From Oscillospiraceae bacterium (lineage in GTDB: Bacteria > Bacillota > Clostridia > Oscillospirales > CAG-272): DNA of 64,000 nucleotides. Below are positions 1 through 64,000 of the stretch, one piece after another (positions within the stretch are counted from its first letter, which is position 1; each line of letters starts with the position of its first letter). The notes below the pieces were generated by a model. That model was not told the DNA's origin. It did no database searches and saw nothing but the letters and a program-made list of their open reading frames with translations. Where the stretch lies: NCBI GenBank assembly GCA_015064085.1, contig SVSX01000003.1, positions 9,145 to 73,144 on the forward strand, read 5' to 3'. The translations under genes were made by a program, and so were the position numbers.

Positions 1-1
1 G

Positions 2-289
2 ACCAAGGAGCTCTCCGCACAGCTCGGAACGGCAAGACTTTCCTTTGGGGAGGCGGAGTATATGGAAAGGTATCTCGATATCCTCCCAGGAGCTGTCAGC
101 GTTATGGGGCTGATGAATGATAAAGAAGGGGAGGTCACCCTGCTCATAGACGAGGATCTTCTTAAAGATGAGTACATAGGCTGTCACCCTTGCGTCAATA
201 CCGCAAGTCTCAAGCTGAGGACCGAAGACGTGCTGGAAAAATTTCTCCCCGCCACGGGACACAGCTATAGAAGGGTTAAGCTTTCTTAA
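2..289 (+). CDS. YbaK/ProX-type aminoacyl-tRNA editing domain protein, C-terminal part (5' end outside window)
   Basis: Frame is open from the window edge. Translation ...LSFGEAEYMERYLDILPGAVSVMGLMND...CHPCVNTASLKL fits the prolyl-tRNA-synthetase-associated (YbaK/ProX) domain pattern. Confidence 0.6.
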   Translation, partial: TKELSAQLGTARLSFGEAEYMERYLDILPGAVSVMGLMNDKEGEVTLLIDEDLLKDEYIGCHPCVNTASLKLRTEDVLEKFLPATGHSYRRVKLS

Positions 290-308
290 ATAATTAAAGT
301 TGAAAATA

Positions 309-564
309 GGGGCTGTCTCAAATGTAAATTTGAGTCAGCCCCTTTTAGGGGATAGTCAGATTTGAGCAAGAAGCGTCGTTCTTCGGGGCGAAAGGCGTAC
401 AGGTGTACGTCGAGCCCCGAAAACGGCGGTAGAAAAAGTCCATAAAATTTGAAGAATTTCGAAGAAATTCAACCTATTACTGTCTCATTTTCGTTTTTTC
501 GTGCGTAAACGGGATTTTTTATTTATTCTTGGACTTTTTCGGTCTTGCCAAATGTGACAGCCCC
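309..564. mobile_element. 256-bp MITE-like structured repeat, a short internal-deletion copy of the element at 33099-34156
   Basis: Left arm 309-~495 and right arm ~502-564 are near-identical to 33099-~33286 and 34093-34156. Ends carry the 12-bp inverted motif GGGGCTGTC(T/A)CA ... TGTGACAGCCCC. Left end is a 34-nt hairpin at 309-342. Confidence 0.7.
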
Positions 565-568
565 TCGT

Positions 569-1474
569 TTATTTCGTCCAGCCCTTGCCTCCGCATTCGT
601 GAGCGCGGTGGATAGTTGTGAAGGCAGAGGGATCTGCCTCCTTGATTATCGTCATAAGGGTGGAATATTGGTTCATCGTAAAGGTCACGCTTACCATCTT
701 GCGCTCCTCACCCGTGTAACCGCCGATGGCGTTGAATATGGTGGTGGTCCTGCCGAGCTTCTCGATGATCTGCTTGTTTATTTCATCGTGCCTCTGAGTG
801 ACTATCTGCGCCACAAAGGCTTGATTTCCGCCAAGAAATACCTTGTCGATCACGATGGCGCTGATAAGGACGGAAAGAATTCCGAGAAGGGTCATAATAA
901 TATCGTTGATGATGAAAAGACCGAGAACGATCGCCGCGCCGTCAACGCAGAAGATCACCACAGAGCTGCGGAGCTTCTTGAAGACCTTGCAGATCGTGAA
1001 TGCGATAATGTCCGTGCCTCCCGTCGAGCCACCTCCAAGAAAGGCAATGGCGCAGCCGAGACCTATCAGCACACCTCCCGCTACCGCGGCGGCAAGTAGA
1101 GTCAGCTCGGAGTGGGAGTTGGTCTCAAGGCAGAGAAATCCACCGAAGAAGGAGGGGTCTGTCATCTTCAAAAAGAGAGATATCGCGATCGGGTAAACTA
1201 TAGTCGAAATAAGGGTCTTTATGGCAAAATCTTTACCGAGGACTATAAGTCCTATGAAAAAGAGAGTCCAGGTGATTATCGTGATGATCAGGTCTATGCT
1301 GATATCGAAGGGAAGTATCTTTTCAAAAATTATGGCGTATGAGGATATTCCACCGACAAGGAGGTCGAAGGGCAGAATGAAGATAGCCGTTCCAAAGGCG
1401 AGTATAACAGTTCCCGCCACAACGAAAAAAATATTTTTTGAGATTCTTACTATGTCTTGTTTTTTTAGTTTCAT
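569..1474 (-). CDS. YitT family membrane protein (DUF161/DUF2179)
   Basis: Multi-TM N-terminal region plus a C-terminal DUF2179-like domain (VAQIVTQRHDEINKQIIEKLGRTTTIFNAIGGYTGEERKMV). Start moved to the internal MKLKKQD Met at 1474, since the upstream extension overlaps the AraC gene. Confidence 0.8.
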   Translation of the reverse strand: MKLKKQDIVRISKNIFFVVAGTVILAFGTAIFILPFDLLVGGISSYAIIFEKILPFDISIDLIITIITWTLFFIGLIVLGKDFAIKTLISTIVYPIAISLFLKMTDPSFFGGFLCLETNSHSELTLLAAAVAGGVLIGLGCAIAFLGGGSTGGTDIIAFTICKVFKKLRSSVVIFCVDGAAIVLGLFIINDIIMTLLGILSVLISAIVIDKVFLGGNQAFVAQIVTQRHDEINKQIIEKLGRTTTIFNAIGGYTGEERKMVSVTFTMNQYSTLMTIIKEADPSAFTTIHRAHECGGKGWTK

Positions 1475-1487
1475 TGGTTGTACTCCG

Positions 1488-2309
1488 TCAGATTGGTAGA
1501 GATGAGATGGGTGCGCGCTTATTTGATCGGTATTCACTGGGTGAGACGCCGATGTGCTTCGAAAAAGCACGGTTGAAGGTGCGCAGGGTGTTAAAGCCCA
1601 CCTTTTCGCTTATCTCGGTTATCGAAAGATCTGTGCTCAGAAGATATTTACAGGCATTCGAAACTCTCAGAGAATTTATGTAATAATTAAAGCCGATACC
1701 GAGCTTTGTGCTCATAACGTGAGAGATATAGTATCTGCTGATATGAAGCTCCTTCTCAAGCACCGAAAGCGAGAGAGGGGTATCGTAATTGTTTACGCAG
1801 TAGTTGAGGATCGTTCCGAGAATGTCGGTATCGTGAGTCCTTGTGTCGGAAAGATCCATCATACCAAATAGTCTTCCAAAAAAGGAGAGAAGATATCCGC
1901 GGACGATAATATCTCTGTAATTCTTATCTGAGTTGTAGGAATCCGAGATGCTGTAGGTCAGAGAGAGCAGCTCCTTGTCGTTGAGAGCTCCCTTTATCAG
2001 ATTGCTTTTTGGGATCATAGCAGTGAATATAGCCGAGAATTCGGGGAGAATATTCGGATTGAAAATGAAAAGATGATAATTTTCCTTTTCGAGGGTCTCA
2101 AACTGATGGATCTGGTTTGGGAAGCAGACAAAAATATCTCCTGCCTCGGCTTCATAGGTTTCGGTGTTTACGTGTATCGTGGTCCTTCCGCCGATGATAC
2201 AGCCTACCTCGATGTGGTAGTGGAGATGTGCCGTGCACTGAAGAGGTGCTTTCGAGCTACGGCTGTCACGCTGAACGAAGTCAACCGTTTTGTTTTCATA
2301 TTTAAACAT
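1488..2309 (-). CDS. AraC family transcriptional regulator (cupin sensor domain plus C-terminal HTH)
   Basis: N-terminal cupin-like HxH region (HLHYHIEVG). C-terminal AraC HTH signature (LSLSVLEKELHISRYYISHVM...ITEISEKVGFNTLRTFNRAFSKHIGVSPSEYR). Confidence 0.85.
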   Translation of the reverse strand: MFKYENKTVDFVQRDSRSSKAPLQCTAHLHYHIEVGCIIGGRTTIHVNTETYEAEAGDIFVCFPNQIHQFETLEKENYHLFIFNPNILPEFSAIFTAMIPKSNLIKGALNDKELLSLTYSISDSYNSDKNYRDIIVRGYLLSFFGRLFGMMDLSDTRTHDTDILGTILNYCVNNYDTPLSLSVLEKELHISRYYISHVMSTKLGIGFNYYINSLRVSNACKYLLSTDLSITEISEKVGFNTLRTFNRAFSKHIGVSPSEYRSNKRAPISSLPI

Positions 2310-2321
2310 CCTCTAACCTCC

Positions 2322-3515
2322 TTAGCCTTCGGTATAGATCCGCGGGGCTCTGGCTGAGACCAAGCAAAGTACCTCGTATTCTATGGTATTTGCAAGTCTT
2401 GCAAGTTCCGAAAGCTCCTCCGGGGAGTTTCCGAAGATCATTACCTTGTCGTCTACAGACGCTCCTGTGTCGGTAATGTCTATCATACACTGATCCATAC
2501 AGATGCGCCCCACGATGGGGGCTTTTTTTATGCCATTTTTGGTTATGACCGAGAGCTCTGCGTTGCCGTATGCTCTGATAAATCCGTCGGCATAGCCTAC
2601 GGGAAGGGTGGCTATCAGCCTATCCTCCTCCGCCGTGTATATTCCGCCGTAGCTTACCGAATCGCCCTTGCGTATCTTATGTATATGTGAGATTAGGGTA
2701 CAGAATTTCATAACCGGTCTCAGCGGGAGAGAGTCAATGACCTTTCCCGAGAGAGTGCCGTAAACGGCGATGCCCACACGGCAGGCATCAAAGTGATATG
2801 ATGGGAAAAATACAGTTCCCGCGGTGTTACAGAGGTGTCTGAAGCCGACGTCCACTCCGAGAGAAAGGAGTGCTTTGTCCACCTCGGCGAAGAGCGCTGC
2901 CTGACGGTCTGTGGTGAGGCGTTCGCTCTCGTCCGCTCTTGCGAAGTGAGTGAACATACCGCAGATATCGAGAGAGGAGTAAGCCGATATCCGAGCAATA
3001 TCCTCGGCGGTTTTTCTTGCCTCGTCCTCGCCTCGGGCGGGGAAGCCGATCCTGTTCATTCCCGTGTCAAGCTTGACGTGGCATTTCACCCGCACTCTGC
3101 TTTTCTCTGCCTCTGCCGCAAGCTTTTCGGCAAAATCAATATCCACGAGTGTGGTTATAATGTCGTATTTGGCGAGAAGACGTGCCTGAGAGGGGAAGAT
3201 ATAGCCGAGGATAAGTATATTTGCGTCGGTCTTCAGCTCATTGCAGATCTTTCGCAGGTCAATAGCCTCTTCGATAGACGAGACGGCAAAGAAGCGGCAG
3301 CCCTCTGAAAGGAGGGCGCGGCAGCATTCCTCAGCGCCGTGACCGTAGGCATCTGCCTTGAGAACGCAGATGAGCGAGGTGTTGGGAGAGGCGCTTTTTG
3401 CCTCATTTTGCAATATTCTATAATTATGCTTCAGTGCCGAGAGGTCGATCTCGGCGTAAGCCTTATAAGAGTCCAAAATCGGTAGAGAAGAATAAGGGCG
3501 ATGCTTGGTCTTCAT
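2322..3515 (-). CDS. alr: alanine racemase
   Basis: PLP-lysine motif VLKADAYGHG, with full-length alanine racemase N- and C-terminal domain pattern (397 aa). Confidence 0.92.
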   Translation of the reverse strand: MKTKHRPYSSLPILDSYKAYAEIDLSALKHNYRILQNEAKSASPNTSLICVLKADAYGHGAEECCRALLSEGCRFFAVSSIEEAIDLRKICNELKTDANILILGYIFPSQARLLAKYDIITTLVDIDFAEKLAAEAEKSRVRVKCHVKLDTGMNRIGFPARGEDEARKTAEDIARISAYSSLDICGMFTHFARADESERLTTDRQAALFAEVDKALLSLGVDVGFRHLCNTAGTVFFPSYHFDACRVGIAVYGTLSGKVIDSLPLRPVMKFCTLISHIHKIRKGDSVSYGGIYTAEEDRLIATLPVGYADGFIRAYGNAELSVITKNGIKKAPIVGRICMDQCMIDITDTGASVDDKVMIFGNSPEELSELARLANTIEYEVLCLVSARAPRIYTEG

Positions 3516-3645
3516 AATGCCATCCTTTCAAACAATGTCCGATATCTATTATTTTACCACAATATTTGTCTTATTTCAAGAGGGAGTGAATTAATTGAAA
3601 ATTTTTTTCATATTTTGTTTCGTAAGAGAAAATGGGGGGTATGCT

Positions 3646-4164
3646 ATGAAGGTGACGAGGTGTATTTTTCTGATTGGTGTAATTTTTTGTCTTTTATCAT
3701 CTTGTGCTTCCGAGGAGGCGAGTCTGCCAGATTGCTTTGAGGGGGGCTTTGAATGTGAGATATCCTTTGAGTGGGAGGGGCTTTCCTACAGAGTGGAGAT
3801 ACTGCGTGAGGCAGGATATGGCAGCGATCTGACCCTGAGCTTTCTTGAGCCCGAGGCAATGAAGGGGATAACTGTGAGCCGAAGAGACGGCAGTGAGAGC
3901 GTGAGGCTTTTTGGAAATGAATACACCGAGGTGGGAAGGCTTGGTTGGTTAGCGCTTGAGGATCTGTTTCTTGTTAGCGGAGGGGTAGTTGACAGCAGAC
4001 TTGAGGAATGCTGTGGTGTCAGCGCAAACAGGCTAACCTTTCGGCGTGAGGACGGAGTCGATGGGGTGATCTATCTCTCGGGCGAGGAAGAGCCGCTAAG
4101 GATATGCGGAGCGGTCGGCGGAAGATATGCCGACGCGACAATACTTAAATTCAGAAGGAAATGA
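3646..4164 (+). CDS. hypothetical lipoprotein
   Basis: Signal peptide with lipobox LLSSC when started at MKVTRC (3646), preceded by a G-rich RBS. No recognisable domain. Confidence 0.55.
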   Translation: MKVTRCIFLIGVIFCLLSSCASEEASLPDCFEGGFECEISFEWEGLSYRVEILREAGYGSDLTLSFLEPEAMKGITVSRRDGSESVRLFGNEYTEVGRLGWLALEDLFLVSGGVVDSRLEECCGVSANRLTFRREDGVDGVIYLSGEEEPLRICGAVGGRYADATILKFRRK

Positions 4165-4167
4165 TAA

Positions 4168-6183
4168 ATGAAGATTTTAATGGCGGTTGCGTCTCTTGAT
4201 ATAGGAGGTGCGGAGACTCATATTTGTCAGCTGGCGACGGAACTCAGAAAGATGGGAGAGGAAGTAACGGTGGTGTCGTCGGGCGGGGAGAACCTGCGGC
4301 TGCTTTGCAGAGCGGGGGTCGCTCACAGATATATTCCGCTGAATTCCCATTCTCCTTTGAAGCTTATGAGCGCCTATTTCGGGCTTTTGTCACTTGTGAG
4401 GAAGGAGCGCTTTGATATTATACACGCCCATTCGAGGATCGCGGCGTTTATCTGCGAAAGGGTGGCAAGAAAAAGAGGTCTGCCCTTTGTTACCACGGTA
4501 CACGCCGCCTTCAGTCTGTCTCCAATAAAAAAGTATATGACAAGGTGGGGGTATTATGTGTCTGCGGTCAGTCCCGACCTTGCTATCTACCTCAGGGAGA
4601 ATTATGGGGTAGCTCCCGAAAGGATAAGAATAATACCGAACGGTGTCGATACCGATCGTTTTTCGCCATTCTTTGAGGCAGGCGGACCGCCGAGGATAGT
4701 TTTTATGAGCAGACTCGATTCGGATTGCTCCCTTGGCGCTGAGTGTCTTATTGATATCTCCTCGACTCTTGCCGAGGAATACCGCGGGGTGGTGATAGAT
4801 ATTATTGGCGGCGGAAGTGAATACGCTTCGATCTCGGAAGAGGCGAGACGGAAGAACCGCGAGATCGGTTACGAATGTGTGAGGCTTCACGGGGCGCAGA
4901 GCTCTCCCGAGAAGATCTTGCGGGGCGGAACTGTCTTTGTAGGAGTATCCCGTGCCGCTCTTGAGGCAATGTCGTGCGGTCTTCCCACGATACTTGCGGG
5001 GAACGAGGGCTTTTTTGGGATCGTTGACGAGGGAAATTACCCCGCGGCATCCGAGAGCAATTTCTGCGGACGGGGTGAGAAGCCGCTTTCAAAAAAAATT
5101 TTGCTTCGCGATCTACGACGGCTGCTCGATATGAGCGACGGTGAGCGATGGGTACGGGGAGAGAAGCTGAGGAATCTTACCGTCAGGCTTCACGGGGGGA
5201 AAAGAATGTCGAAAATGACTCTGGATTTTTACAGACACGCTATCGAAAATCTCTCGACTCACGGTGGAGAGGTCTGTCTTTGCGGGTATTACGGTTACGG
5301 AAATCTCGGAGACGATACTCTTTTGCTGAAAAACATCGAACGGGCAAGGAGTCTCGGGTACAGAAAAATTTCGGCGCTTACTGCCCGTCCGAGCCGAGAC
5401 AGATATACCTTCTCTGTCGAGTGCAGGTCGAGAAGCTCTCTTTTTTCGGTGGTATCGGCTATCAGGAAAAGCGACCTTCTGGTCTTTGGCGGCGGAACGC
5501 TTATTCAGGACAGGACAAGCCTTCGCTCCTTACTTTATTACTGTGCGCTCTCTGAGATAGCTCGGTTCTTTTCTGTTCCTATGGAGCTCTGGGCAAACGG
5601 TATAGGTGAGATAAGCTCTCCTCTTGGACGTTTTTTTGTGAGGAGGCTTCTCTCATACACCCGTCAGGTGGGAGTCCGTGACAGATGTTCGCGGAGGATA
5701 TCGGAGGAGCTTTCGGTTACTCCTGAGAAAATTGTCTTCGAGAGAGACCCCGCATTTTTTTGCGGAGGAGTTTTTGGTTTGTGGAGGAAAAGGCTTCTCG
5801 GTATCTGCGGTGAGGGGTACATCGTGGTCTGTCTTAAGAGCGGTGGGGCTGAGCTTGAGTATCGGGAGCTTGAGGCGAAGGTCTCGGAGCATCGTGAAAA
5901 GAAGATGATAGTCCTTTCGGCATATCCTCGTGAGGACAGAAGGATCTCGACCGTATTTTGCCAAGAGTATGGCGGAATATACGTTGAGTCGCTGAGCGGC
6001 GAGGAGCTGGTCACTCTCCTTTCGGGCGCTTCACTGTGTATTTCAATGCGTCTGCATCCGCTTATTTTCTCTCATATTGCGGGTATCCCGTTTTTCGGAG
6101 TCGGTGATGATATCAAGATCAAAGCCTTTTGCGAAGAATACGGTGACCTGGAAAATAAAGAAAAAAGGCAGGACGGAATGTAA
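4168..6183 (+). CDS. fusion protein: N-terminal GT4 glycosyltransferase and C-terminal CsaB-like polysaccharide pyruvyl transferase
   Basis: N-terminus MKILMAVASLDIGGAETH and a GT4 C-domain (EAMSCGLPTILAGNEG). The second half starts with GYYGYGNLGDDTLL, typical of CsaB/pyruvyl transferases. Confidence 0.75.
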   Translation: MKILMAVASLDIGGAETHICQLATELRKMGEEVTVVSSGGENLRLLCRAGVAHRYIPLNSHSPLKLMSAYFGLLSLVRKERFDIIHAHSRIAAFICERVARKRGLPFVTTVHAAFSLSPIKKYMTRWGYYVSAVSPDLAIYLRENYGVAPERIRIIPNGVDTDRFSPFFEAGGPPRIVFMSRLDSDCSLGAECLIDISSTLAEEYRGVVIDIIGGGSEYASISEEARRKNREIGYECVRLHGAQSSPEKILRGGTVFVGVSRAALEAMSCGLPTILAGNEGFFGIVDEGNYPAASESNFCGRGEKPLSKKILLRDLRRLLDMSDGERWVRGEKLRNLTVRLHGGKRMSKMTLDFYRHAIENLSTHGGEVCLCGYYGYGNLGDDTLLLKNIERARSLGYRKISALTARPSRDRYTFSVECRSRSSLFSVVSAIRKSDLLVFGGGTLIQDRTSLRSLLYYCALSEIARFFSVPMELWANGIGEISSPLGRFFVRRLLSYTRQVGVRDRCSRRISEELSVTPEKIVFERDPAFFCGGVFGLWRKRLLGICGEGYIVVCLKSGGAELEYRELEAKVSEHREKKMIVLSAYPREDRRISTVFCQEYGGIYVESLSGEELVTLLSGASLCISMRLHPLIFSHIAGIPFFGVGDDIKIKAFCEEYGDLENKEKRQDGM

Positions 6184-6198
6184 ATTTTTTCACATTAC

Positions 6199-6227
6199 TT
6201 GAAAAATAAGGGCGGGTGTGGTATAAT
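6199..6227 (+). promoter_or_regulatory. sigma-A type promoter upstream of ddh
   Basis: TTGAAA (6199-6204), 17-nt spacer, TGg-TATAAT (6222-6227), about 40 nt upstream of the ddh start. Confidence 0.6.
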
Positions 6228-6269
6228 TGTATTCGGTAATTTATTCTACACTATTTGTGAGGCGATATT

Positions 6270-7256
6270 ATGAAGATAAGAGTTGGTATTTACGGTTACG
6301 GAAATCTTGGCAGGGGAGTTGAGAACGCTCTGAAGCAGAATCAGGATATGGAGCTTGTGGCGGTCTTTACGAGACGTCCTCCCGAGACTCTCAAAATATT
6401 CACGGCGGGTGTTCCCGTGGTGTCGGCAGCTTCTGTGCTTGATTACGTGGGGCGCATCGACGTTATGGTGATCTGCGGAGGAAGCGCTACCGACCTGCCC
6501 GAGCAAACACCCTATCTCGCGAGATATTTTTCGGTTATAGACAGCTTCGACACTCACGCGAAGATACCCGAGCATTACGCAAAGGTTGACGCTGCGGCAA
6601 AGGAGGGCGGAAACACGGCTATGATCTCGGTCGGCTGGGACCCCGGTATGTTCTCGCTCAACCGTCTCCTCGGTGAGGCTGTGCTCCCCGACGGAAAGGA
6701 CTATACCTTCTGGGGAAGAGGGGTTAGTCAGGGACACTCGGACGCTATACGCAGAATTGAGGGCGTGGCTGACGCAAAGCAGTATACCATTCCGATAGAT
6801 TCGGCGCTCGAGGCAGTGAGGCGCGGAGAAAATCCTCAGCTTACGGCGCGAGAGAAGCACCTTCGCGAGTGCTTTGTCGTTGCGAAGGAGGGGGCTGACA
6901 AGGAGAGGATCGAGAGAGAGATCAAGGAGATGCCCAACTACTTTGCCGATTACGACACTATTGTTCACTTCATCGACGCTGAGGAGCTGGCACGGGATCA
7001 CAGCGGTATCCCCCACGGCGGCTTTGTTATCCGAAGCGGAAGAACCGGGGCTGAGCTCGAGCACAGTCACATTATCGAATACAGACTCAAGCTCGATTCA
7101 AACCCCGAGTTTACCGCATCGGTCATTGTGGCATACGCGAGAGCGACCTGCAGAATGAAGCGAGAGGGAATGGTCGGCTGTAAAACGGTATTTGACGTTC
7201 CCCCCGCATACCTTTCTCCGAGAAGCTACGGAGAGATAATTTCGACACTTCTTTGA
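6270..7256 (+). CDS. ddh: meso-diaminopimelate D-dehydrogenase
   Basis: N-terminal Rossmann motif MKIRVGIYGYGNLGRG and overall Ddh-like pattern (328 aa). Confidence 0.85.
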   Translation: MKIRVGIYGYGNLGRGVENALKQNQDMELVAVFTRRPPETLKIFTAGVPVVSAASVLDYVGRIDVMVICGGSATDLPEQTPYLARYFSVIDSFDTHAKIPEHYAKVDAAAKEGGNTAMISVGWDPGMFSLNRLLGEAVLPDGKDYTFWGRGVSQGHSDAIRRIEGVADAKQYTIPIDSALEAVRRGENPQLTAREKHLRECFVVAKEGADKERIEREIKEMPNYFADYDTIVHFIDAEELARDHSGIPHGGFVIRSGRTGAELEHSHIIEYRLKLDSNPEFTASVIVAYARATCRMKREGMVGCKTVFDVPPAYLSPRSYGEIISTLL

Positions 7257-7341
7257 CAACAGAATAGATTGTCCGAGATATTGGGCGTAATTACGTGAAA
7301 ACAGCACATAATAAGAAAAAAGATATTTTCAGGAGATTAGT

Positions 7342-8238
7342 ATGAAAAAAATTATTTGCGCGGTTCTTACGGCGATCATCGCCCTTATGGCTCTGTCCTC
7401 CTGCGGCAGCAGAGAGAATGAGTATACTCTCGGAATAGGAGGCAGTGCCGAAGCAAAGACGGCAAACCTCACCTTAGTCGAGACGGTAGCTGCCGTGGTG
7501 CTTGACAGAGAGGGGAAAATAATTCTTTGTCGGGTCGATTCGGTGGATGCAAGGGCTGTCTATCTTGACGGAGCTATTGAGAAGAAGAGCTATAAATCAA
7601 AGGCTGAGCTTGGCGACAGCTACGGAATGCTGAGCCCGGGCGGCTCGGATCTCGCCGAGTGGGACGATCAGGCAAGATTCTTTGAGGACTACGTCGTGGG
7701 CAAAACTATCGACGAGGTGAAGGGAATAAAGAGCGGAGAAGGGGAGCTGGCAAGCGGCTGCACCATTGACGTTTCTCCCTTTATCAAGGCTATCGGCGCG
7801 GCTGTGAGCAGTGAGCGCAAGACGGTATTTAAAGCCAAGGGAGATATTACGCTCGGCGTGGCTATCGACTGCTCTGTGTCAGACAAGGGCGGAAGCGCGG
7901 CTTATACCGCGAATATGTCGGCATCTGTTATAAACGACGGAAAGATAGCGGCGGCGCTCATAGATTCCCGTGAATCGACTATAATAGCCGAGGAGGGAGT
8001 CGGAGTGGAATACAAGCCGTCGAAGACCAAGCTTGAGCTTGGGGATGAATATAATATGGTGGAGTACGGCGGTGCGTCTGCCGAGTGGTACGTTCAGGCG
8101 AAGACCTATGCGGACAGTGCTGTCGGAAAGACAAAAAGTGAGCTTTCGGGACTTGCTACCGAGGGCGTGGCGGGCTGTACTATCGGGGTAGAGGACTACA
8201 AGAAGGTCCTTATCCTCGCTTCCGAACGGGCAAGATGA
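7342..8238 (+). CDS. lipoprotein with two tandem FMN_bind-like repeats (candidate ApbE substrate)
   Basis: Lipobox LSSC. Two internally homologous halves each end in an FMN_bind-like segment (ELASGCTIDVSPFIKAIGAAV and EGVAGCTIGVEDYKKVL). Sits immediately upstream of apbE. Confidence 0.6.
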   Translation: MKKIICAVLTAIIALMALSSCGSRENEYTLGIGGSAEAKTANLTLVETVAAVVLDREGKIILCRVDSVDARAVYLDGAIEKKSYKSKAELGDSYGMLSPGGSDLAEWDDQARFFEDYVVGKTIDEVKGIKSGEGELASGCTIDVSPFIKAIGAAVSSERKTVFKAKGDITLGVAIDCSVSDKGGSAAYTANMSASVINDGKIAAALIDSRESTIIAEEGVGVEYKPSKTKLELGDEYNMVEYGGASAEWYVQAKTYADSAVGKTKSELSGLATEGVAGCTIGVEDYKKVLILASERAR

Positions 8239-8243
8239 TCTTT

Positions 8244-8280
8244 GGGCTGAGTCTTCCGCGATCGAATGACTCAGCCTTTT
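8244..8280 (+). terminator. rho-independent terminator-like hairpin between the lipoprotein gene and apbE
   Basis: GGCTGAGTC (8244-8252) pairs with GACTCAGCC (8267-8275), followed by a T-run. Confidence 0.6.
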
Positions 8281-8294
8281 TATATGGAGTTAAT

Positions 8295-9326
8295 ATGAAA
8301 GCACGTATCATATCGGTCTTTTTGGCGACAGTCCTGCTGTTTTTGACCCTTTTCGGGTGTGGGGCAGAGGCTGAGCCGAGATCAAAAACATATTTTGAAT
8401 ATTTCGACACCGCGAGTGCTATCTATTCCTATGCCGAGGAGTCGGAGGAAAGCTTTATCGGAAACTGTGAAGCCGTGGCGGCGCTCTTTTCCGATTACCA
8501 CAAGCTTTTTGATATTTATTACGAATACTCGGGTGTGAATAATCTTTGTACCGTCAATAAAAACGCGGGTGTTGCCCCCGTCAGTGTGGATATTCGGCTC
8601 ATTGATTTTCTCGAGTATGCCGTCGGTATCTGCAAGGAGTGCGGTCTTGAGACCAATATCGCTATGGGCTCGGTCCTTTCTCTCTGGCACGAGGCTCGGG
8701 AGAATGCCGACGGAGGTGAGGCGCACCTGCCCTCCGAGGCTGAGCTCAGGGCGGCGGGAGAGCACGTGAGCCTTGACGCTATCGTCATAGACAGAGGAGC
8801 GGGAACGGTCTATATTTCCGACGCTGAGGTGTCTATTGACGTGGGCGCTTTGGGAAAGGGCTATGCCGTTATGAAGGCTACCGAGCTTCTGAAGGAGAGA
8901 GGCGCTGACCGTTACGTGCTGAACGTTGGCGGAAATATTTCGGCTATAGGTGAGAAAGCGAACGGCAAGGGCTGGGTGACGGGAATAACAAATCCCGACG
9001 GCGGAGATTTTTCCGCGAGAATAGAGCTTAAGGACGGCTATTGCGTTACCTCGGGAGACTATGAAAGATATTTTGAGGTCGATGGGGTGAGATATCATCA
9101 TATTATTGACAAGGATACTCTGATGCCCGCGAAGCATTTCCGCTCGGTCAGCGTGATCTCTGACGACGGAGCACTTGCCGACGCGCTGTCTACGGCGCTC
9201 TTCTGTATGCCCTATGAGGAGGGAGTGAAGCTTCTTCAGCGCTTTGATGGGGTCGATGCCTTTTGGATATTTTCCGACGGTCAGAGGAGAATGACGGAGG
9301 GGTTTGAAAAAATTACACTGAAATAG
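8295..9326 (+). CDS. apbE: FAD:protein FMN transferase (ApbE family), lipoprotein
   Basis: Start at MKARIIS with a GGAG RBS. Lipobox LFGC. ApbE pattern (AMGSVLSLWH, IDVGALGKGYA, GGNISAIG, VTSGDYERYF, HHIIDKDT). Confidence 0.88.
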   Translation: MKARIISVFLATVLLFLTLFGCGAEAEPRSKTYFEYFDTASAIYSYAEESEESFIGNCEAVAALFSDYHKLFDIYYEYSGVNNLCTVNKNAGVAPVSVDIRLIDFLEYAVGICKECGLETNIAMGSVLSLWHEARENADGGEAHLPSEAELRAAGEHVSLDAIVIDRGAGTVYISDAEVSIDVGALGKGYAVMKATELLKERGADRYVLNVGGNISAIGEKANGKGWVTGITNPDGGDFSARIELKDGYCVTSGDYERYFEVDGVRYHHIIDKDTLMPAKHFRSVSVISDDGALADALSTALFCMPYEEGVKLLQRFDGVDAFWIFSDGQRRMTEGFEKITLK

Positions 9327-9379
9327 TACGATGTTCCTTGTTTTCCGTCAAAACGCATATCTATTTTTTATAAATCTTC

Positions 9380-9408
9380 TTGACAGGGAATAGGAAAAAC
9401 TGTATAAT
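9380..9408 (+). promoter_or_regulatory. consensus sigma-A promoter of the rnf operon
   Basis: TTGACA (9380-9385), 17-nt spacer, TATAAT (9403-9408), about 90 nt upstream of rnfC. Confidence 0.7.
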
Positions 9409-9495
9409 ATAATTGTATAAAAAATTGGCGCACTTTTAGGATATATATCTTCACGTGCGCCTTTTTCACAAATATAAATACGGAAGGTATTCGTT

Positions 9496-10830
9496 ATGCT
9501 CGCATTTCGTTTTTTAGGTAAAACTCATTTGCCACATAATAAAAATACGTCGATGCTTTCTGCGGTGGAAATGCCGCCTCCCGCAGAGGTGCTTATTCCA
9601 TTGCTTCAGCACATAGGCGCGCCCGCAGAGGCTATCGTGAAGAACGGTGACTACGTGAAGGTCGGTCAGAAGATCGCCGAGGCATCGGGATACGTCTCGT
9701 CGCCGATATACGCGTCGGTATCAGGTACTGTCGGAAAGCCCGAGGAGTATCTTCGTGCCGACGGAAGAAAAGTTCCCGCTATAAGAATAGTGTCCGACGG
9801 TGAAATGGCGCTTTTTGAAGAGATAGCTCCTCCCACAGTGTCGGATCTTGACTCGCTGATCCTTGCGGCAAGAGAGTCGGGTGTTGTGGGACTTGGCGGC
9901 GCGGGATTTCCTCTTTCCGTGAAGCTTGACGCTCTGAAAAAGGGAAATATCGACACGGTGGTCTTCAACGGCGCTGAGTGTGAGCCGTATATTACAAGCG
10001 ACACAAGAACTATGATCGATCAGGCCGACAGAATAAAATACGGTCTTGAGCTTATAGAAAAGTACGCGCCTACAGTCAAGAAATTTATTTTTGGAATAGA
10101 GAAAAACAAGCCCGAGGCGATAGCTAAGATGAGGCAGATCTTCTCGGGTTCGGACAAGGTCACGGTGAAGCCTCTTCATCCGAGATATCCTCAAGGCGCT
10201 GAGAAGGTGCTCATATTCAATACCACGGGACGTACAGTACCCGAGGGCAAGCTCCCCGCTGACGTTGGCGTTCTGGTTATGAACGTCAGCACACTTGCGG
10301 CATTCGCGGAATACTGCGAGAGCGGTATGCCCCTTGTCAGCAGGAATATCACTCTCGACGGAGGCGCTGTAGCAAAGCCAATGAATATAAAAGCTCCTAT
10401 AGGAACGGCTATCCACGATATAATCGAGTTTGGCGGCGGTACTAAGGAGAATGTCGGAAAGATACTTCTCGGCGGACCTATGATGGGAAGCGCTGTATAT
10501 TCCTCTGACGAGCCCGTGACAAAGACCACGGGAGCTATCACAGTGCTCGGCATCAAGGAATCGTTACAGCCTACAGAATCCCCCTGTATTCGCTGCGGAA
10601 GGTGCGCGGAATCCTGCCCTCATAACCTGATACCCGACAGCTTTTCAAAGGCTCTTGAGCTTGATAACAAGGAGGAGAGAATAAACCTGCTTGAAAAGAA
10701 CAAGATAATGCTTTGTATGGAGTGCGGCTGCTGCTCCTACGTCTGCCCCGCGGGAAGACCGCTGGTGCAGAACAACAAGCTTGCAAAGGCGGAGTACCGT
10801 GCGCATCTTGCAAGTCTTAAGGATAAATAA
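9496..10830 (+). CDS. rnfC: Rnf electron transport complex subunit C
   Basis: RnfC pattern with an NADH/FMN-binding region (GLGGAGFP) and two C-terminal 4Fe-4S motifs (CIRCGRCAESCP, CMECGCCSYVCP). Confidence 0.92.
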   Translation: MLAFRFLGKTHLPHNKNTSMLSAVEMPPPAEVLIPLLQHIGAPAEAIVKNGDYVKVGQKIAEASGYVSSPIYASVSGTVGKPEEYLRADGRKVPAIRIVSDGEMALFEEIAPPTVSDLDSLILAARESGVVGLGGAGFPLSVKLDALKKGNIDTVVFNGAECEPYITSDTRTMIDQADRIKYGLELIEKYAPTVKKFIFGIEKNKPEAIAKMRQIFSGSDKVTVKPLHPRYPQGAEKVLIFNTTGRTVPEGKLPADVGVLVMNVSTLAAFAEYCESGMPLVSRNITLDGGAVAKPMNIKAPIGTAIHDIIEFGGGTKENVGKILLGGPMMGSAVYSSDEPVTKTTGAITVLGIKESLQPTESPCIRCGRCAESCPHNLIPDSFSKALELDNKEERINLLEKNKIMLCMECGCCSYVCPAGRPLVQNNKLAKAEYRAHLASLKDK

Positions 10831-10845
10831 GGGAAGGAGATAGTA

Positions 10846-11784
10846 ATGGAACATCTGGTCGTAAGCTCGTCACCCCACATACACACGGGAACAAATACGA
10901 GCAAGATAATGCGCGACGTTGTGATCGCACTTTTGCCCGCGGCGGTAGCTTCGGCTCTGCTTTTCGGTCTTAAGGCGCTGGCTATCATACTTGTATCTGT
11001 GGCAAGCGCGGTGCTCTCCGAGTATCTCTTTAACCTTGCGTGTAAGAAAAAACAGACCGTCACCGACCTCAGCGCTGTGGTCACAGGTCTTCTGTTAGCG
11101 CTCAATCTGCCCCTTAAGGTCGAGCTCTGGCAGTGCGCTGTAGGCGCGGCTTTCGGTATCGTTGTGGTAAAATGCTTCTTCGGAGGTATCGGAAAGAACT
11201 TTGCAAACCCCGCTATTGCCGCGAGAGTATTTCTTATAATCGCTTTCGGACAGGTGGCGGGAGGCTCTGCCACAAGATTTGCCGAGCTCGAAAGCGGAGC
11301 AACCCCCCTTGTGGTCATTGAAAGCGGAGAGGGAAGTCTCCCCTCGCTTTTCGAGATGTTTATAGGAAACAGAGGAGGAGCTATAGGTGAGACCTGCGCC
11401 CTCGCTCTGATAATCGGATTTGTCTATCTTCTTGTGAGAAAGGTGATAAGCTGGCATACCCCCGTTTTCTTTGTGGCAACGGTATTTGTGCTTTCGCTTA
11501 TTGTTAAGCAGGATCTTACCCTTGCGCTCTACGAGGTGCTCAGCGGAGGTCTGCTTATCGGCGCTATATTTATGGCGACCGATTACGTTACCTCGCCGAC
11601 TCACAAGACGGGAAAGGTCATCTTTGCCATTGGCTGCGGAATTATCACCATACTTATAAGATTCTGGGGCTCTTACCCGGAGGGCGTTTCCTTTGCGATA
11701 CTCTTTATGAATATCCTCGCGCCCTATATTGAAAAGATAAATATAAAGAAGCCGCTGGGAGGTATAAAAGATGGTAAAAAGTAA
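10846..11784 (+). CDS. rnfD: Rnf complex subunit D (membrane, flavinylated)
   Basis: N-terminus SSSPHIH. Polytopic membrane protein with an NqrB/RnfD pattern and conserved position in rnfCDGEAB order. Confidence 0.9.
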   Translation: MEHLVVSSSPHIHTGTNTSKIMRDVVIALLPAAVASALLFGLKALAIILVSVASAVLSEYLFNLACKKKQTVTDLSAVVTGLLLALNLPLKVELWQCAVGAAFGIVVVKCFFGGIGKNFANPAIAARVFLIIAFGQVAGGSATRFAELESGATPLVVIESGEGSLPSLFEMFIGNRGGAIGETCALALIIGFVYLLVRKVISWHTPVFFVATVFVLSLIVKQDLTLALYEVLSGGLLIGAIFMATDYVTSPTHKTGKVIFAIGCGIITILIRFWGSYPEGVSFAILFMNILAPYIEKINIKKPLGGIKDGKK

Positions 11785-12934
11785 GCTTATGCCAACTATT
11801 GTGCTTTCAGCTATATGCGTCGCGGTGGCGCTTCTCCTTGCGGGGGTCAATACCTTTACCCTGCCGAGGATAGAGGCGGCTCAGGCGGAAAAGGCAAATG
11901 CCGCTCTGATTGAGGTGTTGCCCGGCGGAGGCGATTTCGAGGAGATCCCGATCGAGGGAATGCCCACGGAGGTCACGGCGGCGTACAAGTCGTCAAACGG
12001 AGGATACGTCTTTCAGATGACGGTTACGGGATATAAGCCCGGGCTTGTGATAATGTGCGGAATAGACTCCGACGGAAAGATCGCGGGAGCGAAATTTATT
12101 CAGTCAAACGAGACCCTTTCAGCCGAGGTCGGTCTTGGTGATAAGTTTGTGGGATACGACAGAGAGTCGATAACTACAGACATAATCGCAGGACCTACCG
12201 CGAAGCTTACCACAAACGCGTACTATCAGGCTATTGAGGCGGCGCTTAACGCCTTTGAGATCGCTAACGGAGGAAGCGTTGATCTTCGCACTCCCGAGGA
12301 GATACTGCAGGATAACTGCAATGACGCTATGGGCAGCGAGGGAGTCAGATATGAAAAATGGTTTGCCTATGAGGCGCTTGGCGAGTCCACAGAGATATAT
12401 ACTGCCGAGGACGGCAGCGCTGTGGTCCTTGTCGGAGAGACCTACGTAGGTATAAAAAATGACGGAAGCTTCGCTAAGGAGAGTGAGCTTTCGGCAGAGA
12501 TCAAGGAAAAGGCAAAAGCCGCTTACGGTATATACTCATCGGCTGAGCTTACCGAGGTCGTAAAGCCTGAGGGTGTGAGCTCCGACGTTGAGAAGATCTA
12601 CGTCAGCGGAAGCGGAAATTATCTCTTTGAGCTTCGGGCGCGGGGCTACGGAATAGTTGGAGACAAGTACGCCTCGGGCGAGTTCATAAAGCTTAAGCTT
12701 GTGATCGGTAAGGACGGAAGGATAATGTCTATCCTCACCACGTATCAGAAGGAATCTCCGAACGTTGGTGACGTCACGATAGATCCCGAATACTACGAGC
12801 AGTATAACGGAAAGGGCGCTTCGGACTACGAGAGCGTTGCTACAGTGTCGGGCGCTACCGTTTCTACCACGGGATATAAGAACGCAATAAAGATAGCCTT
12901 TGAGGCTTATGAAATACTGAAGGGAGGAAACTGA
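11771..12934 (+). CDS. rnfG: Rnf complex subunit G, about twice the usual length, with two FMN_bind-like modules
   Basis: N-terminal TM anchor. The first module ends IIAGPTAKLTTNAYYQAIEAAL (degenerate). The second ends with canonical VATVSGATVSTTGYKNAIKIAF. 387 aa. Confidence 0.85.
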   Translation: MVKSKLMPTIVLSAICVAVALLLAGVNTFTLPRIEAAQAEKANAALIEVLPGGGDFEEIPIEGMPTEVTAAYKSSNGGYVFQMTVTGYKPGLVIMCGIDSDGKIAGAKFIQSNETLSAEVGLGDKFVGYDRESITTDIIAGPTAKLTTNAYYQAIEAALNAFEIANGGSVDLRTPEEILQDNCNDAMGSEGVRYEKWFAYEALGESTEIYTAEDGSAVVLVGETYVGIKNDGSFAKESELSAEIKEKAKAAYGIYSSAELTEVVKPEGVSSDVEKIYVSGSGNYLFELRARGYGIVGDKYASGEFIKLKLVIGKDGRIMSILTTYQKESPNVGDVTIDPEYYEQYNGKGASDYESVATVSGATVSTTGYKNAIKIAFEAYEILKGGN

Positions 12935-12935
12935 A

Positions 12936-13637
12936 ATGTCGGGAACTAAAAAGCTTTCTATCCTTCTTCAGGGAATAATCAAGGAAAACCCCGTTCTGAT
13001 ACTCGTTCTCGGAACGTGTCCCACACTTGCAACGACCTCCTCTGTGATATCGGCTCTGTCTATGGGAATTGCGGCAACCTTTGTGCTTGTAGGCTCGAAC
13101 GCCGTTATTTCAGCACTCAGAAACGTGATCCCCGACACTGTCAGAATTCCTTGCTATATAGTCATCATAGCGGGATTCGTTACGGCACTGCAGATGCTGC
13201 TTCAGGCATATCTGCCGTCTATTTACGATATGTTGGGTGTATATCTCGCGCTTATTGTGGTAAACTGTATTATACTCGGAAGGGCTGAGATGTACGCGAG
13301 AAAAAACAGCGTTGTTGATTCTGCTCTCGACGGACTCGGAATGGGTCTTGGATTCCTTTTCGCACTGCTCGTTATGTCTACCATTCGCGAGGTCATCGGC
13401 GCGGGTTCATTTGCGGGAATTGCAATACCCTTTGTTGAAAACTATAAGATCCCGATACTCACTCAAGCCCCCGGAGGATATCTTGTTTTCGGTATCGTTA
13501 TAGCTACCATGAACAAGCTGACCTCAAAGCGCGGCGGAGTGAAGAGAAAATCCTTCTCCTGCGAGGGCTGTCCATCGGCTGAGGGCTGCTCGGGCGGTTG
13601 CAATGCGGAGAAGGGAGAGGAGGAAGCAGACGTATGA
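12936..13637 (+). CDS. rnfE: Rnf complex subunit E with Cys-rich C-terminal tail
   Basis: NqrD/RnfE polytopic pattern (NPVLILVLGTCPTLATT). Extra tail SCEGCPSAEGCSGGCNAEKGEEEADV. Confidence 0.9.
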   Translation: MSGTKKLSILLQGIIKENPVLILVLGTCPTLATTSSVISALSMGIAATFVLVGSNAVISALRNVIPDTVRIPCYIVIIAGFVTALQMLLQAYLPSIYDMLGVYLALIVVNCIILGRAEMYARKNSVVDSALDGLGMGLGFLFALLVMSTIREVIGAGSFAGIAIPFVENYKIPILTQAPGGYLVFGIVIATMNKLTSKRGGVKRKSFSCEGCPSAEGCSGGCNAEKGEEEADV

Positions 13638-14230
13638 TTTATAAGGAATTGATACTGATACTTATGGGTGGAGTTCTTGTTAACAACTACGTTCTTCAAC
13701 AGTTCCTCGGAATTTGTCCCTTCCTCGGAGTATCAAAAAAATTCGATCAGGCAAGCGGAATGGGAATAGCGGTAACCTTCGTAATGCTCTTTGCGACGGC
13801 GGCGACCTGGCCTATCTACAGCTATCTGCTGAAGCCTATGAAGCTTGAATTTTTGCAGATAATCGTTTTCATACTTGTTATAGCGACTCTTGTGCAGTTC
13901 GTTGAAATAATACTGAAGCGTTTTATTCCCGCCCTGTTCAAGGCGCTGGGTGTATATCTTCCCCTTATAACCACAAACTGCGCGGTTCTTGGTGTCACAC
14001 TTAACAACATAACCGACGGATACGGATTTCTTGAGTCTATGGTATCCTCGCTTGGAGTCGGACTTGGCTTCTGGCTTGCGATGGTGCTCTTTGCGGGAGT
14101 CAGATCGAGAATAGAGCCTAAAGCTCCCACCAAGGCACTCAGAGGTCTTCCCGTGACGTTGGCGGCGGCATCCATAGTCGCGATGGCATTCTACGGCTTC
14201 TCGGGCGTGGTCGAAAATTTATTGGCATAG
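13634..14230 (+). CDS. rnfA: Rnf complex subunit A
   Basis: Start MIYKELIL overlaps the rnfE stop (ATGA). NqrE/RnfA pattern (NNYVLQQFLGICPFLGVS). Confidence 0.9.
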   Translation: MIYKELILILMGGVLVNNYVLQQFLGICPFLGVSKKFDQASGMGIAVTFVMLFATAATWPIYSYLLKPMKLEFLQIIVFILVIATLVQFVEIILKRFIPALFKALGVYLPLITTNCAVLGVTLNNITDGYGFLESMVSSLGVGLGFWLAMVLFAGVRSRIEPKAPTKALRGLPVTLAAASIVAMAFYGFSGVVENLLA

Positions 14231-14240
14231 AGGTGAGTTT

Positions 14241-15053
14241 ATGATAATATTAATTCCCGTTCTTATCTGTCTGGGAATTGCCGTTGTGTGTGCCGTGATA
14301 CTTACGGTGACCTCGGTATTTTTCTCGGTCAAGGAAGACGAGAAGGCGGTCCGTCTGCGTGACTGTCTTGCGGGGGCTAACTGCGGCGCTTGCGGATACA
14401 GCGGCTGTGACGGATATGCCAAGGCGCTTTACGACGGAAGCTGCGACAAGGTCAACCTTTGTACGCCCGGCGGTGACGCGGTGGCAAAGGAGCTTTCGGA
14501 AATACTCGGAGTTGAGGCTCAGGACGTGGTTGAGCAGGTGGCTTACGTTGCCTGTAACGGAAATTGCGACGCTATTCCGAGGAGATATAACTATCAGGGA
14601 ATACAGAGCTGCAAGGCGGCAAATATGAACTATTCGGGAGATAAGTTCTGTACATACGCTTGTCTTGGATACGGAGACTGCGCGGCGGTCTGCCCCAACG
14701 ATGCCATCGAGATAAAGGACGGCGTCGCTCAGGTAATAAGCAGAAAATGTATCGGCTGCGGAATGTGCGCAAGGGCTTGTCCCAACGGTATAATCCACCT
14801 TATTGCCGACGTTTCACGCGTTGCTGTCGTTTGCTCAAACAAGGACAAGGGCGCTCTCACGAGAAAATATTGCAACAGTGGCTGTATCGGCTGCGGAATG
14901 TGCAAACGCCACTGTCCCGAGGGAGCTATTTCGATCGAGAACAATCTTGCGGTGATAGATTACGAAAAATGCTCGAGGTGCGGAAAATGTACCGAGGTAT
15001 GCCCCGTAGGCTGTATCAAGGAAGCCGACTATACGGGCGCAACTAAACACTGA
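14241..15053 (+). CDS. rnfB: Rnf complex subunit B (polyferredoxin)
   Basis: N-terminal TM helix, then a CxxCxxxxC cluster (CGACGYSGC) and several CxxCxxCxxxCP ferredoxin motifs. Confidence 0.9.
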   Translation: MIILIPVLICLGIAVVCAVILTVTSVFFSVKEDEKAVRLRDCLAGANCGACGYSGCDGYAKALYDGSCDKVNLCTPGGDAVAKELSEILGVEAQDVVEQVAYVACNGNCDAIPRRYNYQGIQSCKAANMNYSGDKFCTYACLGYGDCAAVCPNDAIEIKDGVAQVISRKCIGCGMCARACPNGIIHLIADVSRVAVVCSNKDKGALTRKYCNSGCIGCGMCKRHCPEGAISIENNLAVIDYEKCSRCGKCTEVCPVGCIKEADYTGATKH

Positions 15054-15073
15054 TTTTTTGGAGGCAGAGCCTT

Positions 15074-15442
15074 ATGGAGAAAAAAAGAAGGATATTTTAC
15101 GACGTTCTTTTGATCTCGGTATTGCTCTGCCTTTCGCTTTGCCTTCTGCTCGTGACCTTTCTTACCAAAAGGAGCGGAGAGCTGGTTTGTGTTGAGGTAA
15201 ACGGTGAGGCTGTGGCTGAGTACCGTCTTTCTGAGGATGGGGAATACTCGCTTAACGGTGGGACAAATCTGCTGAAGATCGAGAACGGCGAGGCGTATCT
15301 CACGTATGCCGACTGTCCTGACAAGACCTGCGTGAAAACGGGAAGGATCAGATACGTAGGGCAGAGCATTGTCTGCCTTCCGAACAAGGTGACCGTTGTG
15401 GTCCGCGGAAGCGGCAGTGGCGGTGTGGATCTTGTGTCATAA
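15074..15442 (+). CDS. NusG domain II-containing membrane-anchored protein
   Basis: N-terminal TM helix, then a small beta domain with CPDKTCV...IVCLPNKV, typical of the NusG_II/DUF1312 family that pairs with Gx transporters. Confidence 0.65.
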   Translation: MEKKRRIFYDVLLISVLLCLSLCLLLVTFLTKRSGELVCVEVNGEAVAEYRLSEDGEYSLNGGTNLLKIENGEAYLTYADCPDKTCVKTGRIRYVGQSIVCLPNKVTVVVRGSGSGGVDLVS

Positions 15443-15451
15443 GGAGGGAAT

Positions 15452-15949
15452 ATGGACAGAATAAAAAAGACGGTGCTTCTGGCAATGATGTCTGCCGTGG
15501 CGCTGGCTCTCTCGTTTCTTGAGTCCCAGATACCGACCTTTATCGCGATTCCCGGTGTCAAGCTCGGACTTGCGAATATCGCCGTGATCTTTGTGCTCTA
15601 CAAGCTTGGCGCGAAGGAGGCATTTGCCGTATCATTTGTGAGACTTATCGCCGTATTTTTACTTTTTGGCGGTGTGATGCCGCTTATATACAGTATTGCG
15701 GGTGCGCTTCTCAGCCTTTGTGTGATGCTGATATTAAAAGGACTTCCCACCTTTTCCGAGATCGGAGTCAGCGTGGCTGGGGGCGTTGCCCACAATATAG
15801 CTCAGGTGCTTGTGGCGGTATTCCTTCTTGACAGCTCGGCAATATTCCTTTATCTTCCCGCGCTGCTGCTTTCGGGAACGGTAGCGGGAGTGGTGATAGG
15901 CATTATTTCCGCTATACTTGTTAAAAGAGTTAAAATAAAAACGCTTTGA
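15452..15949 (+). CDS. Gx transporter family protein (heptaprenyl diphosphate synthase component I-like, PF07456-type)
   Basis: 165-aa five-TM protein. Pattern LSFLESQIP...PGVKLGLANI...GGVAHNIAQV. Confidence 0.7.
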   Translation: MDRIKKTVLLAMMSAVALALSFLESQIPTFIAIPGVKLGLANIAVIFVLYKLGAKEAFAVSFVRLIAVFLLFGGVMPLIYSIAGALLSLCVMLILKGLPTFSEIGVSVAGGVAHNIAQVLVAVFLLDSSAIFLYLPALLLSGTVAGVVIGIISAILVKRVKIKTL

Positions 15950-15976
15950 CTGACGAGCAGTCAAAGCGTTTTTTTA
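15941..15976. terminator. bidirectional rho-independent terminator between the rnf-associated operon and the convergent transketolase genes
   Basis: 12-bp perfect stem ACGCTTTGACTG / CAGTCAAAGCGT with an A-run on the left and a T-run on the right. Confidence 0.8.
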
Positions 15977-15987
15977 TGTTATTAAAA

Positions 15988-16926
15988 TTACTTCTTAAGA
16001 GCGATAGCAGCCTTAGCCTTCTCAACGATGTGAGCAGGTGTGAGACCGTACAGCTCAAGGAGAGGCTGGACCTTACCCGAACGGCCGAACTTATCCTCGA
16101 TACCGACGCGGAGTACGGGAGCGGGGCAACCTTCGCAAACTGCCTCGGATACAGCAGAACCGAGACCGCCCATAAGGTTGTGCTCCTCAGCGGTAACGAT
16201 AGCGCCTGTTTCCTTAGCCGCCTTAACGATGATATCCTTATCAAGAGGCTTGATGGTGTGGATATTGATAACTCTTGCGGAGATACCCTCCTCAGCGAGA
16301 AGCTTTGCAGCCTCAAGAGCCATATTTACCATAATACCTGTTGCAACGATGGTAACGTCCTTACCGTCAGCCATCTGAACGCCCTTACCGAGCTCGAACT
16401 TGTAATCCTCAGCGTTTACGTTCGGAACAGCCATACGTCCGAATCTGAGGTAAACAGGACCGTTTATGTTAAGAGCTGCCTCAACTGCCGCCTTTGCCTC
16501 AATAGCGTCTGCGGGGTTGATAACTACCATACCGGGGATAGAACGCATAAGAGCGATATCCTCAAGGCACTGGTGTGTTGCTCCGTCCTCACCGACGGTG
16601 ATACCCGCGTGGGTAGCGCCGATCTTAACGTTGAGGTGGGGGTAACCGATCGAGTTACGAACCTGCTCGAAGGCTCTTCCTGCCGCGAACATAGCGAAGG
16701 AGGATGCGAAAACCGGCTTGCCTGTGGTTGCGATACCTGCCGCAACGCTTACCATATTGCCCTCTGCGATTCCGCAATCAAAGAATCTCTCGGGGAATTT
16801 CTTCTTGAATACACCTGTTTTTGTTGCTGCCGCAAGGTCTGCGTCCATAACAACGAAATCATACTTATCGCCAAGCTCAGCAAGGGCTGCGCCGTAGGCT
16901 TCTCTTGTAGCTATTTTATCTGCCAT
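15988..16926 (-). CDS. transketolase, C-terminal (pyrimidine-binding) subunit
   Basis: 312-aa protein with transketolase Pyr and C-terminal domain pattern (FFDCGIAEGNMVSVAAG). Adjacent to the N-terminal subunit gene. Confidence 0.9.
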   Translation of the reverse strand: MADKIATREAYGAALAELGDKYDFVVMDADLAAATKTGVFKKKFPERFFDCGIAEGNMVSVAAGIATTGKPVFASSFAMFAAGRAFEQVRNSIGYPHLNVKIGATHAGITVGEDGATHQCLEDIALMRSIPGMVVINPADAIEAKAAVEAALNINGPVYLRFGRMAVPNVNAEDYKFELGKGVQMADGKDVTIVATGIMVNMALEAAKLLAEEGISARVINIHTIKPLDKDIIVKAAKETGAIVTAEEHNLMGGLGSAVSEAVCEGCPAPVLRVGIEDKFGRSGKVQPLLELYGLTPAHIVEKAKAAIALKK

Positions 16927-16938
16927 GATAGTTCCTCC

Positions 16939-17778
16939 TTAAAGCGTTGCCTTGATATCGGCTACTGCTGTTGCGTACTGCTCGTCGTTGGGAGCTGCTC
17001 CGTGCCAGCTTACCTGATTTTCCATAAAGGATACGCCCTTACCCTTTGTTGTGTTAGCGATAATTGCGGTGGGCTTACCCTTTACAGTCTTAGCTGCTGC
17101 GAGAGCTGCCGCGATCTGATCGAAATCGTGACCGTCGATTGTGATGACGTTCCAGCCGAATGCCTCAAATTTCTTATCGTGAGGAGCGGGGTTCATAACC
17201 TCTGCGATAGGACCGTCGATCTGGAGACCGTTGAGGTCAACGAAGATGCAGAGATTGTCGAGCTTGTAGTGAGCGGCAAACATAGCTGCCTCCCAAACCT
17301 GACCCTCCTGTGTCTCACCGTCGCCGAGGATGGCGTAGGTTCTGTAGTCCTTGCCGTCGATCTTAGCCGCGAGAGCCATTCCGCAGGCTGCCGAGATGCC
17401 GAGACCGAGAGATCCCGAGGTCATATCAACACCGGGAGTCCCCTTCATATCGGGGTGACCCTGAAGGTAGGAGTCAACGTGACGGAATGTCTTGAGGTCC
17501 TCCTTGGGGAAGAATCCCTTTTCAGCGAGGATCGCGTAGAGCGCGGGCGCTGTGTGTCCCTTGGAGAGAACGAGTCTGTCTCTGTTGGGATCTTTGGGGT
17601 TCTTGGGGTCAACGTTCATTTCTTCAAAATAGAGATATGTGATGATATCTGCGATTGAGAGAGAGCCGCCGGGATGTCCCGAGCTTGCGCTGTGGACCTC
17701 CTCCAGAATGTCCAGACGGACATCTGCAGCGATCTTCTTTAAACGGTTAAGTTTTGCTTGTTCCATTTTTTTAATCAC
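16939..17778 (-). CDS. transketolase, N-terminal (thiamine diphosphate-binding) subunit
   Basis: SGHPGGSLS and GDGETQEG ThDP-binding motifs. 279 aa. Confidence 0.9.
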   Translation of the reverse strand: MIKKMEQAKLNRLKKIAADVRLDILEEVHSASSGHPGGSLSIADIITYLYFEEMNVDPKNPKDPNRDRLVLSKGHTAPALYAILAEKGFFPKEDLKTFRHVDSYLQGHPDMKGTPGVDMTSGSLGLGISAACGMALAAKIDGKDYRTYAILGDGETQEGQVWEAAMFAAHYKLDNLCIFVDLNGLQIDGPIAEVMNPAPHDKKFEAFGWNVITIDGHDFDQIAAALAAAKTVKGKPTAIIANTTKGKGVSFMENQVSWHGAAPNDEQYATAVADIKATL

Positions 17779-17858
17779 CTTTCATTAATTGTTACTTAAT
17801 TATATTACATTATTCTCAAAAAGTCAATAGCTTGACAATTATTCCACAATATTTATTA

Positions 17859-19295
17859 TCAATTTATTTTGAAAGTAGTACCCTGAGGGGTATCTATGAG
17901 GGTCACGCCCTTATCGGAAAGCTCCTTGCGTATTGCGTCGGCTTTCGCGTAATCCTTAGCTGCCTTTGCCGCGCGGCGCTCGGCGATCTTTGCTTCTATC
18001 TCGGCGATGAATGGATCGTCGGATATCGGCTTTTCCTCTTCCTTGGTTGCCTCAAGGAGCTTCTTAGCTGCCTTTGTGAGGTCGAGACCGAGGACGGTAT
18101 CATATTCGTCGACAAGCGCGAGCTTTGTTGCGGCGTTGGTCTTTGCCTTAAGCAGATCATAGAGGGCGGTGATGGCGAGGGAGGTGTTCAGATCGTTGTC
18201 AAGTGCTGCCTTGAAGCCTGCTCTGAGTGTCTCGGCATCAGCCTCGTTTACGGGAGCTGTGTCATTTTCCTTGATAAGCGCCGCAATTCTCTGAGCCAGC
18301 TTATTGTATGCGATCACTGTATTGTCGAGGTTCTCATAAGAGAAGACAAGTGACTTGCGGTAGTGAGACTGGAGGCAGAACATACGGTAAACGAGGGGAT
18401 CGTATCCCTTGCTTTCAAGGAGAGAAACGGTAAGGAATTCGCCGCTTGACTTGCTCATCTTGCCCGAATTGGTGTTCAGGTGGTGGACGTGAAACCAATA
18501 ATTACACCATTTATGACCAACGTATGCCTCGCTCTGTGCGATCTCGTTGGTGTGGTGGGGGAATGCGTTATCTATTCCGCCGCAGTGGATATCGAGGTAT
18601 TCGCCGAGGTTTTTCATACTGATGCAGGAGCACTCGATATGCCAACCGGGGTAGCCGATACCCCAGGGGCTATCCCATTTAAGCTCCTGATCGTCAAATT
18701 TCGACTTTGTAAACCAGAGAACGAAGTCAGCCTTGTTTTTCTTGTTGGTGTCCTCCTCAACTCCCTCGCGGACGCCCACAGCGAGGTCGTCCTCCTTAAA
18801 GTCGTTGAAGACGTAATACTGCTTGAGCTTCGAGGTGTCGAAATAGATATTTCCGCCAGCCTCGTAGGCGTATCCTTTTTCGATAAGCGAGGTGATGACC
18901 TCGATGAAGCTATCGATACAGGAGGTTGCGGGGGCAACCACGTCGGGGGTCTTGATGTTCAGCTTTGCGCAATCGGCGAAGAAGGCATCGGTATAGAATT
19001 TAGCTATCTCCATAACGGTCTTCTTTTCTCGCTTAGCGCCCTTGAGCATTTTGTCCTCGCCCTCGTCGGCGTCGCTTGTGAGGTGACCGACATCGGTGAT
19101 GTTCATAACTCGCTTTACGTCATAGCCCGAATAGCGGAGGTGCTTTTCAAGCACGTCCTCCATAATATAGCTGCGAAGATTTCCTATGTGGGCATAGTGA
19201 TATACCGTTGGTCCGCAGGTATACATATTTACCTTGCCGGGAACGTTCGGTATGAATTCTTCTCTTTTTCTTGAGAGGGAATTGTAGATAAGCAT
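17859..19295 (-). CDS. cysS: cysteine--tRNA ligase
   Basis: Class I motifs (CGPTVYHYAHIGN for HIGH, KMSKS present). 478 aa. Confidence 0.93.
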   Translation of the reverse strand: MLIYNSLSRKREEFIPNVPGKVNMYTCGPTVYHYAHIGNLRSYIMEDVLEKHLRYSGYDVKRVMNITDVGHLTSDADEGEDKMLKGAKREKKTVMEIAKFYTDAFFADCAKLNIKTPDVVAPATSCIDSFIEVITSLIEKGYAYEAGGNIYFDTSKLKQYYVFNDFKEDDLAVGVREGVEEDTNKKNKADFVLWFTKSKFDDQELKWDSPWGIGYPGWHIECSCISMKNLGEYLDIHCGGIDNAFPHHTNEIAQSEAYVGHKWCNYWFHVHHLNTNSGKMSKSSGEFLTVSLLESKGYDPLVYRMFCLQSHYRKSLVFSYENLDNTVIAYNKLAQRIAALIKENDTAPVNEADAETLRAGFKAALDNDLNTSLAITALYDLLKAKTNAATKLALVDEYDTVLGLDLTKAAKKLLEATKEEEKPISDDPFIAEIEAKIAERRAAKAAKDYAKADAIRKELSDKGVTLIDTPQGTTFKIN

Positions 19296-19321
19296 TTCTG
19301 TCTCCTTTTTATATCTTGATC

Positions 19322-20062
19322 TTACTGATTGTTTGCTTTTTTGACCTGCTTTTCAAGCTCATTGAGCTTAGCCTCAAGGGCTTTTATCTGCTGAGCGATG
19401 GGGTCGGGAATATTGACGTGGTCAAGGGGATCTACCTTCTGACCCTCGCGCTTTACTATCTTCGCGGGGATTCCCACAGCCGTGCAGTTCTCGGGTATCT
19501 CCTCAAGGACTACGGCGTTTGCGGCGATCTTGGTGTTATCTCCTATCTTGAAAGGACCGAGGACCTTAGCTCCCGCACCTACCATAACACCGTTTCCGAG
19601 TGTTGGGTGTCGTTTGCCCTTGTCCTTACCCGTACCTCCGAGGGTAACTCCCTGATATATTGTGCAATCGTCTCCGATGACTGTCGTCTCTCCGATGACG
19701 ACTCCCATACCGTGGTCGATGACAAGACCCTTGCCGATCTCAGCACCGGGGTGGATCTCAATACCTGTGAGATGTCTTGCTGTCTGGCTTATGGCTCTTG
19801 CGGCGAGATATTTTTCCTTGATATGAAGCTCGTGGGCTACTCTGTACGCGATAAGGGCGTGGAGTCCCGAATAAAGGAGCACGACCTCGGCGGTGCTTTT
19901 TGCGGCGGGGTCTCTTTCCTTTATAGCCTTTATATCGTATTTGATATATTCGCTGAGCTTCGCGATATTTTCCTTTGCCGCGACAGCCTTCTTTTTAAGC
20001 TCTGCTTTTTTTTCTTCGGCTTTTTTAGGGTCTTTTACGATAACGATCTTTGCGACTCGCAT
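19322..20062 (-). CDS. cysE: serine O-acetyltransferase
   Basis: Start MRVAKIV with a GGAGG RBS. Hexapeptide-repeat core (HPGAEIGKGLVIDHGMGVVIGETTVIGDD). Lys-rich N-terminal and coiled-coil-like C-terminal extensions. Confidence 0.85.
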   Translation of the reverse strand: MRVAKIVIVKDPKKAEEKKAELKKKAVAAKENIAKLSEYIKYDIKAIKERDPAAKSTAEVVLLYSGLHALIAYRVAHELHIKEKYLAARAISQTARHLTGIEIHPGAEIGKGLVIDHGMGVVIGETTVIGDDCTIYQGVTLGGTGKDKGKRHPTLGNGVMVGAGAKVLGPFKIGDNTKIAANAVVLEEIPENCTAVGIPAKIVKREGQKVDPLDHVNIPDPIAQQIKALEAKLNELEKQVKKANNQ

Positions 20063-20074
20063 AAATCTACCTCC

Positions 20075-20345
20075 AAATAAAAATGAAGCCTCTGTACCCA
20101 AAGGTACAGAGGCATATTAACGCGGTTCCACTCTGCTTCAAAGACGAGTGTCTTTGATCTCTTGTCCGTAACGGGGACTAAGCGCTGAAGATCAGGACCT
20201 CCCGAGCGCACATTTCCGCTTCTCGCCATACCGCTCACAGCCAAGGCGGTAATTCTCTGAGGCGAGGTAAACGCGTTTTTCTTCCCGTTCATCGGTCAAA
20301 ATATATTACATCACATATTATACACGATAATATTAGTTTTGTAAA
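20075..20345 (-). promoter_or_regulatory. promoter plus T-box riboswitch leader (Cys specifier) controlling cysE-cysS
   Basis: Minus strand reads TTTACA, 17 nt, TATAAT (20345-20317). Stem I carries AGAGA and GAAAUGUGC (UGU/UGC codons). T-box sequence AGAGTGGAACCGCG. Terminator GCCTCTGTACC-TTTG-GGTACAGAGGC plus U-run lies just before the cysE RBS. Confidence 0.8.
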
Positions 20346-20359
20346 CAGTTTTTTGAAAT

Positions 20360-20581
20360 TTAGTTTTCGGATTTATCGCCCTCAAGGAATTCCGAGATAT
20401 CAATCTCCCTGAGCTTTGCCTCGGGGATCTTACCCTTTGTTCTCTCGAAATAGGCGATATTGTTTCTCAGCATAAAGTTGAACTGATTTGAGGGGGTTCT
20501 TTTTTCCGCCTCGCAGATATAGAGAAGCCTTTTCAGCATATCCTCGGAGAGGCGTACGTTGATGCTATAGCTGTTTTTCAT
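20360..20581 (-). CDS. small ribbon-helix-helix (Arc/CopG-like) protein
   Basis: 73 aa. N-terminal INVRLSEDMLKRLLYICEAEKRT fits the RHH beta-strand/helix pattern. Assignment is tentative. Confidence 0.45.
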   Translation of the reverse strand: MKNSYSINVRLSEDMLKRLLYICEAEKRTPSNQFNFMLRNNIAYFERTKGKIPEAKLREIDISEFLEGDKSEN

Positions 20582-20593
20582 ATTGACTTTTCC

Positions 20594-21682
20594 TTATTTC
20601 TTCTTATTCTGAGTGTTATTCTTTCTTACGGTTGTTGTATTCTTACCCGCATTCTTCTTTTCGGAGCGAATGAGGAAGACAGCCGCTACCGCGATACCGA
20701 TGAGAACTATCGCGAAGATGGCAATTGAAACGTAGGTGGAAGGACCGACCTCATCCTCGGTCTCATTTTCATCATTATCGGTTGTCTCTGCGGGGACATC
20801 GTTCTTAGTATAGGTCACGGTCTCCTCACGGTTTGCGCCGTAAAGATATCCCGAGACAGTCAGCTTATCCGCCGTATATCCCTCTATTGCGGGGGAAACG
20901 ATGCTGTAAGATCCGCCGTAGGGGATAGCATCTCTTGTTTCGGGGGCGTGGAGCTCATTGCCCTCGGTGTCGAGGTACTTCACGGTGATCGACGCATCAG
21001 CGGAAGAAGACTCTGTTCTTGAAGCGTCAGCGGCGGTCTTTTTGCAGTCCTCGAAGGCGTTTGCGGCGATCATATCGTCGCCTATAGCTGAGTTGAGGAG
21101 CAGCTTATCGAGAGAGCGACAGCCCTTGAAGGTCCACTCGGGAATGCTGACGGGAGCAAGGACAGCCGCGTCTGTAACAGCCGAGCAGAAGGCGAAGGCT
21201 CTAGCACCCATTGTCTGCACTCCTGCGGGAACGAAAGCCGCGGTAAGTGCGGAGCAGCCCTCGAAGGCAGACTCACCTATAGAGATGAGAGACGCGGGAA
21301 GGGAAATGTTCTTAAGAGCCGTGTTAAAGGCGAAGGAGCATTTTCCGAGAGAGGTCACCGAATCGGGTATCGTTACGTTTTCGAGTACCGAGAAGCTATA
21401 GAAGGCATAAGCGCCGACCTTTGTTACACCGTTCGAGATGGTGACAGTTTTCGCGGAGGTGGCAACAGCCGCCCAAGGCGCTTCGGAGGAGCTTGTGAAG
21501 TCCTTCATCTCGCCGCTGCCCGAGATGCTCAGGGTCTTGGTATCGGAATCGTATTTCCAGACGAGTCCGTTTTCGCACGTTCCCTCAGCGCTTTTAGCGT
21601 TTGACTTACCGCAGGCGGTGAGAGAGAGGATAAGTAAGAGCGACACCAAAAGGAGCGCCGTTATTCTGATGGTTCTTTTCAT
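20594..21682 (-). CDS. cell-surface BspA-type leucine-rich repeat protein with MucBP-like domain and C-terminal TM anchor
   Basis: Lipobox LTAC. LRR_5-type repeats (VTIPDSVTSLGKCSFAFNTALKNISLPASLISIGESAFEGCSAL). ITVKYLDTEGNEL MucBP-like module. C-terminal TM plus a Lys-rich tail. Confidence 0.75.
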   Translation of the reverse strand: MKRTIRITALLLVSLLLILSLTACGKSNAKSAEGTCENGLVWKYDSDTKTLSISGSGEMKDFTSSSEAPWAAVATSAKTVTISNGVTKVGAYAFYSFSVLENVTIPDSVTSLGKCSFAFNTALKNISLPASLISIGESAFEGCSALTAAFVPAGVQTMGARAFAFCSAVTDAAVLAPVSIPEWTFKGCRSLDKLLLNSAIGDDMIAANAFEDCKKTAADASRTESSSADASITVKYLDTEGNELHAPETRDAIPYGGSYSIVSPAIEGYTADKLTVSGYLYGANREETVTYTKNDVPAETTDNDENETEDEVGPSTYVSIAIFAIVLIGIAVAAVFLIRSEKKNAGKNTTTVRKNNTQNKKK

Positions 21683-21742
21683 TTTCTTTTACCTTTCAAA
21701 AATAAGTAATCTATACTATCACATTATATTATACAATATTTC

Positions 21743-22903
21743 TTATTCTCTGTCAATGGTGATTACGGCAAAATAATTGGGATCGAGCCGTGAAATTTCG
21801 GTGGAAATACTCTCTTTGAGCTGAATGTCGGAGAGCTTTAGCTCAAAGGGGGCGAGAACGTCGAAGATCAGATTTGAGTGAGTAGAGCCGCTGACGTATC
21901 TGAAATCGTGGATATCGAGCTCGGGGGATACTCTTTTTACAGCCTCGCGGACGCTGTTTCGGAGAGCTGTGACCTTTTCGTCATCGGTGACTATTGGGTC
22001 GAGGTGTACCGTCGCTTTGACAGACATCTCGGAAAAGAGCCGCTTTTCCAGATTATCTATAGCGTCGTGAGTCTCAAATATATTTTTTGAGCCGTCTACC
22101 TCGGCGTGAAGGGAGGCTATGGTGTTTCCCGCGCCGTAGTTGTGTACTATCAGATCGTGAATTCCGATTATCTCGGGATATTCGGCGGCGATGCTTCTTA
22201 TCTTTTCTATGACCTCGGGGTCGGGAGCTCCGCCAAGTATCGAATTTTTTGCTTCAAGAAGTACCTTTACTCCCGCGATGAAGATTATCACCGACACCGC
22301 AACTCCCATATATCCGTCGGTAACGAAGCCCGTAAAGTGGGTTATTATCATAGATACAAGGACCGCCGAGGTGGCGATAGCGTCGCAGAGGCTGTCGAGG
22401 GCGGTGGCTTTTACGACCGAAGAGCCTATCCTCTTGCCTATCTTTCCGTTGAAGAGAGATATCCAAAGCTTTGTGGCAATAGAGAGAATAAGTATTGCGG
22501 CGCTCATAGCTCCGAGCTTTGTGGGCTCGGGAGAGATTATCTTTTCCACCGAGGAGGAGAAGAGCTTGAAGGAGATCGTGATTATGATAAAGGAGACGAT
22601 CATCGAGGCGAAGTACTCAAATCTCGCGTGACCGAAGGGGTGGCCTCGGTCCGCGGGCTTCACCGATATCTTAAAGCTTATGAGCGATATTACCTGCGAC
22701 ATAGCGTCGGAGAGATTGTTGACGGCGTCGGCTGTGACCGATACCGAAGCCGAGAGCACACCCGCTGTGAGCTTCGCTATGGCGAGGAGAATGTTGAATA
22801 TTATTCCCACCGCGCTTGAGAGCGTGCCGTAGGCGCTCCTCACGGTAGGATCATTGAGCTTTTCTCTGTTTTTAATAAAGATACGGCATAGGAGTTCTGT
22901 CAT
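21743..22903 (-). CDS. cation diffusion facilitator family transporter
   Basis: Six TM segments with CDF motifs (SVSVTADAVNNLSDA, HPFGHARFEY) and a C-terminal cytoplasmic domain. Confidence 0.85.
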   Translation of the reverse strand: MTELLCRIFIKNREKLNDPTVRSAYGTLSSAVGIIFNILLAIAKLTAGVLSASVSVTADAVNNLSDAMSQVISLISFKISVKPADRGHPFGHARFEYFASMIVSFIIITISFKLFSSSVEKIISPEPTKLGAMSAAILILSIATKLWISLFNGKIGKRIGSSVVKATALDSLCDAIATSAVLVSMIITHFTGFVTDGYMGVAVSVIIFIAGVKVLLEAKNSILGGAPDPEVIEKIRSIAAEYPEIIGIHDLIVHNYGAGNTIASLHAEVDGSKNIFETHDAIDNLEKRLFSEMSVKATVHLDPIVTDDEKVTALRNSVREAVKRVSPELDIHDFRYVSGSTHSNLIFDVLAPFELKLSDIQLKESISTEISRLDPNYFAVITIDRE

Positions 22904-22918
22904 AATGTCACCTGAAAA

Positions 22919-24352
22919 TTAAAACTTGAAATATAGGAAGGGATTGTATCCCGAGTTTACAAGATAAGCCACCGAAAGCAGGATAGCCGACAGCGAGAGG
23001 GCGTTCTGAAGGAAGGATAACGACGTCCTCCGTCTTTCGCCTCTGAGGGCAGCTAAGGTCAGCTTTTTCGGTATATCTGTTGAGGCTATCGCCATTATCG
23101 CAAGGACTGTGAGACTGCGGAGCAGTGTATAAAGGCTATCCGAGGTATATAGCGCTGTGCCGCCAAATCCTATAAGGATCTTAAGGGCGGCGAGGCTGTC
23201 CGAGACCGAAAATCCGTTGGCAGTGCCATCGGCGGCGAAGATCAGCCACCCGACGGCTATGAGCAAAAGAGAGTAGGCTCGGCGCAGGAGCGAGGGAAGT
23301 CTTTCAAGCCATTTCAGAAGAAAGGCTTTCTCCAGCGAGAGGATAAGAAAATAATAGAGTCCCCACAAAAGAAAATTGAGTCCCGCCCCGTGCCAGAGCC
23401 CTGTTAAGCTCCAGACAATGAGGAGATTCAGATAGGTCCGCGGCTTTCCTCTGCGGTTTCCGCCGAGGGGGATATAAAGGTAGTCTCTGAAAAAGCTTGA
23501 GAGGGTGATATGCCACCTTCTCCAGAATTCGGTTATACTCCTTGAGATATAGGGGTAATTGAAATTTTCGGGGAATGAAAAGCCGAATATCTTTCCAAGA
23601 CCGATAGCCATATCGGAGTATCCCGAAAAGTCAAAATAGATCTGGAACGAGAAGAATATAACTCCGAGCCAGACCGAAAGAAGGTCGGAGTCTCTTGTGA
23701 AGCCGAGGGCGAAGGTCTCCCACATCTCTCCCGCGGTGTTCGCGAGAATGACCTTCTTAGAAAGCCCCACAGAAAAGCGCCTGACTCCCTCAGCCGCAAG
23801 GGTGAGTGAATGTCTGCGCCCTCTCATATCCTTTTCTATATCGCCGTATTTTACGATAGGACCTGCTATGAGCTGTGGAAAAAGAGTGACGTAGGTAGCG
23901 GGAATAAAAGGGTCTTTCGCCGCTTTTACCTCGCCCCTGTAGATATCGATCACATAGGAGAGCGACTGGAAGGTATAAAAGGAGATGCCTATCGGCAGAG
24001 GAATATTAAGAGGCTTTAGTGAGCTTCCCAGAAGGATATCCGAGAGAAGCTCGGTGAATGCTCCGAAATATTTGAAAAAGGCAAGGAGCGAGAGGTTAAA
24101 GGTCACAGCGAGGATAAGAACTCCCTTTGGGTCTTTGCCTCTCTCCCGCTTTTTTTCTATAAGCCGTCCGAAAATATAGTCGGATAGGATAGTGAAAAGC
24201 ATCAAAAAAAGATATACGGGCTCTCCCATAGCATAAAAAACAAGGCTGAAGAGGAGAAGCACGTAATTTCCCGCTTTTCTTGGGAGAATAAAATAGACGG
24301 CGATGCAAAGCGGAAGAAAGAGAAAGAGAAATTCAAGTGAGGAAAAAAGCAT
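22919..24352 (-). CDS. MBOAT family O-acyltransferase (AlgI/DltB-like)
   Basis: N-terminus MLFSSLEFLFLFLP. Conserved FWRRWHITLSSFFRDYLYIPLGGNR histidine motif. Confidence 0.88.
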   Translation of the reverse strand: MLFSSLEFLFLFLPLCIAVYFILPRKAGNYVLLLFSLVFYAMGEPVYLFLMLFTILSDYIFGRLIEKKRERGKDPKGVLILAVTFNLSLLAFFKYFGAFTELLSDILLGSSLKPLNIPLPIGISFYTFQSLSYVIDIYRGEVKAAKDPFIPATYVTLFPQLIAGPIVKYGDIEKDMRGRRHSLTLAAEGVRRFSVGLSKKVILANTAGEMWETFALGFTRDSDLLSVWLGVIFFSFQIYFDFSGYSDMAIGLGKIFGFSFPENFNYPYISRSITEFWRRWHITLSSFFRDYLYIPLGGNRRGKPRTYLNLLIVWSLTGLWHGAGLNFLLWGLYYFLILSLEKAFLLKWLERLPSLLRRAYSLLLIAVGWLIFAADGTANGFSVSDSLAALKILIGFGGTALYTSDSLYTLLRSLTVLAIMAIASTDIPKKLTLAALRGERRRTSLSFLQNALSLSAILLSVAYLVNSGYNPFLYFKF

Positions 24353-24409
24353 TTTTCAAGCTCCCGTAAAATGAATATGTAATTTCTCTTTCTCTTTATC
24401 TATTCGGAT

Positions 24410-25666
24410 CTACTCGAGCTCCAGCATTGCCTCGACGGCAGACATTATTCCGATCCTGCCGCTTTCGTAGGTGAGTCCTCCCTGAAGGTAGGCGGTGTAT
24501 GGGGGGCGAAGAGGTCCGTCTACCGAGAGCTCTATCGACGAGCCTTGCGTAAACGCTCCCGCCGCCATAATGACCTCGTCAGTGTACCCCGGCATTGCCC
24601 AGGGCTCGGGGGTCACGAAGGAGTCTATGGGTGAGCCCGCCTGAATACCTCTGCAAAGGGCGCAGAGCTTTTCGGGGGATCTTGTGAGTACGGTCTGTAT
24701 TATATCATATCTCGGCTCATTCCATTTGGGCTCGACCTCATATCCGAGAGCGTCGAACATATAGGCGGCAAGATGTGCCGTTTTGATAGCCTGAGCCGTT
24801 GTGTGGGGGGCATAGAAAAGCCCCTTGAAGATGCTCTTGGTCTGACCGAGAGTAGCGCCGACCTCACAGCCGACACCGACCGACGTCAGACGGTAGGAGG
24901 CAAGCTCCACCGCCTTTGCGCTTCCCGCGATATATCCGCCGCTTTCAGCCATACCGCCGCCGGGATTTTTGATGAGCGAGCCGATTATCATATCCGCGCC
25001 GTGTGCGGTGGGCTCTTCTGTTTCGGTAAATTCGCCGTAGCAGTTATCCACCACCACGTAAGAGTCGGGAGATATCTTTTTGACGAACGCCGTGACCTCG
25101 GCGATCTGAGCGACGCTGAGGGTCTTTCTGTTGAGATATCCCTTTGAGCGCTGAATGAATACCACCTTTACCTTGCTTTTGTGCTCGGTGAGGACGGCAC
25201 TTATCCGCTCAAGGTCGAAGCTTCCGTCGGGAAGAAGGTCGGACTGCATATATGAGACTCCGAAATCCTTAAGAGAGCCGTTACCCGCCTCTCCAACGTT
25301 TCCTATGACCTCGTCGAGGGTATCGTAAGGCTTACCCGCTATAGAGAACATAATATCCCCAGGGCGGAGAAGACCGAAAAGACCTATGGTCAGCGCCTGA
25401 GTTCCGTTTACGATGCTGTGACGGACAAATGCCGCCTCAGCTCCCATAACGTCAGCCCATATTCTGTCGAGGGTATCTCTTCCTCTGTCATCGTAGCCAT
25501 ATCCGCTCGTTGGAGCAAACATAGCCTCGCTCACTCTGTGCTCGGCGAATGCCCTCATAATTTTTTCGGTGTTCGCAAAGGAGATAGCGTCTACTCTCGC
25601 GAAAACCTCCTTGAGCTTTTCCTCGGCTTCCGCCGCGAGTCCTAAAACTTTATCAGAAAATATCAT
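24410..25666 (-). CDS. PLP-dependent methionine gamma-lyase family protein (YnbB / aluminium-resistance type)
   Basis: 418 aa. Pattern YGYDDRGRD...SGTQAL...GSLIKNPGGG, typical of the PF06838 family. Confidence 0.75.
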   Translation of the reverse strand: MIFSDKVLGLAAEAEEKLKEVFARVDAISFANTEKIMRAFAEHRVSEAMFAPTSGYGYDDRGRDTLDRIWADVMGAEAAFVRHSIVNGTQALTIGLFGLLRPGDIMFSIAGKPYDTLDEVIGNVGEAGNGSLKDFGVSYMQSDLLPDGSFDLERISAVLTEHKSKVKVVFIQRSKGYLNRKTLSVAQIAEVTAFVKKISPDSYVVVDNCYGEFTETEEPTAHGADMIIGSLIKNPGGGMAESGGYIAGSAKAVELASYRLTSVGVGCEVGATLGQTKSIFKGLFYAPHTTAQAIKTAHLAAYMFDALGYEVEPKWNEPRYDIIQTVLTRSPEKLCALCRGIQAGSPIDSFVTPEPWAMPGYTDEVIMAAGAFTQGSSIELSVDGPLRPPYTAYLQGGLTYESGRIGIMSAVEAMLELE

Positions 25667-25677
25667 ATCAGTCTCCG

Positions 25678-26679
25678 TTATTTCAGTTGGTTTATAAATT
25701 CCACAGTGAGGTCGGCACAGGCTTTCGCATCGTTAAGGTCGCAGAGCTCATTCTGGGTGTGGATATATCTTGTGGGGATAGAGAGCGCGCCTGCCTTGCA
25801 GCCCATACCCGTCATCTGCACCGAGCTGGTATCCGTTCCTCCGTAGGTGAGTATTTCGTGCTGGTAGGGGATCTTCTTTTCCTTTGCGATCTCGGTGAGC
25901 ATCTCTACGACCTCTCTGTGGCAGATGACAGAGCTGTCCTTTATTTTGATAGCCGCGCCCTTTCCGACGGAACACGCCATAGGCTTAGCTCCCTCGGCGT
26001 CACCTGTTCCCGTAACGTCGTATATCAGCGCGTAATCGGGCGCGATAGCGAAGGACGCGGGCTTTGCTCCTCGGCAGCCTACCTCCTCCTGAACCGAGAA
26101 GACGTAGTAAACGTCGTGCGCGAGCTCCTTTTCGCTGAGAGCTTCGGCTATGCTTATGAGCACAGCGCAGCCTACTCTGTCGTCAAGGGGTCTGCCCGAG
26201 ACTCTGCTTGAGGTCAGCCTTCTGAGCGAGGGCTCGACAACGAAGAAGTCGCCGATCTTTACCCGTCTTTCGGCATCCTTTTTGTTTTTTGCCCCGATGT
26301 CGATGATGAATTTATCAGCAGAGAAGTCGGAGGATTTCACTCCGCTCTCGCAGATGACGATACCGTGAACGCCTTTTTCGGACACTACTCCCGCGGCGTA
26401 AGCCGCCACAAGGCTTATGCCTCCGACGCTTGACACGCGGATAAATCCGTTATCCTGAATATAGGTGACGAGAAAGCCGATCTCGTCCATATGAGCGCAG
26501 AGCATTATCTTTTTTTTATTTTCACCCTTGCCCTCTTTTTTTGCGATAAGGTTGCCCATATTGTCGGTAAAGACCGAGTCGGCGTAGGGTGAGATGATCT
26601 CAGAGAGCTTAGCCGAGACGGCGGTCTCCCTTCCCGAGACCGAGGGGATAAGGCAGAGTGTTTTCAGTGTGTTGTACAT
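25678..26679 (-). CDS. M42 family metallopeptidase (paralog 3 of 3)
   Basis: M42/FrvX pattern (AHMDEIGF, DDRVGC, QEEVGCRGA). Third gene of a tandem trio. Confidence 0.85.
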   Translation of the reverse strand: MYNTLKTLCLIPSVSGRETAVSAKLSEIISPYADSVFTDNMGNLIAKKEGKGENKKKIMLCAHMDEIGFLVTYIQDNGFIRVSSVGGISLVAAYAAGVVSEKGVHGIVICESGVKSSDFSADKFIIDIGAKNKKDAERRVKIGDFFVVEPSLRRLTSSRVSGRPLDDRVGCAVLISIAEALSEKELAHDVYYVFSVQEEVGCRGAKPASFAIAPDYALIYDVTGTGDAEGAKPMACSVGKGAAIKIKDSSVICHREVVEMLTEIAKEKKIPYQHEILTYGGTDTSSVQMTGMGCKAGALSIPTRYIHTQNELCDLNDAKACADLTVEFINQLK

Positions 26680-26694
26680 AATCTATCCTTTCTG

Positions 26695-27765
26695 TCAGAT
26701 CGCGGCGAGCACGTCGGATACGAGCAATGCCGAGAGGAGCTTTATCATTGAGAAATAATCCTCCTTATCCACCACGCAGGCGGGGGAGTGAAGGTATCTT
26801 GTGGGAGCGGAGAGTGCGAGGGTACGCACACCAACGCCACTCTTATGAATATGGGAGGCGTCGTTTCCGCCCGACACGTATTTCTTTATCTGTACGGGGA
26901 TATTCTCCCTCCCCGCGATAGCGAGGAGCGCGTCGACCATAGGACGGTCGTAGATGGTGGAGCGGTCCATAAGCGAGATAGCTCCGCCCTCTCCCTGTAT
27001 CGCCACCTTAGCCGAGTCCTTTGTACCTGCTATATCGGCGACGGCGGTTGTTTCAAGAACGATAGCCATATCGGGCATTATCGTTTGCGCCGCTACCTGA
27101 GCTCCCGAGATGCCTATCTCCTCACGTACGGTGAAGCAGAAATAAAGGTCATAGGGAAGAGTGTCCCTTATCCCATAGAGCTCACGCATAAGGAGTATCA
27201 GCACGGCACAGCCGAGTCTGTCATCCAGAGCCTTTCCCTTTATCTTTCCTCCGTCCTTGCCGAATTCGTAAAATTCCGAGCTGAAGGTGGCATAGCTTCC
27301 AACGTCGATACCGAGGTCCGACGCCCCTTCCTTTGAGGAGAGACCGATGTCGATATAGAGAGAGGAGGTCTTCGGGACTTTTTCTCTCTCGTCGGATTTT
27401 TTCAGGTGTATCGGCTTAGAGCCTATAACACCCTCAACAGTACCGTCCTTTGTTTCGACCGAGACGTTCTTTCCCGAAAGAACGCGGTTGTCGATCCCGC
27501 CGACAGTGTCAAATTTCAGATAACCCTCATCGGTGACCTCGGTCACCATAAATCCCACCTCGTCCATATGAGCCGACAGCATTATCTTCTTTCGACTTCC
27601 GCTTCCGATATGGGCGATGATATTTCCAAGTCTGTCTTTTTTCAGACTGTCGCAGCAGTCCTTTATCTCTTCAGAAATGAATTCCGAGACAGCTCCCTCG
27701 CAGCCCGAAGGACCGAAGAGGAGACAGAGCTTCCGCAAAAGCTCAATTTCGTCAAGCTTTTTCAT
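26695..27765 (-). CDS. M42 family metallopeptidase (paralog 2 of 3)
   Basis: AHMDEVGFMVT, LDDRLGC and REEIGISGA motifs. Confidence 0.85.
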   Translation of the reverse strand: MKKLDEIELLRKLCLLFGPSGCEGAVSEFISEEIKDCCDSLKKDRLGNIIAHIGSGSRKKIMLSAHMDEVGFMVTEVTDEGYLKFDTVGGIDNRVLSGKNVSVETKDGTVEGVIGSKPIHLKKSDEREKVPKTSSLYIDIGLSSKEGASDLGIDVGSYATFSSEFYEFGKDGGKIKGKALDDRLGCAVLILLMRELYGIRDTLPYDLYFCFTVREEIGISGAQVAAQTIMPDMAIVLETTAVADIAGTKDSAKVAIQGEGGAISLMDRSTIYDRPMVDALLAIAGRENIPVQIKKYVSGGNDASHIHKSGVGVRTLALSAPTRYLHSPACVVDKEDYFSMIKLLSALLVSDVLAAI

Positions 27766-28808
27766 TCCGCAAACGCCTCCTTTATCTCGTTACTGCAAAC
27801 AAATTCGCGAAGTAGCGCACCGAGAGTCTCGGCATCCTCAAGGTTAAGTATCTCATTATAGGTGTGCATACTCTTTATCGGCAGACCGATATCGACCGTC
27901 GGCACTCCTCTTCCCACAAGATTGAGGGCGGGGGTATTTGTTCCCGTTGTGGAGGGAGCGGCGACCCTTGCGAATTTAATATCCTTTGAGCGGCAGAGCT
28001 CCTCGGTCATAAGTGTAAGTCTTCTGTCGGTTATGGGGGAGTGAGCTATAGACACGCCGCCCTTAAGCTCCAGGGTTTCAGCCTTTGGAGTGTCGGGAGT
28101 CCTGGCGAAGTTAACGTCGATGACCATTGCGTAGTCGGGATCAAGTGAAAAGGCGGCGGGGGCGATGCCTCCTATGCGCACCGTCTCCTCGTGGCAGGAG
28201 AGAACGAGATAAACGTCGCCCGCAAGCTCATCGGCACTTATTTTTGAGAGTGCGTGGAGAGCTACAGCGGCGCACGCCTTGTCGTCAAAGGATTTTCCCG
28301 CGATACAGCCGTCAAGAAGCTCGGTATATCTCGGCGCGAAGCCTACGGCAGAGCCTATAGGCACGAGCTCACATATCTCCTCCTTTGAGTATCCCGTGTC
28401 AATGAGAAGCTCATCGATCGGAACGGTCTTGTCCGAGTCACCCGAGCCTCTGAGGTGAGGGGGAGTTGAGGCGATAACACCTCTGAGTTTTTCCTTTCCG
28501 TAGATCACCACGTCGGATGCCTGAAGGATAGATCTGTCAAGACCGCCTATAGAGGTGACCGAAAGAAATCCGCCCTCCTTAACGTCGGTGACCATCATTC
28601 CTATCTCGTCGAAATGGGTATCGACAAGTATCTTCGGAGGGTTCTCCTTGTTGCATTTACGCAAAAGGATAATATTGCCCACAGCGTCCTGCTTTATTTC
28701 GTCAAAATCATTATTCAAAAGCCTTTTCAGCTCATCGAACGACCCTTCCTCAAAGGAGGACACCGTCATAAGTGAGCATAGGGAAAATATCAGTTCCTTA
28801 AGTTCCAT
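27762..28808 (-). CDS. M42 family metallopeptidase (paralog 1 of 3)
   Basis: THFDEIGMMVT, FDDKACA and HEETVRIGG motifs, more divergent metal-ligand context. Its stop overlaps the next start by 4 nt. Confidence 0.8.
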   Translation of the reverse strand: MELKELIFSLCSLMTVSSFEEGSFDELKRLLNNDFDEIKQDAVGNIILLRKCNKENPPKILVDTHFDEIGMMVTDVKEGGFLSVTSIGGLDRSILQASDVVIYGKEKLRGVIASTPPHLRGSGDSDKTVPIDELLIDTGYSKEEICELVPIGSAVGFAPRYTELLDGCIAGKSFDDKACAAVALHALSKISADELAGDVYLVLSCHEETVRIGGIAPAAFSLDPDYAMVIDVNFARTPDTPKAETLELKGGVSIAHSPITDRRLTLMTEELCRSKDIKFARVAAPSTTGTNTPALNLVGRGVPTVDIGLPIKSMHTYNEILNLEDAETLGALLREFVCSNEIKEAFAE

Positions 28809-28826
28809 TTTGTCTCCGTTCGGGTC

Positions 28827-30368
28827 TCAGCCCCAATATTTTTTGTCAAGGCTCCTGTATTGGATAGCCTCGGCGATATGCTTGGCGTCGATCATTTCGC
28901 ACTTGTCAAGGTCGGCAATAGTCCTTGCCACCCTCATTATTCTGTCGTATCCGCGGACAGACATTCCCATTCTTTCATAAGCAGCCTTCAGCAGTATTCC
29001 TGCCGAGTCGGTCATCTTGCAGTATTTGCCGATGTCGGCGGCGCTGAGCTGCGCGTTGCAGAATATCCGCGAGTCCTCACTGAGCCTCGCACGTGCGAAC
29101 TCTCTCGCCTCGCAGACTCTCTTTCTGATATCCGCGGAGCTTTCCGCCGTCTCGGGCGCTTTATTTATTTCGTCGTATGAAAGAGAGGGAAGCTCGATCT
29201 GTATATCTATTCTGTCGAGCATAGGTCCGCTTATCTTGGATATGTAGCGCTTTACGTCGACAGGTGAGCAGGTGCATTTTTGTGTTGGGTGACCGAAATA
29301 TCCGCATCTGCAGGGATTCATAGCTCCCACAAGCATAAAGGAGCAGGGATAGGTCACTCGTCCGTTGGCACGGGTTATAGTTACCTGTCTGTCCTCAACG
29401 GGCTGACGGAGAGCGTCTGTGACCGCCTTCGGAAATTCGGGCAGCTCGTCGAGAAAAAGTACGCCGTTGTGTGAAAGAGAGACCTCACCGGGCAGGGGAT
29501 TGATACCGCCGCCGACAAGGCTCACGGTGCTCATCGTGTGATGAGGGGAGCGGAAGGGGCGCTGAGAAAGGAGCGAGATATTCTCGGGGAGAGTTCCCGC
29601 TACCGAATGTATCTTGGTAGTCTCTATCGCCTCGTCGAAGGTCATAGGAGGGAGAATGGTGGAAAGTCTTTTGGCAAGCATAGACTTTCCCGTTCCGGGA
29701 GGTCCTATGAGGAGAATGTTGTGTCCGCCCGCGGCGGCGATCTCCATAGCTCTCTTTGCCATTGCCTGACCTCGGACGTCGGAAAAATCAATGGGAGAAG
29801 CCCCGAGGGCGCTCTTTCCCTCGTTCGGGATATATCTCACGGGCTCAAGGAGCGCCGTGCCGTTCAGGTGCTCTACAAGCTCTCTCATATTTTTCGGCGC
29901 GTATACAGTTATTCCCTCAACAGCCGCCGCCTCGGCGGCGTTTTCGGGCGGAGCGTAAAATTCCTTAAATCCCGAGTCTCTTGCCGAGGCGCACATACAG
30001 AGGACGCCTCTGACCGAGCGGAGCTCTCCCGAAAGCGAAAGCTCACCCGTAAAGCATTTATTTGAAAAATCCACCTCGTGGCGGACGATACCGCCGCATC
30101 TCAGTATCGAGAGCAATATTGCCGTATCGAGGGATGAGCCCTCCTTCTTTCTGTCTGCGGGGGCGAGATTTATGGTCTTGTCGAGAGGGGGGAAGCGAAA
30201 GCCGCTGTTTTCGCATGCGGTACGTACTCGCTCCTTTGCTTCCTTGACCGCAAGGTCGGGAAGACCCACAAGCTCGAATTTCGGTATGTTTGATCGGGAA
30301 TTGCACTCTACGGTAACGATATAGCCGTCTATTCCGTAAAGACCCGCGCTGTAAACTGTTGAGAGCAT
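28827..30368 (-). CDS. YifB/ComM family Mg-chelatase-like AAA+ ATPase
   Basis: N-terminal Lon-like domain, Walker A GPPGTGKS and a C-terminal ChlI-like region. 513 aa. Confidence 0.9.
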   Translation of the reverse strand: MLSTVYSAGLYGIDGYIVTVECNSRSNIPKFELVGLPDLAVKEAKERVRTACENSGFRFPPLDKTINLAPADRKKEGSSLDTAILLSILRCGGIVRHEVDFSNKCFTGELSLSGELRSVRGVLCMCASARDSGFKEFYAPPENAAEAAAVEGITVYAPKNMRELVEHLNGTALLEPVRYIPNEGKSALGASPIDFSDVRGQAMAKRAMEIAAAGGHNILLIGPPGTGKSMLAKRLSTILPPMTFDEAIETTKIHSVAGTLPENISLLSQRPFRSPHHTMSTVSLVGGGINPLPGEVSLSHNGVLFLDELPEFPKAVTDALRQPVEDRQVTITRANGRVTYPCSFMLVGAMNPCRCGYFGHPTQKCTCSPVDVKRYISKISGPMLDRIDIQIELPSLSYDEINKAPETAESSADIRKRVCEAREFARARLSEDSRIFCNAQLSAADIGKYCKMTDSAGILLKAAYERMGMSVRGYDRIMRVARTIADLDKCEMIDAKHIAEAIQYRSLDKKYWG

Positions 30369-30544
30369 TTAAAAACCTTCCATAAAAATATAATTACACT
30401 TATTTTATCATATAATTCACCTCTTTACAATAACAATGGAAAAATTTTAATAATTTCTTTTCAATCTGTCTCAAGTGATGGTTGAAAGAAATCCTCTTCG
30501 CGGTTATTGCAAAAAAGCGAAGCAGTGTATAATCAATATAAAAA

Positions 30545-30579
30545 GCGGTTGTCCCAATTTTTTATTCGAGACAGCCGCC
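30545..30579. terminator. bidirectional terminator-like hairpin downstream of the nucleoside hydrolase gene
   Basis: GCGGTTGTC ... GACAGCCGC stem flanked by an A-run and a T-run. Confidence 0.55.
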
Positions 30580-30590
30580 TTTTTTATTAT

Positions 30591-31499
30591 TTATCTTTTT
30601 TCTGAAAGAGTCCTGAAGAGCTCGGCGTAGATCGGGTTTCGCTGAAGTCTGCGCACGTAGATATAGGGTGCTCTTGCCATATCGAAGGAGTATTTCATCT
30701 CAGAGGTTATGAACGGGCGGGGAATGACCACCGTTTCGAACGCCTCGGGAATGGTGAGGATAGCGGGAGCGGTTACGTCCCAGATGACCTTAGACCATCC
30801 GTATTCCGACCTTCCGAGCTCCTTGTTATAGCTTTTGGTGAGTGTTACAAGATAGTCGCAGAGCTCATTTTTGCCCGACAGATAATACTCGAGCTCGGGT
30901 ACTGTGGTGATGAGCTCAGAGCACATACCGCGGCAGGGAATGTGAATTATCGGTATGCCGCTGTCAAAGACTACTTGAGAGGCGAGAAGGTCGCCGCGCA
31001 GATTGAATTCCGCTGTGTCGGGGCAGTGAAGGGCGTGTCCGCCAAGCCAGATGACCACAGCCTTGTCAACTATCTCGGGATATTTGATTATTGCCGAGGC
31101 GACATTCGTGATAGCGCCGACGGCGGCAATATACACAGTTTCCTCAGAGGAGAGGACCAGCTCGGCGATCTTGTCTGCCGCCTCTGACTCCACGGGTGTG
31201 TCTGCGGAGCTAAGGAATTCCGACGAGCCTCTGTATATGGGGGTGGAATAGCTCGGGTCTGTCAGCTTAGCTATCTTGAATATCTCGTGATAGCTTTGCT
31301 CCATTCCGTCGCCTGCAGAACTTGATCGACTGTTGAAAAAGGGAGCGGCGCAGATCGCCATAAGATTTATCTTCTCGGAGGAGAGCATCGAGTAGGCAAT
31401 GGCGTACTGATCGTCTACCTCGTTGTACGCGTCGGTGTCGAGGATCATATTCTTTTTTGTGGGGCTCTTGATGTCGAGCAGAATGTCATTCATATTCAT
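30591..31499 (-). CDS. nucleoside hydrolase (IUNH family)
   Basis: N-terminal aspartate cluster ILDTDAYNEVDDQYAI. The Met at 31499 has a GAGG RBS. The ORF is open to 31520. Confidence 0.8.
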   Translation of the reverse strand: MNMNDILLDIKSPTKKNMILDTDAYNEVDDQYAIAYSMLSSEKINLMAICAAPFFNSRSSSAGDGMEQSYHEIFKIAKLTDPSYSTPIYRGSSEFLSSADTPVESEAADKIAELVLSSEETVYIAAVGAITNVASAIIKYPEIVDKAVVIWLGGHALHCPDTAEFNLRGDLLASQVVFDSGIPIIHIPCRGMCSELITTVPELEYYLSGKNELCDYLVTLTKSYNKELGRSEYGWSKVIWDVTAPAILTIPEAFETVVIPRPFITSEMKYSFDMARAPYIYVRRLQRNPIYAELFRTLSEKR

Positions 31500-31523
31500 A
31501 GCGTTTACCTCTGAAATCATTAG

Positions 31524-32138
31524 TCAATCAAAATTTTTCTTGATCTCAGCTCCAAAATGAAGCGGATCAAAATGATCGTTTATCTCCCATAAGTAGCTGT
31601 ACAGATACAGAATATGTGTGTAATGAGGGGGCTTGACTATATATTGCTTATAATCGGCAAAGCGTTCCCAAAACTCGTCCGATGTGTAACGTTCGGGAAG
31701 ATCGGATAATAATTTCGCGAAGGAATCTGCCTGATCGTCAGAAAGTGACATCCGAACGCTGTAAACCGAAGGATTTGGCAAATTTGGTGATTTGTCAAAT
31801 TTTTCTTTTGCTTTTGGATTTTCTGCAAAAGCGGCTTCAATTGCCATCGCTGTATCGTGCGAAACGGGCTGACAATTTTTTGCGTCAAGAAATTCGCAGG
31901 CATTGCTTGGCTTCATTTTGGGGGTAAAGCCCTTTTTGAGGACTACCCAATCTCCGAGCCTGTCACCCTTTTTCCAGGACAGACCGTTATAAGAATAATC
32001 CTCATCTGCATATTTTGGAAAAATGGCAACAACCTTCCAATAACCCGCGCTATATTGTGTAACCCAATCTCCGATCTTTAACGCGGTTAAGGGCTGATTT
32101 GTTTTTTCTTTCTTCCTGAACGCATCAAACATTCCCAT
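31524..32138 (-). CDS. hypothetical protein, 204 aa, AT-rich gene
   Basis: AGAGG RBS. No recognisable motif. Repeated GDWV segments (IGDWVTQYSAGYWKVV, LGDWVVLKKGF). Stop lies 4 nt before the extended nucleoside hydrolase ORF. Confidence 0.6.
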   Translation of the reverse strand: MGMFDAFRKKEKTNQPLTALKIGDWVTQYSAGYWKVVAIFPKYADEDYSYNGLSWKKGDRLGDWVVLKKGFTPKMKPSNACEFLDAKNCQPVSHDTAMAIEAAFAENPKAKEKFDKSPNLPNPSVYSVRMSLSDDQADSFAKLLSDLPERYTSDEFWERFADYKQYIVKPPHYTHILYLYSYLWEINDHFDPLHFGAEIKKNFD

Positions 32139-32182
32139 ATTTTTTACCTCTTGTTCTTTTTATTGTACAGCTTCATTATTTT

Positions 32183-32314
32183 TTAGTCGGTATCAAGCTC
32201 CTTCGCGATAGCTTCAAGGTCTAAAGCAAAATATTCGCTTATAGAGGCCTTTCTTTCGTCCCATTTATCAAAGTTTCTGGTATCATAATCAAGTAGGTTG
32301 TAAGCTATTGTCAT
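32183..32314 (-). CDS. possible small ORF (43 aa), not in the supplied ORF track
   Basis: Hand translation MTIAYNLLDYDTRNFDKWDERKASISEYFALDLEAIAKELDTD fills the gap between two same-strand genes. RBS is weak. Confidence 0.25.
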   Translation of the reverse strand: MTIAYNLLDYDTRNFDKWDERKASISEYFALDLEAIAKELDTD

Positions 32315-32344
32315 TTCCGAGAATGTAAAAATGACGGATAAGGA

Positions 32345-33028
32345 TTATTCAACAATGAATTTGGTTACCCATTCTTCGGGTAAAACATACTCAACACCAT
32401 CGATCGTTATTGAATAAGCTTTATCGTCAAATGACATTACCACCAAAGGTATAAATATATTGACATCTTCCTGTATAATGCCGCAGACATATCCGTAAGC
32501 ATAACAATTTTTTAGCATGCCGTCAGGCTGCGTTATTAAATCATACAGACCTGCATCTTTTGCTGTTTGTCCGGCTTTGATTTCAGTCAAAAATCGCTCG
32601 CAGTCGGTAATGCTTTTTTTGGAGATTTGGTTAGCCTCGTGAAAAAGAGTTGCTTTCACAAACTCAAATCTGATGCAATTTTCGAGAGTGACTTCTGTTG
32701 TCAGTAAATCGGATTTTACGTATATAGCGGCAAACTCATTATCAGGAAAATATCTTACCAAAACATCCCGACTGCCATTAACAGAATACATTCCTGTTTT
32801 AATCGTACTTCTGAGATGATCAAATTGCTTTTTTTCTCCTTTTATATGACCGATAAACTCCCACTCACCAAAGCAATAAACTATGCCTTCGTTGCCGACA
32901 AAAGTATATTCCGTGCCGTCATTTGCCACTACAGCTTTGTTATCGATTTCTTTAAATTTGGTGTTGCTACAAGATACAAATGAACACACGATTGCCAAAC
33001 AGAGAATAACAGCTAATACTTTTTTCAT
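32345..33028 (-). CDS. hypothetical lipoprotein, AT-rich gene
   Basis: AAGGAG RBS. Signal peptide with lipobox FVSC. No recognisable domain. Confidence 0.65.
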   Translation of the reverse strand: MKKVLAVILCLAIVCSFVSCSNTKFKEIDNKAVVANDGTEYTFVGNEGIVYCFGEWEFIGHIKGEKKQFDHLRSTIKTGMYSVNGSRDVLVRYFPDNEFAAIYVKSDLLTTEVTLENCIRFEFVKATLFHEANQISKKSITDCERFLTEIKAGQTAKDAGLYDLITQPDGMLKNCYAYGYVCGIIQEDVNIFIPLVVMSFDDKAYSITIDGVEYVLPEEWVTKFIVE

Positions 33029-33298
33029 AGCAGGATCTCCTTTTTTAAATCAGATTTCACATTTTTATTATACTATATCCAATCCCAAAAGTCAATAAGG
33101 GGCTGTCACAAATGTGAATTTGTGACAGCCCCTTTTAGGGGATAGTCAGATTTGAGCAAGAAGCGTCGTTCTTCGGGGCGTGAGGCGTACAAAGGTACGT
33201 CGAGCCCCGAAAACGGCGGTAGAAAAAGTCCATAAAATTTGAGAATTTCGAAGAAATTCGACCTATTACTGTCTCATTTTCGTTTCTTTATTGATGTA

Positions 33299-33327
33299 TT
33301 GACAGAATTTGAGAAAAATGCTATAAT
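33299..33327 (+). promoter_or_regulatory. consensus-like sigma-A promoter motif inside the element
   Basis: TTGACA (33299-33304), 17 nt, TATAAT (33322-33327). The -10 box overlaps the first plausible ATG (33326) of the cargo ORF, so either the promoter or the start assignment is uncertain. Confidence 0.4.
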
Positions 33328-33706
33328 GGATGCTGTTGAAAATGCATGTGTTATCACAAAAGACGGAAAAGTATATAAATGCTTTGGTGTTAAAGATCGT
33401 GTATTCCCTGATTTTGATCTTGGGGAAGAATTTTTTGGTGCCACAATGTCACATAATCATCCTATTACAGAAACTATGTTTTCATTCAGCAAAGATGACC
33501 TTGACCTGTTTGAAAAATATCATCTTGAGATGTTACGTGGTTGTGATGAAAAATATACATACCAGTTTACACGAAACGCAAAGGACATTGACGAATTCGT
33601 TGATTATGATATTACCAAAATAACCGAAGAAGTTTACCAGCATTCAAGGGTTATTCAAATGGCACAGCAATATGGTATTGGATATAGGCGGTGGAAAAAT
33701 GAATAA
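33326..33706 (+). CDS. small JAB/MPN (RadC-like) domain protein, tentative
   Basis: SHNHPITETMFSFSKDD resembles the RadC/JAMM HNHPxxxxxxSxxD motif, with an upstream Glu (AVENACVITKDGKV). The start is uncertain and the ORF is open from 33239. Confidence 0.45.
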   Translation: MDAVENACVITKDGKVYKCFGVKDRVFPDFDLGEEFFGATMSHNHPITETMFSFSKDDLDLFEKYHLEMLRGCDEKYTYQFTRNAKDIDEFVDYDITKITEEVYQHSRVIQMAQQYGIGYRRWKNE

Positions 33707-33896
33707 AGAACAAGCCAAAACAGAATATATTAAAATCCTTAACGAATCCATAAAGGAAGAAGAAAGGATCACACAAGAAGCCAAGAAAAACGGAACTTGG
33801 AAAATGGGACTTGATTCAAATAAAGAATTATTCACCGAACTTCATAAAAAAACCATTGAAAAAATCAATTTACTTAAATCAATGATAGATGAATAA
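33699..33896 (+). CDS. small helical (coiled-coil-like) protein, 65 aa
   Basis: MNKEQAKTEYIKILNESIKEEERITQEAKK... The start overlaps the upstream ORF stop by 8 nt, suggesting translational coupling. Confidence 0.45.
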   Translation: MNKEQAKTEYIKILNESIKEEERITQEAKKNGTWKMGLDSNKELFTELHKKTIEKINLLKSMIDE

Positions 33897-33903
33897 AAAC
33901 AAA

Positions 33904-33976
33904 AGCACTTTGCATCCGCAAGGTGCTTTTATAATACAACAATTCCACCACAGGACAACAATCCTGTGGTGTTTTT
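33904..33976 (+). terminator. two consecutive hairpin plus T-run terminators after the cargo ORFs
   Basis: AGCACTTTGC/GCAAGGTGCT plus TTTT (33904-33930) and CACCACAGGA/TCCTGTGGTG plus TTTTT (33946-33976). Confidence 0.6.
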
Positions 33977-34162
33977 GTAAGCACATCCAATTGGGTGTGT
34001 TTTTTTTATACCCAAAAACATCGTGGTGGATGTAAAAACACTATTCCAAAAATATCAAGATCGAAAACTTGTAAAAAGCGTAAAGAAAGGAATGCGTAAA
34101 TGGGATCTTTTTATTTATTTTCGGACTTTTTCGGTCTTGCCAAATGTGACAGCCCCTTACTT

Positions 34163-34273
34163 TTACATCTTCATTTTTTTGTCAAAGGATGGGTTACAAG
34201 CGTAGAAATTTTTGGAGTCCAGATTGTCCTGAGCTATCCGCAGAGCCTCGGCGAGGAGGTCAATATGAAGCAT
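34163..34273 (-). pseudogene. duplicated 3' fragment of the Mn-catalase (cotJC) gene
   Basis: 34155-34250 is identical to 35288-35383. It encodes ...AEALRIAQDNLDSKNFYACNPSFDKKMKM, the CotJC C-terminus. Only 36 codons remain. Confidence 0.8.
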
Positions 34274-34279
34274 TTTTAA

Positions 34280-35197
34280 TTAACCGATATCAACCGGATT
34301 ATAGTATGAATGAACCTTTACGTTGGGATTGCAATATTTTCTGATTTCTTCTGCATCTTTTTCCAAAAAATAAATTTCTTCAAGCTTTTCCAAGCCGGTT
34401 AAATCCGGGATAATCTCTACCTTTTTTTGATTTGAAATAATGATCTTTTTCAAATTTGGAAATTGAAGTAAAAAGCTCAAATCGGTTAGTTTTTTGTTCA
34501 TCCATAAACTAACTTCTTCAATTGATTCGTTTGTTCCAAAAGTGTCAAAATATGCAATGTTCTGTAAACTAAGGTATATTTTTCGCACCTGCATTTCTCG
34601 GAGAAAACTATAATCCTTTATGTCAACCGATCTTAAATAGAGTTTTTTCAAATTCTCAAATTCGCTTAATTTATCTAAGCCTTTTTTTACATTTCTAATC
34701 CCAAGGCTTTCAAGATCAGTCATATGAAGAATATCTTTGATATCCATTTTATATGTTTTATCTTCCAACTCTACAGTTAAACCTTTAATAGAGGGACTGA
34801 CGTTTTTTAAAAAGCCATAATCTTTCACATGAAAACAACTTAATGCTAAAAAATCTAAATTCATTTTCTCAAGAACATCAATGTTTTCTATTTCACTCCA
34901 TATATCCAAGTGAAGCGATTTTAAATGAGTCAATTGAGATAAATAGGATATGTCTACGCTTTTACTACTCCAGCTATAGTCTCTAAAAGCGATGTTGGGA
35001 TTAATTCTGAATATCTCATCTAAAATATAAAGTTCATTGCTTGATGGCGTTTTTGTGGTTTGTATATGACTCAACTCCGAATTCGCAAGAGCATCAATTA
35101 TTGTTTTATCACTTGCTGTTAGAGCAAATGCATCTTTATGTAAATCACTTCTAAATGGCAATTGAAAAAACTTGGCTGTGCTAACGTAAGAACCCAT
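34280..35197 (-). CDS. leucine-rich repeat protein with no signal peptide, very AT-rich gene
   Basis: AAGGAG RBS before MGSYVST. Repeated LxxLxL units (LTHLKSLHLD, LESLGIRNV, LKKLYLRSV, LKKIIISN, LEKLEEIYF). Confidence 0.7.
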   Translation of the reverse strand: MGSYVSTAKFFQLPFRSDLHKDAFALTASDKTIIDALANSELSHIQTTKTPSSNELYILDEIFRINPNIAFRDYSWSSKSVDISYLSQLTHLKSLHLDIWSEIENIDVLEKMNLDFLALSCFHVKDYGFLKNVSPSIKGLTVELEDKTYKMDIKDILHMTDLESLGIRNVKKGLDKLSEFENLKKLYLRSVDIKDYSFLREMQVRKIYLSLQNIAYFDTFGTNESIEEVSLWMNKKLTDLSFLLQFPNLKKIIISNQKKVEIIPDLTGLEKLEEIYFLEKDAEEIRKYCNPNVKVHSYYNPVDIG

Positions 35198-35263
35198 AAC
35201 ATTTCTCCTTTTATCAATTAAGAACTCTGTACAATTATACCATATACAATTCAAAATGTAAAC

Positions 35264-35289
35264 AGGGCGGCTTGATTTTTCAAGCCGCC
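35264..35289 (-). terminator. hairpin terminator downstream of cotJC
   Basis: GGCGGCTTGA-loop-TCAAGCCGCC immediately after the cotJC stop (35296). Confidence 0.55.
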
Positions 35290-35295
35290 TTACTT

Positions 35296-35904
35296 TTACA
35301 TCTTCATTTTTTTGTCAAAGGATGGGTTACAAGCGTAGAAATTTTTGGAGTCCAGATTGTCCTGAGCTATCCGCAGAGCCTCGCCGAAGCGCTGGTAATG
35401 GACCAGCTCTCTTTCTCTGAGAAATTTGATCGGCTCTCGCACGTCGGGGTCATCTGCGATACGGAGAATATTGTCATAGGTCGTTCTTGCCTTCTGCTCT
35501 GCGGCAAGATCCTCGTTAAGGTCGGTGAGGATATCTCCTTTTATTCCAACGTATTTCATATCAAAGGGAACTCCCGCAGCCGACACGGGGTAGACTCCTG
35601 TGGTGTGGTCCACAAAATAGCTCGCAAAGGGTGAAGCGGCTATCTCCTCCTCGGAAAGGTTTCTTGTGAGCTGATAGATTATCGATGCCACCATTTCAAG
35701 ATGTGCCAGCTCCTCTGTTCCCACGTCGGTGAGGATTCCCGTCACTTTATCATAAGGGCAGGAATATCTCTGATGGAGATATCTCATAGATGCTCCCAGC
35801 TCTCCGTCAGGTCCGCCGAGCTGTGATACTATCGCCGTTGCGAGTTTTGGGTTGGGGTTCTTGATCTTTACGGGAAATTGCAGTTTTTTCTCATATATCC
35901 ACAT
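35296..35904 (-). CDS. cotJC: manganese catalase family spore coat protein CotJC
   Basis: MWIYEKKLQFPV...GELGASMRYLHQRY...EELAHLEM di-metal ferritin-like motifs. Downstream of cotJA/cotJB. Confidence 0.9.
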   Translation of the reverse strand: MWIYEKKLQFPVKIKNPNPKLATAIVSQLGGPDGELGASMRYLHQRYSCPYDKVTGILTDVGTEELAHLEMVASIIYQLTRNLSEEEIAASPFASYFVDHTTGVYPVSAAGVPFDMKYVGIKGDILTDLNEDLAAEQKARTTYDNILRIADDPDVREPIKFLRERELVHYQRFGEALRIAQDNLDSKNFYACNPSFDKKMKM

Positions 35905-35917
35905 AGTACTTCTCCTC

Positions 35918-36214
35918 TCAGTTTGCGTCTGTTTCCCAAGGCCACGGACCTTTTGTCCAGGTCCAGCACTCGGTGCTTGTGTTTTCGCGGTGGGTCATCG
36001 GCATATCGGATGCTCCAAGCATTTCAGACAGCTTCTTCCTCTCGGAGAGGAGCTTGTGGTAATAGCAGAGTGCCTTTTGACAGTTCGGGTATGCGTCAAG
36101 ATAAAGAACGGTATCGTAGAGGGCGAAATCTATCATCTGAAGCTTTTTCTTCAGTGAGTCTCCGCCTCCTCCGCATCCGCAGGAAGAGCCTCTTCTGTAA
36201 TTGTTATTTAACAC
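35918..36214 (-). CDS. cotJB: spore coat protein CotJB
   Basis: IDFALYDTVLYLDAYPNCQKALCYYHKL...GPWPWE signature. GTG start at 36214 preceded by AAAGGAGG. The longer 189-aa ORF extension overlaps cotJA. Confidence 0.8.
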   Translation of the reverse strand: MLNNNYRRGSSCGCGGGGDSLKKKLQMIDFALYDTVLYLDAYPNCQKALCYYHKLLSERKKLSEMLGASDMPMTHRENTSTECWTWTKGPWPWETDAN

Positions 36215-36518
36215 AGCCGCAGCCTCCTTTCTTTTCTCCGCAAAGGAAGGGAAGGTCGAGCTCCTTGAAGATAGTTCCTCTCTGGAAGCCCGTTTCAAGC
36301 TCGTAGATCTCCTGCCATTCCTGTATCGGCGAGAAGACAGATGCCAAGGGGTAGCCGTGAAGCCCCCACGTGCTTCCCTCGCGTTCGCATTCGCACTCAT
36401 GTGACTGTCTTTGCTCTCGGCGGCAGCCTGTGTGCCTTGTGAGCTCCTCGAAGGCGCGCTGCTGCAGAGGGCAGACAGAGCCCTCACGGGAGGGTGTCGT
36501 TTTGTTGTCGTTATACAT
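36204..36518 (-). CDS. cotJA: spore coat-associated protein CotJA
   Basis: C-terminal ...PIQEWQEIYELETGFQRGTIFKELDLPF matches the CotJA signature. First gene of the cotJABC order. Confidence 0.8.
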   Translation of the reverse strand: MYNDNKTTPSREGSVCPLQQRAFEELTRHTGCRREQRQSHECECEREGSTWGLHGYPLASVFSPIQEWQEIYELETGFQRGTIFKELDLPFLCGEKKGGCGCVK

Positions 36519-36628
36519 AATGATCTTTAAAGCCTTTCGCGTATTGGCACGGTGTGCCTACTTTGAGTATATGCTTTTTTGTCGGTGGCTGTCAAAAAAG
36601 ATAAAATAAAAAATTTTTTTGGATATAC

Positions 36629-36657
36629 TTAACTTTTTGCTCTGTTTGTGGTACAAT
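36629..36657 (+). promoter_or_regulatory. extended -10 promoter upstream of the small winged-helix gene
   Basis: TTAACT, 17 nt, TGg-TACAAT (36652-36657). Confidence 0.45.
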
Positions 36658-36688
36658 ATGCTTGAGGCTGAGAACGGAGGATTTGAAT

Positions 36689-36973
36689 GTGAGACGGGAC
36701 AGGCATTTGCTTTTTGACGAGAGCAAGAAAAAGGTATATTATCTCAGATACGATATGAAGCTGACCGAGAGGGAGTATGATGTGCTGGATGCCATATCGC
36801 TTCTTGGCAGAGCGGGAACGGATGAGATAATCGAGCATTGCGGACTTTCAGATAAAAGCCGTGGGAATGTTGCGGTACATATCTGTTCGTTGAACAGGAA
36901 GGCGGATATAATCGGTGAAAGAAGGTTGATACTGTATGCCGATCACAAATATTTTCTTAACGAGAAAATGTGA
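36689..36973 (+). CDS. small winged-helix (OmpR/PhoB C-terminal-like) DNA-binding protein
   Basis: LTEREYDVLDAI...VAVHICSLNRK resembles the trans_reg_C effector domain without a receiver. GTG start preceded by GGAGG. Confidence 0.5.
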   Translation: MRRDRHLLFDESKKKVYYLRYDMKLTEREYDVLDAISLLGRAGTDEIIEHCGLSDKSRGNVAVHICSLNRKADIIGERRLILYADHKYFLNEKM

Positions 36974-37006
36974 CGAAAAATAACATTTAACGAGAGTCGG
37001 GTTTAT

Positions 37007-37615
37007 ATGAATAAAATAAATTATCAAAAGCTGCTTGACGAGGTGATAGCGAGTGTCGTAAAAAACGATGTGAAGCCGAGACTTCTGCTCCACGCCTGCT
37101 GCGCACCCTGTTCAAGCTATGTATTGGAATATCTTTCCGAATTTTTTGAGATCACTCTTTACTTTTATAATCCTAATATTTTTCCGAGCGAGGAGTATGC
37201 TTTTCGAGCGGAGGAGCTTAAAAGACTTGCCTGTGAAATGACTTTGCCTGAGTCGGTCAAGGTCGAGGTCGAAGACTATAACAGTGATGAATTTTATAAT
37301 AAGATTGCTGGTCGTGAGCGTGATCCCGAGGGAGGCGCAAGATGCAAGATCTGCTATGAGCTAAGGCTTCGCCGTGCTGCCGAATACGCTGCCGAACACC
37401 GATTTGACTATTTTACCACGACCCTTTCCATAAGTCCTTATAAGAATAGCGTCTGGATAAATGAGATCGGGGAGTCGATGGCAAAGGAATATGGGGTGAA
37501 GCATCTGCCATCGGATTTCAAGAAGAATAACGGATATAAGCGCTCTATCGAGCTTTCAAAGGAGTATGAGCTCTACAGGCAGGACTACTGTGGCTGCGAA
37601 TATTCCAAAAAGTAA
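37007..37615 (+). CDS. queH: epoxyqueuosine reductase QueH (DUF208)
   Basis: LLLHACCAPCSSY and RCKICYELR ... DYCGCEYS Cys motifs. Confidence 0.88.
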   Translation: MNKINYQKLLDEVIASVVKNDVKPRLLLHACCAPCSSYVLEYLSEFFEITLYFYNPNIFPSEEYAFRAEELKRLACEMTLPESVKVEVEDYNSDEFYNKIAGRERDPEGGARCKICYELRLRRAAEYAAEHRFDYFTTTLSISPYKNSVWINEIGESMAKEYGVKHLPSDFKKNNGYKRSIELSKEYELYRQDYCGCEYSKK

Positions 37616-37769
37616 GCCGAAAACAAATGATAATAAAAAACACACAATGAACATTTAAAAGCATTTAAAATACTGATTATATAAAAATAAAACATAAATA
37701 AAACGCATAAAATTTGCTTGTTGGACCTCGACGCATTTTTTAATAATTTGTGAAAAATGCAATAAGGGC

Positions 37770-37798
37770 TTGAAAAAAAGTAAAATATGCTATATAAT
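37770..37798 (+). promoter_or_regulatory. sigma-A promoter upstream of the sufC-like gene
   Basis: TTGAAA (37770-37775), 17 nt, TATAAT (37793-37798), in a strongly A-tract-rich region. Confidence 0.6.
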
Positions 37799-37834
37799 AT
37801 ATAAATTAAATTTCATAAGCAAAGGAGGACAAAT

Positions 37835-38548
37835 ATGCTGGAGTTTAAGAACGTATCCTACGCCGTTCCCGACGGGCGCGAGATACTTAAAGATATAAAT
37901 CTGGAAATAAACGATCGTTTTGTGGCGATCACAGGACCTAACGGAAGTGGAAAATCCACAATGGCTAAGCTTATTGCGGGTATAATCACTCCTACGTCGG
38001 GCAAGATCTATTTCGACGGTGAGGATATCACCGATATGGGGATTACAGAGAGGGCTAAAAACGGAATAAGCTTTGCTTTTCAGCAGCCTGTTAGATTTAA
38101 GGGAATAACCGTGAAGCGTCTTCTTTCGCTTGCGGCGGGCAAGAATGCGAGTGTTTCCGAGGCTTGTCGCTACCTTTCCGAGGTCGGACTTTGCGCTAAG
38201 GACTATATAAACCGCGAGGTCGACGGCTCTCTTTCGGGAGGCGAGCTCAAGAGGATAGAGATCGCTATGATAAACGCGAGAGGAACTAAGCTCTCTGTCT
38301 TTGATGAGCCCGAGGCGGGAATCGACCTTTGGAGCTTCAACAATCTCATAAAGGTGTTTGAAAATATGCACGAAAGAACTCACGGAAGTATAGTTATCAT
38401 CTCTCATCAGGAGAGAATTCTTAACATTGCCGATAAGGTAGTGGTGCTTTCGGATGGCGGAATTGCCGAATACGGCACGAAGGATGAGGTGCTTCCCAAG
38501 CTTCTCGACGTTCGCGCGGGTTGCAGATTTACCAAGGAGGGCGTGTGA
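37835..38548 (+). CDS. sufC: SufC-like ABC ATPase
   Basis: Walker A GPNGSGKST, signature LSGGELKR, Walker B LSVFDEPEAGID, H-loop ISHQ. Followed by a SufB/D gene. Confidence 0.8.
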   Translation: MLEFKNVSYAVPDGREILKDINLEINDRFVAITGPNGSGKSTMAKLIAGIITPTSGKIYFDGEDITDMGITERAKNGISFAFQQPVRFKGITVKRLLSLAAGKNASVSEACRYLSEVGLCAKDYINREVDGSLSGGELKRIEIAMINARGTKLSVFDEPEAGIDLWSFNNLIKVFENMHERTHGSIVIISHQERILNIADKVVVLSDGGIAEYGTKDEVLPKLLDVRAGCRFTKEGV

Positions 38549-38549
38549 T

Positions 38550-39467
38550 ATGGATAAGATACAGCAAAATCTTCTTGAACAGATCGCGGGAATACACGAA
38601 GTGCCTCAGGGTGCGTATTCGCTGCGTATAAACGGAAGTCTATATGGCAAAAATTCCTCGGAAAACATTGAGATCGTTAAAAAAGAGGACAAGCCCGGTA
38701 TTGATATTTATATCAAGGCGGGAACGAAGAATGAAAGCGTTCATATTCCTGTTCTTTTGTCTCAAACGGGACTCAAAGAGCTTGTTTATAACGATTTTCA
38801 CATCGGTGAGGACTGTGATGTCACTATAGTTGCGGGGTGCGGAATACACAATTCCGGTTCTGAAGCCTCCGAGCACAGCGGTATTCACTCGTTTTACCTC
38901 GCGGACAGAGCGAAGGTGAGGTATATAGAGAAGCATTACGGCGACGGCGACGGAAACGGTGAGAGGATAATGAATCCCACTACTTACGCTGAGCTTGCCG
39001 AGGATGCTTATCTTGAGATGGAAACGGCGCAGATAAAGGGTGTTGACTCTACTGACAGAGTGACACGAGCTGTTGTTGGGAAGGGAAGTAAGATCATTGT
39101 TCGCGAGAAGATAATGACTCACGGAAAGCAGTACGCGAGAACCGAATTTGAGGTCGATCTCAACGGTGAGGGCTCGGGCGCGCACGTTGTTTCGAGATCT
39201 GTTGCCAGAGATAACTCGGAACAGAAGTTCGTTTCAAGGATAAATGGAAATAACCGTTGCTCGGGACATACCGAATGTGACGCGATAATTATGGACTCGG
39301 CGAAGGTGATCGCTGTTCCTGAGATATTGGCTACCAACCCGGATGCATCGCTTATTCACGAGGCGGCGATTGGAAAGATAGCAGGGGAACAGCTTATAAA
39401 GTTGATGAGCCTTGGACTTACCGAAAAAGAGGCTGAAGAAGAGATCGTAAACGGATTTCTTGGTTGA
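38550..39467 (+). CDS. SufB/SufD family Fe-S cluster assembly protein
   Basis: Start at MDKIQQN. C-terminal beta-helix pattern ...HTECDAIIMD...IHEAAIGKIAGEQLIKLMSLGLTEKEAEEEIVNGFL. Confidence 0.8.
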   Translation: MDKIQQNLLEQIAGIHEVPQGAYSLRINGSLYGKNSSENIEIVKKEDKPGIDIYIKAGTKNESVHIPVLLSQTGLKELVYNDFHIGEDCDVTIVAGCGIHNSGSEASEHSGIHSFYLADRAKVRYIEKHYGDGDGNGERIMNPTTYAELAEDAYLEMETAQIKGVDSTDRVTRAVVGKGSKIIVREKIMTHGKQYARTEFEVDLNGEGSGAHVVSRSVARDNSEQKFVSRINGNNRCSGHTECDAIIMDSAKVIAVPEILATNPDASLIHEAAIGKIAGEQLIKLMSLGLTEKEAEEEIVNGFLG

Positions 39468-39473
39468 TTAGAG

Positions 39474-39516
39474 GCGTTCTTCACGGCATTGTGCCGTGAA
39501 GAACGCTTGCTTTTTT
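39474..39516 (+). terminator. rho-independent terminator after sufBD
   Basis: 15-bp perfect stem GCGTTCTTCACGGCA / TGCCGTGAAGAACGC followed by a T-run. Confidence 0.85.
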
Positions 39517-39992
39517 ATCTTCGAAGAACGATTTAAACACAAAAAGACAGATTAGTAAATAAAAGGTATTTATACACAAAAAATCCATAAATTCCGTTAA
39601 TATAGGGATTTGAACGCATAGCGATGTGAGTATTTGAAAAATAATTTAAAATTTGAGGGTGTAGAAAATTTGAGTTGAAATTTGTGCAAAAATCACAAAA
39701 GAACTTGGCGGTTTTTGGAAAATCCAAATTTCGACATTTTTTGAAAGTGTAAATTAAATTTACTCAATGGTTAATCCGAGCTGAATGATGCTTGAATGTG
39801 GTGAAAAATGCACAAAAAACCCGTTTGATTGACATTAAAATGGAATAATTGAGGTAAAAATAATTTACTATTGTTCTGTGAGGGATGACAATTATGTCAA
39901 AATGACGATTTTAAAAAAGTTTGTCATAACCTCTTGACAAGAAATGTCGACAGTTGGGACTCTGATGGGGCGGTTCTTGGAAAGAGTCGCAC

Positions 39993-40021
39993 TTGACATT
40001 TTTGCTCCGATATGATAATAT
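39993..40021 (+). promoter_or_regulatory. promoter of the large ABC cassette
   Basis: TTGACA (39993-39998), 17 nt, TGa-TAATAT (40016-40021). Leaves a leader of about 230 nt. Confidence 0.55.
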
Positions 40022-40251
40022 ATCGTTACAAAATTGCGGCAAAAACGATCCTGCGGGCTGTTGAAAGCCCGATTTCGTTTTGCCCGTTTAACAATGCAAA
40101 AAAGCATTGGTTAGTTTCGACACCGTAGCGTTTCTGCCGTATGCCGACGGTATACGCGCGTTCCGCGCGGTCGCGCTCGGTGTCAAAGCCCTTTGACGTG
40201 TCTTCCCACGTCTCTGGGTCAATTCTCAAATTCAGCAGGAGGAAAATTCAA

Positions 40252-43200
40252 ATGAGAAAGACGAAATTTCAAAGAATAACCGCTTTTGCGCTGGCTTTGG
40301 TATTTCTGCTTTGCGGTGGTGTTGGTATCAGCGCGGCTGACGTTGGATCATCCGTTACCGACACATCCTTGAGCGACATTAAGGAATTGCTGAACTCAAT
40401 TTCTTATGAGACCTACAGGGAAAACAACGCGGCAGTTCCGCGCGCAGAGGCAGAGGTGGTTATTGACGCTGCTGCGAATTATGTATTCGTGGCTGCTGAC
40501 GGCACAACTGTTTATACACAGGATTCGGTTATCGAAGAGGGTGTAGACAAGAAGAACGTAGCCTATAAGACGGAGTACGACGGCGTAAGCGGTCTGTATG
40601 TTCCCGGTATGGGTACGGTCTCCTGGACGACGGATCAGATCAAGACCGCTGCTAAGTACAGCATTGAGATCGAATACTATCCCGTTCAGAACAAGGCAGC
40701 TTCCATAGAGAGAGTATTTATGGTAAACGGCGCTGTTCCCTTTGCGGAGGCACGTTATCTGACTATCTCCAAGGTATGGAAGAACGTATATGAGGACGGC
40801 GTCTTCAAGCTCGAAGAGGGCGAGAGCGCAGAGTCTTACGTTACTAAGGCTGCGGAGCTTGGCATTAATGCTGTTTCCGAGGCGAGAAGCGACGGAACTT
40901 ACATTATATATAAAATGCCCTCCGTATGGACAAAGGATGTATCCGAGCTTGTTGATTCTCAGACTATCCGCTTCTTCAAGGAAGACATAGATAGAAACGA
41001 GATCAGAGCAAGCCTTGAGCAGGCTCCCGTATGGACCTCTTACGAGTTCCGTGATGCGAACGGCTTCTATCAGGAGTCCTTCGAGTTTGTTCTTGAGCCT
41101 GACGAGAACGGTCTTGTTACCATCTCTCTTGAGTCGGTAAACGAGCCTATCGCTATATCGAAGATCAAGCTTGTTCCTCATACGGGATATATGACCTATG
41201 AGGAGTATATCAAGCAGTACGAGAACGAGCCCGCGGGAACAGATAGAGTAAAGATAGAGGCAGAGTATTTTGCTAACGCTTCTTCTCAGACGATCTATCC
41301 TCTCGAGGACAAAGCGAGTGCTATCACCTCTCCTACGGCTACCGACAGAACTGTTCTCAACACCATAGGCGGTGAGAAGTGGCAGACTGCGGGTCAGTGG
41401 GTAACATATCAGATGCAGGTTGATGCCAGCGGTATGTACGAGATCGCGGCGCGTTACCGCCAGGCGGTGCTCGACGGTATGTTCGTATCCCGTTCACTTC
41501 ACATTTACAGTGATTCCACTGTTGCTCCCGGCGAAAAAGGATATTACAACGGCATTCCCTTTGCTGAAGCAGCTAACCTTCGCTTTGGATATTCTTCGGA
41601 TTGGCAGTCCGATACAGTTAACGACGGTGAGATAGACACATTCAAGTTCTATTTCAAGGAAGGCGTCGTTTACACGATCAAGATTGAGGTTACTCTTGGA
41701 AGTATGGGAGCGATCGTTAATACGGTCCAGAACTCTCTTGACTCGATCAACCAGGATTACCTTAATATACTTAAGCTCACAGGATCTGAGCCCGACGATA
41801 CCCGTGACTACGGCTTCTCAAGAGTAATGCCCGACACGATGGTCGACCTTATCATCCAGTCCCGCACACTTACTAAGGTTGCTGAGCAGCTCGCTGAGGT
41901 AGCGGGAGACAAGAGCTCGATGACCGCTTCTCTTGAAAAGGTCGCAAGACTTCTTGATACTATGGGTAAGGATGAGGACGAGGTCGCTAAGAACCTTGAA
42001 CAGCTCAAATCCAATATCGGTACTCTTGGTACGTGGCTCGGCGATGCGAAGACCCAGCCTCTCCAGCTTGACTTTATCGTCGTTCAGGGTGACGGACAGG
42101 AGCTCCCCGAGGCAGAAGCAAACTTCTTTAAGGCTATGGTTTACGAGTTCACGAGATTCTTCCAGAGCTTCTTCAGAAACTACGACCGTATGGGCGCTCT
42201 TGAGGAGATAGACGAGGAGGATTCCGTTGAGGTATGGCTTGCGTACGGACGTGACCAGACACAGGTTATCCGAAGCCTTATCAACAACGACTTCACACCT
42301 AAGACGAACGTTGCTGTTGACCTTAAGCTCGTTGCGGGCGGTACACTGCTTCCTTCCATTCTTTCGGGAATGGGTCCTGAGGTCTATATAGGACTCGGAC
42401 AGTCTGACGTTATCAACTACGCTATTAGAGGCGCGCTCCTTCCTATTGATAATCAGGCGACCTTTGATGACGCGATCAAGGAGTTCAACGAGGCGGCAAT
42501 GATCGTTCTCGGAATTGAGAACTCCGCAGGTGAGTTCCATTACTATGGACTCCCCGAAACACAGGCGTTTAATATGATGTTCGTTCGTGAGGACGTTCTC
42601 GCGGACCTTGAGATAGAGATCCCCAGAACATGGGATGACGTTCTTGAGGCTATCCCGATACTTCAGGCGAACAATATGATGATCGGTATGCACACCGACT
42701 ACAAGGTATTCCTTTACCAGATGAACGGTGAGCTTTATGCCGACAACGGAATGAGAATCAACCTCGATTCCAACGTTGCGCTTAACGCGTTCAACACAAT
42801 GTGTAACATGTTTACGATGTACTCATTCCCCTACAAGTATGACTTTGCAAACCGTTTCAGAACGGGTGAAATGCCTATCGGATTCGCGGCTTACGCAGCA
42901 ACCTACAACCAGCTCAAGGTATTCGCAACCGAGATCGAAGGTCTTTGGGGCTTCTACCCGATGCCCGGTTACGAGCAGGCTGACGGAAGCATCAACAATG
43001 TTTCGGTTTCCTCAGTATCCGCGATCGTTATGCTTACAGGCTGCCAGGATGAGGCTGGCGCTTGGGAATTTATGAAGTGGCATTCGGGCGCGTCCTGCCA
43101 GATCGAGTACTCCAACGAGATGGTTGCTCTTATCGGTCCTTCCGCTAAGCACTCTACCGCTAACATTGCGGCTCTTGAGAGTATGCCTTGGACGAATGAG

Positions 43201-43680
43201 GAATACATTCAGCTTTCTTACCAGTTCGATAACCTCGCTTCTATTCCTAACTACCCCGGAAGCTATATTATCGACCGTTACACCAACTTCGCGTTCCTTG
43301 ACGCATTCAACAATGCGGCAGACCCCGTAACAGAGCTTCAGAGCTACATTACGACGATCAACAAGGAGATCACACGTAAGCGTACTGAGTTTGAGCTTGA
43401 AACTCTCGATTATGTCGGACAGACACTCGCAGAGAAGAGAATGACTCAGGCAGCAGAAAAGATCGAGGAGCTTAAGACCTCCTCGGGATACACCGCAACA
43501 TACGACGCTGTCTGCCAGAGAGCGATCGACACAATGGATGGCGGTGAAACAGATGACTATGCTTCTCTCAGATCGGCAGCAGATGCTTTTGAAGAAGCAA
43601 ATGCCGAATTCTTCGCCGACGTTATCAAGTATTTGAGAAGCGCCGCAGATTCACTTGAATCGTACGAAGCATATAAATAA
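40252..43680 (+). CDS. giant secreted solute-binding protein: two CBM-like beta-sandwich modules, helical linker, family-1 SBP domain and helical tail
   Basis: AGGAGG RBS before MRKTKFQRI and a signal peptide. CBM6/35-like segment KIEAEYFANASS...GQWVTYQMQVDASGMYEIAARY. SBP core VEVWLAYGRDQTQVIRSLINNDFTPKTNVAVDLKL... Confidence 0.75.
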   Translation: MRKTKFQRITAFALALVFLLCGGVGISAADVGSSVTDTSLSDIKELLNSISYETYRENNAAVPRAEAEVVIDAAANYVFVAADGTTVYTQDSVIEEGVDKKNVAYKTEYDGVSGLYVPGMGTVSWTTDQIKTAAKYSIEIEYYPVQNKAASIERVFMVNGAVPFAEARYLTISKVWKNVYEDGVFKLEEGESAESYVTKAAELGINAVSEARSDGTYIIYKMPSVWTKDVSELVDSQTIRFFKEDIDRNEIRASLEQAPVWTSYEFRDANGFYQESFEFVLEPDENGLVTISLESVNEPIAISKIKLVPHTGYMTYEEYIKQYENEPAGTDRVKIEAEYFANASSQTIYPLEDKASAITSPTATDRTVLNTIGGEKWQTAGQWVTYQMQVDASGMYEIAARYRQAVLDGMFVSRSLHIYSDSTVAPGEKGYYNGIPFAEAANLRFGYSSDWQSDTVNDGEIDTFKFYFKEGVVYTIKIEVTLGSMGAIVNTVQNSLDSINQDYLNILKLTGSEPDDTRDYGFSRVMPDTMVDLIIQSRTLTKVAEQLAEVAGDKSSMTASLEKVARLLDTMGKDEDEVAKNLEQLKSNIGTLGTWLGDAKTQPLQLDFIVVQGDGQELPEAEANFFKAMVYEFTRFFQSFFRNYDRMGALEEIDEEDSVEVWLAYGRDQTQVIRSLINNDFTPKTNVAVDLKLVAGGTLLPSILSGMGPEVYIGLGQSDVINYAIRGALLPIDNQATFDDAIKEFNEAAMIVLGIENSAGEFHYYGLPETQAFNMMFVREDVLADLEIEIPRTWDDVLEAIPILQANNMMIGMHTDYKVFLYQMNGELYADNGMRINLDSNVALNAFNTMCNMFTMYSFPYKYDFANRFRTGEMPIGFAAYAATYNQLKVFATEIEGLWGFYPMPGYEQADGSINNVSVSSVSAIVMLTGCQDEAGAWEFMKWHSGASCQIEYSNEMVALIGPSAKHSTANIAALESMPWTNEEYIQLSYQFDNLASIPNYPGSYIIDRYTNFAFLDAFNNAADPVTELQSYITTINKEITRKRTEFELETLDYVGQTLAEKRMTQAAEKIEELKTSSGYTATYDAVCQRAIDTMDGGETDDYASLRSAADAFEEANAEFFADVIKYLRSAADSLESYEAYK

Positions 43681-43703
43681 AATCTGATAAGGAGAGAAAA
43701 GCA

Positions 43704-44651
43704 ATGTCACAAAAAACGGCAGAGAAAAAGGCTGTTGCGCGCAAGGACATGACAAAGATGCAATGGACGCTTAAAGAGATCAAGCGTAATAAAGTTGCGT
43801 ATTTCATGATCGCGCCTTACATGCTCATCTTTACTTGCTTTACAGTATTGCCTGTTGTGCTTTCGATGTTTATGAGCCTTACCGACTTTAACATGTTGGA
43901 AATGCCCAATATCGTCTGGCTCGACAACTACATCAGACTCTTCCTTGATGATGACATCTTCCTTATAGCCGCTAAGAATACACTTATCTTCGCGGTGATC
44001 GTAGGACCTGTGTCTTATATCATGTCATTTATGGTGGCGTGGTTCATCAACGAATTGTCACCGAAGATAAGAGCTCTCGTAACTCTCGTCTTCTATGCAC
44101 CTTCCATTTCAGGTCAGGTTTACCTCGTATGGGCGACCCTCTTCTCGAGTGACTCCTACGGTTGGGCAAACGCTTGGCTGATGAAGCTTGGAATTATAAC
44201 AAAAGAAATAAACTTCTTCCAGGATGCGAAATACGTAATGCCTCTTTGTATCGTAGTTGCTCTCTGGACGTCTCTCGGTACTTCGTTCCTTTCCTTCATC
44301 GCGGGTCTTCAGGGTGTTGACAGAGCACTCTTTGAGGCAGGCGCTGTTGACGGAATCAAAAACAGATGGCAGGAGCTCTGGTATATCGTACTTCCCAGTA
44401 TGAGACCTCAGCTGATGTTCGGTGCGGTTATGGCTATCACCTCTTCCTTCGGCTTCGGCGGAATAGTTACCGCGCTCTGCGGCTTCCCCTCGGTTGACTA
44501 CGCGGCGCACACCATAATGCACCATCTTGATGACTACGGCTCTCAGCGTTTTGAGATCGGTTACTCATCAACGATAGCGGTTATATTGTTTGCCGTGATG
44601 ATCGGCGCAAATATGCTGGTTAAAAAAGTTCTTTCAAAGGTGGGCGAGTAA
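43704..44651 (+). CDS. sugar ABC transporter permease (MalF/LplB-like), pair 1
   Basis: LplB-type N-terminus (LKEIKRNKVAYFMIAPYML). EAA loop region ALFEAGAVDGIKNRWQELWYIVLP. Confidence 0.85.
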   Translation: MSQKTAEKKAVARKDMTKMQWTLKEIKRNKVAYFMIAPYMLIFTCFTVLPVVLSMFMSLTDFNMLEMPNIVWLDNYIRLFLDDDIFLIAAKNTLIFAVIVGPVSYIMSFMVAWFINELSPKIRALVTLVFYAPSISGQVYLVWATLFSSDSYGWANAWLMKLGIITKEINFFQDAKYVMPLCIVVALWTSLGTSFLSFIAGLQGVDRALFEAGAVDGIKNRWQELWYIVLPSMRPQLMFGAVMAITSSFGFGGIVTALCGFPSVDYAAHTIMHHLDDYGSQRFEIGYSSTIAVILFAVMIGANMLVKKVLSKVGE

Positions 44652-44652
44652 T

Positions 44653-45525
44653 ATGGCAAAGTTAAGAACAAGAAAACATAAAGTCGTACTTGCCCGTTCC
44701 GTCGGTGGTGACATGGGAATCACGGTGATACTGTTCATACTCGGTATTTTCATGTTCCTTCCTATGTATTATACGGTCATCCAGTCTCTCAAGCCTCTTG
44801 ATGAGCTCTGGATGTTCCCCCCGAGATTTTACGTAACACGTCCTACGGGCAGAAACTACACAGACCTGTTCACACTTATGGATACGTCTGTAGTACCTTT
44901 CACAAGATACATCTTCAATACCGTCTTCACATCGGTAACAGGTACATTCGGAAACCTCTTCTTCTCGTCCCTCGCGGCTTACGCAATGGCTAAGATCGCG
45001 TTCCCCGGCGGAAAGACGATGTTTAAGCTGGTAAGAACATCTCTTATGTTCCACCAGACGGTTACCGCGGTAACAAGCTTTATCCTTATGAGTGCTTTCC
45101 ATATCATCGATACATATTGGGCGATCATAATTCCTGCTTGGGCAACCTCCCTTGGACTTTACCTTATGAAGCAGTTTATGGATACCCACGTTAATGACTC
45201 GGTGCTTGAAAGTGCAAGACTTGACGGAGCGAGCGAGCTTAAGACCTGGTGGGTCATCGCAATGCCTATGGTTAAGCCCGCGTGGCTCACACTTATAATC
45301 TATTCGTTCCAGGACCTCTGGAACAGAGGCGCGTCTATCTACATTCACTCCGAGGATCTCAAGTCGTTTAACTACGCGATCCAGCAGATCACAGCCGGAG
45401 GAATCAAGCGTGCCGGTGCAAGTGCGGCGGCAACCGTTATTATGATGATGGTTCCGATACTTGTATTCGTTATAACCCAGTCTAACATCATTGAAACAAT
45501 GGGTTCGAGTGGTATGAAGGACTAA
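44653..45525 (+). CDS. carbohydrate ABC transporter permease (MalG/LplC-like), pair 1
   Basis: EAA motif ESARLDGASELKTWWVIAMPMVKP. Six TM segments. Confidence 0.85.
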   Translation: MAKLRTRKHKVVLARSVGGDMGITVILFILGIFMFLPMYYTVIQSLKPLDELWMFPPRFYVTRPTGRNYTDLFTLMDTSVVPFTRYIFNTVFTSVTGTFGNLFFSSLAAYAMAKIAFPGGKTMFKLVRTSLMFHQTVTAVTSFILMSAFHIIDTYWAIIIPAWATSLGLYLMKQFMDTHVNDSVLESARLDGASELKTWWVIAMPMVKPAWLTLIIYSFQDLWNRGASIYIHSEDLKSFNYAIQQITAGGIKRAGASAAATVIMMMVPILVFVITQSNIIETMGSSGMKD

Positions 45526-45540
45526 TCGGAGGAGGAGAAA

Positions 45541-47772
45541 ATGAAAAAATTAACATCTATTATATGTTTGATGTTTGCGTTTGTTCTGATATTGGCTCTT
45601 CCTGTAAGCGCATCCGCGCCGTATGAGACCTATACCTACTCCATTAACGGAACAGCTCTTTCGTCACCCGACGCGTACATTCCCGTAAAAACGGTCGATG
45701 CTATCGCAATGGGTCTCAATGATGATGCAACATTTAAGGAGTTATATCCTGATCTGACAAATGCAAAGACAATTGAGGCTAAGAAGACTCTTGCAAACCC
45801 CGCAGACCTTGAGGTCGATGATCAGATGAACGTTTATATCGCTGATACCGATAATAACAGAATTCTGGTTCTTGACCGTTACTACAAGATAAAGTTCGTT
45901 ATCGAGGGATTCGTTAACGATCAGGGCGTTAAGGATGCTCTTGCAGGTCCTAAGGGTGTGTTTATCACATCCGACAAGGTCGTAAACGGTGAGGTCGTTC
46001 CCGGACGAATCTTCGTTTGCGATACAGTAAACAGCAGAATCGTAACCTTTAACCGCGACGGTGAATTCCTTGGAATAATTCCTCAGCCCGAGTCCGAGCT
46101 CTTCGAGGAAGGCGCAGTTTATAAGCCTGTTGCCGTGGCTGTTGACCAGTACGACAGAATGTATGTCGTATCCGAGACAACCTATCAGGGTATCATCGTT
46201 ATGACTGACACCGGAGAATTCACAGGATTTATCGGAGCACAGAAGGCTACTGTAGGACTTTGGGACCTTATCTGGAGAAGATTCCAGACAGAGGCTCAGA
46301 GAGCAAAGACCGATAAGGTCCTCTCAACAGAGTTCAACAACATCACCATTAATGATGGCGGATTTATCTACGTTACCACATCCTCTATCGAGGAGGCGAG
46401 CGTTGCTTCCGCTATCAACAGTAAGAGTAAGAGCGGTGAGTACGCTCCCGTTAAGATGCTCAACGCGGCAGGTGAGGAGATCATGAGACGTAACGGTTTC
46501 TATCCTCCTTCCGGTGAAGTTGATATGGCAAAGGCAAAGGTAACCGACACCGCTCTTGGTCCGTCCAAGATCGTTGACGTTGCCATAGGTCCTGAGCAGA
46601 CCTGGTCGATCATAGACCAGAAGCGAAGCAAGGTGTTCACATATGACTATGACGGAAACCTCCTCTTCGCGTTCGGTGATACGGGTGAACAGCTCGGTAA
46701 TATCACATCCCAGGGACTTAACGCGATCGTATATCAGGGCGACACAATGCTTCTCCTTGATAAGACCGCAAAGTCTATTTCGGTTTTCCAGCGTACAGAG
46801 TATGGTGATATCATCGTAAAGGCACTTGAAAACCAGAACAACCGCCAGTATGATAAGTCGATTGACGACTGGATGGAGATCCTTAAGAGAAACTCTAACT
46901 TTGACGCAGCTTACATCGGAATCGGAAACGCTCTTTACAGAAGCGGTCAGTTCGAGGAAGCTATCGAGTATTACAAGGCTGCATACGATACAGAAAACTA
47001 CTCCAACGCATACAAGGAGCTCAGAAAAGAGTGGATCTCCAAGTATATCATTTGGATCCCGATCGTTGCTATCGCTATTATCGTCGCTTGGTCAAAGTTT
47101 ATGAAGTTTGCCAAGAAGGTCAATAAGCGTACAGCGACCGCGGGCGGAAAACGTACATACGTTCAGGAATTGCTCTACGTGTTCCACGTAATGTTCCATC
47201 CCTTTGACGGCTTCTGGGATATGAAGCACGAGAAGAGAGGTTCGGTAAGAGCAGGTGCAACGATCCTTGTTATAGCACTTGCGGCATTCTACTACCAGAA
47301 TATCGGTTCGGGTTACATTAACAATCCTCAGGAGATCTATGGAACGATCTTCTCCGTATCCCTCGGAGTTATCATTCCTCTCGTTCTCTGGATTGTCGCA
47401 AACTGGTGTCTCACAACACTGTTCGACGGAGAGGGAAGCATCAAGGATATCTTTATAGCAACAACATACTCCTTAGCTCCTCTCGTTCTCTGTATGGTTC
47501 CCGCAACCATCGCGTCCAACTTCGTTGTCGCTGCAGAAGCTGATATCGTCAGCCTGCTTGTAACACTTGGATTTATCTGGGCAGGACTTCTCATATTCCT
47601 CGGAATGATGGTCACACACGACTACTCCCTTGGAAAGAACGTTCTCACCAGCCTTGGAACAATCGTTGGAATGGTTTGCATAATGTTTATAGCAATACTC
47701 TTCACAACACTTTTGGGCAAGCTCGTAAGCTTTGTTTCCAACATCGTTATCGAGCTCCAGTACCGAGCGTAA
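45541..47772 (+). CDS. secreted NHL-repeat beta-propeller, TPR and C-terminal Yip1-type polytopic membrane domain protein
   Basis: Signal peptide. About six NHL-like blades (VYIADTDNNRILVLD, IFVCDTVNSRIVTFNRDGEF ...). TPR-like YRSGQFEEAIEYYKAAY. C-terminal five-TM Yip1-like region (FHPFDGFW...). Confidence 0.7.
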   Translation: MKKLTSIICLMFAFVLILALPVSASAPYETYTYSINGTALSSPDAYIPVKTVDAIAMGLNDDATFKELYPDLTNAKTIEAKKTLANPADLEVDDQMNVYIADTDNNRILVLDRYYKIKFVIEGFVNDQGVKDALAGPKGVFITSDKVVNGEVVPGRIFVCDTVNSRIVTFNRDGEFLGIIPQPESELFEEGAVYKPVAVAVDQYDRMYVVSETTYQGIIVMTDTGEFTGFIGAQKATVGLWDLIWRRFQTEAQRAKTDKVLSTEFNNITINDGGFIYVTTSSIEEASVASAINSKSKSGEYAPVKMLNAAGEEIMRRNGFYPPSGEVDMAKAKVTDTALGPSKIVDVAIGPEQTWSIIDQKRSKVFTYDYDGNLLFAFGDTGEQLGNITSQGLNAIVYQGDTMLLLDKTAKSISVFQRTEYGDIIVKALENQNNRQYDKSIDDWMEILKRNSNFDAAYIGIGNALYRSGQFEEAIEYYKAAYDTENYSNAYKELRKEWISKYIIWIPIVAIAIIVAWSKFMKFAKKVNKRTATAGGKRTYVQELLYVFHVMFHPFDGFWDMKHEKRGSVRAGATILVIALAAFYYQNIGSGYINNPQEIYGTIFSVSLGVIIPLVLWIVANWCLTTLFDGEGSIKDIFIATTYSLAPLVLCMVPATIASNFVVAAEADIVSLLVTLGFIWAGLLIFLGMMVTHDYSLGKNVLTSLGTIVGMVCIMFIAILFTTLLGKLVSFVSNIVIELQYRA

Positions 47773-47791
47773 ACAGATAGGAGGAAGAAAA

Positions 47792-50700
47792 ATGATGATA
47801 AAAAGAATACTTTCGACCTTTTTAGCTGTGATTATGCTTATGGGATCATTTGCGGTCCTTACCTTCGCTGAGGAAGGCGCAGGTGAAACGACAGAGACAG
47901 AAAAGGTAGAATATACATACAATACCACGTCAGAAAAGCCCTCGATGGACTACCTTAAGGGTATGACTATCGTAGAGCTTGACAAAGACGGTAATCCCGT
48001 TGTTGAGGGAGCAGTACCTACTCCCATCGTAACAAAGGAAGATAAGCTCGCAACCATGGACCTTCGCTTCGAGAAGGACGGCTACCGCCTTTACGTAGAC
48101 GCCTACAGCGGAGAGGTCGCAACTGTTTGCGTAGCAACGGGTGAAATACTCTTCACAAACCCTTATAACACGGGAAGCCAGAAGGCACAGCCCGAAATTA
48201 AGGAAAAGCTGCTCTCCCAGATCGTCGTTAAGTATGCCGACAAGGCAAACAACGGTGAGACCAAGGAGTTCTACAGCTTTGAGGAAACAATTCAGGGTGA
48301 GTCGGATGATACCCCTTACCCTCCCAGCCAGATCGACGTAAAGAATATCAAGAACGGTATTCGTGTTGAGTACACGATCGGTCGTGAAGAGGCAAGAATG
48401 CTTCTTCCTATGCAGATCGAAAAGTCTGCTTTCGAGACCAAGATCCTCGAGGTTATGGCATCCAACCTTGATGACGGAGTAAAGAACTTCACATACAGAC
48501 AGTTCGAATCCTTCTACAGACTTCAGGACCCCGATGCAGCGCCCAGTGAGGAAATGAGAAAGCTTATGCTGGATCTTTACCCCATCACAAAGAAGATGGA
48601 CGTTTATATACTCGATTCCTCCCTCACGTCCGTTAAGAAGGCAAGAGCAGAGTCCTACATCAAGACCTACTGCCCCAGCTACACTTACGAGCATCTGGAA
48701 GAGGACCATCTCTACGCAGAATATGAGGCTAAGGACGAGAATCCTCCTCTGTTCAAGATGGCACTTGAGTATACTCTCGGAACTGACGGAGTTAGCGTAA
48801 GACTTCCTTCGAACGGTATCCGTTTCAATGAGTCGCTCTACCAGCTCGAGCATATCGAGATCCTCCCCTTTATGGGTGCGGGTGCTAACCCCAACGCGGG
48901 TTATACCTTCTATCCCGACGGATCGGGCGCTCTCTTCGATTTCCAGAAGATAGCTAACTCGGGTACAAAGACCGTCGTTACGGGTAAGATATACGGTCAG
49001 GACTACGTTTACCACGAGATCATAGGTAAGCATCAGGAGATCGTAAGATATCCTGTATTCGGACTCGTTGAGACCGAAAGCTACGTTGTAACAAAGGATA
49101 CCGGAAAGGTAGATCCCGAAACGAACACTGCTATTACCGAGGAAGTAACAGAATATCAGGATCGCGGATTCTTCGCGATAGTTGAAGAGGGTGAGGCTCT
49201 TATGGAGCTGACCACCGAGCATGAGGTCAAGCAGCATCCCTTCAATACAGTTAAAATGAAGGTTCGTCCCAGACCTTCCGACAAGTATAACGTCGCGGAC
49301 GCTATCTCTGTTGGTGAAAACAAGGAATTTACCGTTGTTTCGCCCAGAAAGTACGCGGGAAGCTTCAAGGTCAAGTATATTATGCTGACCGATGAGGACC
49401 TTGCTAAGGAAAAGGGACTTGAGAACACATACGATACCGATTATATGGGAATGGCTAAGGCATACAGAGATTATCTCGAAAAGAACGGCACTCTTACCAG
49501 ACTCACAGAAGAGGATGTATCCGAGGATATTCCTCTCTACATCGAGACATTCGGTGCTCTCGAAACAACAAAGAAGGTTCTTTCCATCCCTGTAAGCACA
49601 ATGGCTCCTCTTACATCCTTTGAGGATATCAAGACGATGCACAAGGAGCTCAGCGCAGAGGGCGTAAAGAATATCAACTTTATCCTTACAGGCTATACCA
49701 AGGGCGGTATGACCGAGATCGCTTATCCTTCTGATCTTAAGTGGGAAAAGGCGGTCGGCGGTGAGGAAGGATTCGAGGATCTCGTTGCTTACGCAAAAGA
49801 GAACAAGATCGGAATATTCCCCGACTTTGACTTCGTATTCCTCGCAAACAACACACTTACAGACGGCGTAAGCCTTAAGAATCACGCTGTTAAGACTATC
49901 GATAACAGATATACAAGTAAGCGTGTTTACAGTGCTACCAAGCAGACACACATAAGCTACTATGAGCTTGCGATCTCTCCCGCATATTTCCACGAGTTCT
50001 ATGAGGGCTTCACTGAGAAATATCTCGAGAGCGATCCTATCGGTATTTCGGTTTCAACTCTCGGATATTATCTTAACTCCGACTTTGACGAGGATGAGCC
50101 TTACAACCGTGAGGACTCCAAGGAGTTCACCATTGACGCGTTCAAGCACTTTGATGAGAAATACTCCAAGGTAATGACCTCAGGCGGTAACTCCTACTCT
50201 TGGAAGTACGTTGACTACATTACCGACGTTGCTCTTGACTCCAGCCGTTACGCTCAGGCAGCGGCATCTGTACCTTTCCTTGGAATCGTTCTCCACGGTT
50301 ACGTTCAGATCGCGGGAACACCTATCAATATGGAAGGTAACATCGATTACACCCTTCTTAAGGCAATCGAAAACGGCGCATCGCTCAACTTTATCCTTTC
50401 TTATCAGAACACAGACCTCCTCAAGGAGTCTGTAATATACAACCAGTATTACTCTGTAAGATATGATATCTGGTTCAGCGACGTTGTAAACCTTTATAAT
50501 GAGCTTAACGCACTCCTTAAGGATCTTCAGACGAGCGTTATCGTTGACCACAAGTTCCTTGTAGGTGAGCGTGTTCCCGATGCGGATGAGCTTGAGGCTG
50601 ATGCTCGCGCAGAGCTTGAAGCGGCAATAGAGCTTGAAAAGGCTCTCAAGGAAGCTGCTACAGAGAGTGAGAGAAAGGCGATCCGCGCGGCACTCGACGG

Positions 50701-51382
50701 AATTGTTACAAACACAAATCAGGTATCCACATACCTCAGCTCGATAGAGACAAAGCTCGTGTCTCTCGCAAAATATGATTTCGATGCCGCAATGGCAGCT
50801 GTTGACGCAGCAAAGCTTGCTTACGATGCAGACGTTAATTCCGCTGATCTCAAGAAGGCGTATGAAGATGCAGTAACCGCTGCAACCAATACACTTAATA
50901 TGATCTACGGATACGCGGAGGGTATTTCAACCGACGCTCAGTTTGCAGATCGTTACCAGGGATTTGCTAAGGAAAACATAGACTTCATTATTGCAAACTC
51001 CAAGCTTAGCGATGCTGTCATCAATGACTACCAGCTCGTTGTTGACGCAAGTGCTGCAGTAAATGCTCAGATCCAGGCAAAGGCTGCTGATATAAAGGCT
51101 ATCGCAGTTGCTGCATACGAAAAGATCAAGGTTCACGAGACCACAACAGCTAAGCCCTTCGAGGATAAGCTTATAAATCCTGTAACTCCTCCTCCCGCAG
51201 GAACGGTAGAGGAAGAGGAGAAGCCTGTTTCCAGATATATTTCTGACGACAACAAGATCATTCTTGTTTCGTACAGCAATGGAACATCCTTCATTCTTAA
51301 CTTCAACGATTACGACATTACAACAGTCGTAAACGATACAGTTTACACAGTCGTATCTTACGGATACGTTGTACTCAAATAA
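47792..51382 (+). CDS. 1196-aa secreted protein of unknown function (possibly DUF5696-like, possible glycosidase-like core) with Ala/Asp/Glu-rich helical C-terminal region
   Basis: GGAGGAAG RBS before MMIKRIL and a signal peptide. Central region with IGIFPDFDFVF, SGGNSYSWKY, FLGIVLHGY. C-terminal ~250 aa helical, then a small beta domain. Confidence 0.6.
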   Translation: MMIKRILSTFLAVIMLMGSFAVLTFAEEGAGETTETEKVEYTYNTTSEKPSMDYLKGMTIVELDKDGNPVVEGAVPTPIVTKEDKLATMDLRFEKDGYRLYVDAYSGEVATVCVATGEILFTNPYNTGSQKAQPEIKEKLLSQIVVKYADKANNGETKEFYSFEETIQGESDDTPYPPSQIDVKNIKNGIRVEYTIGREEARMLLPMQIEKSAFETKILEVMASNLDDGVKNFTYRQFESFYRLQDPDAAPSEEMRKLMLDLYPITKKMDVYILDSSLTSVKKARAESYIKTYCPSYTYEHLEEDHLYAEYEAKDENPPLFKMALEYTLGTDGVSVRLPSNGIRFNESLYQLEHIEILPFMGAGANPNAGYTFYPDGSGALFDFQKIANSGTKTVVTGKIYGQDYVYHEIIGKHQEIVRYPVFGLVETESYVVTKDTGKVDPETNTAITEEVTEYQDRGFFAIVEEGEALMELTTEHEVKQHPFNTVKMKVRPRPSDKYNVADAISVGENKEFTVVSPRKYAGSFKVKYIMLTDEDLAKEKGLENTYDTDYMGMAKAYRDYLEKNGTLTRLTEEDVSEDIPLYIETFGALETTKKVLSIPVSTMAPLTSFEDIKTMHKELSAEGVKNINFILTGYTKGGMTEIAYPSDLKWEKAVGGEEGFEDLVAYAKENKIGIFPDFDFVFLANNTLTDGVSLKNHAVKTIDNRYTSKRVYSATKQTHISYYELAISPAYFHEFYEGFTEKYLESDPIGISVSTLGYYLNSDFDEDEPYNREDSKEFTIDAFKHFDEKYSKVMTSGGNSYSWKYVDYITDVALDSSRYAQAAASVPFLGIVLHGYVQIAGTPINMEGNIDYTLLKAIENGASLNFILSYQNTDLLKESVIYNQYYSVRYDIWFSDVVNLYNELNALLKDLQTSVIVDHKFLVGERVPDADELEADARAELEAAIELEKALKEAATESERKAIRAALDGIVTNTNQVSTYLSSIETKLVSLAKYDFDAAMAAVDAAKLAYDADVNSADLKKAYEDAVTAATNTLNMIYGYAEGISTDAQFADRYQGFAKENIDFIIANSKLSDAVINDYQLVVDASAAVNAQIQAKAADIKAIAVAAYEKIKVHETTTAKPFEDKLINPVTPPPAGTVEEEEKPVSRYISDDNKIILVSYSNGTSFILNFNDYDITTVVNDTVYTVVSYGYVVLK

Positions 51383-51401
51383 TTAAAGGGAGGTAATGAA
51401 A

Positions 51402-52355
51402 ATGACAAAAGACGTAAAAGTAAAAGCACCCAAAAAGAGAAAATCAGCCTCCCTTGAAAGACGTAAGGCGCGTGGCGGATGGATATTTGTCGCACCCTTC
51501 GTTATCGGATTTTTGCTGATCTACCTTCCTATGGTAGTTGATTCGATCACATACAGCTTTAACACAATTAAGGTCATCCCCGGCGTAGGATATGAGCTTA
51601 TTCCTGTTGGATGGGCAAACTACTACGAAGCGCTCTTCGATGACCCCGACTACCTGCAGACCCTTATCAAGGGATTGCAGACACTCGCCCTTGACGTTCC
51701 TATGATAATCATCTTCTCGCTCTTTATGGCGGTTCTTCTGAACCAGAAGATGGCAGGACGCGCGGCGTTCAGAGCGATCTTCTTCCTCCCCGTTATTCTT
51801 TCAACGGGTATTATGGAGGAGATCAGAGCATCCAACGCATTTACCGAGTACGCGGGAAGCACTGAGGGTATCGACGACGGATCGGGACAGAACGCATCCT
51901 CCGAGATCGTTTCCTCGATGGACGTTGAGCGACTCTTCTCGGGAATGGCAGTTGGTGAAGGACTTGTTGAGTACGTAGCTCAGGCAATCAACAACATTTA
52001 CAACATTGTAAACCGTTCAGGTGTACAGATGCTTATATTCCTTTCGGGTCTTCAGTCTATCTCTCCCGCTATCTATGAGTCGGTTCAGATCGACGGAGCA
52101 ACCGCTTGGGAGACCTTCTGGAAGATAACATTCCCGATGATAACGCCTATGATCCTAGTTAACGTGGTCTATACGATCATTGACTCGTTTACGACCAACT
52201 CCAACCAGGTCATGGTATTTATCCAGAATATGTACACAGAGAACAACGTTCTCAGCTCTGCAATGGCGTGGATTTATTTCCTGGTAGTAATACTGATCCT
52301 TGCTGTGGTATCTGCCATTATGTCGGCATTCGTATTCTACCAGAGACGTGATTGA
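51402..52355 (+). CDS. sugar ABC transporter permease (MalF-like), pair 2
   Basis: GGGAGG RBS. Basic N-terminus then TMs. EAA region YESVQIDGATAWETFWKITFPMITP. The alternative ATG at 51396 is too close to the RBS. Confidence 0.8.
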   Translation: MTKDVKVKAPKKRKSASLERRKARGGWIFVAPFVIGFLLIYLPMVVDSITYSFNTIKVIPGVGYELIPVGWANYYEALFDDPDYLQTLIKGLQTLALDVPMIIIFSLFMAVLLNQKMAGRAAFRAIFFLPVILSTGIMEEIRASNAFTEYAGSTEGIDDGSGQNASSEIVSSMDVERLFSGMAVGEGLVEYVAQAINNIYNIVNRSGVQMLIFLSGLQSISPAIYESVQIDGATAWETFWKITFPMITPMILVNVVYTIIDSFTTNSNQVMVFIQNMYTENNVLSSAMAWIYFLVVILILAVVSAIMSAFVFYQRRD

Positions 52356-52368
52356 GAGGAGGATAACA

Positions 52369-53484
52369 ATGAACGCACAACAGATCGATAATAAGCCGAA
52401 GGTACAGAAAGAGTCTAAGAATAAAATAAGAGTTGAGTTTGAGAGAACACCTCTTAAAGAAAGACTCAAGGCTAAATTCCTCTCATTGTTCTTCCTTAAG
52501 AAGGTAGTTTGGTACATCTTCAGACTTGTTCTTCTTATTGGTATCGCGTACGTGGTACTTTTCCCCTTCTTCTCCGAGGTCGCGGGCTCAATAATGGCGC
52601 CTCAGGACTTCAAGGACGTTGAAGTTAGACTTATTCCTAAGAATTTTTCACTTGATATCTACAAAGCAATATGGACCGAGCTTGAGTACGTAAAGGCGTT
52701 TACCAATACCCTCATTCTCGCACTTGTAACGGCTTTGATCCAGACCTTCATATGCAGCTTCGTTGCATACGGTCTCGCAAAGTTTAAGTTCAAGGGCAAC
52801 AAGCTTGTATTCTTTGCAGTTATCTTCTCGCTGGTAGTTCCTCATCAGACACTTCAGCTCTCGCTCTTTATGGAGTTCCGTTATTTCGATATTCTCGGAA
52901 TAGCAAAGCTGCTCAACGGCGGCGGAATCGAGCTCTTCGGACGCACATTCCTTCAGTCGATAGACGTGATCCCCGATTCGTGGAAGCTCTTCACACCCGG
53001 TGGAATTACACTTACAAACACCTATTGGCCTTGGATAATCCTCTCCCTTTCGGGTCTCGCGTTTAAGAACGGTCTTTACATCTTCTTGCTCAGACAGTTC
53101 TTCAAGGGCGTTCCCGATGAGCTTGAGGAGTCGGCGTACATGGACGGCTCGGGTATTATAAAGACATTCTTCTCTATAATCCTGCCTCTTTCCGTGCCTA
53201 TGATGATCACGGTATTCCTCTTCGCCTTCTCTTGGCAGTGGACAGATACCTTCTACACAGACACATTCTTCACGATCCAGGATAAGGCAAAGCTCCTTCC
53301 CAAGATCGTTGGAATTCCCGACTCTCTTTCGGGAGTGGTCGACCCCGCTTACCAGAATCTCTACTATGCGGCGATCAGAAACACCTGCGGAATTATGATA
53401 ATAGCTCCGCTGGTCGTACTCTATCTCTTCTGCCAGAGATTCCTTGTTCAGGGTATCGAGCGTTCGGGACTTACAGCGGATTGA
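52369..53484 (+). CDS. carbohydrate ABC transporter permease (MalG-like) with long N-terminal extension, pair 2
   Basis: GAGGAGG RBS before MNAQQID. EAA region ESAYMDGSGIIKTFFSIILPLSVP. Confidence 0.8.
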   Translation: MNAQQIDNKPKVQKESKNKIRVEFERTPLKERLKAKFLSLFFLKKVVWYIFRLVLLIGIAYVVLFPFFSEVAGSIMAPQDFKDVEVRLIPKNFSLDIYKAIWTELEYVKAFTNTLILALVTALIQTFICSFVAYGLAKFKFKGNKLVFFAVIFSLVVPHQTLQLSLFMEFRYFDILGIAKLLNGGGIELFGRTFLQSIDVIPDSWKLFTPGGITLTNTYWPWIILSLSGLAFKNGLYIFLLRQFFKGVPDELEESAYMDGSGIIKTFFSIILPLSVPMMITVFLFAFSWQWTDTFYTDTFFTIQDKAKLLPKIVGIPDSLSGVVDPAYQNLYYAAIRNTCGIMIIAPLVVLYLFCQRFLVQGIERSGLTAD

Positions 53485-53522
53485 TCGAAAAAATTCGCAA
53501 AAACTCAAAAAAACAAAAAATA

Positions 53523-53557
53523 CCCACGGTTTCTTTACGAAGCCGTGGGCTTTTTTT
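53523..53557 (+). terminator. rho-independent terminator ending the ABC cassette
   Basis: CCCACGGTTTC / GAAGCCGTGGG stem followed by a TTTTTTT run. Confidence 0.8.
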
Positions 53558-53610
53558 ATATAAAAATAGGAAATTTTTTGCGAAAAGAGGGAAGAGGTTA
53601 AATAATTCTC

Positions 53611-53639
53611 TTGACAAAAGGAATAATTTCGTGTACAAT
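53611..53639 (+). promoter_or_regulatory. sigma-A promoter upstream of rny
   Basis: TTGACA (53611-53616), 17 nt, TACAAT (53634-53639). Confidence 0.6.
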
Positions 53640-53776
53640 ATAATTATATATGTGTCATAAGATGCGATAGTGTTTTACGTTATTGTGATATATAAGAAAA
53701 GCAGTCAGGTGAAGGAAGGTCCTTTATATGATTGCATTCAGCTCAGGAATTCAAATTAAAACAAGGAGGTGTCATA

Positions 53777-55327
53777 ATGGAATTATGGGGTTGGATCTTG
53801 CTTGTTGGCGCGTGTATCCTTACAACTGTTGTCGGTATCGTGATCGGAATAGTGATCCGTAAAAGTATCGGTGAAAGAAAAATAGGATCAGCGGAAAACG
53901 AAGCAAAACGAATAAGAGACGATGCGGCAAAAGAAGCCGAGTCGATGAAAAAAGAAGCGCTTATCAGTGCGAAGGAAGATATTCTGCGTCAGAGAAATGA
54001 GGCGGAAAAGGAACTTAAAGAACGAAGAACCGAAATAACAAGAACCGAGAGAAGAATCTCCCAGAAGGAAGAAAATCTTGACAAAAAGGCAGAGGGACTT
54101 GAGCGTAAGAACGAACAGCTTGATAAAAAGCTCAAGGAGAACGATGCCGTAAGAGAGCAGATAAACGCACTGCTTAAAAAAGAAGAGGAGGTTCTCGAAA
54201 AGATCGCCGGTATTTCGGCTGATGAGGCGAAGGAGGAGCTTATAACCAGAGTTGAGTCTGAGGTAAAGAACGAGCTTGCTCAGCGCCTTGCCGACCTTGA
54301 GGCAAAATTCAAGGAGGAAGCCGATACAAAGGCAAAGAACATAATCTCTCTCGCAATTCAGCGTTGTGCCGCGGATCACGTGGCTGAAACGACTATCTCG
54401 GTCGTGTCGCTTCCCAACGAGGATATGAAGGGAAGAATAATCGGACGAGAGGGAAGAAACATTCAGATGATAGAAAAGCTGACGGGTATCGAGCTTATAA
54501 TCGACGATACACCCGAGGCGATCACACTTTCGGGATTTGATCCCGTCAGAAGAGAAGTGGCAAGGATCACCCTTGAGAAGCTCATTTCCGACGGAAGAAT
54601 ACATCCCTCGAGAATTGAGGAGACCGTTGAAAAGGCAACTAAGGAGGTCGAAACAACGATCAAGCAGGCAGGAGAGAGGGCAACCTTTGACGTGGGAATC
54701 CACGGCATAAATCCTGAGCTTGTGAAAATGCTCGGACGTCTGAGATTCCGTACAAGCTACGGTCAAAACGTACTGAAGCACTCAATTGAGGTGGCGCTTA
54801 TAGCGGGAATGATAGCTGACGAGCTCGGAGTTGACAGCACCCTTGCCAAGAGAGCGGGACTGCTTCACGACATCGGTAAAGCGCAGACCCACGAGATGGA
54901 GGGCTCACATATTGAGCTCGGTGTAAATCTCGCAAAGAGATATAAAGAAAACCGCGATGTTATTCACGCAATCGAGGCTCACCACGGCGACGTGGAGGCT
55001 AAAACGATCACGGCAGTTATAGTCCAGGCGGCAGATGCGATATCGGCTGCGAGACCCGGAGCGCGCCGCGAGGATCTTGAGAATTATATCAAGAGACTTG
55101 AAAAGATCGAGGAAATTGCGAAGGGCTTCTCGGGAGTAGAAAAGGCATTTGCTGTTCAGGCGGGCAGAGAGATACGCGTTATGGTTAAACCCGAAGAGGT
55201 CAACGACGCGGGAATGACTGTTATCGCAAGAGAAATGGCAGCAAAGATCCAGGAAGAGGTCAACTACCCCGGACAGATCAAGATAAACGTCATAAGAGAA
55301 AGCCGCGCGATCGATTACGCAAAGTAA
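53777..55327 (+). CDS. rny: ribonuclease Y
   Basis: AGGAGG RBS before MELWGW. N-terminal TM, long coiled coil, KH domain ([12 protein letters not shown]) and HD domain (LLHDIGKA ... IEAHHGD). Confidence 0.93.
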
Positions 55328-55419
55328 TTGCGAAATTTTATCCCCTATGGGTATATATATATTTAATATAAAACCAATAAGGAATAAAGACGGTAAAGCC
55401 GTTTCAGATAGATGACTCG

Positions 55420-55460
55420 CAAGGCACAGAGCGAAATGCTCTGTGCCTTGTGTGCTTTTC
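55420..55460 (+). terminator. terminator hairpin downstream of rny
   Basis: 13-bp stem CAAGGCACAGAGC / GCTCTGTGCCTTG followed by a T-rich tract. Confidence 0.65.
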
Positions 55461-55480
55461 TATTATGAGTAGAACATGTT

Positions 55481-55517
55481 AGCAAAAGAAAAGCACACCC
55501 GCTTTTGCGGATGTGCT
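55481..55517 (-). terminator. terminator of the tRNA operon
   Basis: Minus strand AGCACATCCGC-AAAA-GCGGGTGTGCT followed by TTTCTTTT. Confidence 0.7.
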
Positions 55518-55523
55518 TTTTTC

Positions 55524-55601
55524 TGGGGAGAGATATGGGATTCGAACCCACGGCCTTCAGGGCCACAACCTGACGCGCTAACCAACTGCGCTAATCCCTC
55601 C
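55524..55601 (-). tRNA. tRNA-His (GTG), encoded CCA and G-1
   Basis: Hand-folded cloverleaf. Acceptor GAGGGAT/ATCTCTC, extra 5' G opposite C73, anticodon loop TTGTGGC, T-loop TTCGAAT. Confidence 0.85.
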
Positions 55602-55604
55602 ATA

Positions 55605-55681
55605 TGGCGTGCCTTAAGGGATTCGAACCCCCGACCTACTGCTTAGAAGGCAGTTGCTCTATCCGGCTGAGCTAAAGGCAC
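55605..55681 (-). tRNA. tRNA-Arg (TCT), encoded CCA
   Basis: Acceptor GTGCCTT/AAGGCAC, anticodon stem-loop ACTGC-CTTCTAA-GCAGT, T-loop TTCGAAT. Confidence 0.85.
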
Positions 55682-55719
55682 ATCTTGAATAAATGGCGCA
55701 TCATCGTGCGCCATTTAGA

Positions 55720-55793
<74 letters not shown>

Positions 55794-55822
55794 ATATAAG
55801 TGTTACTCAAAACTGCCTTAAT

Positions 55823-55851
55823 ATAATATCATAAAGATTCTCCTTTGTCAA
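55823..55851 (-). promoter_or_regulatory. promoter of the tRNA Gly-Arg-His operon
   Basis: Minus strand TTGACA (55851-55846), 17 nt, TGa-TATTAT (55828-55823). Confidence 0.6.
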
Positions 55852-55899
55852 TAGCTTTTTGAAAAAATTTTTAGTTTTTTTTGTTTTTTTCAAAATCTA

Positions 55900-55928
55900 T
55901 TGCCTAAGGGGGTTTTATATGGTACAAT
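55900..55928 (+). promoter_or_regulatory. extended -10 promoter upstream of yqeG
   Basis: TTGCCT, 17 nt, TGg-TACAAT (55923-55928). Divergent from the tRNA promoter. Confidence 0.5.
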
Positions 55929-55960
55929 AAGGTGAAAATAAACTTGTAAGGAAGCTGAAT

Positions 55961-56494
55961 ATGTCTAAGAAAAGCTATTCTCTTAAATATCTTTTGACAC
56001 CCGACTATATGTTTGAAACCTTTGATAAGATCACACCCGAATTTTTGGAGAGCATAGGTGTCAAAGCATTGCTGATAGATATAGATAACACCCTTGCTCC
56101 CTACGAGCAGCCCGAGCCCGACGACAGAATAAGAGGCTGGTTTGACCGACTTCAAGGTAGAGGGATCAAGGCGTCACTTATATCCAACAACCACCCACCG
56201 AGAGTCGAGCTTTTTAACCGTACGTTGGGGCTTGACGCATATCCCGACAGCGGAAAGCCGAAGGCGCGTACTCTTCTGATCGCAATGGAGAAAATGGGCT
56301 CGGACAGAAGCAATACCGCGGTCATAGGAGATCAGCTCCTCACAGACGCGCTGGCGGCGCACAATCTTGGACTTAAGGCGCTGATAGTTCCGCCTATAAA
56401 GGATAAGACCACCCCATTCTTTAAATTCAAGAGATGGATAGAGAAGCCGTATATAAAAAGATATTGGAAATTGCAGAAAGAGGAAAAGAAATGA
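55961..56494 (+). CDS. yqeG: YqeG family HAD-IIIA phosphatase
   Basis: DIDNTL motif I, SNN motif II, GDQLLTD motif IV. 177 aa. Confidence 0.85.
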   Translation: MSKKSYSLKYLLTPDYMFETFDKITPEFLESIGVKALLIDIDNTLAPYEQPEPDDRIRGWFDRLQGRGIKASLISNNHPPRVELFNRTLGLDAYPDSGKPKARTLLIAMEKMGSDRSNTAVIGDQLLTDALAAHNLGLKALIVPPIKDKTTPFFKFKRWIEKPYIKRYWKLQKEEKK

Positions 56495-57354
56495 TAATTG
56501 ACAGACCTACCTTCGGTCCTGGAGGAAACAGTGAGTCCTTCTACGCGGAAGGCAACAAGGGGACGGTAAACGCCCCGAAATGGGTTAAGGAAAAGGGACT
56601 TGACGCCTATGAATTTGAGGCAGGTAACGGGCTTAACGCAACAGAGCCAACACTGCGCAAGATAGGCGAGGAGGCTAAGGCTCACGGGGTGCTTATGTCA
56701 CTGCACACTCCGTATTTTATCTCGCTTTCGGGTATCGAAGAGGAAAAAAGACTTCGCAGCCTTGATTATATAAGGAAGTCTTTGTGGGCGGCGGAGCTCC
56801 TTGGAGCGGATACTATTGTTGTTCACAGCGGAAGCGCCGCTAAAATAAGCCGCGAGGAGGCTATGGCATTGGCATCTGACACACTGAGAAGAGCCGCTCT
56901 GGAGTTTGCCGACACCTCTGTGCATATAGGGCTTGAAACTATGGGAAAAATAAACCAGCTGGGAACTCTTGAAGAGGTGCTGGCCTTGTGTGAAATCTCT
57001 CCAATATTCCATCCTGTTGTGGATTTCGGACATATGAACGCGAGAAATATCGGCGGTTATTTTACCGACATTGACAGCTACAGAGCGGTTTTTGACAAGA
57101 TAGGAGACCGTCTCGGCGAGGCATACGTGAAAAATCTTCACTGCCATTTCTCAAAGATCGAATACACCAAGGCGGGTGAGAAGAAGCATCTGACCTTTGC
57201 TGACAGCGAGTACGGACCTGAGTTTGAGCCCCTTGCTGAGGCAATAGTGAGAGAGGGCGTTTGTCCGAGGATAATCTGCGAGTCGGACGGAACGATGGCT
57301 GAGGATGCTCTCCGTATGAAAATGCTGTGGCAGAGCGCCGTGGGAGGAAATTGA
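56491..57354 (+). CDS. TIM-barrel AP endonuclease family 2 (endonuclease IV-like) protein
   Basis: Start MIIDRP overlaps the yqeG stop (ATGA). Pattern YEFEAG...LHTPYFISL...VVHSG...GLETMG...DFGHMNA...HCHFS. Confidence 0.7.
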   Translation: MIIDRPTFGPGGNSESFYAEGNKGTVNAPKWVKEKGLDAYEFEAGNGLNATEPTLRKIGEEAKAHGVLMSLHTPYFISLSGIEEEKRLRSLDYIRKSLWAAELLGADTIVVHSGSAAKISREEAMALASDTLRRAALEFADTSVHIGLETMGKINQLGTLEEVLALCEISPIFHPVVDFGHMNARNIGGYFTDIDSYRAVFDKIGDRLGEAYVKNLHCHFSKIEYTKAGEKKHLTFADSEYGPEFEPLAEAIVREGVCPRIICESDGTMAEDALRMKMLWQSAVGGN

Positions 57355-57355
57355 A

Positions 57356-58444
57356 ATGAACAGAATGCTTGATGGACTCAGAAAAGAGCTCATAGAAAAC
57401 AAAGGTGACTCGGTGCTGATCTCGTCAAATATAAACCAGAGATACGTGTCGGAATTTGATTTCAGCGACGGATATATTTTTGTCCTTCAAAACAAGGCAT
57501 ACGTTATTACCGATTTCAGGTACGTAGAGGCGGCAAAGGCTTCGGTGGATCAGAAGGAGTTTACCGTAGTTTGCGCAAAGGGCTCGATGATCGGTGAGAT
57601 AATGAGGATCGCCGAGGAAGAGGGCGTATATAACATCTTTATTGAGGAAATGAGCGTCTCCTGCGGAATGCACGAGCGTTTTCGGAGTGAGCTAAGCTGT
57701 AACTTTAAGCTCAGCTTCGGAGCGTCGGCGGCTTTTAGTAAGCTCAGGGCAGAGAAGAGCGACAGCGAGCTTTTGAAGATCGCTAAGGCTCAAGCGGTTA
57801 CAGATAAGGCGTTTGAGCATATTCTCAAGGTGCTTGATCCGAAAATGACCGAGATCGACGTGGCGCTTGAGCTCGAGTTCTTTATGAGAAGAAACGGAGC
57901 TGAGGGACTTGCCTTTGATACTATTGCCGTGTCGGGCAGCGCCTCTTCATTGCCTCACGGTGTTCCGAGGAACGTTCAGCTTGAGAAGGGATTTTTAACG
58001 ATGGATTTCGGTGCTCGTGTTGACGGATACTGCTCGGATATGACCCGAACTGTCGTTATCGGACGTGCCGATGATGAGATGAAGCGGCTTTACAACACAG
58101 TGCTTACGGCACAGCGCGCGGCGCTTGATTTCCTCGCTGAGGGAGTGGTCTGCCGTCAGGTGGATAAAATAGCCCGTGATATTATAAATTCCGCGGGGTA
58201 CGAGGGTTGCTTCGGACACAGCCTCGGTCACGGTATCGGGATGGTGGTACACGAAGCCCCGAGATTTGCCCCATCCGCTCACGAAAGCTCCTTGCTCTCA
58301 AGGGGAAACGTTATGTCGGTCGAGCCCGGTATCTATATTGAGGGAAAATACGGCTGCCGTATCGAGGATATGATCGCCGTGAATTCCGAGGGTAAGGTCA
58401 TCAATATGACCCACTCCCCGAAGGAGCTTATTGAAATATACTAA
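57356..58444 (+). CDS. pepP: M24 family Xaa-Pro aminopeptidase
   Basis: Creatinase-like N-domain plus M24 metal ligands (DFGARVDGYCSDMTRT, GHSLGHGIG, SVEPGIY, CRIED). Confidence 0.88.
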   Translation: MNRMLDGLRKELIENKGDSVLISSNINQRYVSEFDFSDGYIFVLQNKAYVITDFRYVEAAKASVDQKEFTVVCAKGSMIGEIMRIAEEEGVYNIFIEEMSVSCGMHERFRSELSCNFKLSFGASAAFSKLRAEKSDSELLKIAKAQAVTDKAFEHILKVLDPKMTEIDVALELEFFMRRNGAEGLAFDTIAVSGSASSLPHGVPRNVQLEKGFLTMDFGARVDGYCSDMTRTVVIGRADDEMKRLYNTVLTAQRAALDFLAEGVVCRQVDKIARDIINSAGYEGCFGHSLGHGIGMVVHEAPRFAPSAHESSLLSRGNVMSVEPGIYIEGKYGCRIEDMIAVNSEGKVINMTHSPKELIEIY

Positions 58445-58522
58445 TGTAAAAAACAGAGTTAACTTGATCCCGAGGGGGAGTCGTTAACTCTGTTTTCTTG
58501 TTCTGAGATTGAATTCTTGGGG

Positions 58523-59155
58523 TTATTCCGCCATCTCCGCAAATCTGATCGAGCTTATAATAACAGCCTTCTTAGGCATATCGTTTGAGTTTGTGGCAAC
58601 CCCTGCGATCTCGTCAACTACCTCTATACCCGCAACGGTGAATCCGAAAGCGGCGTACTCTCCGTCAAGGTGAGGAGAGGTCTGGTGCATAATAAAGAAC
58701 TGAGAGGACGCGGAGTCCTTAACGTTTGTACGAGCCATAGAAATGACGCCTCTTACGTGTTTAAGGTTGTTTTCAAAGCCGTTGCTTGAGAACTCGCCCT
58801 TGATAGTGTCGGCATCCTTTTCACTGTATTCCTGAGTGATACCGCCGCCCTGGATCATAAAGCCCTCTATAACGCGGTGGAAGATGAGTCCGTCGTAGAA
58901 TTTTTTGGAGACGAGCTTCTTGAAGTTTTCAACGGTTTCGGGGGCAACGTCGGGGAAGAGTCTGACAACGATCTTTCCGTAGCTTCCAACGTCGATAATG
59001 ACGTAGTCGGTCTCTTTGTCTGTTTCGGTGAATTTGCTTATATCCACCTGACTGAAATCAAGGTCTTCGTGAGCGGGGGGAACGCGCTCCTCGCAGGATG
59101 TAAGCGGAAGCGCTATCATCAGTATTGCGATGACGATGCAAAAAAATCTTTTCAT
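58523..59155 (-). CDS. cyclophilin-type peptidyl-prolyl isomerase, lipoprotein
   Basis: Lipobox LTSC. FHRVIEGFMIQGG and SQFFI motifs. Confidence 0.88.
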   Translation of the reverse strand: MKRFFCIVIAILMIALPLTSCEERVPPAHEDLDFSQVDISKFTETDKETDYVIIDVGSYGKIVVRLFPDVAPETVENFKKLVSKKFYDGLIFHRVIEGFMIQGGGITQEYSEKDADTIKGEFSSNGFENNLKHVRGVISMARTNVKDSASSQFFIMHQTSPHLDGEYAAFGFTVAGIEVVDEIAGVATNSNDMPKKAVIISSIRFAEMAE

Positions 59156-59292
59156 ATCGAATTCCTTTCGAAAAATATTTTAACTATATCATTTTAACAG
59201 ATATTCTCCTCTTTGTCAATAAAATTTATAAAAATGAAATATTTTGCCATAAGGACAACATAATAATTAGGTATAAAATCAAAGGAGGAAAT

Positions 59293-60384
59293 ATGGAGAG
59301 GAGAGGATATGGCGACCTTGCGGCGCGTCTTTTTTGTATTATTTGCGGGATCTTGCTTTTGTGGTTTGTTTTCGAATATGCGCTCGGAATAATCTTGCCG
59401 TTTTTTTTCGCCTTATGTGTGGGCGTACCGATATACAGAGCCTCGGGGGTCATATCGAAAAGGATAGGACTTCACAGAAGGCTTTGCGCTTTGCTTTTGC
59501 TTGTCTCGGTCATCTTTGCGGTCGGGGCTGTTATTTATCTTGCGCTGAACCGACTTTTCAGAGAGATCGAGGAGCTAGTTATCTGGGCACGAGAGGATAG
59601 CGGGGGTGTGAGTGAGATGGTCGGTGTTGTCTTCGGATACGTTGAGGATATTTCCTCGAAGATCCCTTTCATAAAAGAGATAGAGGAGATCGGCGGTGTG
59701 GAGAATTTTGGCGAGAGCATAAACAACGCTCTCGGCGGAGTGTTCAACAGATTTGTGGATATGCTGACAACCAATCTTCCCCTTTGGGCGGTGAATGTAA
59801 TAAAGAATACCCCGAAGGTCATAATAACGCTGCTTGTGAGCGTAATATCCTGCTTTTATTTTGCCCTTGATTACGGACGGGTCCGTGAGGCGGTGCTCGA
59901 GATCTTTTCTGCGAACACGAGAGGGAAGGCGGAGCGCTACGTTGCGCTTGTGTCTGCCGCGCTAAAGAAATATGCCAAGGCATATATTCTCATAATGCTT
60001 CTGACCTTTCTCGAGGTCTTTGTGGGGCTGTTGGTCCTTGGCAACCGCTATGCGTTCGTAGTCGCTTTTATTGTTGCGATCGTTGATATCTTGCCTGTAT
60101 TCGGAGCGGGAACTGTTCTTCTGCCTTGGGCTCTTGTTTCCCTCGCGGCCGGTAACAGAGGTATGGGGGTGGGGCTTCTTATCCTTTACGGAGTTGTTAC
60201 AATTGTCAGACAGATAGCAGAGCCGAGGATCGTGGGCTCAAGTCTCGGTATTCACCCTTGCATCACGCTCTTTACAATGTTCGCGGGGCTGAAGCTCTTC
60301 GGCGTCGCGGGAATGATATTAGGGCCTGCCGCGTTATTGCTGATCGTTGAGATCTCGGGCGTTGGAGCTAAAAGGCTTGAGTGA
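59293..60384 (+). CDS. ytvI: sporulation integral membrane protein YtvI (AI-2E/PerM family)
   Basis: AAAGGAGG RBS. Polytopic AI-2E family pattern with a YtvI-like N-terminus. 363 aa. Confidence 0.75.
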   Translation: MERRGYGDLAARLFCIICGILLLWFVFEYALGIILPFFFALCVGVPIYRASGVISKRIGLHRRLCALLLLVSVIFAVGAVIYLALNRLFREIEELVIWAREDSGGVSEMVGVVFGYVEDISSKIPFIKEIEEIGGVENFGESINNALGGVFNRFVDMLTTNLPLWAVNVIKNTPKVIITLLVSVISCFYFALDYGRVREAVLEIFSANTRGKAERYVALVSAALKKYAKAYILIMLLTFLEVFVGLLVLGNRYAFVVAFIVAIVDILPVFGAGTVLLPWALVSLAAGNRGMGVGLLILYGVVTIVRQIAEPRIVGSSLGIHPCITLFTMFAGLKLFGVAGMILGPAALLLIVEISGVGAKRLE

Positions 60385-60431
60385 CCGTGGAGTCCGAGAC
60401 ATATTTATACATCTATGAAATGCAGACTAAA

Positions 60432-60476
60432 AAAGCACTTATGACGGCGAATGAGAATCGCTTGTCATAAGTGCTG
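60432..60476. terminator. bidirectional terminator between ytvI and the convergent hypothetical gene
   Basis: AGCACTTATGAC ... GTCATAAGTGCT 12-bp stem flanked by an A-run and a T-rich tract. Confidence 0.7.
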
Positions 60477-60480
60477 TTTG

Positions 60481-61278
60481 TTATAGGTTTATTTCGGGGA
60501 CGTTATCGTCGCCGTGCTCTTCCATCCAGTCAAGAGCAACGTCGTAAGCCTCGTAGTCGAGATCTGCCATAGTGTTCGTGTGGAAGACAACGCCTTCGGC
60601 TTCTCCCTTCATTATCTTGTCATAGGCAAAATCAAGCTGGAATTTTACCGCATCGGCGGTAGCCTGCTTATTTTCGCCGAAATTGTACAGATAAAGACCT
60701 ATCATACGGCGTGTGTTAGGGGTGTATTTTTTCAATATTTCGAATTTTTCGGGGATCAGCGGAACGTCGCGTTCCTTCCAAGTCCACATAATTATGCCGT
60801 CAAAGGCATCCATATACGGCTGAAAATCCGCGTCGTCCTTTTCGTCCTTTCCAAATTGGTTGGTGTATAACACCATCCAAACGTCAAGCGGCTTTACTTC
60901 ATTATTGTGTGCGCGGTCTATTGCTTTATAAAGATTGTCTATTGATATCTGATCGCAAAAGGGACCCTTGAAATCGTCGAAGACAACGCAGTTTATATTG
61001 GTAAATTCCTTTGCTTCCTCGAGTAATACACCAAGGCTTTCGGTTCCGTCAAGAGCCGAATTATTGCACTCCCAGCCGACGCTTCTGAGCCTTTTGAAGG
61101 ATTTGTTATACTGACGTCTGTTGATCTCCCACTCGACCGGCACCATAAAGGTATTGCGTATCCCGAGATAGCTGCAGAATTCCATAGGGGTCATTCTTGA
61201 CTCTCTCTCGTTTCCAAACAAGCCGTTGTATCTGCCCTCGGGATGGCCCCAAAGCCAACATAGATCTCTGAATTTCAT
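60481..61278 (-). CDS. hypothetical cytoplasmic protein, 265 aa
   Basis: AAGGGAG RBS and a consensus promoter upstream. No motif I can name. Confidence 0.6.
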   Translation of the reverse strand: MKFRDLCWLWGHPEGRYNGLFGNERESRMTPMEFCSYLGIRNTFMVPVEWEINRRQYNKSFKRLRSVGWECNNSALDGTESLGVLLEEAKEFTNINCVVFDDFKGPFCDQISIDNLYKAIDRAHNNEVKPLDVWMVLYTNQFGKDEKDDADFQPYMDAFDGIIMWTWKERDVPLIPEKFEILKKYTPNTRRMIGLYLYNFGENKQATADAVKFQLDFAYDKIMKGEAEGVVFHTNTMADLDYEAYDVALDWMEEHGDDNVPEINL

Positions 61279-61320
61279 TGTTGTTCTCCCTTCTTTGCTT
61301 CTGCAAATTTATCTTAAATC

Positions 61321-61377
61321 ATTATAAATCAACAAAAAGGATTTGTCAATGTCTTCGAAAAAATTCTTCGAAAAAAT
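61321..61377 (-). promoter_or_regulatory. consensus promoter with an abutting perfect 13-bp tandem repeat
   Basis: Minus strand TTGACA (61349-61344), 17 nt, TATAAT (61326-61321). TCTTCGAAAAAAT occurs twice in tandem at 61352-61377, directly upstream of the -35 box. Confidence 0.6.
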
Positions 61378-61453
61378 ACTGTTGACAGATATTAATTTGT
61401 TTTTTTACCGAAGGTTCAAACGATCATATCCGTAAAGCAGGCGGTTTGATTTC

Positions 61454-62377
61454 TTAAGTGAAGAGCTCTGTTGAAAGATATCTGTCTCCCGTGTCGGGGA
61501 GGATAACGGCGATGCGGATATTTTTGTGCTCGGGTTTTGAAGCGAGGCTTATCGCCGCGGAGAGTGCCGCCCCCGAGCTTATTCCGCAGAGCAGACCCTC
61601 GGTCCTTGCAAGCTTTCTTGCGGCGGAGTAGGCTTCCTCCTCGGTAACGGCTATTATTTCATCAATAAGATCTCTGTCAAGATTTTCGGGAACGAAGTTC
61701 GCGCCTATTCCCTGAATTCCGTGAGCGCCCGCGTATCCCTTGGAGAGCAGGGGAGAGGCAGCGGGCTCGACAGCTACGATCTTTATTTCGGGATTCTTTT
61801 CCTTGAGGTATCTTGCGCAGCCCGAAAGTGTGCCTCCCGTGCCGACACAAGCTACGAATATATCGATATTTTCCTCGGAATCCTCCCATATCTCGGGAGC
61901 GGTGGACTCGGTGTGCGCCTTCGGATTTGCGGGATTGTCAAACTGAGAGGGAATGAAGCCTCCCTCTATGGTTGCCGCAAGCTCCTCTGCCTTTGCGATA
62001 GCGCCCTTCATTCCGAGCGCTCCCTCGGTCAGGACTATCTCAGCGCCGTACGCCGCAAGAAGCCGTCTGCGCTCAATGCTCATTGTCTCGGGCATTGTGA
62101 GGATCGCTCTGTATCCCTTTGACGCCGCAATGGCGGCAAGTCCTATTCCCGTATTTCCGCTGGTTGGCTCTATTATGACCGAGCCTTCCCTGAGCAATCC
62201 TTTTTCCTCGGCATCCTCTATCATTGAGAGGGCAACGCGATCCTTGATGCTTCCCGCGGGATTGAGGTATTCGAGCTTCAGAAGAAGCTGAGCCTTGAGC
62301 TCGAGAGACTCGGTGAGGTTTTCGGGGCAGAAAAGGGGGGTTTTTCCGATCAGCTCGGAGATCTTTGAATAAATCAT
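61454..62377 (-). CDS. cysK: cysteine synthase A (O-acetylserine sulfhydrylase)
   Basis: Start MIYSKISELIGKTPL. PLP-lysine context NPAGSIKDR, and GTGGT loop (VGTGGTLSG). Confidence 0.92.
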   Translation of the reverse strand: MIYSKISELIGKTPLFCPENLTESLELKAQLLLKLEYLNPAGSIKDRVALSMIEDAEEKGLLREGSVIIEPTSGNTGIGLAAIAASKGYRAILTMPETMSIERRRLLAAYGAEIVLTEGALGMKGAIAKAEELAATIEGGFIPSQFDNPANPKAHTESTAPEIWEDSEENIDIFVACVGTGGTLSGCARYLKEKNPEIKIVAVEPAASPLLSKGYAGAHGIQGIGANFVPENLDRDLIDEIIAVTEEEAYSAARKLARTEGLLCGISSGAALSAAISLASKPEHKNIRIAVILPDTGDRYLSTELFT

Positions 62378-62443
62378 AAATTTTCCTTTCAGAATAAAAA
62401 GTAAATAACCGTACATAGCGGTGAGAACTATGCACGGTTAAGA

Positions 62444-62704
62444 TTACATATTGTTGATAGCTTTTGTGAACTGGCTCTTTTTGCGTGCAGCAGCATTCTT
62501 ATGAATGATTCCGCGTGCAGCAGCCTGGTCTATTTTCTTTACTGCAGCCTTGTATGCAGCCTGAGCAGCGGCATTGTCGCCGGATGCGAGAGCAGCCTGA
62601 TACTTCTTGATGTCAGTCTTGAGCTGAGTGCGGAACATCTTGTTTCTGAGTGTTTTTGTTTCAGTAACGATAACACGCTTCTTTGCACTTTTAATATTCG
62701 GCAT
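62444..62704 (-). CDS. rpsT: 30S ribosomal protein S20
   Basis: MPNIKSAKKRV... basic 86-aa protein with GGAGG RBS. Confidence 0.93.
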   Translation of the reverse strand: MPNIKSAKKRVIVTETKTLRNKMFRTQLKTDIKKYQAALASGDNAAAQAAYKAAVKKIDQAAARGIIHKNAAARKKSQFTKAINNM

Positions 62705-62865
62705 TGATATTCACCTCCGTAAAAATCATTAGTGTCTGGGCGGCTTGCCTGAGAGGATGCGCACCGCCTTCATCCATACAGTTACATATCATATCACAAA
62801 ATTCTTATAATTGCAATAGGTTTTTAAAAATTTTTTTGAAAAAGTTATTTTTTTCTTAAAAAGGC

Positions 62866-62894
62866 TTGACAACTTGAAATAAACGTGCTATAAT
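62866..62894 (+). promoter_or_regulatory. consensus sigma-A promoter with AT-rich UP-like region, upstream of rpoB
   Basis: TTGACA (62866-62871), 17 nt, TATAAT (62889-62894). Preceded by a long A/T run. About 240-nt leader to rpoB. Confidence 0.7.
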
Positions 62895-63134
62895 TGTAAA
62901 CTGCATTATAATGCCACATCTATCGGATAGATGGATTTGGCAGGTGTTTGTTTCGTTATAATATATATACGGATTTTTGTCGTAGCATGTCAAAAACCGC
63001 CGTTTTGTCCGCGTCCTTGGGTTTTGAAGGCTTGTGGACAGGGCAGAGCCGAAAAAACAATTATAGCGGCGCAAGCATTCGCCCCGCGGGTTTGATCCGC
63101 AGTGCAAAGTATTTTGAATGGAGTGATTGAATTA

Positions 63135-64000
63135 ATGGTCAATGTAAAAGAGCAGAAGCTTGGTCAGAACACAAGAATGAGCTTTTCAAGATCCCGTTTT
63201 TCTCTCGATCTTCCCAATCTGGTGGAGGTTCAGACAAAATCCTTCAAGTGGTTCTTTGAGGAAGGACTTATGGAGGTGCTCAGAGACGTATCTCCCATAA
63301 CCGACTACTCGGGAAATCTTGTTATCGAGTTCGTCTCCTACTCTATCGATTCCAAGCCGAAATATTCGGTTGAGGAATGTAAGGAGAGAGACGTTAACTA
63401 CGCAGCCCCCTTGAAGGTGAACGTTCGTCTGACAAACAAGCAGACGGGTGAGGTCAAGCAGACCGACATCTTTATGGGCGAGTTCCCGATTATGACTGAA
63501 ACGGGTACGTTCGTTATCAACGGCGCTGAGAGAGTTATCGTATCCCAGATAATCCGTTCTCCCGGAATGTATTATTCGTCCGATATCGACAAGACGGGTA
63601 AGGAGACCTACGCGGCAACGGTTATCCCCTACCGCGGAGCGTGGCTTGAATACGACATTGACGTGAACGGCGTTATGTACGTTCGTATAGACAAGAACCG
63701 CAAACTGCCCTTGACTATGTTTATAAGAGCGCTTGGCGTTGAGTCGAGAGAGGATATCTCTGCCCTCTTTGGAGAAGAGGAGAGTCTTATTCCCACCTTT
63801 GAGAAGGATGAAAGTGAAGCTCTCGCGCTCAGCAATCATTCGACGATAGGCGTTGAAGCCCTCAAGGAGATCTATAAGAAGCTCCGTCCCGGTGAGCCTC
63901 CTCTCGTTGAGTCTGCGCAGACCCTCATCAATAACTATTTCTTCGACGCGAGAAGATATGACATTGCTCCCGTCGGACGCTATAAATTCGATAAGAAGGT
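63135..64000 (+). CDS. rpoB: DNA-directed RNA polymerase subunit beta, N-terminal part (continues beyond window)
   Basis: Hand translation [45 protein letters not shown]...[19 protein letters not shown]. No stop before the window end, so it is absent from the ORF track. Confidence 0.92.

What the first reader, a model, noticed from the sequence alone, without database searches (positions are those of the whole stretch)
45541..47772. Extracellular NHL beta-propeller fused through a TPR segment to a Yip1-type membrane domain inside a transporter operon
After a signal peptide I count about six NHL-like blades. Examples are VYIADTDNNRILVLD, IFVCDTVNSRIVTFNRDGEF, MYVVSETTYQGIIVMTDTGEF and WSIIDQKRSKVFTYDYDGNL. 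A TPR-like helix pair (GQFEEAIEYYKAAY) follows, then one TM helix and a five-TM region beginning ELLYVFHVMFHPFDGFWDMKHEKRG, typical of Yip1 domains. Bacterial Yip1-domain proteins are essentially uncharacterised. Placement between two permease pairs suggests a structural or gating partner of the transporter.
Basis: partly seen in the sequence, partly recalled or inferred. Interest (0 to 1): 0.6.

Follow-up and report, generated by a model that had tools for sequence, protein, structure and literature searches.

The report
Yip1-propeller subunit of sugar importer
A membrane protein with an outward-facing six-bladed propeller and a Yip1-type membrane domain is always encoded beside a glycosidase-like protein and sugar-importer channel genes in gut Clostridia, so it is probably an undescribed accessory subunit of a carbohydrate uptake machine.

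Summary
ORF 45541-47772 (+) encodes a 743-aa protein with a signal peptide, a six-bladed NHL propeller, about two TPR pairs, one TM helix, a basic cytoplasmic linker and a five-TM Yip1 domain (Pfam E 2.8e-17; AF2 pLDDT 93.8). It is the fourth gene of a seven-gene operon (about 40030-53550): a 1142-aa solute-binding protein, permease pair A1/B1, NHL-TPR-Yip1, a DUF5696 protein with a GH129-like fold, and permease pair A2/B2.

The linkage is very tight. DUF5696 follows directly in 109 of 109 loci, and an A2/B2-type permease pair follows that in 94 of 94, down to about 27-32% identity. A minimal form is Yip1-DUF5696-A2-B2-small SBP. In 26 of 43 distant loci the protein is split into two adjacent genes, ectodomain plus TM anchor and Yip1, so the window gene fuses two partners. 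The best-conserved segments lie on the predicted cytoplasmic face of the Yip1 domain.

My best reading (inferred) is a membrane scaffold that holds the secreted DUF5696 enzyme and/or the giant binding protein at the importer. I found no paper that mentions DUF5696 or this module. It is a new variant of a known kind.

The parts
39993..40021 (+). Promoter-like site for the operon (TTGACA-17-TAATAT with an upstream TG). It follows the strong terminator at 39472-39508 that closes the upstream suf-like genes.
   Evidence: consensus scan only
40252..43680 (+). Giant solute-binding protein, 1142 aa from the ATG with a GGAGG site. It has a type-I signal peptide with no canonical lipobox, an N-terminal extension of about 600 aa of unknown fold, an SBP_bac_1 domain and a C-terminal helical tail of about 160 aa.
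   Evidence: SBP_bac_1 E 1.5e-16 and SBP_bac_8 E 5.5e-13 when segment 42061-43200 is scanned alone. PDB sequence hit to the Lin1841 sugar-binding protein, E 1.6e-4. N-terminus and lipobox survey. Ribosome-binding site.
43704..44651 (+). Permease A1 (MalF/UgpA-like, CUT1 type)
   Evidence: BPD_transp_1 and UgpA-like hits. Orthogroup A1 always follows the big SBP.
44653..45525 (+). Permease B1 (MalG/UgpE-like)
45541..45615 (+). Signal peptide of the NHL-TPR-Yip1 protein (aa 1-25, MKK, hydrophobic core, VSASA|PY)
   Evidence: Conserved in nearly all of the 150 representatives.
45616..46794 (+). Extracellular six-bladed NHL beta-propeller (aa 26-418). The conserved N-terminal PYxTYTY strands probably close the ring (inferred from the strand order).
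   Evidence: AF2 model, Foldseek against NHL domains, Pfam NHL
46795..47046 (+). TPR-like helical stalk (aa 419-502, five helices, about two TPR pairs)
   Evidence: Pfam TPR_1 and TPR_2 above cut-off, PDB consensus TPR hits, AF2 helices
47047..47115 (+). TM helix 1 (aa 503-525), running from outside to inside. In split-gene relatives this is the C-terminal anchor of the ectodomain protein.
47116..47244 (+). Basic cytoplasmic linker and the conserved motif HPFDGFWDxKHEKRG (aa 526-568). The gene fission point in relatives lies in this linker.
47245..47772 (+). Five-TM Yip1 domain (aa 569-743) and stop codon. It includes the most conserved segment of the protein, NWCLTTLxDGEG (aa 621-632), on the predicted cytoplasmic face.
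   Evidence: Pfam Yip1, AF2, conservation
47792..51382 (+). DUF5696 protein, 1196 aa: signal peptide, N-terminal beta-sandwich, TIM-barrel-like core, a coiled-coil insertion of about 180 aa and a small C-terminal beta domain. It is the invariable downstream partner.
   Evidence: Pfam DUF5696 E 1.2e-136. AF2 pLDDT 75. Foldseek best matches GH129 (E 8e-19), then GH36 and GH31. Synteny 109/109.
51396..52355 (+). Permease A2, a divergent MalF-like protein and half of the core pair of the module
52369..53484 (+). Permease B2 (MalG-like, 371 aa from the ATG with a GGAGG site), the other half of the core pair
53523..53549 (+). Intrinsic-terminator-like hairpin (11 bp stem, 7 GC pairs, T-run) that ends the operon

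Best explanation
The gene encodes an accessory membrane subunit of a multi-component carbohydrate ABC importer of Gram-positive gut Clostridia.

Shown: it is a type-I-oriented membrane protein. The NHL propeller and TPR stalk face outwards. A single TM helix leads to a cytoplasmic linker and a five-TM Yip1 bundle. It is a fusion of two proteins (SP-NHL-TPR-TM and Yip1) that are separate, translationally coupled genes in many relatives. It is encoded directly upstream of a secreted DUF5696 protein with a GH129-like fold in every locus examined, and that protein is followed by a specific permease pair (A2/B2).

Inferred: the Yip1 bundle sits in the membrane beside the A2/B2 translocator. Its highly conserved cytoplasmic face contacts the permease loops or the shared, trans-encoded ATPase. 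The propeller and TPR ectodomain docks the DUF5696 enzyme and/or the giant binding protein, neither of which has its own membrane anchor in this clade. Glycan capture, trimming and import would then happen in one assembly. This would parallel the way the Yip1 protein YknW modulates assembly of the ABC exporter YknXYZ.
For: Architecture and topology.

Single operon: promoter-like site, flanking terminators, a GGAGG site before each of the seven genes, and short or no gaps between them.

Synteny: the same seven-gene order in all sufficiently long loci from 80 species. DUF5696 is next in 72/72 + 37/37 loci, and a permease pair follows it in 64/64 + 30/30. The same holds for individually looked-up members at 32-41% identity.

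Orthogroups: A2/B2 and A1/B1 are distinct ancient groups with fixed positions. The minimal module is Yip1-DUF5696-A2-B2-small SBP.

Gene fission and fusion: 26 of 43 distant loci encode the ectodomain with TM anchor and the Yip1 domain as two genes with overlapping or abutting stop and start codons. A lone TM anchor is evidently not enough, because the separate Yip1 gene is always kept.

Conservation: the highest-scoring segments are 621-632 and 553-564 on the cytoplasmic face of the Yip1 part.

Anchoring: big SBPs (75 of 95) and DUF5696 proteins (90 of 108) lack a canonical lipobox, and the window's copies have type-I signal peptides and no C-terminal anchor.

Carbohydrate context: SBP_bac_1, UgpAE/MalFG-like permeases, and variable neighbouring CAZymes and AraC or LacI regulators in other lineages.

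Precedent: YknW, and Yip1 genes in bacteriocin ABC exporter clusters (PMC4887032, PMC4338810, PMC10707071).
Against: No physical interaction was tested, and no multimer modelling or co-evolution analysis was possible. All evidence for partnership is genomic.

Some DUF5696 and big SBP homologues in other clades do have lipoboxes or N-terminal signal anchors, so tethering cannot be the universal role.

The signal peptide of DUF5696 could be an uncleaved anchor.

The YknW precedent concerns a MacB-type exporter with a membrane fusion protein, which is a different ABC architecture.

The substrate is unknown. In the window's clade the operon sits among housekeeping genes without a regulator or CAZymes, so a role in nutrient glycan use is not shown for this organism.
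Confidence: 0.5

Rival explanations
1. The propeller is itself the working part. It would be a lectin-like glycan-capture domain or an enzyme (lyase, lactonase or esterase type six-bladed propeller) acting on the substrate at the cell surface, and the Yip1 domain would be only a membrane anchor.
For: It is extracellular and sits in a carbohydrate import operon. Some homologues give weak sub-threshold hits to enzymatic propeller families: SGL, arylesterase, phytase-like and strictosidine-synthase-like. Virginiamycin B lyase appears among the fold matches.
Against: In split-gene relatives the ectodomain already has its own TM anchor, yet a separate Yip1 gene is always retained next to it. The most conserved parts of the protein are the cytoplasmic loops of the Yip1 domain, not the propeller. 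The invariant or near-invariant polar residues of the ectodomain include the Asp residues of the repeated NHL motifs at 98-109 and 157-168, and no invariant His, Glu or Lys was seen there. The closest folds are protein- and RNA-binding NHL domains.
Confidence: 0.2
2. It is a transmembrane regulator. The ectodomain would sense substrate, or occupancy of the enzyme or binding protein. The Yip1 cytoplasmic face would then recruit or gate the shared MsmK/MsmX-type ATPase, or coordinate the two translocators A1/B1 and A2/B2.
For: The strongest conservation is on the predicted cytoplasmic face (HPFDGFWDxKHEKRG, NWCLTTLxDGEG, THDYS). No ATPase gene lies in the operon or anywhere in the window, so one must be recruited in trans. 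Eukaryotic Yip1 proteins bind cytosolic GTPases through their cytosolic side (general knowledge, not tested here).
Against: There is no recognisable cytoplasmic signalling domain. The minimal variants have only one translocator, so coordinating two cannot be the core role. Nothing here tests contact with an ATPase.
Confidence: 0.15
3. The adjacency has no functional meaning. The protein would be an unrelated surface or membrane protein that happens to sit inside a transporter operon.
For: None beyond the absence of experimental data.
Against: The order is conserved in 109 of 109 and 94 of 94 loci, down to about 27-32% identity and across rearranged variants (L088, L109) and minimal variants (L083, L084, L127), with overlapping or closely abutting genes.
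Confidence: 0.02

Closest known systems
YknW of the Bacillus subtilis four-component ABC exporter YknWXYZ (and Yip1 family genes such as BawG in bacteriocin clusters with HlyD, ATPase and permease genes)
   Same: A bacterial Yip1-family polytopic membrane protein encoded in an operon with ABC transporter membrane components. YknW is reported to act as an accessory that modulates assembly of the transporter (PMC4887032, PMC4338810, PMC10707071). Both match Pfam Yip1.
   Different: YknW-type proteins are small, about 220 aa in the case of BawG, and are not described with an ectodomain. Their partners are MacB/FtsX-type exporters with a membrane fusion protein. Here the partners are type-I importer permeases (BPD_transp_1, MalFG/UgpAE-like), a solute-binding protein and a glycosidase-like protein. 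The Yip1 domain is also fused or paired with a 480-aa NHL-TPR ectodomain.
Eukaryotic Yip1/Yif1/YIPF Golgi and ER proteins (Pfam PF04893)
   Same: A five-TM bundle with a cytoplasmic N-terminal side and short loops. Conserved motifs sit just before TM1 and just after it (here PFDGFWD and GY).
   Different: There is no Rab or vesicle-trafficking context in bacteria. An extracellular propeller is fused through an extra TM helix. PDB holds no sequence relative of the Yip1 part.
CUT1-family carbohydrate ABC importers of Firmicutes (MalEFG/UgpBAE-like, with a shared MsmX/MsmK-type ATPase encoded elsewhere)
   Same: An SBP_bac_1 binding protein, two MalF/MalG-type permeases with EAA-like loops visible in the sequences, no ATPase in the operon, and CAZyme and AraC or LacI neighbours in many lineages.
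   Different: There are two permease pairs of distinct ancient orthogroups. The binding protein is about 950-1150 aa and mostly lacks a lipobox. Two extra obligatory genes are present (NHL-TPR-Yip1 and DUF5696). In the window's clade the A2/B2 pair has no small SBP of its own.
GH129 glycoside hydrolases (Bifidobacterium NagBb alpha-N-acetylgalactosaminidase, Zobellia 3,6-anhydro-D-galactosidase) and the GH31 and GH36 families. This comparison is for the partner protein DUF5696.
   Same: The same overall fold order of beta-sandwich, TIM barrel and C-terminal beta domain (Foldseek E 8e-19 to 1e-11, TM-score about 0.59 relative to the target).
   Different: There is no significant sequence relationship (profile against PDB E 0.22 over 67 residues). 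Catalytic residues could not be mapped. The window's clade has a coiled-coil insertion of about 180 aa.
NHL-repeat six-bladed propellers (TRIM71/Lin-41, Brat, Thin, PknD sensor domain)
   Same: A six-bladed NHL fold with DxxNxRI-type blade motifs. PknD is another bacterial extracellular NHL propeller attached to a TM protein (PDB 1rwi hit).
   Different: Helical insertions are present between blades (54-81, 240-256, 285-293). The propeller is followed by a TPR stalk and a Yip1 membrane domain, and there is no kinase or E3 ligase context.

Membership tests
Yip1 domain (Pfam PF04893) | Sequence match above the curated gathering score | tested here: met
   63.6 bits against a cut-off of 28.6, E 2.8e-17, covering profile positions 1-171 of 173. 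The same holds in all ten variant homologues scanned.
Yip1 domain (Pfam PF04893) | A polytopic bundle of five TM helices with the N-terminal side in the cytoplasm | tested here: met
   Hydropathy, AF2 helices at 569-742, and the positive-inside count of 12.0 against 2.2 K+R
Yip1 domain (Pfam PF04893) | Conserved DLYGP-like and GY motifs flanking the first TM helix (as I recall the family description) | tested here: inconclusive
   The family consensus has FHPFDGFWDLK just before Yip TM1 and GY(x)FN just after it. The positions are analogous but the sequences are not identical. No eukaryotic sequences were aligned.
Yip1 domain (Pfam PF04893) | Interaction with Rab GTPases or a Yif1 partner | not testable with these tools
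   No such partners are encoded nearby, and the function is presumably different in bacteria.
NHL-repeat six-bladed beta-propeller | NHL repeat match and a closed six-blade fold | tested here: met
   Pfam NHL 25.9 bits against 20. AF2 shows six four-stranded blades. Foldseek gives TM-score 0.75-0.80 against TRIM71 and Thin NHL domains, E 1e-14.
TPR repeats | A helix-turn-helix pair matching TPR profiles | tested here: met
   TPR_1 28.9 against 27.8 and TPR_2 28.8 against 27 at 457-482. Consensus TPR proteins are the top PDB sequence hits. Five helices span 420-502. Only one repeat passes the threshold, so the segment is short.
CUT1-type ABC importer operon | Two MalF/MalG-type permeases (BPD_transp_1) plus an SBP_bac_1 binding protein | tested here: met
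   EAA-like loops can be read directly in all four permease sequences.
CUT1-type ABC importer operon | A MalK/MsmK-type ATPase encoded with the system | tested here: not met
   None in the operon or the 64-kb window, and none in the related loci with called genes. By established knowledge many Firmicute CUT1 systems use a shared ATPase encoded elsewhere, so this does not exclude the family.
YknWXYZ-type four-component exporter | A MacB/FtsX-type permease, its ATPase and an HlyD-type membrane fusion protein alongside the Yip1 protein | tested here: not met
   The permeases are BPD_transp_1 importer type, and no membrane fusion protein or ATPase is present. This is an analogy only, not membership.
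GH129 / GH31 / GH36 glycoside hydrolases (for the DUF5696 partner) | Fold: N-terminal beta-sandwich plus (beta/alpha)8 barrel | tested here: met
   Foldseek E 8e-19 to GH129, weaker to GH36 and GH31. The model is of moderate quality (pLDDT 75).
GH129 / GH31 / GH36 glycoside hydrolases (for the DUF5696 partner) | Sequence membership and conserved catalytic carboxylates | tested here: inconclusive
   No significant sequence match.

The most novel reading that the evidence does not exclude
NHL-TPR-TM plus Yip1, DUF5696 and the A2/B2 pair together form a previously undescribed kind of ABC importer. A Yip1-domain protein would be an integral extra membrane subunit, and its propeller would hold a GH129-like enzyme directly over the translocator. 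Hydrolysis products would then be fed into the permease without a dedicated binding protein. In the window's clade the A2/B2 pair has no small SBP of its own (66 loci). This would also give the first defined molecular role for a Yip1 domain, as a membrane adaptor for a transport machine, and that could inform the poorly understood eukaryotic Yip1/YIPF proteins.
Probability: 0.12. Interest if true: 0.85.

Novelty: new variant of a known kind. Interest (0 to 1): 0.6.

Why it matters
Gut and rumen Clostridia are major degraders of complex glycans, and their Gram-positive uptake systems are much less well understood than the Bacteroidetes Sus-like systems. This work defines a widespread, strictly conserved module: at least 1346 protein clusters at 50% identity match at E<=1e-30, and relatives were confirmed at 260 sites in a collection holding one genome per species. 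The module adds two obligatory, unstudied components to an otherwise ordinary sugar ABC importer, namely a Yip1-domain protein with an NHL propeller and a glycosidase-like DUF5696 protein. If the scaffold idea is right, it shows how Gram-positive cells keep secreted enzymes and giant binding proteins at the transporter. It would also provide a tractable bacterial system, with defined genetic partners and natural split and fused forms, for working out what a Yip1 domain actually does. It gives DUF5696 a fold assignment and a functional context as well.

Tried and rejected
- Literature: 'DUF5696' gave 0 papers. 'Yip1 domain' + 'NHL' gave only irrelevant eukaryotic papers. 'YIP1 family protein' with 'glycoside hydrolase' or 'carbohydrate ABC transporter permease' gave nothing relevant. 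The primary YknW paper (PMC3416220) is not held, so YknW is cited through PMC4887032 and PMC4338810.
- PDB by sequence: no relative for the Yip1 part, none for DUF5696 apart from coiled-coil noise and a weak 67-residue match to NagBb, and none for the N-terminal 573 aa of the big SBP.
- A 45-sequence alignment was too diverse for the metagenome scan. A 10-sequence one worked, but loci from L132 onward (L132-L166) are generic NHL proteins and were ignored.
The DUF5696 model therefore rests on a shallow alignment (50-87% identity) and has only moderate confidence.
- Cluster-member look-ups for 20 diverse representatives returned only MAG or unnamed entries. No cultured organism was identified.
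- Rfam found no riboswitch or leader RNA for the operon, only three tRNAs elsewhere in the window.
- Rejected: chance adjacency. Rejected: a cytoplasmic propeller. Rejected: membership of the YknWXYZ exporter type.
Full report
**1. The observation**

ORF 45541-47772 (+) is intact and encodes 743 aa. It has a GGAGG ribosome-binding site 6-9 nt upstream of the ATG.

- Pfam finds a full-length Yip1 domain at 548-718 (E 2.8e-17, 63.6 bits against a gathering score of 28.6), one TPR above threshold at 457-481, and one NHL repeat above threshold at 84-110.
- An AlphaFold2 model built on 104 homologues is very confident (mean pLDDT 93.8, pTM 0.86). It shows a six-bladed propeller (about 30-418, with helical insertions), five TPR-like helices (420-502), a long TM helix (503-533), two short cytoplasmic helices (540-563) and five TM helices (569-742).
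- Foldseek's best solved-structure matches are the six-bladed NHL domains of TRIM71, Thin and Brat (E about 1e-14, TM-score 0.75-0.80 relative to the target).

**2. Topology**

The N-terminus is a classical signal peptide (MKK, hydrophobic core, VSASA|PY). After TM1 comes a basic stretch of 46 residues. Across the 104-sequence alignment, the loops predicted to be cytoplasmic carry on average 12.0 Lys+Arg, and those predicted to be outside carry 2.2. The propeller and TPR stalk are therefore extracellular, and the Yip1 domain has its N-terminal side in the cytoplasm.

**3. The operon**

A strong terminator at 39472-39508 closes the upstream suf-like genes. A promoter-like site lies at 39993-40021, and a strong terminator at 53523-53549 follows the last permease gene. 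Seven genes lie between them, each with a GGAGG site and with short or no gaps:

- A 1142-aa binding protein at 40252-43680. SBP_bac_1 scores E 1.5e-16 when its segment is scanned alone, and it gives a weak PDB sequence hit to the Listeria sugar-binding protein Lin1841.
- Permeases A1 and B1.
- The NHL-TPR-Yip1 gene.
- A 1196-aa DUF5696 protein (E 1.2e-136).
- Permeases A2 and B2.

The four permeases are UgpAE/MalFG-like. No ABC ATPase is encoded in the operon or anywhere in the window. By established knowledge this is common for Firmicute CUT1 sugar importers, which share an ATPase encoded elsewhere.

**4. How widespread it is, and how linked**

The word-indexed search gave 3953 homologues at E<=1e-5. 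The top 120 are all full length with the same Pfam set, and those that carry a name are called 'YIP1 family protein' or 'tetratricopeptide (TPR) repeat protein', from Clostridia MAGs. The exhaustive search of 50%-identity representatives gave 7417 hits at E<=1e-3 and 1346 at E<=1e-30. Nearly all of the best 150, down to 32% identity, keep signal peptide, ectodomain of about 450 aa, TM helix and five-TM Yip1.

In a collection with one genome per species, relatives were confirmed at 260 sites and the best 80 loci were kept. All 80 come from rumen, hindgut or human-gut Clostridia/Oscillospiraceae-type MAGs. Every locus long enough shows the identical seven-gene order.

I then targeted distant members in two ways: eight individual look-ups, and a metagenome scan seeded on a 32%-identity member. 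The pooled counts are:

| Feature | GTDB species loci (L001-080) | Distant loci (L081-131) |
|---|---|---|
| DUF5696 immediately downstream | 72/72 | 37/37 |
| Permease pair immediately after DUF5696 | 64/64 | 30/30 |
| Permease pair immediately upstream | 67/67 | 32/35 |

The three upstream exceptions are a minimal form, Yip1-DUF5696-A2-B2-small SBP (L083, L084, L127). A permuted form also exists (L088, L109).

The two permease pairs are distinct, ancient orthogroups. A2/B2 always follows DUF5696, and A1/B1 always follows the big binding protein. The core of the system is therefore [NHL-TPR-Yip1 + DUF5696 + A2 + B2], and [big SBP + A1 + B1] is a usual but dispensable second block.

**5. A natural gene split**

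In 26 of 43 distant loci, and in none of 79 close ones, the protein is encoded by two adjacent genes.

- The first gene ends just after TM1 with a short basic tail.
- The second gene (about 205-225 aa) begins just before the HPFDGFWDxKHEKRG motif.
- The stop and start codons overlap or abut (for example GCATGATG in L103 and TAAATGG in L089).

These are real separate genes, not frameshifts. The window protein is thus a fusion of a type-I anchored ectodomain protein and a stand-alone Yip1 protein. This is classical evidence that the two work together. It also shows that the Yip1 part is not merely an anchor, because the ectodomain already has its own.

**6. Where conservation sits**

Across the 104-sequence alignment the two most conserved 12-residue windows of the whole protein are NWCLTTLxDGEG (621-632) and HPFDGFWDxKHE (553-564). 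THDY (about 693-696) is also high. All three lie on the predicted cytoplasmic face of the Yip1 part. The propeller is less conserved on average, and its best segments are the repeated NHL blade motifs. This points to a conserved cytoplasmic or intramembrane contact. Candidates are the permease loops and the trans-encoded ATPase. This step is inference.

**7. The partner DUF5696**

The AF2 model is of moderate quality (pLDDT 75, pTM 0.65). It shows a signal peptide, a beta-sandwich, a TIM-barrel-like core, a coiled-coil insertion of about 180 residues and a small C-terminal beta domain.

Foldseek's best matches are GH129 enzymes: the Zobellia 3,6-anhydro-D-galactosidase (E 8e-19) and Bifidobacterium NagBb (E 1e-12). 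GH36 and GH31 enzymes follow. There is no significant sequence relationship to any solved structure.

Several acidic residues are invariant or nearly so, even with 22-30% identical members included: D376 and E860, then D678, D680, D704 and D764. I could not map them onto catalytic positions. DUF5696 therefore has a GH129-like fold, and its activity is unproven.

**8. Anchoring**

Most big binding proteins (75 of 95) and most DUF5696 proteins (90 of 108) lack a canonical lipobox. By contrast, 14 of 23 small binding proteins in the same loci have one (this is a crude regular-expression test with some false positives).

The window's two proteins have type-I signal peptides (ISA|AD, TFA|EE) and no C-terminal anchor. 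In a Gram-positive cell, such proteins would be lost unless something holds them. That is the basis for proposing that the propeller and TPR ectodomain docks them. Other clades have lipoboxes or signal anchors, so tethering cannot be the whole story.

**9. Context**

In other lineages the module sits beside varied CAZymes: GH2, GH130 with GH113, two GH18, GH88 with GH38, GH43 with GH39, and a pectate-lyase-like protein. AraC or LacI regulators are also nearby. It therefore looks like a general-purpose glycan-import chassis rather than a system for one sugar.

In the window's clade it sits between suf-like genes and rny, among housekeeping genes, with no regulator or CAZyme nearby. The substrate in this organism is unknown.

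**10. Comparison with what is known**

- **Closest functional precedent:** B. subtilis YknW, a Yip1-family membrane protein that is an accessory component of the ABC exporter YknXYZ and affects assembly of the complex (PMC4887032, PMC4338810, both citing Yamada et al. 2012). Related Yip1 genes occur in bacteriocin clusters with HlyD, ATPase and permease genes (PMC10707071).
- **Not a member of that system:** the transporter here is a type-I importer (BPD_transp_1), with no MacB-type permease or membrane fusion protein.
- **Ordinary CUT1 importers:** this module differs by having two extra obligatory genes, a giant binding protein that mostly lacks a lipobox, and two permease pairs.
- **Literature:** no held paper mentions DUF5696, and none links a Yip1 protein to sugar ABC importers.

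**11. Verdict**

The best explanation (confidence about 0.5) is an accessory scaffold subunit. It would link a secreted GH129-like protein and/or the giant binding protein to the A2/B2 translocator, with a conserved cytoplasmic contact.

Rivals:

- The propeller is the active lectin or enzyme and Yip1 is just an anchor (0.2). The split forms and the conservation pattern weaken this.
- It is a transmembrane regulator of ATPase recruitment (0.15).
- The adjacency is chance (effectively refuted).

Novelty: a new variant of a known kind. Interest: 0.6. The most novel reading not excluded is an enzyme-fed ABC importer that needs no binding protein and has a Yip1 adaptor subunit (probability about 0.12).

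Noticed in passing
L089, L093, L098, L101, L103, L105-L110, L116-L121, L123 and others (for example L103:9998-11440 and 11434-12093): In 26 of 43 distant loci the NHL-TPR-TM part and the Yip1 part are two adjacent genes with overlapping or abutting stop and start codons. The window gene is the fused form.
   Followed up: yes
window 51396-53484, and all close loci L001-L080: In the window's clade the core permease pair A2/B2 has no small binding protein of its own in the cluster. Many distant loci do encode one (about 430-510 aa, usually a lipoprotein). Which protein delivers substrate to A2/B2 here is unexplained.
   Followed up: partly
window 40252-42060: The first 600 aa or so of the giant binding protein match nothing in Pfam or in PDB by sequence. 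Stretches such as IEAEYF...GQWVTYQMQV...GMYEIAARY look like a CBM6/35-type sugar-binding module to me, but that is only my reading. SBP_bac_1 was detected only when the SBP segment was scanned on its own.
   Followed up: partly
window 50580-51130 (DUF5696 aa 931-1112): A three-helix coiled-coil insertion of about 180 residues, rich in Ala, Glu and Lys, is specific to the window's clade. Distant DUF5696 proteins are 825-950 aa and lack it. The C-terminal tail of the big binding protein is also helical and Ala-rich. Whether the two helical regions pair is unknown.
   Followed up: no
L094:12221-14150: Two extra genes are inserted between Yip1 and DUF5696. One is a 352-aa protein with a WFWWG motif that looks GH26-like (my reading), and the other is a 237-aa lipoprotein. 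This is the only locus where DUF5696 is not immediately adjacent.
   Followed up: partly
P0213 (576 aa), P0130 (998 aa), P0131 (912 aa), P0184 (883 aa): Variant architectures. In P0213 a DUF4988 domain replaces the NHL propeller in front of TPR + Yip1. The others carry N-terminal extensions of 150-320 aa of unknown nature.
   Followed up: partly
window 32000-36000: A low-GC island (0.36-0.38 against about 0.48 elsewhere). It holds an LRR_4 protein (34280-35254, -) and two ORFs without Pfam matches (31524-32138 and 32345-33028, both -). It sits next to CotJB (35918-36487, -) and a Mn-catalase/CotJC-like gene (35296-35904, -), so the organism is probably a spore former.
   Followed up: no
window 25678-28808 (-): Three tandem paralogues of M42 glutamyl aminopeptidase, next to a methionine gamma-lyase family gene (24410-25666) and a Mg-chelatase ChlI-like (YifB/ComM-type) gene (28827-30368).
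   Followed up: no
window 20594-21682 (-): A surface protein with BspA-type leucine-rich repeats and a MucBP domain, suggesting adhesion to host mucus.
   Followed up: no
window 4168-6183 (+): A fusion of a GT4 glycosyltransferase with a polysaccharide pyruvyl transferase domain (671 aa).
   Followed up: no
window 9496-15950 (+) and 55524-55793 (-): An rnf-type electron transport operon (RnfC, RnfD and an FMN-binding subunit identified). Separately, a tRNA-His/Arg/Gly cluster lies downstream of rny.
   Followed up: no
window 37835-38548 and 38454-39467 (+): The longest ORFs of the SufC-like ATPase gene and the following SufB/D-like gene overlap by 95 nt, so the true start of the second is probably later. 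This gene pair is conserved upstream of the operon in many of the close loci.
   Followed up: no

What the first reader, a model, noticed from the sequence alone, without database searches (positions are those of the whole stretch)
47792..51382. 1196-aa secreted protein with unassigned catalytic-looking core and an Ala/Asp/Glu-rich helical tail resembling the helical segments of the binding protein
No glycoside hydrolase signature is recognisable by eye. The central region does have conserved-looking aromatic and acidic patches (IGIFPDFDFVF, MTSGGNSYSWKYVDY, VPFLGIVLHGYVQIAG) that suggest a TIM-barrel-like enzyme. From memory it may belong to the DUF5696 group, but I cannot verify that. The last ~300 residues form long helices (ADELEADARAELEAAIELEKALKEAATE ... 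AAVNAQIQAKAADIKAIAVAAYEKI) followed by a Pro/Glu linker and a small beta domain. Similar low-complexity helical segments occur in the giant SBP, which could mediate assembly of the two proteins at the cell surface.
Basis: inference. Interest (0 to 1): 0.6.

Follow-up and report, generated by a model that had tools for sequence, protein, structure and literature searches.

The report
GH129-like glycosidase with helical insertion
The 1196-residue secreted protein is a distant relative of known sugar-cleaving enzymes (GH129-type α-glycosidases, filed in Pfam as 'DUF5696'); it carries an unusual long helical arm and sits in a seven-gene sugar-import operon conserved across hundreds of uncultured gut Clostridia, and its substrate is still unknown.

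Summary
The ORF is real (47792-51382, strong RBS, 1196 aa, signal peptide). DUF5696 is not wholly uncharacterised. The solved, assayed Zobellia exo-α-1,3-(3,6-anhydro)-D-galactosidase DagB/ZgGH129 (PDB 5opq) carries the same Pfam domain and is the best fold match (Foldseek E=3e-24), followed by the GH129 α-GalNAc-ase NagBb (8e-21), then GH101, GH31 and GH36.

The protein appears collinear with DagB from residue ~85 to the C-terminus. The 'tail' is therefore a ~225-residue helical insertion inside the conserved C-terminal β-domain. Relatives carry 5 to 1455 residues at that same loop.

An acidic cluster (D764/D766/E767/D768) sits on the nucleophile strand. The canonical β5 acid/base (NagBb E478 = DagB E517) is Ser797 here, and Asp812 on β6 appears reciprocally.

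The gene lies in an invariant operon: giant binding protein, 2 permeases, NHL-TPR-Yip1 protein, DUF5696, 2 permeases. The claimed similarity of the helical region to the binding protein is not supported.

Verdict: a new variant of a known enzyme kind, of moderate interest. Substrate and activity are untested.

The parts
39993..40021 (+). Promoter-like site (TTGACA-17-TAATAT with TG) upstream of the operon. It follows a strong terminator at 39472-39508 that closes the SufC/SufD-like genes.
40249..43680 (+). Giant extracellular solute-binding protein (about 1143 aa counted from Met37 of the ORF that starts at 40141). It has an SPase-I-type signal peptide and no conserved lipobox. This copy has no Pfam hit, but orthologues hit SBP_bac_1/SBP_bac_8.
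43704..45525 (+). First CUT1-type permease pair: P1 (43704-44651, UgpA/MalF-like) and P2 (44653-45525, UgpE/MalG-like).
45541..47772 (+). 743-aa membrane protein with a signal peptide, an NHL beta-propeller, a TPR region, and a C-terminal multi-span Yip1 domain.
47780..47784 (+). Shine-Dalgarno sequence GGAGG, 7 nt upstream of the ATG.
47792..47869 (+). Signal peptide (aa 1-26, ...LTFA|EE). Cleavage by signal peptidase I is inferred. There is no lipobox Cys (7/101 homologues have any Cys in this region).
47870..48043 (+). Low-complexity N-terminal linker rich in Thr, Glu and Pro (aa 27-84), with no DagB counterpart.
48044..49426 (+). N-terminal beta-sandwich domain (aa 85-545), collinear with the DagB N-domain (aa 30-299) but with insertions. 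Anchors: FEKDGYRLYVDAYSGEVATVCVATGEILFTNPYN matches LENGKLNINIDSKTGCFSVTEKTSGHVWKSDPWE; CPSY matches CPSY; RPxxxYN matches RPxxxYN.
49427..50536 (+). (beta/alpha)8 catalytic barrel (aa 546-915), the core of Pfam DUF5696.
50081..50095 (+). Acidic cluster D764-F-D766-E767-D768 on and just after the short strand 764-765. It aligns to the DagB nucleophile strand D483..D486 and to NagBb D430..D435. This is the candidate nucleophile (D766 most likely, by spacing and strand end).
50180..50182 (+). Ser797, the last residue of beta5. It occupies the position of the acid/base of NagBb (E478) and DagB (E517). This position is D/E in 101 of 144 family representatives.
50225..50227 (+). Asp812, immediately after beta6 and next to the residue aligned with DagB E531. 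It is acidic when 797 is not (reciprocal pattern). This is the candidate relocated acid/base.
50537..50581 (+). First strands of the C-terminal beta-domain (aa 916-930, including invariant H920, which aligns with DagB H630).
50582..51130 (+). Helical insertion (aa 931-1113). It has four helices that probably form an antiparallel bundle or stalk about 9 nm long. Its sequence and length are hypervariable among relatives.
51131..51232 (+). Pro/Glu-rich flexible linker (aa 1114-1147) that returns the chain to the beta-domain.
51233..51382 (+). Remaining strands of the C-terminal beta-domain (aa 1148-1196) plus the stop codon. They are homologous to the DagB C-terminal Ig-like domain (YISDDNK..YSNGTSFILNFN..YGY matches YLSADFK..FSSGTEVIVNLG..YGY).
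51396..53484 (+). Second CUT1-type permease pair: P3 (51396-52355, MalF/UgpA-like) and P4 (probable start ATG at 52369, ending 53484, MalG/UgpE-like).
53523..53549 (+). Strong intrinsic terminator (11-bp stem, 7 GC pairs, T-run) that ends the seven-gene operon.

Best explanation
The gene encodes a secreted, roughly 130-kDa enzyme of the GH129-like / Pfam DUF5696 lineage. It has an N-terminal beta-sandwich, a (beta/alpha)8 barrel and a C-terminal beta-domain, and it appears collinear with the characterised exo-alpha-glycosidase DagB (ZgGH129).

Most likely mechanism (inferred): it removes an alpha-linked sugar from an extracellular glycan by a retaining double-displacement reaction. The nucleophile would be a carboxylate in the D764-D768 cluster at the end of barrel strand beta4, most likely D766. 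The general acid/base in this clade would be D812 on beta6, because the canonical beta5 position is Ser797.

The products would then be captured by the co-transcribed giant binding protein and imported through two CUT1-type permease pairs, powered by an ATPase encoded elsewhere.

The 'Ala/Asp/Glu-rich tail' is a roughly 225-residue amphipathic helical bundle inserted into one loop of the C-terminal beta-domain. It is a dispensable element of variable length (0 to about 1450 residues in relatives). It most plausibly acts as a spacer, oligomerisation arm or docking arm, not as part of the catalytic machinery.

Shown here: gene, family, fold, collinearity, insertion architecture, residue conservation and operon conservation. 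Inferred: activity, stereochemistry, catalytic residue roles, substrate and the role of the stalk.
For: Family: PF18952 E=1.2e-136 over aa 303-923.

Link to a characterised enzyme: ZGAL_3152/DagB (P0274, PDB 5opq) is named 'DUF5696 domain-containing protein' and carries PF18952. A DagB-like barrel half scores 47.6 bits against a cutoff of 25.6. DagB is an exo-alpha-1,3-(3,6-anhydro)-D-galactosidase; D202, D486, E517 and E531 are essential (PMC5698469), and its activity was reconfirmed in PMC10958521.

Fold: the full-length model has pLDDT 80 and the core model has pLDDT 88.9, pTM 0.86. Foldseek gives 5opq E=3.1e-24, NagBb 7.7e-21 (TM 0.69), GH101 about 1e-12, and GH31/GH36 about 1e-10.

Collinearity: hhalign E=1.2e-3 and 1.9e-4 over 506 columns. 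HMM hits on beta5-beta8, the N-terminus and the C-terminus are consistent with it.

Active-site conservation over 144 representatives at 50% clustering: D497 144, R773 144, N800 144, H835 143, E860 142, D764 131, D766 128.

Acid/base: NagBb E478 = DagB E517 = position 797. The 797/812 pattern is reciprocal (95 acid/non-acid, 23 non-acid/acid, 6 both, 20 neither; Fisher p=6e-10, uncorrected for phylogeny). The model places S797 at the end of beta5 and D812 just after beta6.

Insertion: in 145/147 representatives the beta-motif is at the very C-terminus, with 5-1455 residues between barrel and motif.

Operon: the gene order is identical in all 83 loci and in L087, L089 and L090. Terminators and a promoter-like site bracket it. 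The permeases are CUT1-like.
Against: No activity was measured and the substrate is unknown. Sequence identity to DagB and NagBb is about 10%. The Pfam GH129 model (PF11308) does not match the protein even at E<=10.

The residue-level alignment of the nucleophile strand has low posterior confidence, and I could not superpose coordinates. Two of the four residues essential in DagB (E517, E531) are not conserved at the aligned positions (S797, T811). The counterpart of the fourth, D202, could not be placed.

The 797/812 co-variation is not corrected for phylogeny. The operon contains no ABC ATPase, no regulator and no second CAZyme, so the link from enzyme product to transporter rests on operon membership alone.
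Confidence: 0.62

Rival explanations
1. It is a pseudo-enzyme: a glycan-binding or scaffold protein that keeps the GH129-like fold but no longer hydrolyses. It would present substrate to the transporter or organise the surface complex.
For: The canonical acid/base position is Ser797, and DagB E531 aligns with Thr811. The gene occupies the slot just upstream of a permease pair, where a binding-protein gene would normally sit.
Against: Polar and acidic residues on the catalytic face of the barrel are almost invariant across 144 divergent representatives (D497, R773, N800, H835, E860 at or above 142/144; D764 and D766 about 90%). Position 797 loses its acid only when Asp appears at 812. That pattern points to relocation of the acid rather than decay.
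Confidence: 0.12
2. It is an active enzyme with different chemistry. It could be a transglycosylase, phosphorylase or lyase, or a hydrolase that needs no general acid because its substrate has a good leaving group (for example a phosphodiester-linked glycan).
For: The usual beta5 acid/base is absent. From general knowledge, not tested here: fold relatives in GH31 include alpha-glucan lyases and transglycosylases. Many invariant basic residues (K701, R706, K710, R711, K717, R773, R819) lie in conserved loops and could bind an anionic substrate.
Against: All close fold matches are hydrolases. D812 offers a plausible replacement acid. Nothing in the operon suggests phosphate or nucleotide-sugar chemistry.
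Confidence: 0.12
3. One reading: the helical region resembles helical segments of the giant binding protein, and this resemblance drives assembly of the two proteins at the cell surface.
For: Neither protein has a conserved lipobox. The enzyme has no second hydrophobic segment, and no Pfam anchor domain was found in either protein, so some protein-protein tethering is needed. Raw lengths of the two proteins correlate (rho 0.48-0.58). A TPR-bearing membrane protein is encoded between them.
Against: The sequences are not similar (best E=0.13). The length correlation vanishes in 32 nearest-neighbour contrasts. Relatives with a 5-33-residue 'insertion' keep the same operon. The insertion's sequence is only 20% conserved, against 66% for the core.
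Confidence: 0.08
4. The operon does not forage dietary or host glycans. Instead it recycles or remodels a glycan of the cell's own envelope (capsule, wall polysaccharide), with the enzyme trimming it and the transporter recovering the sugars.
For: The operon sits among housekeeping genes (Fe-S assembly upstream, AlaRS or RNase Y downstream). No regulator or other CAZyme is linked in 86 loci. It is present in at least 256 species-level genomes of one lineage. No riboswitch was found.
Against: This is purely contextual. The large binding protein and the CUT1 permeases are equally typical of nutrient uptake. The characterised relatives act on exogenous glycans.
Confidence: 0.15

Closest known systems
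DagB / ZgGH129 (ZGAL_3152), exo-alpha-1,3-(3,6-anhydro)-D-galactosidase of Zobellia galactanivorans; PDB 5opq, 8rzk
   Same: Both belong to the same Pfam family, PF18952. DagB is the best fold match (E=3e-24). The domain order is the same and the two proteins appear collinear from N-domain to C-terminal beta-domain. Both have the double-acid nucleophile strand, and the beta7 His is conserved (H556/H835).
   Different: Identity is about 10%. DagB is 693 aa, periplasmic and encoded in a Bacteroidota carrageenan PUL. This protein is 1196 aa with a 225-aa helical insertion, larger N-domain inserts and a long basic loop (aa 684-730), and it is encoded in a Clostridia ABC operon. DagB E517 and E531 correspond to S797 and T811 here, with D812 adjacent.
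NagBb, GH129 alpha-N-acetylgalactosaminidase of Bifidobacterium bifidum; PDB 5wzn/5wzp
   Same: It is the second-best fold match (E=8e-21, TM 0.69 on the target). It is a gut-bacterial retaining alpha-glycosidase. Its nucleophile strand has two Asp residues (D430, D435), and its acid/base E478 aligns with DagB E517 and position 797.
   Different: No sequence-level match was detected, and the Pfam GH129 model does not hit this protein. The acid/base is not conserved (Ser797). NagBb is a 640-residue chain with no helical insertion.
GH101 endo-alpha-N-acetylgalactosaminidases (EngBF 2zxq, SpGH101 5a55) and clan GH-D-like enzymes (GH31 YihQ, GH36 alpha-galactosidases, Flavonifractor galactosaminidase 8x1b)
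   Same: They share the beta-sandwich plus (beta/alpha)8 architecture of retaining alpha-glycosidases (E from 1e-12 to 1e-9).
   Different: The matches are much weaker, there is no sequence relationship, and the catalytic residue positions differ.
Gram-positive CUT1 ABC oligosaccharide importers with associated extracellular glycosidases
   Same: The binding protein and the MalF/MalG-like permeases are co-transcribed with a secreted glycosidase, and the ATPase is encoded elsewhere.
   Different: The system has two permease pairs for one binding protein. The binding protein is about 1140 aa and has no conserved lipobox. An NHL-TPR-Yip1 membrane protein is always present. The gene order is invariant over at least 86 loci.

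Membership tests
Pfam PF18952 (DUF5696) | Score above the curated gathering threshold of the family HMM | tested here: met
   457.2 bits against a cutoff of 25.6, E=1.2e-136, aa 303-923 on model positions 8-576 of 612.
CAZy GH129 (sensu NagBb and ZgGH129) | N-terminal beta-sandwich, (beta/alpha)8 barrel and C-terminal beta-domain architecture | tested here: met
   Foldseek gives 5opq E=3.1e-24 and 5wzp 7.7e-21, with TM 0.62-0.69 on the target. Collinear profile alignments agree.
CAZy GH129 (sensu NagBb and ZgGH129) | Sequence-level recognition by the GH129 family model (Pfam PF11308, used as a proxy; dbCAN was not available) | tested here: not met
   No PF11308 hit on the whole protein or on pieces at E<=10. 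DagB-clade proteins do hit it, weakly.
CAZy GH129 (sensu NagBb and ZgGH129) | Catalytic nucleophile Asp at the end of beta4 (NagBb D435 / DagB D486) | tested here: inconclusive
   hhalign puts D764 on D483 and D766/E767/D768 around D486, but with low posterior confidence. The spacing from D766 to T796 is 30 residues, the same as from D486 to T516. The model has a strand at 764-765. D764 and D766 are conserved in about 90% of 144 representatives. No coordinate superposition was possible.
CAZy GH129 (sensu NagBb and ZgGH129) | General acid/base Glu at the end of beta5 (NagBb E478 / DagB E517) | tested here: not met
   The aligned residue is Ser797. It is D/E in 101 of 144 relatives. Asp812 appears reciprocally.
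CAZy GH129 (sensu NagBb and ZgGH129) | Retaining exo-alpha-glycosidase activity | not testable with these tools
   This requires an enzyme assay and NMR of the products.
CUT1-type ABC carbohydrate importer operon | Extracellular solute-binding protein plus a MalF/MalG-like permease pair | tested here: met
   BPD_transp_1 hits on four ORFs (three above the cutoff). The best NCBIfam similarities are to UgpA/UgpE, MalF/MalG and GlcT/GlcU, all below the equivalog cutoffs. Binding-protein orthologues hit SBP_bac_1/SBP_bac_8.
CUT1-type ABC carbohydrate importer operon | Cognate ABC ATPase | tested here: not met
   There is no ATPase gene between the terminators at 39508 and 53523. The upstream ABC ATPase is SufC-like and is separated from the operon by a terminator. 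Use of a shared ATPase is an inference.
Coiled coil / helical bundle | Helices with heptad-type (about 3.5-residue) hydrophobic periodicity | tested here: met
   Helices 931-1113 have pLDDT 82-92. Periodicity z=7.1 in the window protein, family median 3.4, and 73% of homologues exceed z=2. Profile hits go only to unrelated coiled coils.

The most novel reading that the evidence does not exclude
The seven-gene unit encodes an undescribed type of Gram-positive surface glycan-harvesting machine. Neither the GH129-like enzyme nor the roughly 1140-aa binding protein has a conserved lipobox, and the enzyme has no other hydrophobic segment or recognised anchor domain. In this reading both are held at the membrane by the NHL-TPR-Yip1 protein and feed two CUT1 permease pairs. 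The enzyme's coiled-coil arm, which ranges from 0 to about 1450 residues between species, sets how far the catalytic head reaches through the wall or capsule. In this clade the enzyme also uses a relocated acid/base (D812) and may have a new alpha-glycosidase specificity.
Probability: 0.12. Interest if true: 0.7.

Novelty: new variant of a known kind. Interest (0 to 1): 0.45.

Why it matters
DUF5696 is a very large family: 3886 clusters at 50% identity, and at least 256 species-level genomes for this subfamily alone. Pfam still labels it as of unknown function, and no paper in the searched library mentions it.

Tying it explicitly to the solved, assayed GH129-like enzyme DagB gives the whole family a testable mechanism. 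It also marks a clade of uncultured ruminant and human gut Clostridia as carrying a conserved, probably constitutive alpha-glycoside harvesting and import system with an unknown substrate.

Two features make good experimental entry points. One is the reciprocal 797/812 acid switch. The other is the length-hypervariable helical insertion at one fixed loop. Together they allow study of how active sites re-wire and how Gram-positive bacteria position surface enzymes.

Tried and rejected
1. Sequence searches against the PDB with the protein and with the family profile found only coiled-coil noise on the helical region and nothing for the core.

2. Pfam scans of five sub-fragments at E<=10 gave no GH-family hit apart from DUF5696 and a non-significant Cellulase (GH5) hit at E=0.09.

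3. Searches for 'DUF5696' and 'PF18952' in papers returned zero hits. A Yip1/ABC/glycosidase search returned one irrelevant paper.

5. I tried to rebuild ZGAL_3152 from the OCR text of a supplementary figure. The text was corrupt, and the homology search with it returned only fragments. It did lead indirectly to a split DagB-like gene in Dyadobacter and from there to the true 5opq sequence.

6. hhalign in global mode failed. Direct HMM-to-sequence scores between the two clades are weak, at most 12 bits.

7. My first by-eye alignment, which put D816/E848/E860 on DagB D486/E517/E531 on the basis of spacing, was rejected once the beta7 motif PLFNLVYH / PFLGIVLH fixed the register.

8. The idea of a separate N-terminal CBM was rejected, because aa 85-135 align to the very start of the DagB N-domain.

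9. The length co-variation between the insertion and the binding protein was significant in raw form but vanished in nearest-neighbour contrasts.

10. Rfam found no riboswitch or leader upstream of the operon.

11. The very long relatives (2159-2545 aa) carry no additional Pfam domains that could hint at anchoring or substrate.

12. The flank survey found no linked regulator or CAZyme.

Full report
**Observation**

The ORF at 47792-51382 (+) is real. It translates without interruption to 1196 aa. A GGAGG site lies 7 nt upstream of the ATG, and the gene starts 19 nt after the stop codon of the preceding gene. The only hydrophobic segment is the N-terminal signal peptide, aa 6-24 followed by TFA|EE. 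Homologues are abundant: 1933 at E<=1e-5 in the word-indexed search, and 3886 clusters at 50% identity in the exhaustive search with the core alone.

**Family**

Pfam PF18952 (DUF5696) matches aa 303-923 with E=1.2e-136. NCBIfam has no model for the protein. No paper in the library contains 'DUF5696' or 'PF18952'. Sequence and profile searches of the PDB find nothing for the core.

**Fold**

A full-length AlphaFold2 model (pLDDT 80, pTM 0.73) and a second model of aa 85-935 built on a more diverse alignment (pLDDT 88.9, pTM 0.86) were searched against the PDB with Foldseek. The ranking of matches was:
- Best: the 3,6-anhydro-D-galactosidase of Zobellia galactanivorans (5opq/8rzk), E=3.1e-24.
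- Then: GH101 endo-alpha-GalNAc-ases, the Flavonifractor galactosaminidase, GH31 sulfoquinovosidase and MYORG, and GH36 alpha-galactosidases.

All are retaining alpha-glycosidases built from a beta-sandwich plus a (beta/alpha)8 barrel.

**DUF5696 has a characterised member**

While looking for GH129 sequences I found that the barrel half of a DagB-like gene from Dyadobacter scores 47.6 bits on PF18952 (cutoff 25.6) and 25.2 bits on the GH129 model PF11308. ZGAL_3152 itself, the protein in 5opq, is named 'DUF5696 domain-containing protein' and carries PF18952.

That enzyme, DagB or ZgGH129, is an exo-alpha-1,3-(3,6-anhydro)-D-galactosidase. It has an N-terminal beta-sandwich (35-299), a TIM barrel (300-620) and a C-terminal Ig-like domain (621-693). 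Mutating D202 (contributed by the other monomer), D486, E517 or E531 inactivates it (PMC5698469). Its activity was confirmed again in PMC10958521. The link is implicit in the databases, but I did not find it stated in any paper searched.

**Collinearity with DagB**

Profile-profile comparison of my family (A1) with a DagB-clade alignment (A3) gives E=1.2e-3 over beta1-alpha2 and E=1.9e-4 over 506 columns with a greedier setting. Three independent alignments agree with it:
- The beta5-beta8 block (MTxGGN..Y.D....SS...P..G.VLHG aligned to GTEHGQ..YFD......APLFNLVYH).
- The N-terminus: aa 85-135 align to DagB 30-80, with N123-P124-Y125 on D68-P69-W70.
- The last 48 residues: aa 1148-1194 align to DagB model positions 632-675.

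The protein therefore appears to be one DagB-like chain from about aa 85 to the end, with insertions. There is no separate N-terminal carbohydrate-binding module.

**The 'tail' is an insertion**

The conserved terminal strands belong to the C-terminal beta-domain that starts at about aa 916. The helices (931-1113) and the Pro/Glu linker (1114-1147) therefore interrupt that domain.

Across 147 representatives, 145 have the beta-motif at the very C-terminus (median 3 residues after it). The segment between barrel and motif ranges from 5 residues, as in DagB, to 1455 residues, and is always poor in Pro and Gly. Among close homologues it is 197-493 residues long and 20% conserved, against 66% for the core.

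It is genuine amphipathic helix. It has pLDDT 82-92, 2% Pro+Gly, and 3.5-residue periodicity with z=7.1 (family median 3.4). Profile and fold hits go only to generic coiled coils and three-helix bundles. A relative without any insertion (P0248) has the same operon, so the insertion is accessory.

**Active site**

Over 144 representatives the catalytic face of the barrel is nearly invariant: D497, R773 and N800 in 144/144; H835 in 143; E860 and N846 in 142; D764 in 131; D766 in 128.

The nucleophile strand shows the same double-acid pattern in all three lineages:
- NagBb: GIVLD430CAYLD435.
- DagB: LEAD483ITD486.
- This protein: LNSD764FD766E767D768.

In the better model D764-F765 form a short strand. 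D766 is 30 residues before T796, exactly as D486 is 30 residues before T516. I therefore favour D766 as the nucleophile, but the per-residue alignment confidence is low and I could not inspect coordinates.

The acid/base of NagBb (E478) aligns with DagB E517 and with position 797. That position is D/E in 101 of 144 representatives but Ser in this protein and its clade. Position 812, directly after beta6 and next to the residue aligned with DagB E531, shows the reciprocal pattern. The counts are 95 with acid at 797 only, 23 with acid at 812 only, 6 with both and 20 with neither (Fisher p=6e-10, not corrected for phylogeny). The simplest reading is that the general acid/base has moved from beta5 to beta6 (D812) in this clade. 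This is an inference. The alternatives are loss of hydrolysis or a different chemistry.

**Genomic context**

The gene is the fifth of seven tightly spaced genes:
1. A giant binding protein (about 1143 aa).
2. Permease P1.
3. Permease P2.
4. An NHL-TPR-Yip1 membrane protein.
5. DUF5696.
6. Permease P3.
7. Permease P4.

The block is bracketed by a strong terminator and a promoter-like site upstream and a strong terminator downstream. The order is identical in all 83 loci first examined. Incomplete cases are consistent with the order running off a contig or flank end. The order also holds at 43-44% identity with unrelated flanks.

The subfamily occurs in at least 256 species-level genomes. The 80 loci returned were almost all uncultured Clostridia/Eubacteriales MAGs from ruminant and human guts. 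The permeases are CUT1-like, giving two MalF/MalG-type pairs. The operon contains no ATPase, regulator, riboswitch or second CAZyme, and none is recurrently linked to it. The recurrent neighbours are Fe-S assembly genes and AlaRS. Neither the enzyme nor the binding protein has a conserved lipobox; both have Ala-X-Ala-type cleavage sites.

**The assembly hypothesis**

The helical region has no sequence similarity to the binding protein (best E=0.13). Lengths of the two proteins correlate in raw form (rho 0.58 in 28 loci; 0.48 in 63 loci; binding-protein C-tail 0.54). In 32 independent nearest-neighbour pairs the differences do not correlate (C-tail rho=-0.01; total 0.20, not significant). Some protein-mediated tethering is still needed, because neither protein has a recognisable anchor.

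**Conclusion**

The finding is a real, well-conserved gene. It is best described as a divergent GH129-like (DUF5696) alpha-glycosidase-type enzyme that carries a length-variable helical insertion and belongs to a conserved ABC import operon of uncultured gut Clostridia. Family, fold, architecture and context are shown. Activity, substrate, catalytic residue roles and the function of the stalk are inferred and need experiments.

Noticed in passing
window 40249-43680 (+): The 'giant SBP' has no significant Pfam or NCBIfam hit in this genome, although orthologues hit SBP_bac_1/SBP_bac_8. Its first ~600 residues contain two regions that look by eye like CBM6/35-type beta-sandwiches (for example 'IEAEYFANASS...GQWVTYQMQVDASGMYEIAARYRQ'). 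Only 7 of 65 orthologues have a strict lipobox, which is unusual for a Gram-positive ABC binding protein.
   Followed up: partly
window 43704-45525 and 51396-53484 (+): There are two complete MalF/MalG-like permease pairs but only one binding protein and no ATPase in the operon. DUF5696 occupies the position just upstream of the second pair, where a binding-protein gene would normally sit. P1 resembles P3 and P2 resembles P4 only weakly (E from 1e-8 to 1e-10).
   Followed up: partly
window 45541-47772 (+): A 743-aa protein with a signal peptide, an NHL beta-propeller, a TPR region, one TM segment and a multi-span Yip1 domain is present in every locus, between the first permease pair and DUF5696. 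Its role is unknown. From memory only: Yip1-family YknW partners with an ABC system in Bacillus subtilis.
   Followed up: no
window 37835-39467 (+), terminator 39472-39508: A SufC-like ABC ATPase and a SufB/D-like protein lie directly upstream of the operon. The same pair, or NifS/NifU, recurs upstream in more than 24 related loci. A strong terminator separates them from the operon, so this is probably inherited synteny rather than a functional link.
   Followed up: partly
window 47792-51382, aa 403-415, 496-519, 684-730, 761-773: In the first AlphaFold model, the lowest-confidence loops were exactly the segments richest in invariant residues (D404, Y407, H408, D497, Y499, D691, H698, D704, R706, Y707, D764, D766, N772, R773). 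They became confident only with a more diverse alignment. The 684-730 loop is strongly basic (K696, K701, R706, K710, R711, K717) and has no counterpart in DagB.
   Followed up: partly
window 47930-49993 (-): A 687-aa ORF lies antisense to the DUF5696 gene, and similar long antisense ORFs lie opposite neighbouring genes. It is most likely a by-product of codon composition and was not examined further.
   Followed up: no
window 55527-55793 (-): Three tandem tRNA genes lie downstream of RNase Y (53732-55327). They are the only Rfam gathering-level hits in the window.
   Followed up: no
window 52300-52369 (+): The start of the fourth permease is ambiguous. The mechanical ORF begins at a TTG that overlaps the end of P3. 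An ATG at 52369 (MNAQQIDNK...) fits the orthologue lengths of 371-386 aa better.
   Followed up: partly
L084 4001-6099 (Dyadobacter jejuensis QGDT01000012.1): The DagB-like gene of this genome is split into two overlapping ORFs of 221 aa and 478 aa. This is either a frameshift or a pseudogene. It sits next to restriction-system genes and a SASA-family esterase gene.
   Followed up: no
relatives P0146, P0140, P0136, P0126 (2159-2545 aa): Some relatives carry 1150-1455 residues of Pro/Gly-poor, A/E/K/L/D/Q-rich sequence at the same insertion point, with no other Pfam domain. If this forms an antiparallel coiled coil it would be on the order of 100 nm long.
   Followed up: partly
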